A stretch of 64,000 bases of DNA from Schizochytrium sp. TIO01 (taxonomy: Eukaryota; Protista; Bigyra: Labyrinthulomycetes), in contig SMSO01000014.1 in assembly GCA_004764695.1 (NCBI GenBank), positions 7,120,029 to 7,184,028 on the forward strand, in the 5' to 3' direction. Numbering within the stretch: the stretch's first letter is position 1; every line of letters starts with the position of its first letter. Made by a program: the position numbers and the translations under genes. Under the pieces are notes generated by a model. That model searched no databases. It was not told where the DNA came from and saw only the letters and a list, made by a program, of their open reading frames with translations. Shown one piece after another: positions 1-64,000 of this stretch.

Positions 1-1949
1 TACGCAACAGCTTGGCGAATTTACTGTAAAACGCTTAGAACTGTTGCTTCATTTTCAAGCCTGTAATTCATCATTTCACATAAACTGAGAAAGCCAGGCT
101 TGTGTTTCTCAAGTCTACCATATCATTGATTACGAACTAGCTTGAACTAGACCTTGCTTTGCAAGCTTGGTATCGTTTTTCAATTGCGCAGAGGTCGACT
201 GAGTGATTGTTTTGGCTTGCACTTTGAACTAAGTTTTTCTGTGTCTTTCTTCAATTTAAAAATGCAGAATTTGCCCATGACTACTGGGAGTGTACAGAGA
301 GTTGTCCACACAAGTAGGCGTGCGCCAGATTAGCGAATTTTATCATTAAAAGTCTACTCTCTGTGGCGACATATGATGGATACCATGTTTTGGGGCACAT
401 TTCAGTTCATGTCTCTAACCAAGGTCGTCAAGAGGTTAAATGTTACACAAAGCATGGAGACAAATTTGATCAAAATCCGGCGACAGGACAGGATTCTTCT
501 TAGAATGCCATGGTGAAAACAACATGTTCTACCTTGAAACTTCTTCGAAGTTATTTACTCGTTTCTCATCGATACATATGATATCATGATGATCATTAGC
601 CATTCCACGTGGCCTGCAAAAGATCTTGGAGTAGCTGCATGAAGACCACAATAAGCATGGGTGCTTGAAAGGTATTGGTTCGACACCCCAAAGTGGCAGT
701 CAAGAACGATGTAAATTAACGTGATTTTGCGCTTGCTATCAAGCCAACTCCGACGACCTATAGCAGGAATCTTGCTACGATCAAGATGAAATCTTCAAAC
801 ATTGTGCGTTGAGCTGATATTCTCCTCATTGGATAGAGCAGATTAGCTTGTGTAGGGTAGCGTTCAGAGGTAGTGTCACAAGAGGGTGAATTCTGACAAT
901 GCGATGAAGTAAGACCTGTTGAAGAAAATGAAGGAGACATTCTGCATATAGGGGTTTTAGATACAGGGAGGGTGAATGCACAGGCAGTGTCGAACGAAAA
1001 GGTTAGGCATACTTAGGTTTGGGGAAGACACCTAGCTGGGTATTACTTCAATATTGGAATACGATTTGGTCACTGTCTGTCTAAAGGTCAAGTAGAAGAG
1101 TGTCATCTAGAGTACCTAGCCGAACGGTTGACGAATACGAGAAAGGCTTGCGATACTACGCAAACGACAGATCCTGTCAATACTGACAGAAATTTGATCC
1201 TTTTTCTTTAAAATCAATATTGAATTGGACTTGTGGTTCTTCTTCGCACACTAGAGCAAAGTTTGGTGCTAAATTAAGGGGGGTTCTGAGGCACAATGCG
1301 ATGACGTCATGTTTGGTCTGCAGCTGAAAATCAAGCCGTAACGTCCTGCCAATAACATGATGTAGAAGCACGGCATTGCATTGCAAACATCAAAGAGATA
1401 AACAGCAAGGTGTAGCGTGCCCATATCGAGAACGACAAGACACGAGTATACTCGCTAAGTATACCTATTCAAATGGTCATCCAAGATTTGATAATCCTGC
1501 TACCAGCACAAACGCTTAGTTAGTAAATTAAATTAAATTGAAATGAAAGTTTCTCCCCTCATTCCCATGTAACAACATCTTGCAAAAAGAAAAATTACTG
1601 AGAGAGCACAGGGTTTTACATCTGCCAAACCTTTTCCCCTTGATTCTCTATTTACTGATATCTTTGTACACAGCGATGCAGGCAAACCATTGCAAAGTAT
1701 ATGATTAAAATGCGCAACACCCAGCACGTTTTGGTTTCCTTGAATTGGTCGCTTCTCCTTTATTCTCATGTCCTGGTGGCCCTTCGTAACCATTTGCACC
1801 ACATTCACTAGCATCGACGCCCTGGCGATGCTCTGTACGTTTTAGTTCGTAGACAAGTGCCCGGTCGCAAGGTGTCTGTGTCTTCACCGTGTTTGCGACA
1901 TTAAGCTCGTACCTACTACTTCTGTAACTTGCAAACTGGAGAGAAGAGG

Positions 1950-2965
1950 GTAACGAATTCGCCTTGAGGTGAATTCATCTTGAGGTGAATTCATGGAAGT
2001 CATCTCAGACGATTGGTAGGTCACTACATATAACTTACAGACTGACCCTCTAAGATATATTAAGAACAGGATGGAGGGGGTTAGCGAATTCGCCTTGAGG
2101 TGAATTCATCTTAAGGTGAATTCATGGAAGTCGTCTCAGGTCACTATATATAACTTACAGACTGACCCTCTAAGATATATTAAGAACAGGATGGAGGGGG
2201 GTAAGCGAATTCGCCTTGAGGTGAATTCATCTTGAGGTGAATTCATCTTGAGGTGAATTCATCTTCAGGTGAATTCATGGAAGTCGTCTCAGACGATTGG
2301 TAGGTCACTACATATAACTTACAGACTGACCCTCTAAGATATACTAAGAACAGGATGGAGGGGGGTAAGCGAATTCGCCTTGAGGTGAATTCATCTTAAG
2401 GTGAATTCATGGAAGTCGTCTCAGGTCACTATATATAACTTACAGACTGACCCTCTAAGATATATTAAGAACAGGATGGAGGGGGGTAAGCGAATTCGCC
2501 TTGAGGTGAATTCATCTTGAGGTGAATTCATCTTGAGGTGAATTCATCTTCAGGTGAATTCATGGAAGTCGTCTCAGACGATTGGTAGGTCACTACATAT
2601 AACTTACAGACTGACCCTCTAAGATATACTAAGAACAGGATGGAGGGGGGTAAGCGAATTCGCCTTGAGGTGAATTCATCTTAAGGTGAATTCATGGAAG
2701 TCGTCTCAGGTCACTATATATAACTTACAGACTGACCCTCTAAGATATATTAAGAACAGGATGGAGGGGGGTTAGCGAATTCGCCTTGAGGTGAATTCAT
2801 CTTGAGGTGAATTCATCTTGAGGTGAATTCATGGAAGTCGTCTCAGACGATTGGTAGGCCACCATATATAACTTACAGACTGACCCTCTAAGATATACTA
2901 AGAACAGGATGGAGGGGGGTAAGCGAATTCGCCTTGAGGTGAATTCGCCTTGAGGTGAATTCATC
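1950..2965. repeat. Higher-order tandem repeat: alternating ~121-bp and ~164-bp units (285-bp dimer) built from a variable number of 16-bp CTTGAGGTGAATTCAT sub-repeats
   Basis: Unit starts (GCGAATTCGCC) at ~1954, 2084, 2205, 2369, 2490, 2654, 2775 and 2923. Long units carry 3-4 16-mers plus the insert ACGATTGGTAG; short units carry 2 16-mers and no insert. A degenerate extra copy lies at ~3190-3275. Confidence 0.95.
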
Positions 2966-3583
2966 ACCCAAGTCTTTCCCTGTGTTGGATGAATATTCTA
3001 CAAGTTAATGGTGGTGGCAGATAATTTTACCATGAGACTTACAAACGAATCACCGAAAGGCAAGGAAATAGTCGTGAGGTTGGGCTGTTTCCTGATGAAC
3101 TCACTTCATAACGAGTTCGCTATCTCTATATGTTATTCCACGAGTCTTCGATGAAATATATAACTCTTAGGCTAACCCTTTGGGGGCCCTAACTTATAAT
3201 CTGACCCTCTACGATATATAAAGAACAGGCGGGAGGGGGGGGGTAATGAAGTCACTCAATAGCGAATTCGCCTCTAGATAAGTTCCTCTCTCATCTACTA
3301 CTGTTATTCGTAGTAGTCAGCTAAGCACTAATACTAATACTGACCCTGGTAGGAAGCTGGACGACAACCTGAGAGCCTTGGAAAAGCAAACCTGTAACAC
3401 TCCGTAAACAGAAAAAAAAAATCTAAAGAGATTCTAAATCCAAAACAGAAGTTGGAATAGGCTCCAGAACCGATACTCACGAGGTATCTTCAAAGCATAC
3501 GCCACGCCAAGTAAAGCAAGTAAAGCCGCTTGGTAGACAGAGATATTATAGGCGCATATAGAAGATCAGCAGCTCCAATTCAA

Positions 3584-5404
3584 ATGTCAAATTTGGCGAG
3601 GCCCTGTGGCGAATTTTACAGTGCTGATCGGCCTGCCATTCCCACTGAAAGCGAAGGAGATATCGAATTCAATGATGTTATTGACGATGACATCAACTTG
3701 GAATTTCTTCAAGAAAGTGAGCCGCTTGGAGGCCAAAGATCTACAAAAGAAGAAACATGGAACTCACCTTCTGCTACTACCTACGAGTACGGGCAACATT
3801 TAGATAAAGCTGGAGATAATCAATCTTTGGCCTTTCAAAATGACCACGAACAGCAGAACTACATGTTCGGCCAGCAAGGAGGCCTTTGGGATGAGGACCG
3901 GAATTACTCCACTGGGAATCACAATTCCTCAAGTGACGCTTCCACAATGGCTGATTTGTCTGCCATTCCCACTGAAAGCGAAGGAGATATCGAATTCAAT
4001 GATGATATTGACGATGGCATCAACTTTGAATTTCTTCAAGAAAGTGAGCCGCTTGGAGGCCAAAGATCTACAAAAGAAGAAACATGGAACTCACCTTCTG
4101 CTACTACCTACGAGTACGGGCAACATTTAGATCAAGCTGGAGATAATCTATCTGTGGCCTTTCAAAATGACCACGAACAGCAGAACTACATGCTCAGCCA
4201 GCAAGAAGGCCTGTTGAATGAGGATCGGAATTACTCCACTGGGAATCACAATTCCTCAAGTGACGCTTCCACAATGGCTGATTTGTCTGCCATTCCCACT
4301 GAAAGCGAAGGAGATATCGAATTCAATGATGATATTGACGATGACATCAACTTTGAATTTCTTCAAGAAAGTGAGCCGCTTGGAGGCCAAAGATCTACAA
4401 AAGAAGAAACATGGAACTCACCTTCTGCTACTACCTACGAGTACGGGCAACATTTAGATAAAGCTGGAGATAATCAATTTGCGGCCTTTCAAAATGACCA
4501 CGAACAGCAGAACTACATGCTCGGCCAGCAAGAAGGCCTTTTGGATGAGGATCGGAATTACTCCACTGGGAATCACAATTCCTCAAGTGACGCTTCCTCA
4601 ATGGCAGACAATAGTCAGCGTGACCTTGGTTTCCACGATTTACCCCCCGATCATCAAGATTTCTCTCACAACAACGACCAAATGGAAGAACCGGCTGTTC
4701 ATGTAGATTCTCAAGAGCGCTCTCAGGATCATGAGGAGGATCAAAACACCCAAAGCCTCGAGAGTGAACGTGAAGTTTTCGAGGCCAGCGGACACCATGC
4801 AGAGGTGCAAAACAATCAAAAGACAGGCCCTGTCGTTGTCGAATGGCACTCTTTTCAGAACAAGATTTACCATTCATACTCCAGTTTTCGCAAGACATAT
4901 GTCATTTTGGGCTACGACAGCGAGCTGCCAAGAAGGATCATCACCAAACTAGAAGCTCGCACGTGGCAGAAGGTCAACGGGCAAAAAGAGGTGATTAACT
5001 GTTCAACAATGCTTGAATGGACTCGGAAGGACTCTACCTCGATCTACACACTCACGTCAAAGCCCACGACCAGCCAACAAACACTTTTCAAGACAACAGG
5101 CAAAAGGGCAATCTGTAGTGCGAAAGTAGTACCTGGAAATAGAATCATTCTGACATACGAATGGAAGCCCACCAACGGGTTCCTGCTTTTCCGCCCGGAG
5201 GACAAGGAAACTAACTCGTTTGGAGTCAGCTTACTCTACAGCCTCGACTCAGCAGGAACTCTTTGTGATCTTGATATCAATACCCCCCTCCATATTTTAT
5301 CAAAATTGGAGGGGACAAAGCGCAAACGGGATATCCCGGGAGATCATAGAATCGAACATGAGCAAATGCAGGAGAGAGTGAAACGTTATTGCAGAGGCGC
5401 ATAA
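3584..5404 (+). CDS. Uncharacterised protein: three 109-aa acidic repeats, then a globular beta-rich C-terminal domain and a KRKR putative NLS; possibly a transcription regulator
   Basis: Open frame 3530-5404 with first ATG at 3584 (the true start may be spliced from upstream). The repeats keep frame. The C-terminus ends TPLHILSKLEGTKRKR. Confidence 0.7.
   Translation: MSNLARPCGEFYSADRPAIPTESEGDIEFNDVIDDDINLEFLQESEPLGGQRSTKEETWNSPSATTYEYGQHLDKAGDNQSLAFQNDHEQQNYMFGQQGGLWDEDRNYSTGNHNSSSDASTMADLSAIPTESEGDIEFNDDIDDGINFEFLQESEPLGGQRSTKEETWNSPSATTYEYGQHLDQAGDNLSVAFQNDHEQQNYMLSQQEGLLNEDRNYSTGNHNSSSDASTMADLSAIPTESEGDIEFNDDIDDDINFEFLQESEPLGGQRSTKEETWNSPSATTYEYGQHLDKAGDNQFAAFQNDHEQQNYMLGQQEGLLDEDRNYSTGNHNSSSDASSMADNSQRDLGFHDLPPDHQDFSHNNDQMEEPAVHVDSQERSQDHEEDQNTQSLESEREVFEASGHHAEVQNNQKTGPVVVEWHSFQNKIYHSYSSFRKTYVILGYDSELPRRIITKLEARTWQKVNGQKEVINCSTMLEWTRKDSTSIYTLTSKPTTSQQTLFKTTGKRAICSAKVVPGNRIILTYEWKPTNGFLLFRPEDKETNSFGVSLLYSLDSAGTLCDLDINTPLHILSKLEGTKRKRDIPGDHRIEHEQMQERVKRYCRGA
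3634..4608 (+). repeat. Intragenic 327-bp tandem repeat x3
   Basis: TGCCATTCCCACTGAAAGCG recurs at 3634, 3961 and 4288; the copies are near-identical. Confidence 0.95.
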
Positions 5405-5556
5405 CTTTACGCAAAAACAAAGAATCTAGCCGAAAACTAAAAGATAAATGAAATGCAATATTTTTGAACAAGAAATCATATTTTAACGAATATCAATCAT
5501 CGATATAGTTCAAGATAGTAGGATTAATTTCTTGAGGGGGGTTCCTTACTTTATTT

Positions 5557-5597
5557 AATCAATCAATATATCAATCAATATATCAATTTATCAATAT

Positions 5598-5648
<51 letters not shown>

Positions 5649-5733
5649 TATCAATCAATCAATATATCAATATATCAATATATCAATCAATCACTATATA
5701 TCAAACAAACAAACAAACAAACAAACAAACAAA
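5557..5733. repeat. (ATCA)n/(ATATCA)n microsatellite followed by (AAAC)n
   Basis: Directly visible simple repeats. Confidence 0.9.
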
Positions 5734-6144
5734 TGCATATACTCTACCCGCATCTAGTCAAGACCACACAAGCAACAGGTGCAATACGAAAGAAGACGTT
5801 CGGAAAGGTCCCAAGATACGATTGGACGGGCCAAAAGTCTTCTTACATGTCGGACATATGTTTCATTAGATTCTACTACTAAAGATAGAGGACTCTTCGA
5901 CGCTGTCAGAAGCAGCATGCAAAGGCAATATGCGCAAAAGTAGTATGGCTCTACAATGGAAGGGTTCAGTTCTGCTCACGTGTAGTAGAGTCTCTTTTTT
6001 AGATATACACTAGTGTGTTTAGTTTATCTCCTTCTTCAACGTTGGTGTTTGCAAATACACTTGAAAGCAAACCTTGATCCCGGAGGACCTCTGGTTTATA
6101 GATGCAAGAGACGTTCAAGAGAAGACGAAGAAGCATCCAAAACT

Positions 6145-7068
6145 ATGACCTCGACAGCAGCGACTCCGATTGACTGGAAGTCCGCGTTTCGTGGTGATCT
6201 GTATGACGGTCAAGCTGGCGTTGTGACGGGCGGCGGAACTGGCATTGGTTACTCGATCGCGTATGAGCTTCTCACATTGGGAGCTCGAGTACTAATCACA
6301 TCTCGCAAAGAAGATCGCCTCAAAGAAGCCGTAGATGAATTAGTTAAGATCTTTCCTGCGGATAGAGTAGCCTTTATTGCTTGTGATATACGAAAAGATG
6401 ATGAAGTAGAAGCGATGATTTCCAAGACTATTAAATGCTTTGGGCGTCTTAATTTCGTCGTGAACTGTGCAGGTGGCCAATATCCAGCCCCGGCCTCAGC
6501 AATTACCACGAAAGGCTTTCGAACAGTCGTGGACCTCAATCTTAATGGAACATTTGCGGTATGCCGTGAGGCCTTTGACCAGTACATGTTTGATCATGGA
6601 GGCAACATCGTCAACATTATTGCTACTTATCACAATGGATTTCCGCATATGGCTCATACTGGAGCTGCGCGGGCAGCAGTGGCAAATTTAACTGAAACGC
6701 TTGCTTTAGAATGGGCGGCGTACGGCGTTCGTATCAATTCTGTTGCACCTGGTTACATTTATAGCGAGAGCAGCAAGCTTCACTATAAAACCAAAGGAGA
6801 CTTCCTTGGCGACGACCCTATTGCAAGAACTGCCCCATTTGTACCTTGCAAGCGAATTGGAAGCACCCAAGAGGTAGCGTCGTGTGTAAGTTTCCTTCTC
6901 AGCCCAGCGGCATCTTACATCACTGGTACAACCTTGCGCGTAGATGGAGGCGCGACTCTGGCTGGACAAGGTGGCTACATACTTTGTGATGCTGATAACT
7001 ACCCAAGCTATGGCGAACAAGCTCCTCCCTTTACAGGCGAACCGCTGGATGCTTCATCCAAACTTTGA
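6145..7068 (+). CDS. PECR: Peroxisomal short-chain dehydrogenase/reductase (trans-2-enoyl-CoA reductase / 2,4-dienoyl-CoA reductase family)
   Basis: SDR motifs VTGGGTGIG, NCAGGQ, HTGAARA, GVRINSVAPG and YITG-TL-VDGG; C-terminal PTS1 SKL; first plausible ATG at 6145. Confidence 0.85.
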   Translation: MTSTAATPIDWKSAFRGDLYDGQAGVVTGGGTGIGYSIAYELLTLGARVLITSRKEDRLKEAVDELVKIFPADRVAFIACDIRKDDEVEAMISKTIKCFGRLNFVVNCAGGQYPAPASAITTKGFRTVVDLNLNGTFAVCREAFDQYMFDHGGNIVNIIATYHNGFPHMAHTGAARAAVANLTETLALEWAAYGVRINSVAPGYIYSESSKLHYKTKGDFLGDDPIARTAPFVPCKRIGSTQEVASCVSFLLSPAASYITGTTLRVDGGATLAGQGGYILCDADNYPSYGEQAPPFTGEPLDASSKL

Positions 7069-8800
7069 TTTTTTTGTTTGTTTGAGATCAACCTCCCTGA
7101 TGGAGCATTCTTCTCAAGAAAGTACCTCGCTTAATCTCTTTAAAGAGCGTAACTTATAACAGCATCCTCGCAGATTTGATACCAACCTGAGCTCGATATT
7201 AAGGCTGGGTTGTGTGAAATCCTGATAACAAACTACCTAGATGCTTTGTTTTTTAAATTAGCGCTTATTTTCCTTGTTTGAGAGTGTTAAGAATCCATTA
7301 GCATCATCAAGCTTTAACCTTCTCTGATGTTGCATTGTGTAACTATCTTGATCCCCGTGGTATGCCATTATACAAAATTATGTACACAGATAAGACATTG
7401 CACTTTCTATTGTATACACATTCATGATTACATGACCATGGCAGATATAAAGTTGACTGATTTTTCACAGAAATTGAAGTCTATCATGATCACACCCCAA
7501 AACTTCAGTTGGCCATTCCCTGATTCAATCTTCGCATCGTAGACTGAGTGAACACTTCCAAAGCTTAGACCGACACTTTCTGAACGACAGAATGGTGCGT
7601 GTCCAGTCCTCCCCTTATCAACTTGAATCATGTTTCTTTAGAAAATACAAAAGTAGACACTGAAAGCACAGATGCATGCTCTTGCGAACCTAACATCATA
7701 GATTACAACTAAAATAGCTGCATCAGCATCAATCATAATACAAAAGCACTACCAGCGGCATGAAGACAGCTTCAATACAGACGTATCGTAACGTCGAGTG
7801 AAGATATCCAAATCTCAGAGTCAAACCTTATCGTCTGAACCATAGGTCTTATGAATCTTTCCCATTATCAACTAAAATCTGCTGTTGCATTAAGTGTATT
7901 CAAGCATTGAAGCATGCATGTATTCATAGGTACCTCAAATATGCAACTATGAAGGAATGCCGTTTCGCAGACACACGCCACGTTGACAAGTCTTATTCGA
8001 AAATAGAAACTCAAGTCAAAGCACATAGTCTCAGTCCGTATACTTGTGTCTTGATTATTTTCTTCTCTGTCGTACGAAACACTAGCTAGCACCTACCTAT
8101 ACCTCAATAGGGACTTACCTACCTAGTTTGGGGAAAAACTCAAGGCAAAACATCTCTCATCGTGAGAGATTACGGCGTTCTAGGTGATATTCTTCCCCGC
8201 GTTGGCCACAGTACAATAAGTTGTTTTGGAGCCATCATTGTGCGTGCAGTGCTTAAAGCTAGTCAGTTTCCTAGTTCCTCTGGCAGAAGGGTGATGGAAA
8301 TTCAGTCCGTCAGTCAGTCCCTCGTTGGTCTCTTATTCATTCCTGCCCATCGCTGTTCTTAGCCAAGCTCTATCTACTCCTAAGAAGTAAGGTAGAGATT
8401 TTTATTTACTGTCAAATTTAAAAGATAAATAAAGAATAATTAATTAAGAAATCAGTGTCTAAACAATCTTTTAGAAGGGAAAAGGAGAAGGATCTTAAGC
8501 AGAAAAGCGAAGAAGGAGCAAACTTGAAGCTTTCCAAAACCCGATCGATAGGCGCGCCTCAGCGAGTCCTTCTCGCGGTAGGCAGGATCGTTAGTACTCG
8601 CGGTGCTGGATAAGGAAGGAGACAGCAGCGACCGTGCTTCGCAGTAGCAGGTGACTCGACTGCTCTTTCAGGGAGGCGAAGAGATTTTGATAATATTATT
8701 GACGCCTTGCGCAAATTCTTGCCACCACGAAGACTTGGTTCCTAGGTCTTCCGTTGAGACCTTGGGTGACAGTTCTTACAGCAAAGACAGATTGAAAAAG

Positions 8801-11197
8801 ATGGACTTGGCAGCACTTGCTCGCTTCGTAGATGAAGCGAACGTTCCTGGCCTCGCTGGCCAGCTTCAAGGCGCGCGAGTGGAGCGATTCGACGACGGGC
8901 AGTCCAACCCGACCTTCAAGGTGAGTCCGCTTCAAGGCCCTGCTGTGGTGGTGCGCAAGCGGCCAGCAGGAAAGCTCTTACCCGGAGCTCACAATGTACA
9001 GCGCGAATACAGGGTTCTTGATGTGCTTTATAAGCAGAACTTTCCAGTACCTGAACCAATCGTGTACTGCGAAGATACTGGGTTCCTAGGAACTGATTTC
9101 TACATAATGCGTTTTGTGGAAGGTCGTGTATTCCGAGACATGACCCTGCCTGGAGTTCCTGCTGCGGAGCGAACATCCATGTATGAGGCTCTTGTCGACG
9201 TTTTGATCAAACTTCACAGACTCGATCCAGATAAGCTGGGCCTCTCTTGGCTCACTAAGCAACGCGGAAATTATGTTTCACGACAAGTGAAAACCTGGCA
9301 CCGTAATTATGTAGAAAGTGCTCTGCGAGGTACGGATGACGATGCGAAAGACCGTGTCACGGAGCAGCTGATGCATCGTGTTCGAAAGTGGCTCGACACA
9401 CGAATCCAACCTGAGACACGTACGTGTCTTGTTCATGGTGACTTCAAGTTGGATAATGTCATCTTTCACCCCACCAAGCCCGAAATTCTTGCTGTTTTGG
9501 ACTGGGAGATTGTCACCCTTGGGGATCCTCTCGCAGACCTCGCATATTGTTTCACATCTTTCCATGCGATTGGTCTCCGAGGCCTTGTGCAAGGTCCATT
9601 CTTGCGCGACGGTTCTTTGGCCAAGGGCATTCCTCCTTTCGAGGCCTTGGTCTGGCGCTACTGTCAAAGGAGTCCGGACTACTCCTACCCTCTACAAACC
9701 ATGCAAGTATATAACACCTATGCTCGCTTCCGCGTAACTTGTATTCTGGGTGGCATTCGTGGCCGCTTCCTCCGTGGTAATGCGGCATCCTCATCTGCAG
9801 CGAATTTTACCGCTGAGCTTATTTTCTCTTTAGCACGAAACTCTGCTTTGACCGCTGGCTTGGCTGGGGTACCTGAGACAGTCGAAGATGCTATCAAGTT
9901 TGAGGCCAATGAACTTGGCACTCATGAACTCCCACCGCCAGCTTCACCCCGTGCAGTCGCATTGCTCAAACGGCTTAGTAAGTTTATGGATGACTACATT
10001 TACCCCGCCGAACCGGTATATGAGCAGCAAATGGCTCAGTTCCGTAAGGAAGGTAATCCATGGCAAATTCCTCCTATTGTAGAAGAACTGAAGGCACGAG
10101 CAAAACTAGCTGGACTATGGAATCTCTTTCTCGAAGAGTATGGAGGAGTCACACAGGCCGAATACGCAACCATGGCTGAGATCATGGGTCGTAACCTGTG
10201 GGCAGCGGAGGTCTTCAATTGTCAGTTCCCCGACACTGGTAATATGGAGACCTTGCACCTCTTTGCAAATGAAGATCAGAAGAAAACATGGCTGGAACCC
10301 CTCAAGGATGGAAAGATTCGCAGCGCCTTTGTCATGACAGAACCCCAAGTGGCTTCTTCTGACGCGGTGAATATTTCTACGGAGATCCGCAGGCAAGGCG
10401 ACGAGTATGTAATTACGGGAAAAAAACACTGGATTTCAAATGGCGGGGACCCTCGTCTTGGAGTACTCCTTGTCCTAGGTAACACTGCAATGAATACTTC
10501 GGGAAAGCAGCTTCCGCGTCATAAACGCCATTCAGTCGTGATCGTGCCTGCAGATTCGATTGGCATTACATTTTCTAGGCCTATGACAGCCTTCAACTTT
10601 GATGATGCTCCACATGGGCACCTGGAACTTACTTTGGATAGTGTTCGCGTTCCTGTGGCGAATCTTCTCTATGAAGAGGGCACTGGCTTTGAGATTGCCC
10701 AAGCACGTCTTGGCCCAGGCCGCATTCACCACTGCATGCGCACAATTGGTCTCGCCGAGCGCTCTCTGGAACTCCTCCTGGATCGTGCTCTTTCACGCAG
10801 CGCCTTTGGATCGACGCTTTCTGCTATGGGTACAATTCGAAAGGACATTGCAGATTGCCGGATTGCCATTGACCAAACGCGTCTTTTAACTTTGCGTGCT
10901 GCTCACGCGATAGACGCTCTAGGGTCCAAGGCTGCAAGAAAATATATCTCGATGATCAAGGTTGAGGCCCCGCGCATGGCATTAGAAGTCATGGATAAGG
11001 CGATGCAGGTCCATGGTGGTATTGGTGTTTCATATCAATTCCCACTTGCTTCATACTACGCACGTACCCGAACTGTACGGTATATGGATGGGCCCGACGA
11101 AGTCCATCGCGAAACAATTGCTAAGCTTGAGCTTCGCGCACATGAAAGCAAAAACATTCGTCAGCAACCTATCGTTGCTTCTCCAAGCAAACTTTAA
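8801..11197 (+). CDS. ACAD11: Acyl-CoA dehydrogenase 10/11-type protein (APH/kinase-like domain fused to ACAD), peroxisomal
   Basis: N-terminal [15 protein letters not shown] and VLDWE...[10 protein letters not shown]-terminal [32 protein letters not shown] and DGPDEVH. Ends SKL. Confidence 0.92.
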
Positions 11198-12209
11198 TAT
11201 TATCGTAATCCTAATTATTCGACAATTTGGTTAAGCTACCTATGCTAGTTATGTGACTCTGCCCAACTACAACAGCTTCCTAAAGCCATTTTTATTATTC
11301 CCCATTTTTACTTTTTGTGTGTTGAGTTCATTTTCTTCTCCGGACCTTGAAAGCATTTCTTCCCAGATCTGGCTATATGATTTTTCAGGCATTTATATTA
11401 TTTGAACCGTCATTTTTGTCAATAGCCTCTCATTCTCCACGTTTATCCAGTTAAAATGTCAGGATTGATTACCACATTTGACCACTTTATCTTAATCTTT
11501 GGGAATAAAAAAATAAAAAAAATTATAGCTAGCGATTCAAACATTATATAAAATTTGTCAGATCACTAGCTACAATTACGCCCAACATTCATTGTGTTGC
11601 GTTCTAATGGAAACCTTGAGTTGAGTATAAGAAACAACTTGTACTTAACCCTCACAGAGCCAACGAAGAATATATATATATATATATTTAAGCAAAGGTT
11701 ATATTTTTAAAGGCTAGCATTGTCTCCTTATATAGGATTTGTTTGAAGAGAATGTGAAAATTGAGCAGAAAGAGAAATCGCTGATTTTCGTTCATCAACA
11801 CTTATTGCAGTACGATTAAGAACTTCCTTTATATAAAAGGCGACATAATATAACCAGGGACATCCTACTTGTTGCTATGATCTCTCAATTCATCTTCTTG
11901 ATGTGTAAATACTTTTCTGGTGTATTTACTTCTCTATTTGATTGAATGTTTTCGATTCTAATTTGGCATATTTCACCTGCCTTGCAACCACTTCTTCAAT
12001 ATACGATAGATTGCATCTCAAAGTAGTAGAGACGACGTGGCACTATCAAAGTCGCAAATGCAAAATTAAAGGTGACTATTGCACAGAGAACATAATTTGC
12101 ACTCTGCATATTAACTAAGGTTTCTTTGGTGTATTACATTCCTTCTTGTGGTTATCCATAATATTTATCTAGGAACGTAGATGGAAGTTCTTACGTGTGA
12201 TAAGTTACC

Positions 12210-13178
12210 TCATAGACTGGAAACATGACGGGATGCAGAAGCAGAGGAAGGAAGGTCACCGCGACGACATACAGTGAGAATGTGGTTACCAAACGCTCGT
12301 TGAGTATCACTCTTGAGTCCGACCTCGAAATTTGCTATATTTTCTATCCACTTTGCCATCGGATTTATTACGAGGACTCCGGAGCCCCAAAGCCCGCGTT
12401 GTAAATCTTTGCCCCGATTAGGAACCTCCTCTCGAACATCTACCCATGGCACAGCTAGTTGCGAACAGAGCGTGTTTACCATCTCCTGAGCACTTTCTCT
12501 GCCAAGAATCAGAGGGTACCACAGCGCAATGGTAATGCTCGGATCGATATGCATGTAGTCTAAAACCGCGTCCACAACTCGATCGTACTCTGTTTTCACC
12601 TCGTAAGGTGGGTCGATAAACGCCATCAAAACGTCCTCCTCAATGTTATCGGATTCAGTCTCATTGCGAATCCGCCGATCCTTTATGATCTCGCCAAGAC
12701 CTGCAAAGCCGTCATCGCACTTAATCTTTGGCGGCTCCCGCATTACATGTCGCCCCGGCGCGTTGCAATTCCACTGCAGCAGTGGAACATCTGAAGTATG
12801 CAGCTCAAAAAACGTAGCTCGGTCCTGAGAACGTAGAAGTTTGAGAGAGATCAGCGGCGAACCAGGGTACAGCACCAAATCTTGATTGAAGTCGTTACGA
12901 ACTAAATGGACGAGTTCGCCCATAGGGCCCAGGTCACTGTTCATGGGTTTCGACGCAAAGGCTTTCCATGCCTTCGCTACACCAGTCTTCCACTCATTAA
13001 TTTCCTGAGATCGGCCGCGGCGCAAAGCGTAAAGACCAGCTCCTGAGTGGGTTTCCACAAGCTGCAGAGGCTTGCTCGTTCCCCGTGTCGCTGCCCGAAG
13101 CAATGACATCAGCACTGAGTGCTTGAAGACATCACCACGGTTGCCGGCATGGAAGACGTGTCTGTACGAGAGCACCAT
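12210..13178 (-). CDS. rlmJ: RlmJ (YhiR)-family rRNA adenine-N6 methyltransferase
   Basis: LSYRH-FHAGN--DVFKH N-terminus, ETHSGAGLY SAM motif, YPGSP, catalytic DPPYE, WYP and GSG motifs, all typical of RlmJ. Confidence 0.88.
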   Translation of the reverse strand: MVLSYRHVFHAGNRGDVFKHSVLMSLLRAATRGTSKPLQLVETHSGAGLYALRRGRSQEINEWKTGVAKAWKAFASKPMNSDLGPMGELVHLVRNDFNQDLVLYPGSPLISLKLLRSQDRATFFELHTSDVPLLQWNCNAPGRHVMREPPKIKCDDGFAGLGEIIKDRRIRNETESDNIEEDVLMAFIDPPYEVKTEYDRVVDAVLDYMHIDPSITIALWYPLILGRESAQEMVNTLCSQLAVPWVDVREEVPNRGKDLQRGLWGSGVLVINPMAKWIENIANFEVGLKSDTQRAFGNHILTVCRRGDLPSSASASRHVSSL

Positions 13179-14777
13179 GGCACACGAGCAACTGAAGATG
13201 TGTCAATTAACTTGCACTAAAATATAATCACACACAAACAACCTTTGTACTGCAAACTTGGTTCTTGGTTTGGTCGTTACGTCTTGGACTTTTTCCGCCA
13301 CACGCTGCAGTAGTGCCCAAAGATAACCTATCGTTTTCCTTTCCTTTCTTTCAAGTTGAAAGAAGTTTTTCTCTCGCTTGGCTAGGCAGGTTCAAAAAGA
13401 AAAAGAAAAGAAAGAGTAAATTAAAAGTGACATTCTCTTCAAAGCATGCCACTCATATGAGAGACAGTGCCACCATCTCATGCGACCTACCTGAGCCTTG
13501 ATCGCTTGAGTAAAAAAATCACCATTGCTTCCGCACAGGTACGATTATTGTACCTACAAAAGTAAGTTAGATCAAAATGTTGGATGCTATCTCTCTCAAA
13601 GCTTTACCACTCTCATGTGATTAAATCCATCAGCGAAGAAAACCACGAGCTCCTTGCTCAAGGAAATCGAAAAAACTTGCGCTGCGAATAATCCAATAAA
13701 AGTAGTAGAAACGAGGTCTTCAGCTCCCACAACTGGGAAACAAGTAAAGAGTTTCACCTAAAAAGAGCTGGGAATACATAGTCTTAGCAGTGCGGAAAGA
13801 CCATGGAAACAAAGTCTGGTTAAAGCCATGAAGAGTAGCTGGGCCAGCTGATGCAAGCATGGCTTGTGACATCGTCGCTTCAATCAACAGTTCTCCTGAT
13901 ATGTTGGGAACAACAGTATATTTGGAAAACATCAACATGAGGAAGCATGCTATCAACTACGTTAAGGAATTTTGGTATGCACGGTGTGAGTCATGGTTTA
14001 ACAAATTTGAAGTATTCTCCATCGAGCCAGAGGTATTTCAACAAACTGCTGGAGCAAGCGTTAAGCAAGATCATCACACAAATGTTTTAAGCTCATCGCA
14101 GGAGTAGGCCAGGTACATGCATCAGTGTTAGCACTTTACGGTTGGTTCTCTGATATGGCAATCTCGCGCGTGTACTTGGAGCAAGCAGTGGCGACGGGGT
14201 CAAGAATGACTCGCGTCTGAGCAAGAGCTACTTAGATGTGTAACCAAAGCCGAATCTATTGTAATATCAAAAGAGATCAGCGAAGAATGTTGATAAAATT
14301 AGACACTTTAGAGCACCTTGCGAAATAAAAGCACGATAGTTTGTCGATTGAACAATAATTTCTTGTTCTAAGCTTGAACACAGTAGTGCTGCTAGTTTAT
14401 ACACAATGCGCACTGTACTCGTTATGAGCAATTATAAAGGCAAAATGCTTTCAAGCTTGCCAAAAACTTTGAACAAAACTGGTTATCTCAAAGTTGGCAA
14501 GGTCACGCTAGAAATGAAATATGCTACCCTCAATGATGAATGCAAGTGAGTAAAACCGCCATCAATTCCGCAAGTAAGCATACTGCAACCATAAAAGTTA
14601 ATATCCCCAAAGCTACAACTTAATGATGACTTGGAGAAATTTCACGTGATCACTCCAGTGCCAAAACGAACCTCAAAGATGGACAGTTCTAAAAGTATCA
14701 CAATTATATATACGTCATTGGCAATTATATTTACGTCATTGGCTGTACGTAAAGTATGAGTGACTTATGAGTTCCTA

Positions 14778-14848
14778 GCGTTAGTGGTTTAGTGGTAAAA
14801 TAGCTGTTTGCCATGCGGCTGCCCCGGGTTCGATTCCCGGCTGACGCT
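14778..14848 (+). tRNA. tRNA-Gly(GCC)
   Basis: Acceptor GCGTTAG/CTGACGC, D-loop AGTGGTA, anticodon loop TTGCCAT, T-loop GGTTCGATTCC, downstream T-run terminator. Confidence 0.9.
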
Positions 14849-15786
14849 TTCTTTTTTGACCTTGTTTCTGTGTTTATTATTATTATTTTTCAAATATGAC
14901 AAGTACTAGAATATATTAAGTAGCCTAGCAGGCACTATCGGAGTAGTAAAAGAGGATACATGCAGTAGTACTCTTGAATAGTAGTAGTACGTCTTAAATC
15001 GGAAAATGTTGCTAGTATTGTACAAACTCGCGTGCGATGAATTTTGATACTATGTATGGGTTACAATCTAAGTCTACTTCAAAGAAAAAAAGCTTTAGAG
15101 GAACTCTTTTTCAACACTGTTGCACTTTCATCTCATTCGACCCAGGCTCAATGAAGTTCACCCTTGAGTATGACCAAGAAAGGGCAATGTCAAAGCTGAA
15201 GTACCTACAAGGTGTTGTGCGATTTGGTTCGAAATGCTATAGCCCTTTGCTGAGATTTACAATGGAAGGGACTAGCGGACAAGACATTGGTTGCTAGGGT
15301 TCTAGGTTATCCCTGTGTACGACGTCATGGATTTAGAGCTTACTTATAATAAAATCAGACAACCAGTCCTGCATTAGAAGAGAACCCAAAAACCAAAAGC
15401 TTGCATACACATTCCTACAATCAAGCATGGTGGAATCTAAATTGATGGTTAAAGAGATGAGTGAACCTGACCTCGTCAATTGTGTCTAGAACAGATCAAG
15501 TATGTCTTCGTCTCCTAATTGCAACATGAATCAGGCTTGCTTTAAACTCAATCCCAATGATAAAAAATTGTTAATTAAAAGCCATATATTATCATGCCTT
15601 TTAAAGCCTTCTTAGAACCTTCATCGTCATAGCCAAACTCTAGCTGACCAAATTTATCTCTCATCACTTCCCTTGAGCATCTTTGACTCACTCGAGATTC
15701 TCGCACATGCTTATCTTGAAACAGGTTGTTTAGAATCACCAAAAAACTCAAGCGACATAGCGTGCGAATACAAAACAAAGTCTTAG

Positions 15787-17841
15787 TTACTGTTTACGTT
15801 CTAGTTCTTTCTGGAGGTAGCTGATTTCCCCTTCAGCCCACTTTGCAAAGTCATCAGGATTCATATCCTCCTTAAATTCAGCCTCACCAAAGCCGATAAA
15901 CATTGGCTTCTTGCCTTTCTCATGATTGCACATAATATTGCGCCGATCTATATCGCCATGTAAAATCCCAAGTGAGTGAATCGACTTGAGAGCAGCTACC
16001 GCCTCTTCCTTAAACTTATCCGTAAGGTCGTCATCTGTAACGTGCTCGCCTGCAAAACTTAAACCAAGCCCGTACATGAACCCATCTTGAAACAATCCAA
16101 GACCAAGAAACTCTGGTACACACTTGCCTTGAAGCGGAAGCAAGGAATCGTAAACGATAGCTTCGAATCTGAGATGGTCGACGAAATACGATTCCTTGAA
16201 AGTATCGAGCAACTTTAGTACAGCATCTACATTACCTTTAGTTGCATGCGGAATTTTACAGCGGGAAATCCTTCCCGGTTCACCTTCCCAACGAAACCAG
16301 CCAAGGAACTTGTCGTCTTTCAGTTGGTGCAAAGATGTCCAATCAGACCGAGGTGGGATTTTTTTATCTGGAGAGGGGGGAAGCCCGTAGAACTCTGTGT
16401 CAGGTACTTCGAGACTGAAGACATAATCGTCATCGTTGGTATCCTGGTTAATTTCCTTGTAAACATCGTTTTCAGCCTCGCAGCCCATGGGTAGCTTTTC
16501 ATGTCTACACTCACTAGAGCAGGGCGTAAGGAGCGTCCCTTCGCTGTTTGTAAATTCTGGTACGCGGTCCTCTTTTGCAATCATAATACCCAGTGCCAGA
16601 AGTTGTGCTGCACTTAGACAGTTTCTGTCAATATCCCCCACGGCATCACATTTAACAGATGGTGTAATTAGCAGATTGCCAGCGCAATCACGAAAGAACA
16701 GAGCCGTATCGAAGTAGTTCGAGTAGATACCTACTAGAGACTTGTTGCATAGCATCCAAGTGTACAATTTACGAATCACTGAGAACCTCGAATGACGTTG
16801 TGACGTGCAATCGACATCACGACAGTCATGATTGCAGTATTCATCAGAAAGATCAACGTGATGGAATTCAGGTCTTTCAAGTGCACCAATGACCCAAGGT
16901 TTAAATTGATCCACATAGGGTTCTAAACCAATTGCAAAATCCACTGGGCCCCGTGTTTCGGTGTAGTCTCCAAAACGGTGGTTTGATGTGTCGGGGACTT
17001 GCTCAATTCCTCCGTCTTGAAGGATTTCAAGTACTGCTCCCAAGAGAATAGACATATGTGGGATTATTGAAGATGCACCTGCGGTACTTATATCCTTGAG
17101 GTACTGTATTGAGGATTCTAGCGAAATCGTGGTTCGGCTTGCCTGTAAAGTTTCGATGTACCCAGCATCACGACAGTAGTTTAGTAAAGTTTTCATCTCC
17201 AATTTACGAACATGCATGGGTGACGCATGGTTTTCAGAAGTATCAGTGGAGCACTTTACTTGTAACTCTTTACGAGGCAACTGGGGAGTTGCACTGGAGA
17301 GTGCCTGGAATACTGAGCTTTCATTATTATGAAAGGAATTATATGCAGACTCGCTCCTACGAATTCCATAGAGGCTCTCATACATGTCCGTTTCGTTTGT
17401 TATTATTTCCTTCTGAATGTACCTGAGTCTTATATCGAGACGCGCACCTCTTTTCTCGGCGCATCGAATCTGCGAGCATAAGTCCATTGCAGATTCCAAA
17501 CATTCTCTTTCAAGTCTGGAGTGCTCTTCAGGTTGCTCTTCCATATCTTTCTTAGTTCCGGACCGTTCAGAACGCAGCTCACTTCGGGTGAGCGCACAGT
17601 CTTCATTGGGGGGATTCTCCAGAATTCTCTTCCTAAGTCTTGCAATATCTTTTGTACAGGATATGCGTTTGGCCTTTAGGTTCTCGAACTTTGCGACATC
17701 GCTAGAATGCACAGATATCGAATGTCTTAAGACACGGTCTTCGGCATACGACACTTTTGAGCTAGCGGAGCGTGTATTCACACGCCCTACCCAGGTCCTG
17801 GGCAATGGGGGGGGCGAGCTGATTGTGACAAACCGCCTCAT
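15787..17841 (-). CDS. Restriction-endonuclease-like fold plus C-terminal atypical (RIO/Bud32-like) kinase; probable pseudokinase
   Basis: Paralogue of 20533-22947 (RKLYTWM, FFRDCAGNLLITP, QLLAL-IMIA, LQGKCVPEFLG). HGDIDRRNI catalytic loop is present but DFG reads GFG. Likely ATG at 17841, because the upstream part of the ORF is AT-rich. Confidence 0.75.
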   Translation of the reverse strand: MRRFVTISSPPPLPRTWVGRVNTRSASSKVSYAEDRVLRHSISVHSSDVAKFENLKAKRISCTKDIARLRKRILENPPNEDCALTRSELRSERSGTKKDMEEQPEEHSRLERECLESAMDLCSQIRCAEKRGARLDIRLRYIQKEIITNETDMYESLYGIRRSESAYNSFHNNESSVFQALSSATPQLPRKELQVKCSTDTSENHASPMHVRKLEMKTLLNYCRDAGYIETLQASRTTISLESSIQYLKDISTAGASSIIPHMSILLGAVLEILQDGGIEQVPDTSNHRFGDYTETRGPVDFAIGLEPYVDQFKPWVIGALERPEFHHVDLSDEYCNHDCRDVDCTSQRHSRFSVIRKLYTWMLCNKSLVGIYSNYFDTALFFRDCAGNLLITPSVKCDAVGDIDRNCLSAAQLLALGIMIAKEDRVPEFTNSEGTLLTPCSSECRHEKLPMGCEAENDVYKEINQDTNDDDYVFSLEVPDTEFYGLPPSPDKKIPPRSDWTSLHQLKDDKFLGWFRWEGEPGRISRCKIPHATKGNVDAVLKLLDTFKESYFVDHLRFEAIVYDSLLPLQGKCVPEFLGLGLFQDGFMYGLGLSFAGEHVTDDDLTDKFKEEAVAALKSIHSLGILHGDIDRRNIMCNHEKGKKPMFIGFGEAEFKEDMNPDDFAKWAEGEISYLQKELERKQ

Positions 17842-20532
17842 GGCTTGAATTGAAGCTAATTTGGGGTTTGCTTTCTGCAGGTGCTGCCAACAAATTGTTC
17901 TAGCTATTTCTTTTTTTTTTAATCGAAATTTATCAACTTGAATTTGAATGATTATTAAAATATATATTAATTTAAAAGACATTGATTTTAGTTTGAAATG
18001 TTATTCACAAGGTACACTATTATTTTTAATCAGATTTAAAAAAACAATTTAATTTTTTTTTAAGGTTTAATGTATATAATATACGCCTATATGCTGATGC
18101 AAATCGTGAAATGTTGTATTTACCATACTGCAGTCGGTTTACGCTTTTAATCTCTCCGACTAAATCTACAATACGCGGGGCCAGTCGAGAGTATACTACT
18201 AGGCAGTCCTAATAGCTCGGACCTCATTATATGAGGTACTCTTTTTGTTTTGTTTTTTATTTACAGGTGCCTTTTTTCTATCTTCTAAATATTTTATTTT
18301 TATTTTTTAAAATTAAGAGTTAGGCAGTAACTCAAACCACAGCAATCACGCACTACCCGGCAAGAGCAAAGCTAAAAGATGTTCTATTTCAACCCAAGGA
18401 GTTGACTCTGACAAGTGAGAGCGTGGTTAACTTGTTACCTCTGACTAGTGAGAGCGCCTTCGCCGTTATCCCCAAATGCTTCTGTTCTGAATAACAAGAA
18501 TGACAATCTTTATACGAAGCCTCTCTAGACGACCAATAGTGCGCTAGTGCAGAGTACTCCTCGAGAGGTTGCGTGTGTGTATGCCATGCGCATTTTCTCC
18601 ACCGTGTTGTTGCTTGTGATGACGTCGAGTGGGCATCTTTAAAAAAGAAAAATGTTTTAATTTTATGAATTAAAAAAATAATAAAGAATAAAAAAGAGAT
18701 GTCGTAGCTTTCTTTTTGTCTGCCGGCTACTAGATCTTGTAAGATTCCCCAAACTCAACGTGAGGTTTAACATAATTTCAGATTAGGTAGGAAGGAAGGC
18801 CTATCAAAAACACTGGGAGATTGAATGCAAATTTTGGAAAGAAAAAAGAAAGAAAGAAAACTTGAATGTCTGCAGACAGGGAACAATGTTTACAACTTTT
18901 AATAGGAAATAGTTTTCTTTACTTTTCAAACTGTAAAGACTTTGTCTTCTTTTCAACGTAGGTGTGCATTTTCCTCCCGAGGGAGGGACTTGAGCTACCC
19001 AATTGGGAATCCTGATGTGCCTTCTGGTAGAGTATGCAGAGCTGTTGCAGCATGGGCAATACCTAATGAGTGAGCTCAACACTCAATTGCTTATTAAGAT
19101 AGTGGCCCTGGCAAATGGAACTCGAACGCACAAATAGCGTCAGCGCCCTTGAACTTATGAGTTGTCGGACGTGCACTTGTCACGAACGAAAGACTTTTGA
19201 AAGTCAAGGACTCGAAAAGTACAACCAAATTCATAAAGCCAGTGTTCGTGAATCAATGGCCATATCATGTGGGCGGGTTGAATTATTTCTGACTCTCTAG
19301 AATTCAAACACGAAGGACACTTACTGACAGTGTCTATGTTGACTGGACTTTGACCTTCTAATTTAGTGACTTAAAGGACCTAAGTTTAATTGAGAATTTC
19401 TGCAAAATTCGTAAAAACGAGTTAATGTATAGCAACGCAGATCTGATGTTTGGTACAGGCTCCTTTGACAATCGCCCTTTTAAAAAAAGAAAAGAATAAA
19501 AGAATAAAGAGAGAATCAGTGAAAGGGAGAGTCTTAATTCGGCAACGTCATTCAGAATATGCGCTACTCAATCTTTATAATCATGCTTGGAGTGAATGAA
19601 GGACTTGAATTAGATTTTAATTATAAAGTTATACTCAAAAGTAGTCTAGTCGAAAAAGGTCGAGCTTTATTTAAAACTTAATTTTAAATTAAATGAAACA
19701 AATTCTTGTTTTAAAAAAAATAATTAAAAGTGTTGAGAGGTGACATTGAACATAAGCTTCTTCTCTTCAATTAATTGCTTTTGAGATCGCCCGATCACTC
19801 ACTCCCACCAATTTGAAGACGTCTTATCAGAGATGAAATGAATCAGGATGAGGGGAAACCAGAACTGGGAATGGTAGGGAAAGGGGGTTCAAGGAGAGGG
19901 CAAATTCTCATTTCGAAAAAGGAAGTACCCTCGAAAACAATAAAGTCGAGAGAAAGAAAATTTGCGGTCGGCCATCTTAGATGTCACCTCTGAAAAAGTT
20001 TTACTTTTGTCATTTCATTTCTTTCGAGGTAAAAGATTTTCGATCTCTCTTCCCTTAAAAAGATTTTTGAGGTACGCAAATGGAAAGATCGCTTTCGGGT
20101 TCTGGTAAAGCTGAAAGGGGGAAAGGACAATCACGCTTGCTCAACCAAAACGAGTGTCCCTCTCAAATTGAAGCACGCGTAATCGACATGTTTGGATTTC
20201 CATCGATCGAGCACGTCGCGTGTTATTCTGAGCTCTGTTGGTCTGGCTAGATCTAGGATGCGTAATCTCTTGTTGAGTGAAAGTGGGTGTTTTTCGTTGC
20301 AGGTAAATCCGGAATTCTGTCAGCACGTGCAGAGTTGAAGAAGATAAAACAAGGATGGCTCTGCGCCCCGAGAAGCCGTCGAATCTCGTACGGAGACCTT
20401 CAACGAGGTCTATCGTTGGTGCTTTTGAGAGAGTGTTGACTGTTTCTCGGAATTTGCAAGAGAAAATTGGTGAATTGGCTTCGAAATTGAAGGTTCTCGA
20501 GGCACGAAATTCGACCTTCCATTAGTCCTTCC

Positions 20533-22947
20533 TTGGCCCTGGCCATTGATGCTGCAGTGAGAGGAGACGAAAAAGCACAGAAGATTGCACGAGAGAGTGA
20601 ATTCAAAGTTCCTCTGTGTCAGAAAAGGGCGGTCGCGGCGTATACAGCGGCAAGCCACTCTCTCTTTCGTGTCCTTGCAGACACTGCAGCACTGGAGGAA
20701 ACAAAGACAGAGTGTGCACTCTTAGTCTATCAGGCACTCTCCCTTTTCCAAGTTGTTGAAGGTAAGCAAAACCCGAACACGATTGATAGGCCGTCCATTA
20801 GTGAAATCGTTAAGAGTGTGAAAGGGCTTGAAACGAGGCAAGAAGAAGAAGAAGAAGAAGAAGAAGAAGAAAAGGAGAAAGCAATGCCCTTTCCTCGTCT
20901 CTCAAGAAAGAAAGCCAAGCACGGCTTGTCTGCGCCCCTTCACGCGAAAGGGGACGGGACCACTCGGGATCAACGTGTTGGAAAGGCGGGAGACGAGGAG
21001 GAAGACACAGGTGGACTCGAGACAATCCTTGGAGCAATGGCGACAAGCAACCGAGACAACGCGGGGGGCAGTGGTGCGCGTTTCGATATTGTCCGCTTTG
21101 AGAGACGTCTAGAGGTGCAACAGGCTAGACTTCGAGAACTTGAAAATGATTTGAAAGAGCTGAAAAAGGAGCTACCTGACGGTGCTGCTCTTGTCCTTGT
21201 TGATGTTTTAAATGGGGACGTTACGTTTGAGAATGCAAAAGAAGACGTGAGGGAAAATACGAATTTAGAGAATCGAGAAAAAGGTTCTTTTCTTGGAGCT
21301 CTGCGCATAGCTTCTGATATGAAGGAAGCCCGGCTAGAAATCAAGGAGACAAAAGGAAAGATTAGAGAATTTGAGTCTGGAGGCGGTGAAGAAGGAGACA
21401 GCAATTGGCACTTCTCCGGATCAGTTTGGGAAGCCCTTGGGTGCGCTTTACCTGAAATTACTCACGATCCTTCTTTACCCGTATCAAACACGAATATCTC
21501 AAATACGGATAACTATCCTTTTGCCCCGAAGACTGTCCAGGGGATTGACTGGGATAATTTCATGGCATACTGCGCAGATAAAGGACATTTGGAAAAACTT
21601 CAGCAAGAATCAACTAATGAAAGTGTTGGTGATTTACTTGAGAGGTCAATGCGCTCTCTTTATATAAAGTCTGAGAGTTCCGTTGGACTTTGTTTTTCAC
21701 AAGTTTTCCAAGCAGTCATCTCTACTCTAGACTTCATTCCAAAAAACCTCCGCTACACGTCTGACAAGTCCTCGACGGGTGGTCTTCGACCAGATTTTAT
21801 TATTGGTACCGTCAGAGATGGGGTTACAGTACCTATAAATCCCTTGCTTGTGGGTGAACTGAAGAGTTACAGTTCAGATTCTGAACCATTTTATTTCCGT
21901 TGGTGTGAAAGGGATGGACATGACCCTGAACGATGCCCTAATCGTGCTCATTCTGAGAGGCACACGAATGTGTCCCCAATTAGACAGTTGTATAACTACA
22001 TGGTCGACTCTGGCAAGTTTGTTGGTGTTTACTCCCACTATGGCTGTACTGCGGCATTCTTCCGTGACTGTAAAGGCACTCTTGTTACAACACCGATGCT
22101 CCCTGACGACTCTGCTCCAATGAGCGTGCCACAGTTGCTCGCCTTGGTTATCATGATTGCCATGTCTGAGGAGGTGCCGGAATTTTACGACGGTAAAAGG
22201 CCCATTTTGGTGCCATGCGAAGGTACAAGCAGTTGCAAAGGTGTCAATCATCACCATACCAGTCTACCTGATGACTGTAAGTGGGCAGAGGACGATCTCA
22301 AGCGTAGCGCTAAACCTAGAACAGGAGCCACTGCAACGAGAAGGGCGGCGAACAAGTCCCTTTACAAAAAGCATGACACTCCCATCACCTGGGGTGATCT
22401 CTACAACTGCAAGTACATTTCTGACTGCTACACAGGTAACGCAGTTGAGTGTGAGATCATGGGCGAGCGAGCAGTGGTTAAATACAACGATTTCGGCGAT
22501 CACGAAGATGCTGATGAGCGTCTTGACCAGATTGATTTTGAAGCTGAAGTCTACGCAAACTTGTCTGACTTGCAGGGGGATTGTATTCCCAAATACCTGG
22601 GCCATGGCTCCATTACCGATACTGATGGATCCCAGTATGGTTTTGCTACCTCTTATGCAGGCGAGTCACTCTCGTATGAATCTCTTGATTCTCTCACTGA
22701 AGAGTTCAAGACAAGCGTCAAGGATGCCCTAGACAAGATACACGCGCGTGGTGTTTTACATGGCGACCTGAGACTTCCGAACATCCTGAAGTCGAAGGAC
22801 GATCCCGAGAAGGCAGTTTTTATCGACTTCAGTCATTCAGGGATCTATGACGACCCTGATGATCAGTTCTTTCAAGACCACGCAAGGCTTGAGAAGGAGA
22901 ACCTCGTCAAGCTCTTGAAAGGCGAAAAAATCAAACAAGTTTTTTGA
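20533..22947 (+). CDS. Coiled-coil + PD-(D/E)xK nuclease-like + atypical protein kinase (Crinkler-type REase-kinase architecture)
   Basis: RPDF...VGELK nuclease-like motif, RQLYNYM helix, VVK, LQGDCIPKYLGHG, HGDLRLPNIL and FIDF. The start is uncertain: first in-frame ATG at 20884, with an out-of-frame upstream ORF from 20355. Confidence 0.8.
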   Translation: MALAIDAAVRGDEKAQKIARESEFKVPLCQKRAVAAYTAASHSLFRVLADTAALEETKTECALLVYQALSLFQVVEGKQNPNTIDRPSISEIVKSVKGLETRQEEEEEEEEEEKEKAMPFPRLSRKKAKHGLSAPLHAKGDGTTRDQRVGKAGDEEEDTGGLETILGAMATSNRDNAGGSGARFDIVRFERRLEVQQARLRELENDLKELKKELPDGAALVLVDVLNGDVTFENAKEDVRENTNLENREKGSFLGALRIASDMKEARLEIKETKGKIREFESGGGEEGDSNWHFSGSVWEALGCALPEITHDPSLPVSNTNISNTDNYPFAPKTVQGIDWDNFMAYCADKGHLEKLQQESTNESVGDLLERSMRSLYIKSESSVGLCFSQVFQAVISTLDFIPKNLRYTSDKSSTGGLRPDFIIGTVRDGVTVPINPLLVGELKSYSSDSEPFYFRWCERDGHDPERCPNRAHSERHTNVSPIRQLYNYMVDSGKFVGVYSHYGCTAAFFRDCKGTLVTTPMLPDDSAPMSVPQLLALVIMIAMSEEVPEFYDGKRPILVPCEGTSSCKGVNHHHTSLPDDCKWAEDDLKRSAKPRTGATATRRAANKSLYKKHDTPITWGDLYNCKYISDCYTGNAVECEIMGERAVVKYNDFGDHEDADERLDQIDFEAEVYANLSDLQGDCIPKYLGHGSITDTDGSQYGFATSYAGESLSYESLDSLTEEFKTSVKDALDKIHARGVLHGDLRLPNILKSKDDPEKAVFIDFSHSGIYDDPDDQFFQDHARLEKENLVKLLKGEKIKQVF

Positions 22948-23047
22948 ACACTCACAAGTTAATAACCCCTAACTCATGAAAAGAAGAAGAAGAAATAATC
23001 AATGTTTGTTTTGTTTCCAATCCATTTTATAATAAAATGCTACTTAG

Positions 23048-23163
23048 TTAGGTTACGGAGAGGATCTCTCGCAAGTGATTTTCCACTGCAGAACTTGTGT
23101 ACTCACTGAACCGCCGCTTGTCTTTGGATTGATGGCAAGTTTCGAACAATGCCAACGGATCCA

Positions 23164-23204
<41 letters not shown>

Positions 23205-23806
23205 ACTTTAGTCGCTTCGGCGTAGTCTTGGGAGGGTCCAAGCAATGGAATTGGGCCCGGGACAAAGGAGTTAAGTAGCCACGAAAAGAGCACACGAGCG
23301 GTCCTTCCATTGCCAAATGCAAAGGGTTTGAGAAACAGGAACCTTGCTGTGAATTCTGTCGCAACGTGCAAAGCATCTTGCAATGCGGCGGCTTCTACAT
23401 CTTTTACATCTTGCTTTCCTGTGATCGAGAAAGGTGTGGTTTGGTATTTTATAATGAGATTCCTCAGTGCACGATCAAGAAGCCCAGGGGTTGGATGAAC
23501 AAGAGGAATTCTTGTCAAATCACAGGTAATTTGGTGACGCCTGAATGAGAATGCGGATGCACTTCGCAATTTGCTGCTGCTGTGGGGCTGGCCGAGGATG
23601 ATTGCGTTAAGTTTGCAGAGAAACGAAAAGGAAAGGCCGCCATCATAATGCATTGCGAACTTGTAAGCTTCAACGAGGTTGGTTCTGTTTTTTTCTTCGG
23701 TTTCCAGGGCTACTCGCTGTAAAAACCAAGTTATCAAGGGGCCGTTTTGCAGTTCGCAGCGACTCCTTGCTTCTCGCGCTAGTTCACTCAAGTCAAGGCC
23801 GGTCAT
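23048..23806 (-). CDS. Fic/Fido-domain protein with variant active-site motif
   Basis: FLFLKPFAFGNGRTARVL matches HPFx(D/E)GNGRxxR except H>K and D/E>F. Upstream LCKLNAIILG...KLR fits the Fido core. Poly-Ala comes from a (GCT)n tract. Confidence 0.8.
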
Positions 23807-23962
23807 TTTTCTGTTGTTGTTTTGTTTTGTTTGTAGATTTGCTTGGTTGATGAAAGAAGTGCAGAGAAAATTAAATTTGTTCGTTCTTCTTCTTGATTTG
23901 ACTATTTTCTAATGAATAAAAGCGCGTTGGTTTTTTTTGTTGCTTCCTTGTTATATATTAAA

Positions 23963-24403
23963 TTAAACCCAAGGTTCCATTCGTTCTCTAGAGAGCCGCA
24001 CGTCAAAAATGACACCATCGTTCGCACCGGTAATCAAGGTGCTAGAGAGTGTGACATCAAAGAGATAATTGCCGTAAGAAATGTCCTGCTTTTGGATGTC
24101 TCCTAGACAGTCAATGTCTAGCTCAGGGAGGCAAATTTCGCCTAGAAAGCCGCGCAGTCGGGCTGGTGCAATGTAAACCCTATCCCCGTCTTCTTCAATT
24201 AAGGCAAGATCAGACTCTTCGAGAGGGAGCACCTCGTGCGCAGCAGGGGAAACGCACATGGCCACTTTGGCATTATCATACTTGTACGCAAATAGAACGA
24301 CCGTCTCACTAAGCAACTCAAGAGAGTATTCAATGTTGTCCTGATGAAATCCAACATCTTCTTCCTTTTCGTAATCCACGTAGAAATTCGGTAGCCAAGC
24401 CAT
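23963..24403 (-). CDS. Hypothetical acidic protein (~146 aa)
   Basis: Open frame with protein-like composition from ATG 24403 (MAWLPNFY...); no recognised motif. Confidence 0.5.
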   Translation of the reverse strand: MAWLPNFYVDYEKEEDVGFHQDNIEYSLELLSETVVLFAYKYDNAKVAMCVSPAAHEVLPLEESDLALIEEDGDRVYIAPARLRGFLGEICLPELDIDCLGDIQKQDISYGNYLFDVTLSSTLITGANDGVIFDVRLSRERMEPWV

Positions 24404-25679
24404 TTGTTTTCTGGGTCTGGTACGTTTGTTTTCTTCTTCTTGTTTTACTTCTACGTTTCTCTTGGGTTTGGGCCGGTTCTGTAGTGGATATGGCAACACA
24501 CGCGCAAAAAAGAATAACAGGGTCCCAACAATAAACAATTTTTGGTTTGGATCGTCGTCAATTTCGTCCTCTTTCCTCTCGCACACTTCGAAAGACTAGA
24601 TATGATATTGTTGTAGCTCTGCATAAAGGAGGGTGCAGGCTCCAACGAGACAGAGGTTGTGTGTTTGACCTCTCTTGATGTTTTCTAACCGTGAAAAGTC
24701 TTCAAACAAACTTGGGCCGATTGGAGTCCTGTCTACTTACCTATCTACAGATTTTGAGGTAGCAAAACACGATGAGGCAGTGCTGTTATCACAAGATCAT
24801 TATCCACCTCTTAACAAGAACACAGTTACGGAGGACTAATTTATTGAGTCCCTATTTCTTTCCGAGAACAAAACAAAGGAGAGAAGGGAGATAAGGAGGA
24901 ACAAGATTCGGAAATAATCAGACTTTATTCATTTGTTTTGGGCAGGCAGAACCCTTAAATTGCTAGCTTTCTATACCTCTCGAAGCTCAGGAGCAGGGAT
25001 GCGAGTGCATTGTTCTCTTGACAATCAATTGAAGTATAATAGCTAAGTGTGTACATAGGTATGTATCTATAAGTAGAACGTTCACCATCCCACTCGGACA
25101 AGATGGACCTTGCCAGCAGTTCCTGAATGTTAATGCTAACCATTCTTTTCCTTCATTCCTCTATCTACGCTATCTCTTGGTGAACGCCTCACGCTAACTT
25201 GCAATACAATTGCAGAATGCAAAGAAAATCTTTGCATCTAAAAGGACACCTAATAGGAATACTTTTCTTTTGGGGGCCAAGATAATCATTAGCTTATTTT
25301 CCAGATACACTGTCGAATAGGCAGAAAAACTTGTAGAAGGAGACAAATGTAATTTAAAATATTGCACAGGAGCTGAGCACAGCACAAATGGTTCGTCTGA
25401 AGTATCAAGTCCCAGAGGCTTGGCGAAAGCTATGGTGAAGCGTCTGCGACCACCTCATTGTCACTCTAGTCGATTTGCATACGAAATGGTGATCGGAATG
25501 AAAACTTTGCCCTGCATGCAAGTGATTTAGTCGATGAAAATAGGCGCCTTGCACGAGTGAACAAGCTCGCTGACGTATATCATGAGCATGCGTTCAAGGA
25601 GATTTAGACTCTGCACAATGATGTTGCCTGTTTTTTAGTTGTTCGAAAGGGAAAAACAGGAAGAAAAAAAAGGAAAAAA

Positions 25680-25797
25680 ACATTCAACACCGGGGCTTCG
25701 CATGCAGTCCCCTATCATACTACTGACCCGGCCCTACGCGACTTTACTTCTCAGTGCGAATGAGATGAGGTGTTACCCGCGTGGTATGATCGAATGT
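25680..25797 (-). rRNA. 5S rRNA
   Basis: Minus strand ACATTCGATCATACC...AGTAGTATGATAGGGGACT...GTTGAATGT, ~118 nt, terminal helix, followed by oligo-T terminators. Confidence 0.9.
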
Positions 25798-26256
25798 GCT
25801 GAGGAGAGGGTGCATGATGGATTTATACGTATCATTAATGTGATAGTCACTTACTTACTTTTTTGACGACTTAGGTGCAAGGTAGGTAGTATTAGGAGAG
25901 AGTGGAACCTCTGCAGCAAGCATCCCTGCAAAAGGTATTCTAGGAGTAGGCTTTAGGAAATAGGAATAGTCTTGAAAGAGCGAGAAAGAAAGGAGGTCAG
26001 CACATGCAGAACCCTGAGTAGGAAGGTTAGGTTCAGAATAGTAAAATATCCTTTTACTTCAAGAGCACCAAAAAACATCTCCTTCTTAGGGGAAACCATA
26101 GTAACTCAGCAGTTGCACAACTCTCTCATCGACTTGCAGCTTTACGTCCAGCAGGTTCGAAACCTTGTGCAACGACTGGGACTGTGCCACGAGCTTAGCT
26201 GAAAAGGCACACGCACGCGCCCGCTGGTTAAGGTATAGATCGTTACTTGCTGCGCG

Positions 26257-26333
26257 ATGTCAGACAACCCAGATGTTGTCTATGCCCTTGAAAAGCTTCA
26301 GAATGGCGCTACAACATTGAGGTAAGTTAACAC

Positions 26334-26410
<77 letters not shown>

Positions 26411-29400
26411 GGTAGTGGTTTGTTTTGTTGGATCGCAAGTTCATGCGATTGCTTGTTTCGTTGATTTATTGAGTATGCATCAATCGAAGAAACATCAAAA
26501 TGACAGCACAACAAAGGTGAAATCCTGAAAGCCAACCTAGATCACTCACGTCCATGCATGCACCTAATATAATGTATCATGTGTAATGTATTGCTGGCCA
26601 TCATTCAATCAAATCGACAGTCTTGAAGGCAACTGTATGGGCGACCATGACGCCAAGGCAGTGGCTGTGGCGCTGAAAGAGAACCGGTCGCTGACATCAC
26701 TTGAGTAAGTTGTCTACGCAACACCACAGTTCGTGGACTTGTTTGAACATGATGCTTGCTTTGTTATTTGGTGGGTGGGTCGGTGTTGTTTTCCAAGTTT
26801 ATGCAATCGCTTGTTTGTTTGATGGATGGATAAGTTGTCTATTTGACTGAGTATGCATTCATCGAACAGACAGCAAAATGACAACACAACAAAGATGAAA
26901 TCCTGAAAGCCAACCTAGATCACTCATGTCCCTGCATACATGCATGCATTTAATGCAATGTAATGTATTGCTTGCCATCATTGAATCAAATCGACAGTCT
27001 TGAGTATAACAATATTAGCGACGAGGGCGCTAAGGCAGTGGCTGCGGCGCTGAAAAAGAACCGGTCGCTGACATCACTTGAGTAAGTTGTTTTAGCAACA
27101 CCACAGCTCATGGACTTGTTTGTACATGATGCTTGCTTCGTTGGTTGTTATTTTGGTCGGTGTTGTTTTGCACGTTTATGGCAATCGGTCGTTTGATGGA
27201 TGGATGAATAAGTTGTCTTTTTGAGTGAGTATACATCCATGGAACAAAGAGCAAAATGACAACACAACAAAGATGAAATCTTGAAAGCCAACCTAGATCA
27301 CTCATGCCCCTGCATGCATGCCATGATTGACTCAAATCGACAGTCTTCAAAAAAACGAAATCGGCCCAGGGGGCGCCAAGGCATTGGCTGCGGCGCTGAA
27401 AAAGAACCGGTCGCTGAAATCACTTTAGTAAGTTGTCTTAGCAACACCACAGCTCATGGACTTGTTTGTACATGATGCTTGCTTCGTTGGTTGTTATTTT
27501 GGTCGGTGTTGTTTTGCACGTTTATGGCAATCGGTCGTTTGTTTGATGGATGGATAAGTTATTTGTTTGACGAAGTATACATCCATCGAACAAAGAGCAA
27601 AATGACAACACAACAAAGATGAAATCCTGAAAGCCAACCTAGATCACTCATGCCCCTGCATGCATGCCGTGATTGAATCAAATCGACAGTGTTTCTAACA
27701 ACAATATCGGCGAAGATGGCGCCAAGGCATTGGCTGCGGCGCTGAAAGAGAACCGGTCGCTGACATCACTTGTGTAAGTTGTCTTAGCAACACCACAGCT
27801 CATGGACTTGTTTGTACATGATGCTTGCTTCGTTGGTTGTTATTTTGGTTGGTGTTATTTTGCACGTGTATGGCAATCGGTTGTTTGTTTGATGGATGGA
27901 TAAGTTGTCTGTTTGACTGAGTATGCATCAATCGAAGAAACATCAAAATGACAGCACAACAAAGGTGAAATCCTGAAAGCCAACCTAGATCACTCACATT
28001 CATGCATCCATGCATCTTATGTAATGTGTAATGTATTGCTTGCCATCATTGAATCAAATCGACAGTCTTGACGTCAACAAGATTGGCTCAGAGGGGGGCA
28101 AGGCATTGGCTGCGGCGCTGAAAGAGAACCGGTCGCTGACAGAACTTGGGTAAGTTGTCCTAGTAACACCACAGCTCATGGATTTGTTTGAACATGATGC
28201 GTGCTTCTTTGGTTGTTATTTTGGTCGGTGTTGTTTTGCGAGTTTATGCAATCGCTTGTTTGTTTGATGGAAGGATAAGTTGTCTATTTGACTGAGTATG
28301 CATCCATCGAACAAAGGCCAAAATGACAGCACAACAAAGATGAAATCTTGAAAGCCAATCTAGATCACTCATGCCCATGCATGCATGCCGTGATTGAATC
28401 AAATCGACAGTCTTAATGGCAACGATATCAGCGTCGAGGGCGCCAAGGCATTGGCTGCGGCGCTGAAAGAGAACCGGTCGCTGACATCACTTTAGTAAGT
28501 TGTCTTAGCAACATCACAGCTCATGGGCTTGTTTGCACATGATTGCTTGGTTGGTTGTTATTTTGGTCGGTGTTCTTTTGCACGTGTATGGCAATCGGTT
28601 GTTTGTTTGATGGATGGATAAGTTGTCTGTTTGACTGAGTATGCATCAATCGAAGAAACATCAACATGACAGCACTACAAAGGTGAAATCCTGAAAGGCA
28701 ACCTAGATCACTCACGTCCATGAATGCACCTAATGTAATGTATCATGTGTAACGTATTGCTTGCCATCATTGAATCAAATCGACAGTCTTTATCGCAACG
28801 ATATCGGCGAAGATGGCGCCAAGGCATTGGTTGAGGCGCTGAAAGAGAACCGGTCGCTGACATTACTTTAGTAAGTTGTCTAAGCAATATCACAGCTCAT
28901 GGACTTGTTTGTACATGATGCTTGCTTCGTTGGTGTGTTATTTTGGTCGGTGTTGTTTTGCAAGTTTATGTAATCGATTGCTTGTTTGATGGAAGTTATC
29001 TGTTTGACTTAGTATGCATCCATCGAACAAAGATCAAAATGACAACACCACAAAGATGAACTACTGAAAGCCAACCGAAATAACTGACGTCCATGCATGC
29101 CTCTATCTAATGCAATATAATGTACTACTTGCGATCATTGAATCAAATCAAAAGTCTTGGAGGGAACAAACTCGGCGAAGATGGCGCCAAGGCAGTGGCT
29201 GCGGGGCTGAAAGAGAACCGGTCGCAGACATCACTTGTGTAAGTTGTCTAAGCAACACCACACCTCATGGACTTGTTTGTACATGATGCTTGCTTCGTTG
29301 GTGTGTTATTTTGGTCGGTGTTGTTTTGCAAGTTTATGTAAGCGCTTGTTTGTTTGGTGGGAAAAAAAGTTGTCTGTTTGACAGAGTATGCACCCGTCGA

Positions 29401-32400
29401 ATAAACAGCAAAATGACAACACAACAAAGATGAAATCCTGAAAGCCAACCTAGATCACTCACGTACATGCATGCATGCGTGCATCTAATGCAATGTAATA
29501 AAGTGCTTTCCATCATTGAATCAAATTGATAGTCTTTCTAACAACAATATCGGCGAAGATGGCGCCAAGGAAGTTGCTGCAGCGCTGAAAGAGAACCGGT
29601 CGCTGACATCACTTGAGTAAGTTGTCTAAGCAACACCACACCTCATGGACTTGTTTGTACATGATGCTTGCTTCGTTGGTGTGTTATTTTGGTCGGTGTT
29701 GTTTTGCAAGTTTATGTAAGCGCTTGTTTGTTTGGTGGGAAAAAAGTTTGTCTGTTTGACTGAGTATGCATCCACCGAACCAAGATCAAAATGACAAGAC
29801 AACAAAAATGAAATCCTGAAAGCCAACCTAGATCACTCACGTCCATGCATGCATGCGTGCATCTATTGCAATGTAATATAATGCTTTCCATCATTGAATC
29901 AAATCGACAGTCTTTCTGAAAACAAAATCGGCTCAGAGGGCGCCAAGGCATTGGCTGTGGCGCTGAAAGAGAACCGGTCGCTGGCATCACTTGTGTAAGT
30001 TGTCTAAGCAACACCACACCTCATGGACTTGTTTGTACATGATGCTTGCTTCGTTGGTGTGTTATTTTGGTCGGTGTTGTTTTGCAAGTTTATGTAAGCG
30101 CTTGTTTGTTTGGTGGGAAAAAAAGTTGTCTGTTTGACAGAGTATGCATCCGTCGAATAAACAGCAAAATGACAACACAACAAAGATGAAATCCTGAAAG
30201 CCAACCTAGATCACTCACGTCCATGCATGCATGCGTGCATCTATTGCAATGTAATATAATGCTTTCCATTATTGAATCAAATCGACAGTCTTTCTGAAAG
30301 CAAAATCGGCTCAGAGGGCGCCAAGGCATTGGCTGCGGCGCTGAAAGAGAACCGGTCGCTGACATCACTTGTGTAAGTTGTCTAAGCAACACCACACCTC
30401 ATGGACTTGTTTGTACATGATGCTTGCTTCGTTGGTGTGTTATTTTGGTCGGTGTTGTTTTGCAAGTTTATGTAAGCGCTTGTTTGTTTGGTGGGAAAAA
30501 AAGTTGTCTGTTTGACAGAGTATGCACCCGTCGAATAAACAGCAAAATGACAACACAACAAAGATGAAATCCTGAAAGCCAACCTAGATCACTCACGTCC
30601 ATGCATGCATACGTGCATCTATTGCAATGTAATATAATGCTTTCCATCATTGAATCAAATCGACAGTCTTTCTGAAAACAAAATCGGCTCAGAGGGCGCC
30701 AAGGCATTGGCTGTGGCGCTGAAAGAGAACCGGTCGCTGACATCACTTGTGTAAGTTGTCTAAGCAACACCACACCTCATGGACTTGTTTGTACATGATG
30801 CTTGCTTCGTTGGTGTGTTATTTTTGTCAGTGTTGTTTTGCAAGTTTATGTAAGCGCTTGTTTGTTTGATGGATGGATAAGTTGTCTGTTTGACCGAGCA
30901 TGCATCCATCGAATAAACAGCAAAATGACAACACAACAAAGATGAAATCCTGAAAGCCAACCTAGATCACTCACGTACATGCATGCATGCGTGCATCTAA
31001 TGCAATGTAATAAAATGCTTTCCATCATTGAATCAAATTGATAGTCTTTCTAACAACAATATCGGCGAAGATGGCGCCAAGGAAGTTGCTGCAGCGCTGA
31101 AAGAGAACCGGTCGCTGACATCACTTGAGTAAGTTGTTTTAGCAACACCACACCTCATGGACTTGTTTGCACATGATGCTTGGTTGGTTGGTTGTTATTT
31201 TGGTCGGTGTTGTTTTGCACGTTTATGGCAATCGGTTGTTTGTTTGATGGATGGATAAGTTGTCTGTTTGACTGAGTATGCATCGATCGAACGTACATCA
31301 AAATGACAACACAACAAAGATGAAATCCTGAAAGCCAACCTAGATCACTCACGTCCATGCATGCACCTAATGTAATGTATCATGTGTAATGTATTGCTTA
31401 CCATCATTGAATCAAATCGACAGTCTTCAAGACAACGATATCGGCGAAGATGGCGCCAAGGCAGTGGCTGTGGCACTGAAAGAGAACCGGTCGCTGACAT
31501 CACTCAAGTAAGTTGTCTAAGCAACATCGCAGCTCATGGACTTGTTTGTACAGGATGCTTGCTTTGTTGTTTGGTGGATGGGTCGGTGTTGTTTTGCAAG
31601 TTTATGGCAATCGGTTGTTTGTTTGATGGATGGATAAGTTGTCTATTTGACTGAACATGCATCCATCGAACGTACAGCAAGATGACAACACAACAAAGAT
31701 GAAATCCTGAAAGCCAACCTAGATTACTCACGTCCATGCATGCATGCATCGGATGCACTGTATTGTACTGCTTGCCATCATTCAATCAAATCGACAGTCT
31801 TGGGGGCAACCAGATCGGCTTAGAGTGCGCTAAGGCATTGGCTGCGGCATTGAAAGAGAATCGGTCCCTGGAGTCACTTGCGTAAGTTGTCTTAGCAACA
31901 CCACAGCTCATGGACTTGTTTGTACATGATGCTTGCTTTGTTGATGTGTTATTTTGGTCGGTGTTGTTTTGCAAGTTTATGCAATCGGTTGTTTGTTTGA
32001 TGGATGGATAAGTTATTTGTTTGACGAGGTATACATCCATCGAACAAAGAGCAAAATGACAACACAACAAAGATGAAATCCTGGAAGCCAACCTAGATCA
32101 CTCACGTTCATTCATGCATGCGTGCATCTATTGCATTGCAATGTAATGTATTGCTTGCCATCATTGAATCAAATCGACAGTCTTAGAAAAAACAATATCG
32201 GCTCAGAGGGGGCCAAGGAAGTTGCTGCAGCGCTGAAAGAGAACCGGTCGCTGACATCACTTGAGTAAGTTGTTTTAGCAACACCACACCTCATGGACTT
32301 GTTTGCACATGATGCTTGGTTGGTTGGTTGTTATTTTGGTCGGTGTTGTTTTGCACGTTTATGGCAATCGGTTGTTTGTTTGATGGATGGATAAGTTGTC

Positions 32401-34008
32401 TATTTGACTGAACATGCATCCATCGAACGTACAGCAAGATGACAACACAACAAAGATGAAATCCTGAAAGCCAACCTAGATCACTCACGTCCATGCATGC
32501 ACCTAATGTAATGTATCATGTGTAATGTATTGCTTACCATCATTGAATCAAATCGACAGTCTTCAAGACAACGATATCGGCGAAGATGGCGCCAAGGCAG
32601 TGGCTGTGGCACTGAAAGAGAACCGGTCGCTGACATCACTCAAGTAAGTTGTCTAAGCAACATCGCAGCTCATGGACTTGTTTGTACAGGATGCTTGCTT
32701 TGTTGTTTGGTGGATGGGTCGGTGTTGTTTTGCAAGTTTATGGCAATCGGTTGTTTGTTTGATGGATGGATAAGTTGTCTATTTGACTGAGCATGCATCC
32801 ATCGAACGTACAGCAAGATGACAACACAACAAAGGTGAAATCCTGAAAGCTAACCTAGATCACTCACGTACATGCATGCACCTAATGTAATGTATCATGT
32901 GTAACGTATTGCTTGCCATCATTGAATCAAATCGACAGTCTTTATCACAGCAATATTGGCGAGGAGGGCATCAAGGCGGTGGCTGCGGCACTGAAAGAGA
33001 ACCGGTCGCTGACATCACTTGAGTAAGTTGTCTTAGCAACACCACAGCTCATGGGCTTGTTTGTACATGATGCTTGCTTCGTTGGTTGTTATTTTGGTCG
33101 GTGTTGTTCTGCAAGTTTATGGCAATCAGTCGTTTGATGGATGGATGAATAAGTTGTCTGTTTGAGTGAGTATACATCCATGGAGCAAAGAGCAAAATGA
33201 CAACACAACAAAGATAAATGCTGAAAGCCAACCTAGATCACTCACGTCCATGCATGCATGCGTGCATCTATTGTAATATGTAACGTGTAATGTATTGCTT
33301 GCCATCATTCAATCAAATCGACAGTCTTAGTTGCATCTATATCGGCGACGAGGGCGCCAAGGCATTGGTTGCGGCGCTGAAAGAGAACCGGTCGCTGACA
33401 TCACTCAAGTAAGTTGTCTTAGCAATAGCTCGTGAACTGGTTTGTGCATGCGGCTTAGTTGGTTGGTTGCGTTGTGGGGCGTCTAGTGTGTTGTTTTACC
33501 AATGTTTTTTTTAACACTATTGCAAATTTGTTGTGGAATTGTTTGTTTGATTGGAGTGGATCCAACAGAGAGCACGATAACATCAGAAAATAAATGCAAC
33601 TGTACTGTCAATACTGTGGGTGCCTTTTAATGACGTGAACTGTTAACTGACGAACGGAGTTGATGTCATTTGGGTTTTACTGATATTAGTATATTCTGGA
33701 GAGCGGATGAAATGTACGAGGAGCTCGAATTGAATGAAAGTATTTATTCTGCAAAGACAAGAAGAAAAACGATTGAACAGATATCTTGTGAGCTTCGTTG
33801 TATACATGTTGTAAACGATGCACTTTCTCTGCCGTTTGCAGTGAAGCGTAGTCTTCTTACACAAACTTGGCCTGTTAACAGCTCTAATGAGCTGAGTTCA
33901 AAAGAGGACTACCTTGCTGCGCAGAAAGTAGAGCTTGATTTGCTGGAAGCTGCAAATGTTGCCTTTAGTGAAGCATTGGGATGTCTAGGCCCTTATATTT
34001 TTGAATAA
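26257..34008 (+). CDS. Spliced 21-exon leucine-rich-repeat protein (RI/NLRC3-type LRRs, one per exon), predicted 659 aa
   Basis: Exon 1 is 26257-26321 (MSDNPDVVYALEKLQNGATTL). Nineteen 84-nt exons start at 26621, 26998, 27344, 27690, 28066, 28411, 28787, 29155, 29533, 29911, 30289, 30667, 31045, 31424, 31798, 32181, 32560, 32939 and 33325, each AG|T...|GTAAGT and each encoding LxxNxIGxxGAKAxAxALKENRSLTSL. The last exon is 33690-34008 in matching phase 2. Total 1980 nt with no internal stop. Confidence 0.88.
26334..26410. repeat. (GCTT)n microsatellite in intron 1 of the LRR gene
   Basis: Directly visible perfect tetranucleotide run. Confidence 0.95.
26411..33425. repeat. Tandem array of 19 intron+exon units, period 345-386 bp (mode 378), lying between a 5S gene and the rDNA unit
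   Basis: Periods measured between exon starts. Conserved intron blocks such as ATCCTGAAAGCCAACCTAGATCACTCA and GAATCAAATCGACAG. Confidence 0.97.
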
Positions 34009-48300: not shown

Positions 48301-50492
48301 GAACTCATAAAGGAATTTTTGTTTCAAAAACACATTTCGCGAGAGCACCCCCTAAAATATAAAGAAACAGCTATCGAACGATTTGCAACTTAATCTTTGA
48401 CAGTGATGTGTTTGGGAGAAAGCTGTGTGCAAAGTCCCAGTAAAGGATTCGTAGGCAATCATTTATTTGCCACAATTGATATGTTTCAAAATACTTCAAA
48501 ATTTGCAGTCATCGTACAGATTCAAAAGAAAAGAAGAAACTCTCTCCCCAGTTCAGGAAGAAGTAGTAGAAGATCCTGTGCGGCCAAAACATGTAATATC
48601 TTGCTTTGACGGTAGTGCAGGTAAAGTTGTTGCTGGGCAAGCATTGTTCTCATTAGTATAATTGCAAGTTCTAATTTATACGCTAAGGAAGAGAATTCTT
48701 CAACTAATCTTCTAGATAGATTAAACTATATTCTGCATTTTCGTTTCTGTAGTCAAGTGTGGGAAGAGTAAAGGAGAAGCATCAGAACTTGAATCAAATC
48801 ATGGACAACTGCTCCAGGCGTTCCGACCGTGCGGAGGTGGAGCATAGTGGGTGGTGCGCTTGGCCTAGCAAAGATGCTGGCTTGTCTACCTGCGCTTGTA
48901 GGTTGCCTCCGGTTCCTTCTGGCTTACCGCCGAACGAACGATGATGAGATCTGACCACAGCAAACTTGGCTCTGCGATACTTCGACGAGGCTCGAGCTCC
49001 TGCCAGCACCGCTGCTTTGGCAAGATGGGTCTCTGTCTCCGCCAGCGAGCACAGTGTTAAGTGCTAAGCTTTGATTCTCAATTATAGGAGGTGCTTACGC
49101 CTCAGAAAGGTCTGTGAAACAAGTGAGGTCTTGTTGGAGAATCAGCTGTCCACCTGAAAGGAGGTCTGGCACCAAGCCTAAACCATGGCCTCTGGGATAA
49201 AGGAATCAATGCTGGGTCACAAGCCTGGTCATTCTCACAATGCGGCTGTTTTGCTCATTGATACATTTTTTGTAAAATTCGCCGCTGACGAGAGTAATGA
49301 ACAATTATTCACAAACACGAGCGACTTCACGGGTCACAAAAATATTCAAAGTGCTCTGCACATTTTGGCTAGGATAATAGCAATGGGAGACTTTATGAAT
49401 AAAAGGTTTTTTAATATGGTTCATCTACAGTGTAGAACCTTTCACCACATAAGCAATTACCGCGGTGACAATTGCAAATATTAAAAGTGGCTATGAACTC
49501 CGCAGTGCATTCAATTGGTCCATATGTAGATGCCATTTTCCTGCATTGTCGTTCGCACTGAGCTGTGCACGAAAAGCAGTCAACTGAACATTGGAATTCT
49601 ACTGTTGCGACAATAACAACGTTCTATTGAATTTTACGCTAGCTAGGTCATGGCTTTGGTTTATTGGTCTAATGAATATGTTCCTTGTAGTAGGTATCTG
49701 CCGAAGTACCAATACTAACTTAGTTTAGGGAAAATGAAACATAAAATGTTGTACATCACCAGATGGCCAACGTTTCTCCTCTCAAAAACCCAGATCAATT
49801 CAGGTCGCTGGATCATTGAATTTAGAATTTCTGATACCTATCTTTGTTTCGAATTATAGTAAATTAAACACGGTTGTCTTCAGGGAAGCTACTGAAAATT
49901 TCATTTCTTTAAATCTGCTGCTGAAGGGTATCTTTAACATGTACAACTTTTGTGCTGTTACCTTGAGCCCGCCACCTGGGGCAAAGGGAGAAGAGAAAAA
50001 GTGAAGCCTCGGGCAAACGAATGGCGCTTCAAATGAACAATATAACTCGATTGATAGCGGCGATGAGAATGATATTTGTAAAGCAAGTACGACCTTTTTC
50101 TGTGGAACCTCTATTCATTTTACCGAGATCTTAAAGTTGTACTTTTCATTTGTTTCTGCAAACGTACTTTCCAGATGATGCAGTTACTGACCATGGCTTC
50201 CCCAAGTAAATCACCGATTGATGCAAAGTAAGTTCGATTCTTTATCTCTTTGTGTCTATTCTTAATTCGAATTTTTTAATGCATTGCAAAAAACAGGATA
50301 CACCAATCTTGTGATTCCCTATGATTTTATTACTCAGGAATACTAATAGTGTGTCATCGATACCAGTACGTATGACAAAATTGAAGAAAATTGACCCTGC
50401 TTTGAATGATAAACTAATATTTTTGCTCAATTATTAGTGATTCATATAAAAAATGAGTGGCTTGAAAGGGGGAGGAAAGCAAAAAAAAAAAA

Positions 50493-50610
50493 ACATTCAA
50501 CACCGGAGCTTCGCATGCAGTCCCCTATCATACTACTGACCCGGCCCTACGCGACTTTACTTCTCAGTGCGAATGAGATGAGGTGTTACCCGCGTGGTAT
50601 GATCGAATGT
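50493..50610 (-). rRNA. 5S rRNA (second copy)
   Basis: Near-identical to 25680-25797 (one visible substitution, CGGAGC vs CGGGGC), with a T-run terminator. Confidence 0.9.
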
Positions 50611-50694
50611 GCTTCAGAATGCGGAACTTAGGCAATTATACTATAGTCCTCTGTATCACTTTATTAAAAATAAAGGGAAGAACTTAAAAGGTAT

Positions 50695-50916
50695 TATTGA
50701 AGTAGTATACAGCTACTGCCTAACCTAACCTAACCTAACCAAGCCCTCATGTCCGACACATCCTGTGTATCGGACTGACATCATACATTCATCCCTGCCT
50801 GTATCCAGACCCGAAACCCCAATAACTCATATATCATCCTCTTTCTCTTTCTCATGAGTTCGCCATCCTTGTCAGACTACCTCTGCACGCTCCACAGCAC
50901 AAGCTACTCTGCAATA
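50695..50916 (+). mobile_element. Solo LTR of a Ty1/copia family with 5-bp target-site duplication
   Basis: Termini TATTG...CAATA; GGTAT on both sides (50690-50694 and 50917-50921); diverged reverse complement of 57176-57408, which abuts the copia pol remnant. Confidence 0.85.
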
Positions 50917-51099
50917 GGTATCTTTTCTTCGAGTTTCTCTGGCCTGTCACAAACACAGAAGATCCCTCTTAGGCTTCTGCTATGGAGTAATTTGTTTTAC
51001 TTTGTTGAAGTACAAGTTGATGTCTCGTAGCAGCAATGTTGGTAAACAACAAGTCTAGTATTATATTCGAACAGAAACATATAACACAAACTAACATAT

Positions 51100-51990
51100 T
51101 CGACAAGTGCTGAATTTGCTTTTCAGATAGACACTCCTGAGAAGAGAAACTGACAAAGCACTACGTCATGACTTTGCAAGGCTCAGAGAAACACCTTTTT
51201 GACCGATGCTATCAGTCATGTGACTATTACAGGGAATGAAGGGAACGAAGCAAGCCTCAAAATAAGTTTCCAAGGCAATTTGTAAGCGAATCCAAATCAA
51301 CCCGATTCGATCCCAATCGATTGAACTAAACCATAGTTATCCAAGACAAACATTAACTCTAGCCTCAACAATAAGTAACCACAAGAAACTACGATGCTTC
51401 CTCAATCGCCCTTAAGCAATCGCAACCACGTTTCATTCAAACACATTAAATATAAGATTAGGAGAGTTCCAGGTCCTTTAGCCTCCTGATTGAGTTGAAG
51501 TTCGTGCCTTTCGAGCAATCGATTATTTCATTCTGTGAATTTTGCAAATGTTGTCTATGGTTAAGAAATGCATCGTTATTCTTGCGTAGCACAAGCATCC
51601 AACATGTTTGAGAATTTCTGAAGTTGTCTTGCATAAGTTATTTTTATAAGTCGTTGCTTTGGTCTAGCTTGCAAAATTTAAGTGGGTACAGAAATTTTCT
51701 TCTTCAAATGAATTGAAGGTAGACTACTTTGTAGCAACTTTCATTAGTTTCTTGCGCAGATCAGAAAACAAGCTTGAAAATCAGCACTAATTAGTTCAAT
51801 TGTACAGCTTCCATTCCTGTTTCAAAATGAAAAATTGAAATTCCTCGCCAAAATATGTTCCTTTGAATGTCACCGATATAGTTTGCGCCTCTCCTTTTGA
51901 ACACTCTTTATTTCATAGATGTAGAACACTCTACAATCAGGATTCATTCCAACAGCTGTATTTTCCCCAAGTGATAACAACGAGCTCGCT
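51100..51990. repeat. Diverged direct duplication, copy 1 (copy 2 at ~56315-56975)
   Basis: Shared collinear blocks, e.g. GACACT-CTGAGAAG...ACTACGTCATGACTT, AGCAATCGATTATTT, CCGATATAGTT and CAGGATTCATTC. Confidence 0.75.
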
Positions 51991-53611
51991 CTCCAGGAAA
52001 TGAAGTATCTATAGTAAAACATAACCATTTCTCCTGATGAGTTAATCGTGAAGTTCCAATAATGCTAAATACTTTTTGAGACGTGCGTATTAAAACAAAT
52101 AGTAGAAAATTATTTCGCTTTTCAAGTTTGCAAGTGATTGTAATGCACGAATTGTACTCGTTTGAGCCTCGAGAGCGCCTTGTTGCACGAAGTGACGCGC
52201 TACAGAGGTCAAAACAGCAACAAAGCTTAGGTAGTGTACAGGCGTTATGGGCATTGCAGCTTTGGTTTGGTCTAAGAGTGGAAAAGCGCACCGAGCGGTC
52301 AATCAACTTATATCTTGGTCAAAGTCTTTGAGCTTTGAAGTCTCACTTTTGTTTAGTGAAGTCATGCGCGAGGTGATCCCGTCGACGGTTAGAGGGCAGC
52401 CAAATGGTTGAGCTAAGACAATGAGCAAGTCGCACTGACCTAGATAATCGATCAATCGATTCGCAAGTTCTTGTGTGCCAAGCTCAAACGCAGACAGGAA
52501 CAACTCGGGACTTCTGTCGTGTAGCGAAAATACGAGACTGTTTATTTATTTTTTATTATTATTATTTATAAAGGAGAATTTCTTTTGGAAAACATTGAGT
52601 ATGCATTGTTGCATCCGACAGGTGTTGTAAAGCGTGTTGGTTTTAGCAGCAAAAGAGTTTCTTCTAAAAGATATTATTCATGCGACAACCCGACTACTGG
52701 AAAATCAAGATCTAAGCTTTCGAATCTCCACCAAAGCGTTACGTTCTCAAACCATCTGGATTTTTTAGTTCATTAGGATATTCATTACAAGTTGAAAATC
52801 TTCTAATATCTCTCTTGCCTGAGAAATAAGTGAAAACGGGATTTGTATGGTAGACGCACGGGTGTCATATCTTTAGAGCATGGTATAGAGCACATGGACA
52901 GGAGCCCTAACAAGTACTTCTGCCTTGTTGGCTGTGACATGTGTGTTGGTCGCACTCAGAGCTAGTAAGATGCATTCGACATCGATGGAATAACAACATC
53001 GACTCCGATTCAAGCTGTTAATCAACGTTTGCAGAATTTCAAAAGAGGCAAGAATTCATGAAGCGCCTTTCTATTTCGAGTTTAAAATGTCTTTACAGTG
53101 GATTTCCCACTACTTGGGTCACCAAGGACAGAAATTTGAGAAATTTCGAGCTCACCACCGGCCTTTTTGTGTCTTTTTGTGTGATTTCAAGTACCTTTGC
53201 ATATTCATTCTTGGTAGTATCCATGACTCCTTTCTTTTGTGAGCTGACGCTTATAGTTCTTTTTATGATAAGTTTGGAATTTGGGGTTGATAGTTCGGAT
53301 TTTTCAAGGCTTTATGTAATTTCTTTATTGTTCTTCTTTTCAACAAATATTATTAGCTTTTCAATTTAAAATTTACTAACAGTTATTTAAGTAACATTAC
53401 TACGACCAATGCGAGTGACTAATTAAAAAAACACACCTCTAAGCGTTTGTAGTTAAGTGAGTGAGAAACTATTTCCGACTATAATGAATGATCATGTAAT
53501 GCTATAATTAAACCTAATCAACTTAATTTAGTACTCAAAAATTAAAATATTCAACATTTTACACACAGACCAAAACTAGGCAAACACACAAAGAAGCTGT
53601 CGTAACTCGGC

Positions 53612-53682
53612 AAGGCATCAGTCACAAGGCAGAAAGGCATCAGTCGCAAGGCAGCAAGGCATCAGTCGCAAGGCAGCAAGGC
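53612..53682 (+). repeat. 22-bp tandem repeat x3 (AAGGCATCAGTCGCAAGGCAGC)
   Basis: Directly visible, just upstream of the broken kinase ORF. Confidence 0.85.
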
Positions 53683-53884
53683 GCTGATGATATTCCTGCT
53701 GCCTCCTATAGTGAAGTGGCTGCTTAGTTAACTCAGCCCAACCGTGCCATGGCTCAGCATCTTGGCGCTGGTTTTGTCTATGTCGAAGCGCTTCTAGCCG
53801 AACTGGCGAATACCCGCAAGTCAGCTGGGGAACCGACTTGACCAAATACCCCCCAATGCTTTCCGCATTTTCTCTAGCGAGGTC

Positions 53885-55582
53885 ATGCAGGAGATGGAAA
53901 CCTACGTTCGCTACATGAGCGGTAACCAGCAAATCGTCTTCGAACTTGGGGATGGTAAAATGTATCTTTGGGCAGGATTGGGGATGCGTCTGATTAATGA
54001 TCTGACGAGCTTACCTGTTGACTCCCACACTGAAACTCGTCCAGGTACAGCAATATTGCCTTGGGCTCTTGAGTTTCTCGAACTTCGTGAATGGGCTATG
54101 ACGTCATTTCAAGAAGAGATCATCGACAAAGTAATCAGTACAGGGGTTGGCTCCCTCGATGACCGATCTCTTCTAGTTGGTCGGAGTAGCTTTTCAATTC
54201 CAGAGCCTCTGAATATTCAATCCAAAGAACCTACCATCCGATATAATCTCGCCAATTTCTGCTGCATACCCATTGAGAAGGTTTGCAAGGCTAAATCTTC
54301 CTTTGGCATGTCCGATATTGATAGTGATGTTGAGCGAACAAATGGAGTTGGGTCTCGCAGCGATATTACAATTTCCTTTGGGAAAATTGCTTATTTGGTG
54401 ATTGAGGCCAAGAAGCCTCTCGACGTTGTAACGATCTTCCAGTCACCGAATTCGTTTTCTCGTGCCGCGACTGCCTCCATGTCGAATCAAAATAATTTAA
54501 ATGAACATGCTCTTGCTGGACTTCAACAACTCTTCAGCTACATGGTAACGCGCAGCCTCAGATTTGGGGTCTATACAACCCACGAATTTACTTACTTCCT
54601 TAAGCGAGACAACAAAGGCACTCTTTTTATTACTCCACCAATAAGTGGTTTCTCGAGGGGCGCGTCTCGTCCAGACGATGACACAATTACAGCCAATCGG
54701 GCATTGTTTGCACTCTTGTTCTGTCTAAAACATGGACTCGTCGAGGATGCCATTGAGTATTTTCCATCTGATGATAGTGCAAATGTTGACGAAGCTAATT
54801 TTTTCATCCACTGTGCAGAAAGTTACGGTGACGAGAGACTAGATAGTGAGAACTCTGACAAAGTCAATGCATTACCAGGTCAGGCCGGGAAATAATTTTT
54901 TGAGAAAATCAGTGATTACCATTAGCACGCGTCACTAGAATTTCCGAAGGATCTCGAGATTAAACGCAGAAGATTTTTAGATCTGCTTCCCCTTGATGAG
55001 AATCATTTTAGTATGCCACTACCGTGGAAATCTACATTCCAATTTGTACGTGCAGGAAATTTGGCAGACACTGCACGCATTTCAAACGCAATTGGTGGCG
55101 CGCGTGATGTGTACGTCAAAACCTTTGTTATTCACACCTCTCACGATGTTGACGAGATCAATCGTCAGTTGCAGCATTTCCTGAAGGAGATTGACTTTTA
55201 TAATGGTCCTTTGCGTGCTCTCCAAGGAATTGCAGTTCCTTTTCTCGTTTATGTAGGACACTTTCATCAACGACCAACGATCGCTACGACGAATTCGGGT
55301 ATACATCCAACTAGTCTCATGCTTGATAGGCATCCGTGGATTATAGATCGGGCTGTGGAGTCACTTCAACTTATCCATGCAGCTGGTGTTTTACATGGAG
55401 ACATTGCAGACCGAAATATTGCTTTTGATGCAGATGCAGGCATGGTTCACTTTATTGATTTTGGCGAAGCAAAGACGATGCCAGGTACTGATTCTTTGGC
55501 TGTAGTTGAAAAGGAGAAAGAGTTAGCAACCCTTATGGAGGATTTTGAAATGATGGCTCCACCCAATCAAACGCCTAAGTAA
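53885..55582 (+). pseudogene. PD-(D/E)xK nuclease-like + atypical kinase gene interrupted by two in-frame stops
   Basis: SD...VIEAKK, QQLFSYM, LQGIAVPFL, HGDIADRNI and FIDFG. ORFs 53885-54895 and 55013-55582 share a frame, separated by TAA (54893) and TAG (54923). Confidence 0.75.
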
Positions 55583-56314
55583 CGGAGAGTTGAACCGTCA
55601 GATAGTAAGTATTAACAAATTGCAGTGCTGTCACTTTATCAGTTGTTGACGATTTCCATGATAACTGTCTTCTACGTTGGCACCAGGCTAGCCTATAGAA
55701 GCTAACAATGTCGATTTGCTCTTAAGGGTCTGCCAAAATGTTGTAAAGTTCTCACTTGCAGGGATCTGAATCAGGTGGTGCAACCCAATGAACGCCGCAG
55801 TTCTCCGCCATCACTTCAACTGTGTTGCTCGTTTACCATCGAATGGCTGGAGCGAATGTCAGACTGGCTGGCGTTAGAGGAATCTCAGATTAAGTGCCAG
55901 GAGCTGAAACTGCCTCGGACAGACCCGTCGAGGGTTGTCGCACCTGTCATTTAAGCGATTGTTGAAATCAAGGCAACTTATCCAACATAAGTATCATTCT
56001 TGTTAGACCAGCAGGCATTACCCGACCCCATGAGACAATGAAGGGAACACGGTGGCCACCTTCATAAAGGGACCATTTACCAGCACGAAGACCAGCGGCA
56101 GGGAACATGTTTTACTTGGCTCAAGAATCGTAGTCTTAGGACCATTGTCTCTTGTTGCCACATTTAATGTGTCCTCGGCAATATTCCAACGCACGAGTAT
56201 GTTAAGTAGGTGACTGGGCCGGTAGTCGAGCTCTTCAGTCGCATTAACGTAGGTTGCATCTTTGTTATAACCAGAATCGGGGTGGTTTGCGGAGCCACAG
56301 GCTAACTTTCTCAA

Positions 56315-56975
56315 CAAGTGATGAATGTCTGTTTTAGATTGACACTACTGAGAAGGAGAAACTGACACATTACTACGTCATGACTTCGTAAGGCTCAAAG
56401 GAAGACCTTCATGACCAGACCATGGTGAAGCGTCAGTCAACATAGTGATGCGTCTATGTCAGGGAACGAAGAGGACGAAGCAAGCCTGAAAATGAGTTTG
56501 CAAGGTAATCCGACAAGATTAGCAAAGCTGTAGGTCCTCTACTCTCTTGGTTGACCTTTCAAGCAATCGATTATTTATTCTGTGAATATTACAAATCTTG
56601 AGTGCATAGTTAAGAAATGCCTCATGTTTCTTTCCCAAGCACTAAATTATCTGACATGATTGAGAATTTCCAAAGCTGTCTTGTACAGGTTAATGGTTAT
56701 AAGTAGTTGTTTTAGTTTAGTTTGCATAGTTTTAAATAAATACATTTAGAAAAAAAAAAATTACACTGTTTTTTGTTGTGGTGTTTCAGTTCTGTGCTAG
56801 AAGGAAAGGTGACACTTGTTCACCTAACGATTTCCTTTGCGTGTCCGAATCTCGCCGATATAGTTCGACTCTCTCCTACTAATCATTCTTCCTTTCACAG
56901 ATGCAAGAAACACTCTACGTTCAGGATTCATTCAAGCAGCTGTGTATCTCCTGGAAAACCACAACAAGCTAATTT
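56315..56975. repeat. Diverged direct duplication, copy 2
   Basis: Collinear similarity to ~51100-51990. Confidence 0.75.
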
Positions 56976-57175
56976 CCTATGCTGGAGACAAGAAAGAAAG
57001 TTACTGGGTGCTACTATTCCTAATGAGTTAACCACCTGGTTATAATATCTAGTGTTACAAAGTTGAATATAATGAGAAGTGCGTTTTAAAACTAATAAAG
57101 GGACTACCCAAACACGGCTGTGGCTGTGTACACACATGGTCTCAGCTGCTTTAAAACTGACTCGAACAATAACCT

Positions 57176-60060
57176 TATTGCAGATTAGCCTGTGCTGTGA
57201 AGCGTGGAGAGGTAGTCTGACAAGGATGACGAACTCAGGAGAAAAAGAAAGAGGATGATGTATGAGTTATCGGGGTTTCAGGTCTGGATACAGGCAGGAA
57301 TGAATGTATGAATGTCAGTCCAATACACAGTATGTGTCGGACATGAGAGCTTGGTTAGGTTAGGTTAGGTTAGGTGAGGTTAGGCAGTAGCTGTATATTA
57401 CTTCAATATGTTCATTCACAGAGTCGTCAGGATGATCACTTAACTCTTTGAGAATAAATGGAGTTTTAGTGCCATTGCAAATTTCCATATTACATCGTCT
57501 AAGGGCTTTTTCACAATACTCTCGTTGGCTAATGGTACAGATCTTTTGTGACTTGTCATAGACATGTGTGTCACTAAGATAATGACATTGTTTTTCACGG
57601 TAACTTTGACGCCGATATTTTGTTCGAGTTATTCGACAATCGCTTTTAGTGCTTGGGGAGTGCCAAAGATTCTCATGTCATCAACATTGATAGTCATTAG
57701 AAGATCTTTGCCAATAAAGAGTAATGCATCCGTTATGGATCGTGTTAAGCCATAATTTTCTAAGATAGCTGTCAAATGATTCATCCGCCTACGGGGGGTA
57801 CGGGGGGGCACTTTTGAGTCCATACTGACTTTGACGCAGACGATAACAATATCCTTCTGCTAAGTCAAGACCTTCAATACCTTTGATGTAGAGGAATTCG
57901 TCATCTGGAATTTGTGCTTCTAGAAATGCAGCTGTTACATCAACGGTGATAGCATAATAACCTCTCGTTAAAGCAATAATTGTTGCGACACGAATGCTTT
58001 CAGCATTAACTGTTGGTGAGTATATATCATAAACATGTTCAATGACCTCATTGTAGCCTTGTACTACAACCCGTGCGTTTAACAGATTGACCGGTGCTGT
58101 CTTCTTTGTGTAGACACATCTAGTTAACATTACAGTCTGTCCCTGTGGTAAAGTGTGTAAGGGTACAGTTTCCAGAACACCAGCGGACTGCAGATTGTGA
58201 TGTCCAGTAGTCATAGCAGCAATCCATAGTTGCTGATATGCATGTGGCAGTTTCCGCATCTCTTTATAGGTATTTGGAACTACAATGTCGTCATATGGAC
58301 ATGGTTTTGGAACCGGTTTAGTTAATTGTTTATGTTCTGTGTTGTTTATAACAAGAAAAGCAAAAAGTCCCTGTTCCCTCGGATGTATCGTGGGAATGAT
58401 TAGTTTATGTGAGGTCTCTTCCTTTGATAGAGAATTTATATCCGAGAAATCTAACTCTGTATTCGTCATATTACGTTTTCGTTTCAGACGATTGGTATAG
58501 TATCGGTATTTATTTGCAGCGCCTTTGGCACTGGGACCAAGATTTAGTGGTACATAAGATTTGGGAGTCCTTTTGGATCTCCGATGACTACCGTGTGCAT
58601 GGACTGAACTATGTTCGAGTTCCATGTCTTCACGAGCATTTTCACTATTGGATTCACGGTCATCATTATACTGTGGGGTATTAGTAGTGATAAAGGATTT
58701 AGTGCTATTAACTGTGGAGGGTAAAGCAGGTAGTTCCTGATATATTTCTCCGTCAATCAATTTATTTGATTCTTCACGTGTCCAATGAGTAATTAGATAA
58801 GGTGCCAGAACGGTTTCTAGCGACATTGTACGCTGGCGAGTTTGCTTGATCGAAAACCTTGACTGCACGCGTTTGAAGAATGTTGAACTTGTCTTTGGAT
58901 AAGACGTGTACAGTTCCATGAGTGTAATCATTAGCATATCCAAGGAAAATGCCTAGTCCACCCCTATCTTCCAACTTTCGTGGAATAGGAAACTTCTTGA
59001 AAACACATGGTGCTCCAAAACGGTGGAAGTAGCTGTAGTCTGGTGCTTTGCCAAAGTGTCGTTCATACGGAGACTTCCGATTGCGACTGGAAGCTATGCG
59101 ATATTGATATGTACAGCATGAGATAAATCATATGGCCAATATTTGGCTCCGAGTAATGCAGTTTTTAGGTTGGAGCGAAGACGATTCATAAGTACTTGAT
59201 TGATGCCTTCGGCAGGATTTGTAGCATGAGAATGCGGTGCAGATAGTTCATGTTTCCACCGTATGGTGTAAAGTAATCTTGCAAATTCTCCGCTTGTGAA
59301 GTATTTAGCTCCGTCTGTTCTAATGTTAATGCGCGAGCTGTTTTTACCTTTAAGCCATGTTTGGGCAAACATACGAAGGACATTGACACTTGATCCGTGG
59401 ATTGTATGGAATAAACGTAGGTAAAGTCTGAGTAAAGATCTCTGTAGACTATAGCATATTTGAACTTGTTGGGGACGCCTACAACGTGGAATGGTCTCAT
59501 CACATCAGCTGTAACAGCTTGTCGAGTAGACTTAGCATATGGTGTGTGAGGTCCTTTTGTCACTGGAATACGTTCAAAGTTGGCAAGTTTACAATCCAAG
59601 CATAGAAAATCGATTTGTGATGCTGAAACTCCTAGGGAGGACGCTATGCGTGGAATTGAAGCCTGACCTAATTTAAGGTGAGCGTCTAGCCAATCGATTA
59701 CTTTATAACTGAGTTTTTGTGTTTTCCGTAGTTGCAGAGCATTGACTTTGGGTGCTTTTACAGGAATAAGCATTGGAAAGTCGGATTGCTGACCGAGTGA
59801 AATAACTTCTCCATGTGGAGTGGTCATACGGTCGCTATCCTTTGAGAAGAAAAATGAAAATCCTTGCTGAGTCATAATAGACTGCTGAGATCTCCAATCG
59901 AAGGAACTAGTGGACAAGACATTGCTAGAGTTCTTGGTGTCCTTTTGTAAAACCCCATTAGACATAAGGTTTACGATATAGCAAGAGTAGGCAACCAGAC
60001 TCATGTGGCAGCCAGAGCCAAGAACTTGAAGTGTGAATACACATTACCTACATCCAAGCA
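57176..60060 (-). mobile_element. Degenerate Ty1/copia LTR retrotransposon (integrase then RT fragments, 3' LTR at 57176-57408)
   Basis: GAG-pre-integrase H..LG..CLDC; integrase TAD..PF, IRTDGA, P..H..N.AE..N; LGIFLGY; RT NARVVVQGY, YSPTV, DVTAAFL, YGLKS and NVDDM. Domain order INT-RT is copia-type. Multiple frameshifts; gag, RNase H and 5' LTR were not seen. Confidence 0.9.
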
Positions 60061-60647
60061 TGGTGTAACTTGAGTCGATGGTTCGAGAGGTTGAACTAAC
60101 CTAACCCCATCGATTATCTCTAACTACTTTCAAGGATGTCTTAATCTCCCTAAGTACTATATGAATCCATCTGCCCTGGAATCCATTCTCCAGGACAGCA
60201 GTTTGCTAACACAAATCAACCTTCTTATAACCTTCATCAAGCTTCTTGTCTTCATCTTTACAGTTAACCTCACGCTAACCAGTATCACCTTCCAGCAAAT
60301 ACCTTGCGGCGTTGTTGAATGAACTATCGAAGGAGCGGAGAGAGTAAGACTAAGAAAGAATTTGTACCTGATCATAAACTTAATAGGTTCCTCAACCTGG
60401 GAAAATAAAGTTAAAAAAGCATATATATCATCTGTCAAATGTTAACGAATCATTACACTGTTCTAAATTATGTTTAATTTATGTTAAGTTTTAGTATGTC
60501 CCCTCACCAAGAACCTTGCGGAAAAAAACCATTATAAATTTTGATCCTGTTGGCAGATGCCGTTACTATCTGGAGGAAAGCAATTGGTTTTTTGCCTTCT
60601 AGTCAACGGCGCTTAAGCAAAAGATAATCATTAAAAATTCGATTAGT

Positions 60648-63600
60648 TCATTCCAATCCAAAGTTTGCGCCAACAATATCTGGTGTTAGCAAAGGTGACA
60701 ATAAGTCTTTCAGAACGAGTCGAAGATTTCTATCCTGAATTTGTGCATTCCAGTACTCACGCAAACGTTCTGCGCGGAGCAACTGCCACGCCTTACGAAC
60801 CTGCTCAAATGAAACAGCGAAAAATGGATCTTGCCCAATTCTTCTTGAACAGGTTCTCACATGATCATGACAAGCATCTTCATCCTTAGAACTGTAGCCA
60901 AGACACCAAGCGCAGAAGTAATGACCCAAAATCTCATTACCACACTCTACAGCACAACAACCGTCAAATCTATATACAAAAGCATCGCAGTTATTGCAGT
61001 TCGGACAACATGTGCTCATAATATTCTCTTGAATATGAAGTAAATGTCGCTGTGCGTCACTGTTCTGTTCACCTGCACGTAGAACTTGTGCTATGCGCCT
61101 TTAGATCTCCTTCTCCGCCCAAACTGCTGCTTCATTTTCTGCCTTCATCTTCGCAATCAACAATAGGTGATTCAAAGCAGTTGGTGCAAGACGGGTGATT
61201 TCTTGACCTGATATCCTTCCACTACATTCAGGTTTCATGCATGCCATTGTTCCATCAGCATCCAATCTTACGTTAGCAAGTGGTTGTGCCGCCGCTTCTA
61301 CTGCAGTTTCGATACAGTCTCTGCAAAGAAAGTCTCCCTCCTCGCAGCTTGTGCCCTCAGAAAGCAGATGCTTCTCCATACATACTAGACATATCTTGAC
61401 AGGGATCTTAGGAGCTCCAAAAGCTTCATGTTGAAGTGCTTGGCGAGCGGTTGGACGCTGCCTAGGGTCTGTTGCTGTAAGAGCATCGATAAGTTTCTGC
61501 ATTGCAGCGGTTCGCTCAGTAGGATACAGCTCCTTTAAGCTTATGCCCACAGAGTACATGTCCATCGCTGTTTCAAACTTATCTACAGGCCTATTCTGCA
61601 ACTCGGGGGCAACGTACTGTGGTGTTGCCTGAAGTGATGTGTAATTTGCATTGTAGTCTGCATTCTTGATGCCGTCAATGTCGCCGATCAATGGTGTCCC
61701 GTTGCTTGTGAGGAAAATGTTTTCTGGTTTGATGTCACAATGCACAATGCCGTGGGTATGCAAATCCGCCACGCCGATGAGCAGGCCCACAGCAAGTCGG
61801 TCGCGTGCTGCTTTGCCTTCGCTAGGATGACTCTCAATCCACTTGGCAAGGTCACCTTGCTCATAGAAAGGCATGACAATACAACCACGTGGTTCTCCAT
61901 TAGAAGTATCCACAAAAGCGCCAGTGATACGTATCACGTGCTGAGACACCACGTTTCCCATATTTGCAGCTTGCCTGTAAAAGGCTTTGGATTGACTTGG
62001 ATGCCCAAGCTGAAACTCTTTGAGAACCATAGTTTTACCGTCTCCATCCAATACTTTCTGGGCTCTCTTGCCAACTCTGGAAGCAAGGGGCTCGCCGACA
62101 GGCTTGAAGTCTGCGACTGTGACATTCGCCAACCAAAGGTCTGAACATGCTACTTCAAAAACACCCTCTGCACTTACGTGAAGCCTTTCCTGCCAGGCTC
62201 TATCTTGCAGCAACTCTGGATAATGTTCCTGCGCGTGTTGCAGAGTCTCAGCTAGCTTATGACGAAAAGCTTTGCTAAGATCGATAGGGTTGCCTTGAGA
62301 GAGAATGAGCTCTTGCTTTTTGATACGATTTCTAAAATATGCTTGATCTTCCTCATCTAATTCCTCTATTTCAAGTTCTTCTTTGGCTCTCTTCAAAATT
62401 TCTGTGGCTTTCCTCGACTTGTCAAGTTTCTGGTATAATTCTTCAACATCTGAGACAGAATGTTCTTTCAAACCCAGTACTACATAGTCATATAGATTAG
62501 AGAGCTCTTTTGGTGTGTAATTACTCGCGTCATTCAACGTAGCACTCTCAGAGTATCCTTCAAATCGAGCAAATGTTGAACTTATTGCGCAAAGTATCTT
62601 GGACAAATGGGCACTAAGAGTATCTTCATGGAGGACTTCGAGCTCTTCCTTGAGAGCACTCTCAAGTTCAGATAACTCGGGTTCTAGCTCCATGGCCTGC
62701 TCAGGTGTTCTCAGGGCAACCGATAATCCATCACCAAGTTCTAGCTCAGACAATCGAGAGGTAACGCGCTTTATAGCTTGTTGGCTTCGTTCGCCAATAT
62801 TGTTGGGTCGGCCTTCTCCACTCCTCTCGTACCCTTCCCTGCATTGGACAGCCTGAGCAATGAGTTCTTGGCACTGTTTGAAGTCATCTGTGCTGGTCTC
62901 TTCATCGACTGGAGCAAGGTTGATGTTTAAATCGTTTACCAAACTTTCAACTTTCACTTTGAATTCTCGCACTGCGCTCTCATCACTTTCGCAAAGGTTG
63001 GCACGAACCCATGGGTACACTACCTGCAGAAGTGAATGCAGGCGACATCGTTCGGCATTCCGCTTTTCGATGAGACTGGGCAAGCCATCAGCAGAGCTTG
63101 CACGAATCTGGCCTTGTAGCGCGTCAAGACTCTCTTTGGAGTTCTTGATGTCAGCGGAAACCTGTCGCAACTTCACTTGGCCAAAGTAGCCCTGAATCGC
63201 CGATCCTACGAATTCCTCAAGCAAGGCAATCCCAGTTTGCAGGGAGTTTCCTCTGACCCCGCCTCGATCCGCGCGCAAGTCTGAGACTTTCTTGGCAAGC
63301 TGCACCACATCAGCGAAACTCACACTCGCTCCATCCGGCCGTTCTCTGAGGCGAACAAGAAGACGTAAGCAAACCAGCAAAAAACGAGGTTGAAGCAGTA
63401 ATAAAGGCAGAAGCAAAAGTTAGGATTCCCTATATCTCAATAACACAATTCGAATAATTACACGATCCCAAACAAAGACTGACCGCATGAACTTACCCAG
63501 ATCCATCCAAAGTAGCAAGCCCGGCGCCATCAACGCCGTCTTGCTCGTTCTTGGGCTCTGCAGAAGGCTTGCTTTCTGCCGACTCTATGGAGGCACAGGA

Positions 63601-63944
63601 ATCGGTGTCTGACGAGGAATCGGCAATCTCCTCTCTAGGAGAATCCTCAGAATAGTCCGGATCCATCTCATCTTCATAAAAACAACTGCGGCGTTTTGTA
63701 AACGAATGTGAATAAACGAAAGAAGAGAATAAAAGCGTCTGTCAGAAAAACGATGAAAGCATGTAAAGACGGCCTCGCAAGTCCATGGAGACATGGAGAG
63801 AACCAGCGAAGGCAAGGCTCTGCGCAAGCTGAGAACAGCAGCAGAGGCAACGAAACTTACTAGATACTAACAGACGGACATGTTTTTCTCAGAGACTTTG
63901 CGACGGCCTTTGCGCCCTCACCGCCAATGTTGTTTTGCCAAAGA
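60648..63944 (-). CDS. LRR - coiled-coil - Ser/Thr kinase - RING/RBR-like protein (5' end outside window; one in-frame TAA at 61101-61103)
   Basis: 84-nt LRR exon 63944-63861 (LWQNNIGGEGAKAVAKSLRKTCPSVSI), acidic exon 63685-63497, large exon from 63345; all GTAAGT/CAG phase-2 junctions. Kinase VLKEF, HCDIKPENI, TPQYVAPE, DMYSVG and RPTA. Cys-rich CLVC...CRDC...CMKPEC, then in the same frame after the TAA, CPNC...FDGCCAVEC...FCAWC. Confidence 0.8.
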
Positions 63945-64000
63945 CTGTGCGTATAAATGAATAAGTTTGTTTTGTTCATTCGTTGTCAGAGTAGACAGGT

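What the first reader, a model, noticed from the sequence alone, without database searches (positions are those of the whole stretch)
26257..34008. The repeat array is a hidden one-LRR-per-exon receptor gene built for shuffling
Seen: each ~378-bp unit is a GTAAGT...AG intron plus an exon of exactly 84 nt encoding one 28-aa RI/NLRC3-type LRR. All 19 exons are open. A unique ATG exon (26257-26321) and a unique terminal exon (33690-34008, branch-like TACTGAT before the AG) are in the same phase, giving 659 aa. Known: one-LRR-per-exon shuffling is described for brown-algal (Ectocarpus) ROCO/LRR genes, and lamprey VLRs are assembled from LRR cassettes. Long repeats beside 5S/rDNA were described in Aurantiochytrium as LORE-TEARS, so this array may belong to that class and an LRR link may already be noted there. 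Inference: a combinatorial, immune-like recognition system in a unicellular protist, diversified by unequal crossover, gene conversion and/or exon skipping.
Basis: partly seen in the sequence, partly recalled or inferred. Interest (0 to 1): 0.93.

Follow-up and report, generated by a model that had tools for sequence, protein, structure and literature searches.

The report
Hypervariable LRR gene inside rDNA spacer
The 378-base repeat between the 5S and 18S rRNA genes of this Aurantiochytrium-type protist, a class published as a non-coding spacer, is a transcribed, spliced gene with one leucine-rich repeat per 84-base exon, belonging to a family of about 100 genes whose predicted binding-face codons change far faster than their own introns.

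Summary
Observation confirmed. Window 26257-34008 (+) holds a 65-nt ATG exon, 19 exons of exactly 84 nt and a 319-nt terminal exon. All 20 introns are GTAAGT...AG and phase 2, and the joined frame has 659 codons without a stop.

Contigs of RNA-type public runs from four studies carry the predicted GT..AG joints. MMETSP and JGI transcript proteins show paralogues spliced the same way.

The genome holds at least 81-103 such genes, each lying between a divergent 5S gene and an 18S-28S unit. This is the position and period of the published LORE-TEARS group 0, which that paper treats as non-coding.

In 13 sampled arrays, 120 of 120 exons are open and 84 nt long, while introns range from 162 to 366 nt. 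Five codons on the beta-strand and loop face are hypervariable, about 16 times faster than the introns in young unit pairs. Patchy conversion and unit duplication are visible.

Not shown: exon skipping (the apparent skip joints are repeat ambiguity), somatic assembly, or any immune role. The kind is already known from Ectocarpus (72-nt exons) and Tetrahymena (90-bp phase-2 exons). The rDNA-embedded setting and the reinterpretation of the spacer are new.

The scan had already reached this reading on other pieces of the same genome.

The parts
25679..25797 (-). 5S rRNA gene, divergent from the LRR gene; left border of the module
   Evidence: Rfam RF00001, 96.5 bits. The same 5S-then-first-exon arrangement is seen at other loci.
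26100..26256 (+). Conserved 5' region (putative promoter and 5' UTR) of the LRR gene
   Evidence: Together with exon 1, 96% mean column identity across 5 paralogous loci. At least 81 candidate copies in the genome.
26257..26321 (+). Exon 1: ATG plus 21 codons and 2 nt (N-terminal cap, MSDNPDVVYALEKLQNGATTL); GTAAGT donor
   Evidence: ATG, 65-nt length and donor are kept in 5 paralogues.
26334..26410 (+). (GCTT)19 microsatellite inside intron 1
26621..26704 (+). LRR exon 2 (84 nt, phase 2-2)
26998..27081 (+). LRR exon 3
27344..27427 (+). LRR exon 4
27690..27773 (+). LRR exon 5
28066..28149 (+). LRR exon 6
28411..28494 (+). LRR exon 7
   Evidence: Joint 28494>28787 (GT..AG) in runs X1, X5, X13.
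28787..28870 (+). LRR exon 8
29155..29238 (+). LRR exon 9 (acceptor context caaaag)
29533..29616 (+). LRR exon 10 (97% unit identity to exon 14; replaced by a different unit in the C4 copy)
   Evidence: Joint 29616>29911 in X1, X5, X13.
29911..29994 (+). LRR exon 11
30289..30372 (+). LRR exon 12 (whole-codon difference TCA/GAC at hypervariable codon 9 against the C4 copy)
30667..30750 (+). LRR exon 13
31045..31128 (+). LRR exon 14
31424..31507 (+). LRR exon 15 (98% unit identity to exon 18)
31798..31881 (+). LRR exon 16, the most distinctive exon
   Evidence: In run X6, one 177-nt contig (record 26) has no mismatch over its laid piece, which is the whole of exon 16. Its joint 31881>32181 has 69 letters on the exon-17 side. 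Its 24 letters upstream of exon 16 are inferred, not shown, to be the end of exon 15.
32181..32264 (+). LRR exon 17
   Evidence: Joint 31881>32181 in X1, X5, X6.
32560..32643 (+). LRR exon 18
32939..33022 (+). LRR exon 19
33325..33408 (+). LRR exon 20
33690..34008 (+). Terminal exon: 105-residue lineage-specific helical domain plus TAA stop
   Evidence: Open frame. RNA-type contigs begin exactly at 33690 in X1 and X6. At least 103 genomic copies, nearly all open. Only 3 clusters among 1.84 billion proteins. Model with two long helices, pLDDT 71. No Pfam, PDB-fold or Atlas match.
34009..34150 (+). Approximate 3' UTR (end not mapped)
   Evidence: Contig depth falls from hundreds or thousands to 0-42 beyond 34100. 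Contigs cannot show a true end.
37748..43269 (+). 18S-5.8S-28S rRNA unit, same orientation; right border of the module
   Evidence: Rfam.

Best explanation
The array is an intact, transcribed and spliced protein-coding gene with 21 exons and 659 codons. It has an N-terminal cap exon, 19 exons of 84 nt that each encode one 28-residue RI-type leucine-rich repeat, and a terminal exon encoding a lineage-specific two-helix tail. It belongs to a family of about 100 genes. Each member sits in a fixed module (5S gene, LRR gene, about 3.7 kb of spacer, 18S-5.8S-28S unit) in the rDNA-bearing, mostly subtelomeric regions of an Aurantiochytrium-type thraustochytrid. This is the published LORE-TEARS group 0 'spacer'. 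Shown: the gene structure, the splicing, the family and its position, the strict 84-nt open exons against length-variable introns, hypervariability limited to five codons (x in x-L-x-x-N-x-I-G-x), unit duplication, and patchy conversion between near-identical copies. Inferred: because every intron is phase 2 and every LRR exon starts with T, any unit can be gained, lost or exchanged in frame. Ectopic recombination among rDNA-bearing chromosome ends homogenises introns and scaffold codons, while selection, probably fed by short-tract conversion, keeps the concave-face codons different. The products would be cytosolic or nuclear binding proteins, since the 21-residue N-terminal exon has no hydrophobic stretch by inspection (no predictor was run). 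They would form a germline-encoded repertoire of binding surfaces. A role in recognising variable ligands such as viruses or other parasites is the most likely function, at roughly 40%, but it is untested. Diversification is germline and evolutionary, not somatic.
For: Structure and open frame. Splicing of this gene: GT..AG joints 28494>28787, 29616>29911 and 31881>32181 in RNA-type Logan contigs from 3 runs each. One 177-nt contig has no mismatch over its laid piece (all of exon 16) and 69 letters across the joint into exon 17. Contigs start exactly at 33690. Splicing in paralogues: MMETSP ORF P0004 joins an LRR exon directly to the C-terminal exon. P0002, P0005 and P0008 are LRRs plus the C-terminal domain. 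P0008 maps exon by exon, about 28 residues per exon, to G000:C35:19923-21561. No processed copy: the frames around 103 terminal exons extend only about 105-140 aa, with one of 193 aa. Family and module: at least 408 unit matches, at least 103 terminal exons, at least 81 first-exon regions, flanked by 5S and 18S. TTAGG telomeres lie 20-27 kb from the arrays on contig C3. Constraint: 120 of 120 exons open, 119 with AG at -84, introns 162-366 nt. Hypervariability: diversity (pi) is 0.55-0.70 at all three positions of codons 3, 4, 6, 9 and the split codon, against 0.125 in introns and 0.109 at scaffold third positions. In unit pairs whose introns differ by 0.3%, the hypervariable sites differ by 5.3%; at 2.4% intron divergence they differ by 38%. 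Conversion and duplication. RI-type fold: 15 of 19 exons hit Pfam LRR_6 singly. The exon profile hits RI-consensus designs, LRRC34, RSP15 and rabbit NOD2 entries 5irm/5irl in the PDB. The paralogue model has pTM 0.70 with a 28-residue strand-helix period and Foldseek hits to tropomodulin LRR, NOD2, NLRP1 and NLRP3.
Against: The runs are only guessed to be RNA, and they also contain intron sequence, so pre-mRNA or DNA is present in them. Contigs cannot give expression level, strand or transcript ends. Only 3 of the 20 junctions of this gene were listed explicitly. An almost identical copy on contig C4 could be the real source of the contigs. No protein-level evidence: a published A. limacinum proteome's supplements contain no LRR term. 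No ligand, no signalling domain and no expression response is known. The fold evidence comes from a paralogue with a different LRR subfamily sequence.
Confidence: 0.75

Rival explanations
1. The array is a real, expressed gene family, but not an immune or recognition system. The proteins might serve rDNA, nucleolar or telomere biology, for example RI-like binding of RNases or chromatin factors at chromosome ends. Alternatively they might take part in conflict with selfish elements or in self/non-self or mating recognition.
For: Every copy sits in a fixed place in the rDNA module. The fold is of the ribonuclease-inhibitor type. The gene has no NACHT, TIR, kinase or other signalling domain. [quoted passage not shown]
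Against: A housekeeping partner would not select for 13-24 different codons at each of four binding-face codons, nor for a rate about 16 times that of the introns. The same type of LRR exon is fused to a kinase in the neighbouring gene at about 60.6-64.0 kb, which fits a sensing role.
Confidence: 0.25
2. The family is expressed but largely functionless. It hitch-hikes on the concerted evolution of subtelomeric rDNA. Frames stay open because conversion from a few functional master copies keeps repairing them.
For: Strong homogenisation of introns and scaffold codons. A few copies carry stops or a mutated donor: TAA or TAG in 5 or more terminal exons, and ATAAGT in the C4 copy.
Against: 118 of 120 sampled exons are fully intact, although introns change length freely. 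About 95% of terminal exons are open. Conversion alone would erase, not maintain, the sharply localised codon diversity.
Confidence: 0.1
3. Diversity is produced somatically or at the RNA level. Either lamprey VLR-like cassette assembly or conversion occurs in vegetative cells, or regulated exon skipping yields many isoforms per gene.
For: Any exon-to-exon join is in frame and stop-free: introns are phase 2, exons end in GA, TC, AA, GT, TA and the like, and the next exon starts with T. There are many donor units nearby. A whole-codon swap lies within otherwise almost identical copies.
Against: The germline gene is already complete. The only GT..AG 'skip' joint listed (29616>31424) is identical in sequence to canonical junctions 14>15 and 17>18. 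The other long joints carry foreign letters and fit paralogues (table 5c). Contigs cannot resolve isoforms.
Confidence: 0.06
4. The published reading: a non-coding long tandem repeat (LORE-TEARS) acting as a structural spacer for chromosome-end maintenance, with the LRR-like frames being relics.
For: The paper describes group 0 as about 385 bp x about 9, lying between 5S and 18S, without GenBank similarity, and with G-quadruplexes in 32% of elements.
Against: Spliced transcripts. Invariant 84-nt open exons against variable introns. Conserved ATG exon and terminal exon. A structural role in addition to the coding role is not excluded.
Confidence: 0.04

Closest known systems
LORE-TEARS group 0 of Aurantiochytrium limacinum (bioRxiv 10.1101/2023.06.15.545109)
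   Same: Tandem units of about 385 bp (378 here, range about 346-386) lying between a 5S gene transcribed away from, and an 18S-28S unit transcribed towards, the chromosome end. TTAGG telomeres. Genome of 62-64 Mb.
   Different: [quoted passage not shown] Here they are the exons and introns of an expressed LRR gene. This copy has 19 units against a mean of 9.3, and it lies 7.15 Mb into a long contig rather than at a visible end. Sequence identity to the published elements could not be tested, because no consensus is held.
Tetrahymena LRR genes with 90-bp exon arrays (PMC6564038)
   Same: Tandem arrays of exons of one exact length, one repeat each. Extreme phase-2 intron bias. Enrichment in subtelomeric regions. 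Exon number varies among paralogues. Growth attributed to unequal crossing-over.
   Different: 90-bp exons of 29-30 residues in a ciliate, thousands of genes, linked to a LINE-like element and under purifying selection by Ka/Ks. Here: 84-nt RI-type exons, about 100 genes, embedded in the rDNA module, with sharply localised hypervariable codons and a specific helical C-terminal exon.
Ectocarpus LRR-ROCO (and NB-ARC-TPR) candidate receptors (PMC3341825; PMC11378527)
   Same: A stramenopile. One LRR per exon of constant length. Exon shuffling. Positively selected sites on the concave face. Proposed immune role.
   Different: 72-nt exons of 24 residues fused to a ROC-COR GTPase, not linked to rDNA. 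The present gene has no GTPase or NB-ARC domain and a different LRR class (28 residues, RI type).
RI-type LRR domains of NLRs (NOD2, NLRP1, NLRP3, NLRC3), ribonuclease inhibitor and the tropomodulin LRR
   Same: 28-residue strand-helix repeat. Pfam LRR_6. Fold matches for the paralogue model.
   Different: No NACHT, CARD or PYD domain. The tail is a lineage-specific helical hairpin. This is a resemblance in fold class only.
Lamprey variable lymphocyte receptors
   Same: Diversity concentrated on concave-face LRR residues. Many donor units nearby.
   Different: VLR germline genes are incomplete and are assembled somatically by copy choice. Here the germline gene is complete, and no somatic change was seen or testable.

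Membership tests
RI-type leucine-rich repeat (Pfam LRR_6, PF13516) | 28-29-residue period with LxxLxLxxNxIGxxGxxxLxxxL consensus | tested here: met
   19 exons aligned, consensus LxxNxIGxEGAKALAAALKENRSLTSL. The period of exactly 28 residues follows from the 84-nt exons.
RI-type leucine-rich repeat (Pfam LRR_6, PF13516) | Score above Pfam's gathering cut-off | tested here: inconclusive
Exon by exon, 15 of 19 hit LRR_6 (best E 8.5e-05), but the one bit score recorded was 19.4, under the 23.4 cut-off, because the model spans the exon junction. Paralogue P0008 scores 81.8 bits.
RI-type leucine-rich repeat (Pfam LRR_6, PF13516) | Alpha/beta solenoid fold | tested here: met
   Tested for paralogue P0008 only: pTM 0.70, strand-helix period of 28. 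Foldseek hits to the tropomodulin LRR (E 4e-09), NOD2 and NLRP1/3/14.
LORE-TEARS group 0 | [quoted passage not shown] | tested here: met
   5S at 25679-25797 (-), array at 26.3-33.7 kb, 18S at 37748 (+).
LORE-TEARS group 0 | Subtelomeric position | tested here: inconclusive
   Other copies lie 3-30 kb from contig ends that carry TTAGG repeats. This copy is at 7.15 Mb of contig C13, with further modules beyond it. The contig's end could not be fetched.
LORE-TEARS group 0 | Sequence identity to the published elements | not testable with these tools
   The supplements hold statistics only, no consensus.
One-repeat-per-exon shuffling LRR genes (Ectocarpus and Tetrahymena type) | Each LRR in one exon of constant length with symmetric intron phase | tested here: met
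   19 of 19 exons here and 118 of 120 genome-wide are 84 nt with AG/GT in place. All introns are phase 2.
One-repeat-per-exon shuffling LRR genes (Ectocarpus and Tetrahymena type) | Exon number and order vary among paralogues; exchange between units | tested here: met
   Spans from first to terminal exon of 2.3-8.8 kb imply roughly 5-22 units (coordinates). Conversion patches against the C4 copy. Unit identity matrix.
One-repeat-per-exon shuffling LRR genes (Ectocarpus and Tetrahymena type) | Diversifying change on concave-face residues | tested here: met
   No codon-model likelihood test was run, as PAML is not installed.
ROCO / NLR receptors | ROC-COR, NB-ARC or NACHT nucleotide-binding domain attached to the LRRs | tested here: not met
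   Exon 1 and the terminal exon have no Pfam hit. The gene has no other exon.
VLR-type somatic assembly | Incomplete germline gene completed by somatic insertion of cassettes | tested here: not met
   The germline gene is complete and open. Somatic change itself was not testable.

The most novel reading that the evidence does not exclude
Each rDNA-bearing chromosome end carries its own member of a germline LRR repertoire. The recombination machinery that keeps subtelomeric rDNA uniform would then double as a diversity generator, through short-tract conversion that re-assorts binding-face codons. Possibly only some ends are expressed at a time, or further diversification occurs in vegetative cells. 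That would be an rDNA-coupled, immune-like variable receptor or adaptor system in a unicellular heterotroph that harbours persistent mirusviruses.
Probability: 0.12. Interest if true: 0.9.

Novelty: new variant of a known kind. Interest (0 to 1): 0.62.

Why it matters
It changes the reading of a published genome feature. The 'long repeated spacers' thought to maintain Aurantiochytrium chromosome ends are, for group 0, a large expressed gene family. It adds a third independent eukaryotic lineage (Labyrinthulomycetes, after brown algae and ciliates) in which LRR proteins are built from one-repeat exons of fixed length and phase. This strengthens the idea that the architecture is a recurrent route to fast-evolving binding proteins. 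The coupling to rDNA is unusual: a Pol II gene sits between a Pol III and a Pol I gene in every unit, so rDNA homogenisation and receptor diversification act on the same DNA. Aurantiochytrium can be cultured and genetically transformed, and it carries persistent mirusviruses. The immune hypothesis can therefore be tested directly.

Tried and rejected
1. Exon skipping. The listed long 'skip' joints were checked. The GT..AG one (29616>31424) equals canonical junctions 14>15 and 17>18. The others carry foreign letters and fit paralogues. They were rejected as evidence.

2. Function of the C-terminal exon. No Pfam hit, only 3 clusters among 1.84 billion representatives, no ESM Atlas hit and no Foldseek PDB hit. 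It shows no similarity to the helical region of the neighbouring kinase gene.

3. Relatives in metagenome contigs. Two scans, with alignment A1 and with P0008, found nothing.

4. Protein-level evidence. The supplements of an A. limacinum proteome paper contain no LRR term.

5. Published LORE-TEARS consensus. None is held in the supplements.

7. Joined protein. The joined 659-residue model was translated only inside a script, to check frame and stops. It was not sent to any search, fold or look-up tool. All searches were exon by exon, by reference, and a junction-spanning DNA pattern search for retrocopies was also left out. The open-frame lengths around the terminal exons were used instead.

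8. My first fuzzy acceptor motif mis-called 60-nt exons by matching inside exons. It was replaced by the fixed-offset test.


Full report
OBSERVATION

Tandem Repeats Finder reports a 378-bp array at 27023-33425. A script on the window found 20 GTAAGT donors between 26322 and 33409. Exactly 84 nt upstream of each of the last 19 donors there is an AG acceptor, in the context tcattgaatcaaatcgacag|TCTT.

- Exon 1 (26257-26321) is 65 nt, so every following intron is phase 2.
- The terminal exon (33690-34008) follows ...ttttactgatattag and ends in TAA.
- Joined inside the script only, the frame is 1980 nt, or 659 codons, with no internal stop.
- Each 84-nt exon reads x-L-x-x-N-x-I-G-x-E-G-A-K-A-L-A-A-A-L-K-E-N-R-S-L-T-S-L.

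SURROUNDINGS

Rfam places the following genes in the window:

- a 5S gene at 25679-25797 (-), 460 bp upstream of the ATG and divergent from it;
- 18S at 37748-39535, 5.8S at 39621-39771 and 28S at 39923-43269 (+), starting 3.7 kb downstream of the stop;
- tRNA-His and tRNA-Arg after the 28S;
- a second 5S at 50492-50610 (-).

The genome (G000) has 64.07 Mb in 37 contigs. It carries TTAGG telomere repeats at both ends of contig C3, with LRR arrays 20-27 kb inside them. This matches the description of Aurantiochytrium limacinum in bioRxiv 10.1101/2023.06.15.545109. That paper reports about 62 Mb, TTAGG telomeres, and subtelomeric 18S-28S units transcribed towards the telomere with a 5S gene transcribed away from it. 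[quoted passage not shown] The words LRR and leucine do not occur in the paper. Its supplement gives only statistics.

By position and period, the array is a group 0 LORE-TEARS element. Sequence identity could not be tested.

IS IT A GENE?

(a) Constraint. In 13 array samples (this one plus 12 other loci delivered), 120 exon cores were found. All 120 are open in the expected frame. 119 have AG exactly 84 nt before the donor, and 118 have GTAAGT. The introns between them take about 30 different lengths from 162 to 366 nt. Length changes are tolerated everywhere except in the exons.

(b) Ends. The ATG exon with 157 nt upstream is 96% conserved in five paralogues, which keep the ATG, the 65-nt length and the donor. 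At least 81 candidate copies exist. The terminal exon has at least 103 genomic matches, about 95% of them without a stop.

(c) Transcripts of this gene. Logan contigs from four runs in four studies were laid on 28300-34299. The runs total 35-40 Mb each and are guessed to be RNA. They show GT..AG joints exactly at 28494>28787, 29616>29911 and 31881>32181. The last joint has up to 69 letters on its shorter side. In run X6, a 177-nt contig has no mismatch over its laid piece, which is the whole of exon 16, and 69 of its letters continue across the joint into exon 17. Its remaining 24 letters lie upstream of exon 16 and are inferred, not shown, to be the end of exon 15. Contigs start exactly at 33690 in two runs. 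Loose ends after 33408 continue with another LRR exon start rather than with GTAAGT. Intron-only contigs are also present at lower depth, so unspliced RNA or DNA is in these runs as well.

(d) Transcripts of paralogues. The C-terminal exon finds only three clusters among 1.84 billion representative proteins. Their members are MMETSP transcript ORFs and JGI fragments.

- P0004 begins with the translated tail of an intron (MYCLPSFNQIDS). It then has one LRR exon joined directly to the C-terminal exon.
- P0002, P0005 and P0008 are several LRRs plus the C-terminal domain.
- P0008 maps back to G000:C35:19923-21561 (-) in pieces of about 28-36 residues, 250-360 nt apart. This more distant subfamily therefore also has one LRR per exon and is spliced.

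(e) No retrocopies are evident. The open frames around the 103 terminal exons are 105-140 aa, with one of 193 aa. That is too short to include joined LRRs.

Together these results make the published non-coding reading untenable as the sole explanation.

WHAT KIND OF PROTEIN?

- Searched singly, 15 of the 19 exons hit Pfam LRR_6 (best E 8.5e-05). The one bit score recorded was 19.4, below the 23.4 cut-off, because the model straddles the exon junction.
- A profile of the 19 exons hits RI-consensus designed LRR proteins, LRRC34, radial spoke protein 15 and two entries named 'Uncharacterized protein' (5irm and 5irl, which titles rabbit NOD2) among solved structures.
- Paralogue P0008 scores 81.8 bits on LRR_6.
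- The AlphaFold model of P0008 (pTM 0.70) is a regular strand-helix solenoid with a 28-residue period, followed by two long helices.
- Foldseek matches that model to the tropomodulin and leiomodin LRR domains, NOD2 and NLRP1/3/14.
- The window's own terminal exon is predicted as two long helices joined by a disordered linker (pLDDT 71). It has no Pfam, PDB-fold or Atlas match.
- By inspection, exon 1 has no hydrophobic signal-like stretch. The protein is probably intracellular; this is an inference.
- There is no NACHT, NB-ARC, ROC-COR, TIR or kinase domain, so the gene is not an NLR or a ROCO.

VARIATION

Diversity (pi) was measured on unique exons and units from the 13 arrays: 80 unique exons, and 85 unique exon-plus-intron units.

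| Site class | pi |
|---|---|
| Codons 3, 4, 6, 9 and the split codon, all three positions | 0.55-0.70 |
| Interleaved L, N, I and G codons | 0-0.18 |
| All hypervariable nucleotides, mean | 0.535 |
| Scaffold nucleotides, mean | 0.074 |
| Scaffold third positions | 0.109 |
| 293 well-aligned intron columns | 0.125 |

The contrast holds in young unit pairs, so it is not a saturation effect:

| Intron divergence of the pair | Hypervariable sites | Scaffold sites |
|---|---|---|
| 0.3% | 5.3% | 0.3% |
| 2.4% | 38% | 3.3% |

A plateau near 55% is reached once intron divergence is 3-6%. The five codons therefore change about 16 times faster than the adjacent, presumably neutral sequence.

In the LxxLxLxxN frame these codons are x5, x7, x8, x10 and one loop position. 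In the P0008 model the strand covers L-x-L-x-x, so x5, x7 and x8 lie on the concave sheet.

Each variable codon shows 13-24 different triplets, and the combinations are nearly free: 67 haplotypes among 80 exons.

MECHANISM OF CHANGE

- Within the array, units 10-14 are 92-99% alike, units 15 and 18 are 98% alike, and units 4, 5 and 7 are 88-92% alike. This points to local duplication and non-adjacent conversion.
- A second copy on contig C4 is collinear and 97.8% identical over 6 kb. Its 102 mismatches are concentrated in two patches, intron 9 plus exon 10 and intron 17 through intron 18, plus the edge of the alignment.
- Between the two copies there is also a single whole-codon difference (TCA/GAC) at hypervariable codon 9 of exon 12, inside almost identical flanks. 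These are conversion footprints, including a very short tract.
- Gene spans from first to terminal exon range from 2.3 to 8.8 kb across the family, which implies roughly 5-22 units (coordinates).
- All introns are phase 2 and LRR exons start with T, so TA|A, TA|G and TG|A cannot form. Any unit junction is therefore in frame and stop-free.

WHAT IS NOT SHOWN

- Exon skipping. The one GT..AG 'skip' joint (29616>31424) is letter-for-letter the canonical junction of exons 14>15 and 17>18. The other long joints contain foreign letters and fit paralogous transcripts.
- Somatic diversification, expression level, strand, protein product, ligand and immune role. None of these was tested.
- The first-exon junction.

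COMPARISON WITH WHAT IS KNOWN

- Ectocarpus ROCO genes encode each 24-residue LRR in a 72-nt exon, shuffle exons and show positive selection on the concave face (PMC3341825).
- Tetrahymena has thousands of LRR genes with arrays of exactly 90-bp exons and an extreme phase-2 intron bias. They are concentrated in subtelomeric and pericentromeric regions and are attributed to unequal crossing-over (PMC6564038).

The present family is the same kind of thing in a third lineage. Its differences are the 84-nt RI-type exon, a specific helical C-terminal exon, a much stronger and sharper hypervariability signal than reported for Tetrahymena, and a fixed place inside the subtelomeric rDNA module. A full-text search found no paper linking Aurantiochytrium, subtelomeres and LRRs.

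Earlier notes of this scan, on other pieces of the same genome, reached the same reading. They are not independent evidence, and the claims I reuse were re-tested here.

- A junction-spanning pattern search was also left out.

VERDICT

The 'hidden one-LRR-per-exon gene' and the LORE-TEARS link are supported. 'Built for shuffling' is supported as germline duplication and conversion. The 'combinatorial immune-like system with exon skipping' remains a hypothesis.

Noticed in passing
window 60648-63979 (-), running off the window's end: A second LRR-type gene of a different architecture. An LRR exon (…NNIGGEGAKAVAKSLRK) lies at 63860-63979. A 770-aa ORF (61101-63413) has a protein kinase domain (Pfam Pkinase, E 8e-29). 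Cys-rich RING/IBR-like stretches lie in its C-terminus and in the next ORF (60648-61019). Its helical region is not similar to the C-terminal exon of the finding.
   Followed up: partly
G000:C4:2109-10477 (-): A near-identical second copy of the whole gene (5S, first exon, array, terminal exon) at the very start of contig C4. The donor of its exon-17 equivalent reads ATAAGT instead of GTAAGT. This could be a splice-site mutation or an assembly error.
   Followed up: partly
window 57789-60004 (-): Copia-type retroelement remnants: an RVT_2 reverse transcriptase (E 2.4e-16) at 57789-58940, and an adjacent 272-aa ORF. A 200-bp inverted repeat pairs 50719-50919 with 57172-57374.
   Followed up: no
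window 50492-50610 (-): A second 5S gene without an LRR first exon or array next to it. Only the 135 bp around the 5S gene are shared with the 25.7-kb copy.
   Followed up: no
window 8651-11194 (+): An 848-aa ORF that fuses an APH-type phosphotransferase domain with a complete acyl-CoA dehydrogenase (ACAD10/11-like architecture).
   Followed up: no
window 1955-2964 and 3633-4605: Two further tandem repeats unrelated to the LRR unit: 285 bp x 3.6, and 327 bp x 3.0. The second lies inside the 624-aa ORF 3530-5401, which has no Pfam hit.
   Followed up: no
G000:C13 about 4.00-4.07 Mb, 5.67-5.72 Mb and 7.15-7.31 Mb; also C34, C30, C24: LRR-rDNA modules face each other head to head deep inside long contigs, for example 18S (+) at 4,025,026 and 18S (-) at 4,059,765. 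It looks as if chromosome ends were joined in this assembly, or as if internal rDNA islands exist. The published assembly reports only one internal site.
   Followed up: no
window 26334-26410: A perfect (GCTT)19 microsatellite directly after the first donor. The paralogue at C13:22.6 kb starts intron 1 with the same motif.
   Followed up: no
window 29712-32091 (-): Repeated 101-aa antisense ORFs, one per unit in several units. They are most likely a by-product of the repeat. No evidence of use was sought.
   Followed up: no

Follow-up and report, generated by a model that had tools for sequence, protein, structure and literature searches.

A likely multi-copy thraustochytrid gene family joining leucine-rich repeats and a kinase to a predicted ubiquitin ligase module without an IBR

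The minus-strand gene at positions 60648 to 63944 of the window (the whole 64,000-nucleotide stretch of Schizochytrium sp. TIO01 DNA analyzed here) is a spliced gene from a multi-copy, likely thraustochytrid family. Its paralogs join leucine-rich repeat (LRR) exons to a kinase and to two zinc fingers, a RING1 and an Rcat-like finger, that are conserved together and have no IBR between them. The copy in the window carries an in-frame stop between the two fingers. We estimate a probability of about 0.62 that the family works as a sensor coupled to an IBR-less ligase in the manner proposed below and that this copy has lost its output.

Gene structure and splicing in the family

The most upstream exon of the gene within the window encodes an RNI-type LRR in 84 nt; it is preceded by an acceptor CAG and succeeded by a donor GTAAGT, as the first-pass annotation had read it (Table 1). 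The last exon spans 2.7 kb up to the normal stop and codes for a long helical region followed by a kinase and two clusters, the first of Cys and RING1-like, the second of Cys/His. The start of this exon had been placed correctly, but the length of 2.2 kb then given to it reaches only to the premature stop.

Table 1. Features of the target gene and of its surroundings in the window
Feature	Position	Strand	Basis
5S rRNA gene	25679..25797	-	sequence
Neighboring LRR gene: short first exon, 19 consecutive 84-nt exons, 105-aa tail	26257..34008	+	sequence
Single 18S-5.8S-28S rDNA unit	37748..43269	+	window
C-terminal helices of module and normal stop (60650-60648)	60648..60848	-	models, mean pLDDT 91.5 and 89.7
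Rcat-like zinc finger, candidate catalytic Cys at 60959-60957	60849..61007	-	alignment, profile
Premature in-frame TAA (CAA/Gln in other copies)	61101..61103	-	translation; G on + strand in runs
RBR-type RING1	61220..61395	-	profile matches and structure comparison
Non-RD kinase domain, HCD motif	61420..62110	-	Pkinase E 8e-29 and motif survey
Predicted helical/coiled-coil region opening last exon	62110..63345	-	sequence character; alignable to P0001 and P0002
Intron, 151 nt, GT-AG, phase 2	63346..63496	-	skipped exactly in 4 of 4 likely-RNA runs
Acidic Ser/Asp/Glu-rich linker exon, 189 nt	63497..63685	-	sequence
Intron, 175 nt, GT-AG, phase 2	63686..63860	-	sequence
84-nt phase-2 LRR exon, last (capping) repeat; array likely extends past 64000	63861..63944	-	sequence

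Among 24 matching public sequencing runs, 8 were compared at 85% likeness, 4 of them DNA and 4, from three studies, that we guess to be RNA (likely-RNA runs). The exact copy was found in no public run (best share of words, 0.39), and the compared contigs are paralogs or come from other or related strains. A joint between 63345 and 63497 with CT..AC ends was present in paralog contigs of all four likely-RNA runs and was absent among the 15 joints listed for the four DNA runs, for which 10 more exist. In run X16, the joint 63643/63861 uses the donor downstream of the LRR exon, and in run X18, two joints of equal depth (168.8), probably from one contig, connect the LRR, acidic, and kinase exons. 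A complete MMETSP cDNA (P0164/P0165; 1,240 aa in a single ORF) contains LRRs, a Ser/acidic linker, a helical region, a kinase, and the module, with matches to LRR_6 and Pkinase. Together, the X18 joints and this cDNA join the LRR exon to the kinase exon at the family level, in agreement with the phase-2 splicing and with the fusion of LRR, kinase, and ligase that had been read from this gene.

Loose ends at 63934 led into an upstream LRR exon in the likely-RNA runs (KNLQTL-Y-LHR, hand translation) and into an intron plus an AG acceptor in the DNA runs. They support further spliced LRR exons upstream and thus, indirectly, the expectation that more of them lie beyond position 64000. At its end, the target LRR exon is like the final repeat of P0006 and P0015, which makes it the capping repeat of another LRR subfamily than that of the neighboring gene. 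The difference between P0006 and P0162, two assemblies within one cluster, is exactly one repeat of 28 residues; it may reflect exon skipping, an allele, or assembly collapse.

The kinase sequence of the window exon matches Pkinase (Pfam, E 8e-29), and its DFG position reads DID at 61682-61674, a reading that the first-pass annotation had already made. DFD is found in 30 of 41 family motifs, and 35 of 41 are non-RD. The VAIK Lys and the catalytic Asp are present, and Gln occupies, in 6 of 6 sequences shown, the site where the alphaC Glu is expected (a site placed by consensus). Judged by these motifs, the kinase is atypical across the family.

A RING1 and an Rcat-like finger without an IBR

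A module query of 260 residues searched against 1.84 billion representatives returned 814 matches at an E value of ≤0.001, not all of them IBR-less, and 129 at ≤1e-10. Both fingers were strongly conserved in an alignment of 138 matches covering the module, with the candidate catalytic Cys, part of a Gly-Cys motif, kept in 136 and the end of the module lying 40 aa or less from the C terminus in 110. The linker between the fingers, which is all-helical in the predicted model, has a median length of 76 aa (42 to 86) and contains 0 to 3 Cys in the 127 sequences in which it could be measured, too few for an IBR. Pfam gave no match on the window module, and a PDB sequence search with the single module returned nothing significant.

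The best match of the module profile was RNF216 (E 5e-7), followed by parkin (1e-6), the significance coming mainly from RING1. In the AlphaFold model of the module (mean pLDDT, 91.5; pTM, 0.69), RNF216 8eb0 was the sole PDB match obtained with Foldseek at an E value of ≤0.001 (1.6e-5); among viral models, an uncharacterized Pyramimonas orientalis virus protein ranked first (8e-11), followed by giant-virus RNF216-like proteins. By structure comparison (VIA), RING1 scored Z 7.4 against the RNF144-type RING1 1wim (rmsd 3.4, 89 aligned) and Z 6.3 to 7.4 against the RING1 domains of RNF144-type proteins, parkin, HOIL-1, and ARIH2. The conserved Cys of the second finger aligns with the RNF216 position that 7m4m shows as Cys and the 8eb0 transthiolation construct as Ala, and with the active site of parkin. 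The RBR-like ligase proposed for this gene is therefore upheld in its RING1 and its Rcat-like Cys, but not as a canonical RBR, since the IBR is absent. From its sequence, the module likely works like an RBR while falling outside the RBR definition, and ubiquitin ligase activity is predicted for it.

Several features could also suit a non-catalytic zinc- or ubiquitin-binding module with an IBR-like second finger, which would make the family LRR-kinase scaffolds rather than transthiolating ligases. His was found at +2 from the Cys in 0 of 137 sequences with a residue there (Ala in 125), and RNF216 and HOIL-1 likewise have no His two residues past their catalytic Cys; RNF216 is active without it, according to passages of PMC7458406, and that of HOIL-1 is supplied from elsewhere, according to passages of PMC9853177. 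The second finger folded alone (model mean pLDDT, 89.7) gave no Foldseek match at an E value of ≤0.001, and its comparison with RNF216 stood at rank 30 (Z 4.3, rmsd 4.2, 108 aligned). Of 101 relatives, 7 have weak IBR-family Pfam matches below the curated cut-offs, and in P0090, P0104, and P0131 these lie on the second finger. Against such a role stands the near-invariant Cys, which lies beyond the expected zinc-ligand pattern, at the catalytic position of an Rcat, and in register with the active sites of RNF216 and parkin. We thus regard non-catalytic scaffolds as unlikely and favor a transthiolating ligase.

An architecture scan took in 101 of the 105 matches of at least 400 residues, with four bacterial kinases and the shorter matches set aside. 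When the top five Pfam families of each relative were considered, 46 carried a kinase, 9 an SF1 helicase, 8 ankyrins, 5 LRRs, 4 a DEAH helicase, and 3 a ubiquitin-like domain; some of the four DEAH-helicase relatives are probably ordinary RBR-helicases. The module is widespread in protists and stands there behind a variety of domains (LRR, ankyrin, WD40, ubiquitin-like, helicase). The close LRR relatives P0006, P0015, and P0296 have no kinase. In a 34-row tree, the window module belongs to an 8-row clade (100/100) of kinase-bearing and kinase-less LRR forms, nested in a 16-row clade (99/98) with ankyrin-kinase forms of Hondaea fermentalgiana. Different sensors are thus swapped onto a single output, with the kinase optional. 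The idea of exchangeable LRR sensors and outputs thus gains support from module swapping across LRR, ankyrin, WD40, and helicase forms but not from the two window genes, whose LRR subfamilies differ.

Among named relatives, Hondaea proteins and MMETSP0958-0961 transcripts come closest; the taxon id printed with them, 87120, belongs to a fungus and is probably a transposition of 87102, Aurantiochytrium limacinum. A metagenome search returned three unrelated kinase loci of about 30% identity, and a search with the LRRs only returned generic RNI-type proteins, with the module motif in none of the newly listed matches. P0123 was considered as a fusion of the module to an E2 and rejected, as Trp takes the place of the expected catalytic Cys in its E2-like domain.

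In the mechanism that we propose for intact members of the family, the LRR solenoid, built with one repeat per exon, would bind a target, and the helical region and non-RD kinase would act as a switch or scaffold. RING1 would recruit E2~ubiquitin, the ubiquitin would be loaded onto the conserved Cys of the Rcat-like finger, which lies across the helical linker of ∼76 residues, and it would then be transferred to the LRR-bound target. Without an IBR, the module has no canonical site for allosteric ubiquitin, which would leave regulation to the N-terminal domains fused to it. Recombination at chromosome ends would vary the number and sequence of the repeats and give rise to broken copies like the one in the window.

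An in-frame stop in the window copy

The TAA between RING1 and the second finger had been overlooked in the first-pass annotation, which described the RING1-like and RING2/Rcat-like Cys clusters as one ligase module. Both clusters are present, but the stop leaves the Rcat-like part unfused in this copy. The last exon is open for 747 codons before the TAA, and the frame past it stays open for 150 codons to the normal stop. The plus-strand base at 61103 is G (giving CAA, Gln) over the whole depth in seven runs and over 7142.7 of 7192.7 in the eighth, and protein homologues mostly have Gln at this position. DID, a 9-nt insertion, and a Cys-to-Leu change of a ligand (60929-60927), the latter two in the second finger, are private to this copy; in addition, the His ligand of RING1 is Asp (61334-61332), as in P0001. 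Of 38 conserved sites past the stop, 3 are changed, compared with 0 to 5 in intact homologues; this excess is not significant, and changes ahead of the stop are no commoner than in homologues. This copy is probably a decaying paralog, with an in-frame stop ahead of the predicted catalytic finger.

Two ways of reading through the TAA were considered and rejected. An intron that removes it would have to use 1 of 39 in-frame GT..AG pairs, of which the 5 with a good donor all delete part of RING1 and a conserved helix, and the homologues, which have Gln there, align collinearly. Reassignment of the stop codon was ruled out, as other long ORFs of the window terminate normally under the standard code.

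Subtelomeric sequence present in many copies is difficult to polish, almost no compared contig carries the stop base, and the frame is otherwise open across 2.7 kb, all of which would fit an error of assembly or consensus in an intact copy. The rarity of the stop base is, however, expected when the exact copy is in no compared run, and an error at one base would account neither for the further private, non-conservative changes (DID, the 9-nt insertion, and Cys-to-Leu) nor for the decay of neighbors in the window (the split REase-kinase and the copia remnant). We consider such an error quite improbable. It is very improbable, in our view, that the copy makes a truncated LRR-coil-kinase-RING1 product that serves as a decoy or regulator or as a simple RING-type ligase. 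A stop in the last exon could let the transcript escape decay, and both the 747 open codons and the ordinary rate of change ahead of the stop are in keeping with such a product; yet its RING1 would be minus a His ligand, its kinase reads DID, and the stop is the majority base in none of the eight compared runs. A decaying paralog is the reading that we retain, and this copy, probably broken, matters mainly as a sign of turnover.

Repeat arrays, probable chromosome-end setting, and known systems

The first-pass annotation had recognized a shared LRR exon format between the target gene and the gene with a short C-terminal tail at 33690. The format is indeed common to both, since the target exon, like all 19 array exons of the neighboring gene, is open, in phase 2, and 84 nt long. 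The sequence subfamily is not: the target exon shares 49 to 58% DNA identity with the 19 exons at 26.6 to 33.4 kb, which average 82% among themselves. The units of the array measure 345 to 386 bp with a period of 378, and all 19 have GT-AG ends, with introns of 10 different lengths (261 to 302 nt). At three variable positions, picked after variability had been seen, pN was 0.62 versus a pS of 0.40, and on the helical side the values were 0.09 versus 0.12. The 105-aa tail of the neighboring gene had no Pfam, homologue, or Atlas match, which are weak negatives.

A second 5S copy lies at 50492-50610, and the window holds short TTAGG tracts, a REase-kinase interrupted by stops, and what remains of a copia element. 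In the parts of bioRxiv 10.1101/2023.06.15.545109 used here, telomeres of A. limacinum are TTAGG, and its chromosome ends carry 5S, Group 0 LORE-TEARS of ∼385 bp, and then 18S-28S, the LORE-TEARS being treated as spacers without GenBank similarity. The order in the window (5S, ∼380-bp repeats, 18S-28S) matches this published Aurantiochytrium subtelomere scheme, except for the tandem repeat that the scheme places after 28S, which does not follow the 28S here. There is no telomere within the 64 kb either. The genes likely sit at chromosome ends, to judge from this order.

Like the Group 0 LORE-TEARS, the 378-bp-period array lies between 5S and 18S; unlike spacers, every one of its units contains an 84-nt LRR exon that is open and has kept its splice sites. 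Matched by position and unit length, the array of the neighboring gene probably corresponds to Group 0 LORE-TEARS. It is possible, at somewhat less than even odds, that other LORE-TEARS groups, the array lying upstream of the target gene perhaps among them, are LRR arrays too. Leucine, LRR, kinase, and ubiquitin are unmentioned in the main text of the LORE-TEARS preprint (10.1101/2023.06.15.545109), and the supplements of PMC12221091 gave no match for NLRC3, leucine-rich repeat, or IBR. The literature searched, mostly outside the subscription journals, held no account of an IBR-less module or of thraustochytrid subtelomeric LRR exon arrays.

The variable repeats, the turnover, the likely subtelomeric site, and the parallels in Tetrahymena and Ectocarpus (in the sections consulted of PMC6564038 and PMC3341825) suggest a possible role in defense. 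On the fullest reading, which we hold tentatively and think rather doubtful, LORE-TEARS would be LRR exon arrays of recombining subtelomeric receptors, many of them signaling via transthiolating IBR-less RING1-Rcat E3s, a minimal and previously undescribed two-finger class common to protists and some giant viruses; they would form a variable recognize-and-ubiquitinate defense in a virus-bearing unicell. If the ∼380-bp subtelomeric repeats of Aurantiochytrium are LRR arrays, what was published as an element of chromosome maintenance would turn into a candidate for a variable repertoire of receptors, and this in an industrially used organism that is persistently infected by a mirusvirus. The module, if genuine, would annotate several hundred unnamed protist proteins, and a natural and widespread RING1-Rcat without an IBR would make the need for an IBR directly testable.

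Animal NLRs have 84-nt LRR exons, and their RNI-like LRRs of 28 residues (NLRC3/NOD type; Pfam LRR_6) are like those of the window gene. The window exons and the complete cDNA P0164 have no NACHT or NB-ARC in Pfam, and the LRRs are N-terminal; the window gene is therefore not an NLR, and the NLR-like repertoire envisaged in the first-pass annotation is not borne out.

Further parallels are the Tetrahymena LRR genes with 90-bp exons (PMC6564038) and the Ectocarpus ROCO and LRR-kinase genes with 72-nt exons (PMC3341825). As far as the sections consulted describe them, these also have one LRR per exon in tandem exon-intron units, a varying number of repeats, and kinase fusions, and those of Tetrahymena share the phase-2 introns; kinase-fused LRR exon arrays are thus already known in ciliates and brown algae. 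The window exons differ in being 84 nt long and RNI-type, in having an RBR-derived module as part of the output, and in being set among rDNA units.

With RNF216, parkin, HHARI, and HOIL-1, the module shares an RBR-type RING1 followed by a helix and a helix-preceded Rcat-like finger with a Gly-Cys motif. In the passages cited of PMC7458406, all RBRs have RING1-IBR-RING2, with an allosteric ubiquitin site at RING1/IBR, and the IBR is regarded as part of their catalytic core and allosteric site. The module, in contrast, has no IBR, carries the motifs F-x-D-F-x-G-C-x-A and H-x-H-V-x-x-C of its own, and is fused to LRR, ankyrin, kinase, or helicase domains.

The IBR-less module in helicases, and a viral structural match

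Relatives of the C-terminal module of the target gene, a RING1 plus Rcat-like finger that lacks an IBR and is predicted to act as a ubiquitin ligase, were scanned against Pfam (101 of the 105 of at least 400 residues, four bacterial kinases being omitted). Nine large SF1 helicases, presumably Upf1/ZNFX1-like, terminate in this module (P0047, P0049, P0062, P0103, P0106, P0107, P0113, P0126, and P0141). Proteins of this architecture possibly constitute a group of RNA-sensing ligases. The top viral structural match to the module was an uncharacterized protein of Pyramimonas orientalis virus (BFVD A0A7M3UPC4, E = 8e-11, 248 columns).

Other ORFs, repeats, and mobile-element remains

The layout of the three restriction endonuclease (REase)-like ORFs listed below looks Crinkler-like; the third matches HSDR_N (6e-4) and is interrupted by in-frame stops. 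The RlmJ-like family is known chiefly from bacteria. The duplicated segments have their first 240 bp inverted, with 87% identity and internal (TTAGG)4 tracts. The Ty1/copia remnant adjoins the target gene on its downstream side, and a related piece lies at 15248-15532.

Further features of the window
Feature	Position	Strand	E-value
REase-like + atypical kinase fusion ORF, by appearance	15790-18000	-
REase-like + atypical kinase fusion ORF, by appearance	20491-22944	+
REase-like + atypical kinase fusion ORF, by appearance	53798-55579	+
Fic-domain ORF	23051-23908	-	3e-5
RlmJ-like rRNA methyltransferase	12213-13178	-	4e-31
Duplicated segments	50695-51959 and 56296-57408
Tandem array, 285-bp unit	1955-2964
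327-bp triple repeat within acidic 626-codon ORF	3633-4605
Decayed Ty1/copia element	57790-60170	-	2e-16 (RVT_2)

The LRR exon array and its rDNA surroundings

Across the 19 LRR exons of the neighboring gene (26621-33408), variation was clustered at a few positions and at the junction codon, and introns were more alike (88%, ungapped columns) than exons (82%). Between 25679 and 50610, a 5S gene (minus strand) is followed by this array, one rDNA unit (plus strand), and a second 5S gene. This is the published order at Aurantiochytrium chromosome ends, with the LRR array occupying the place of the "Group 0 LORE-TEARS," ∼385-bp units between 5S and 18S (bioRxiv 10.1101/2023.06.15.545109).
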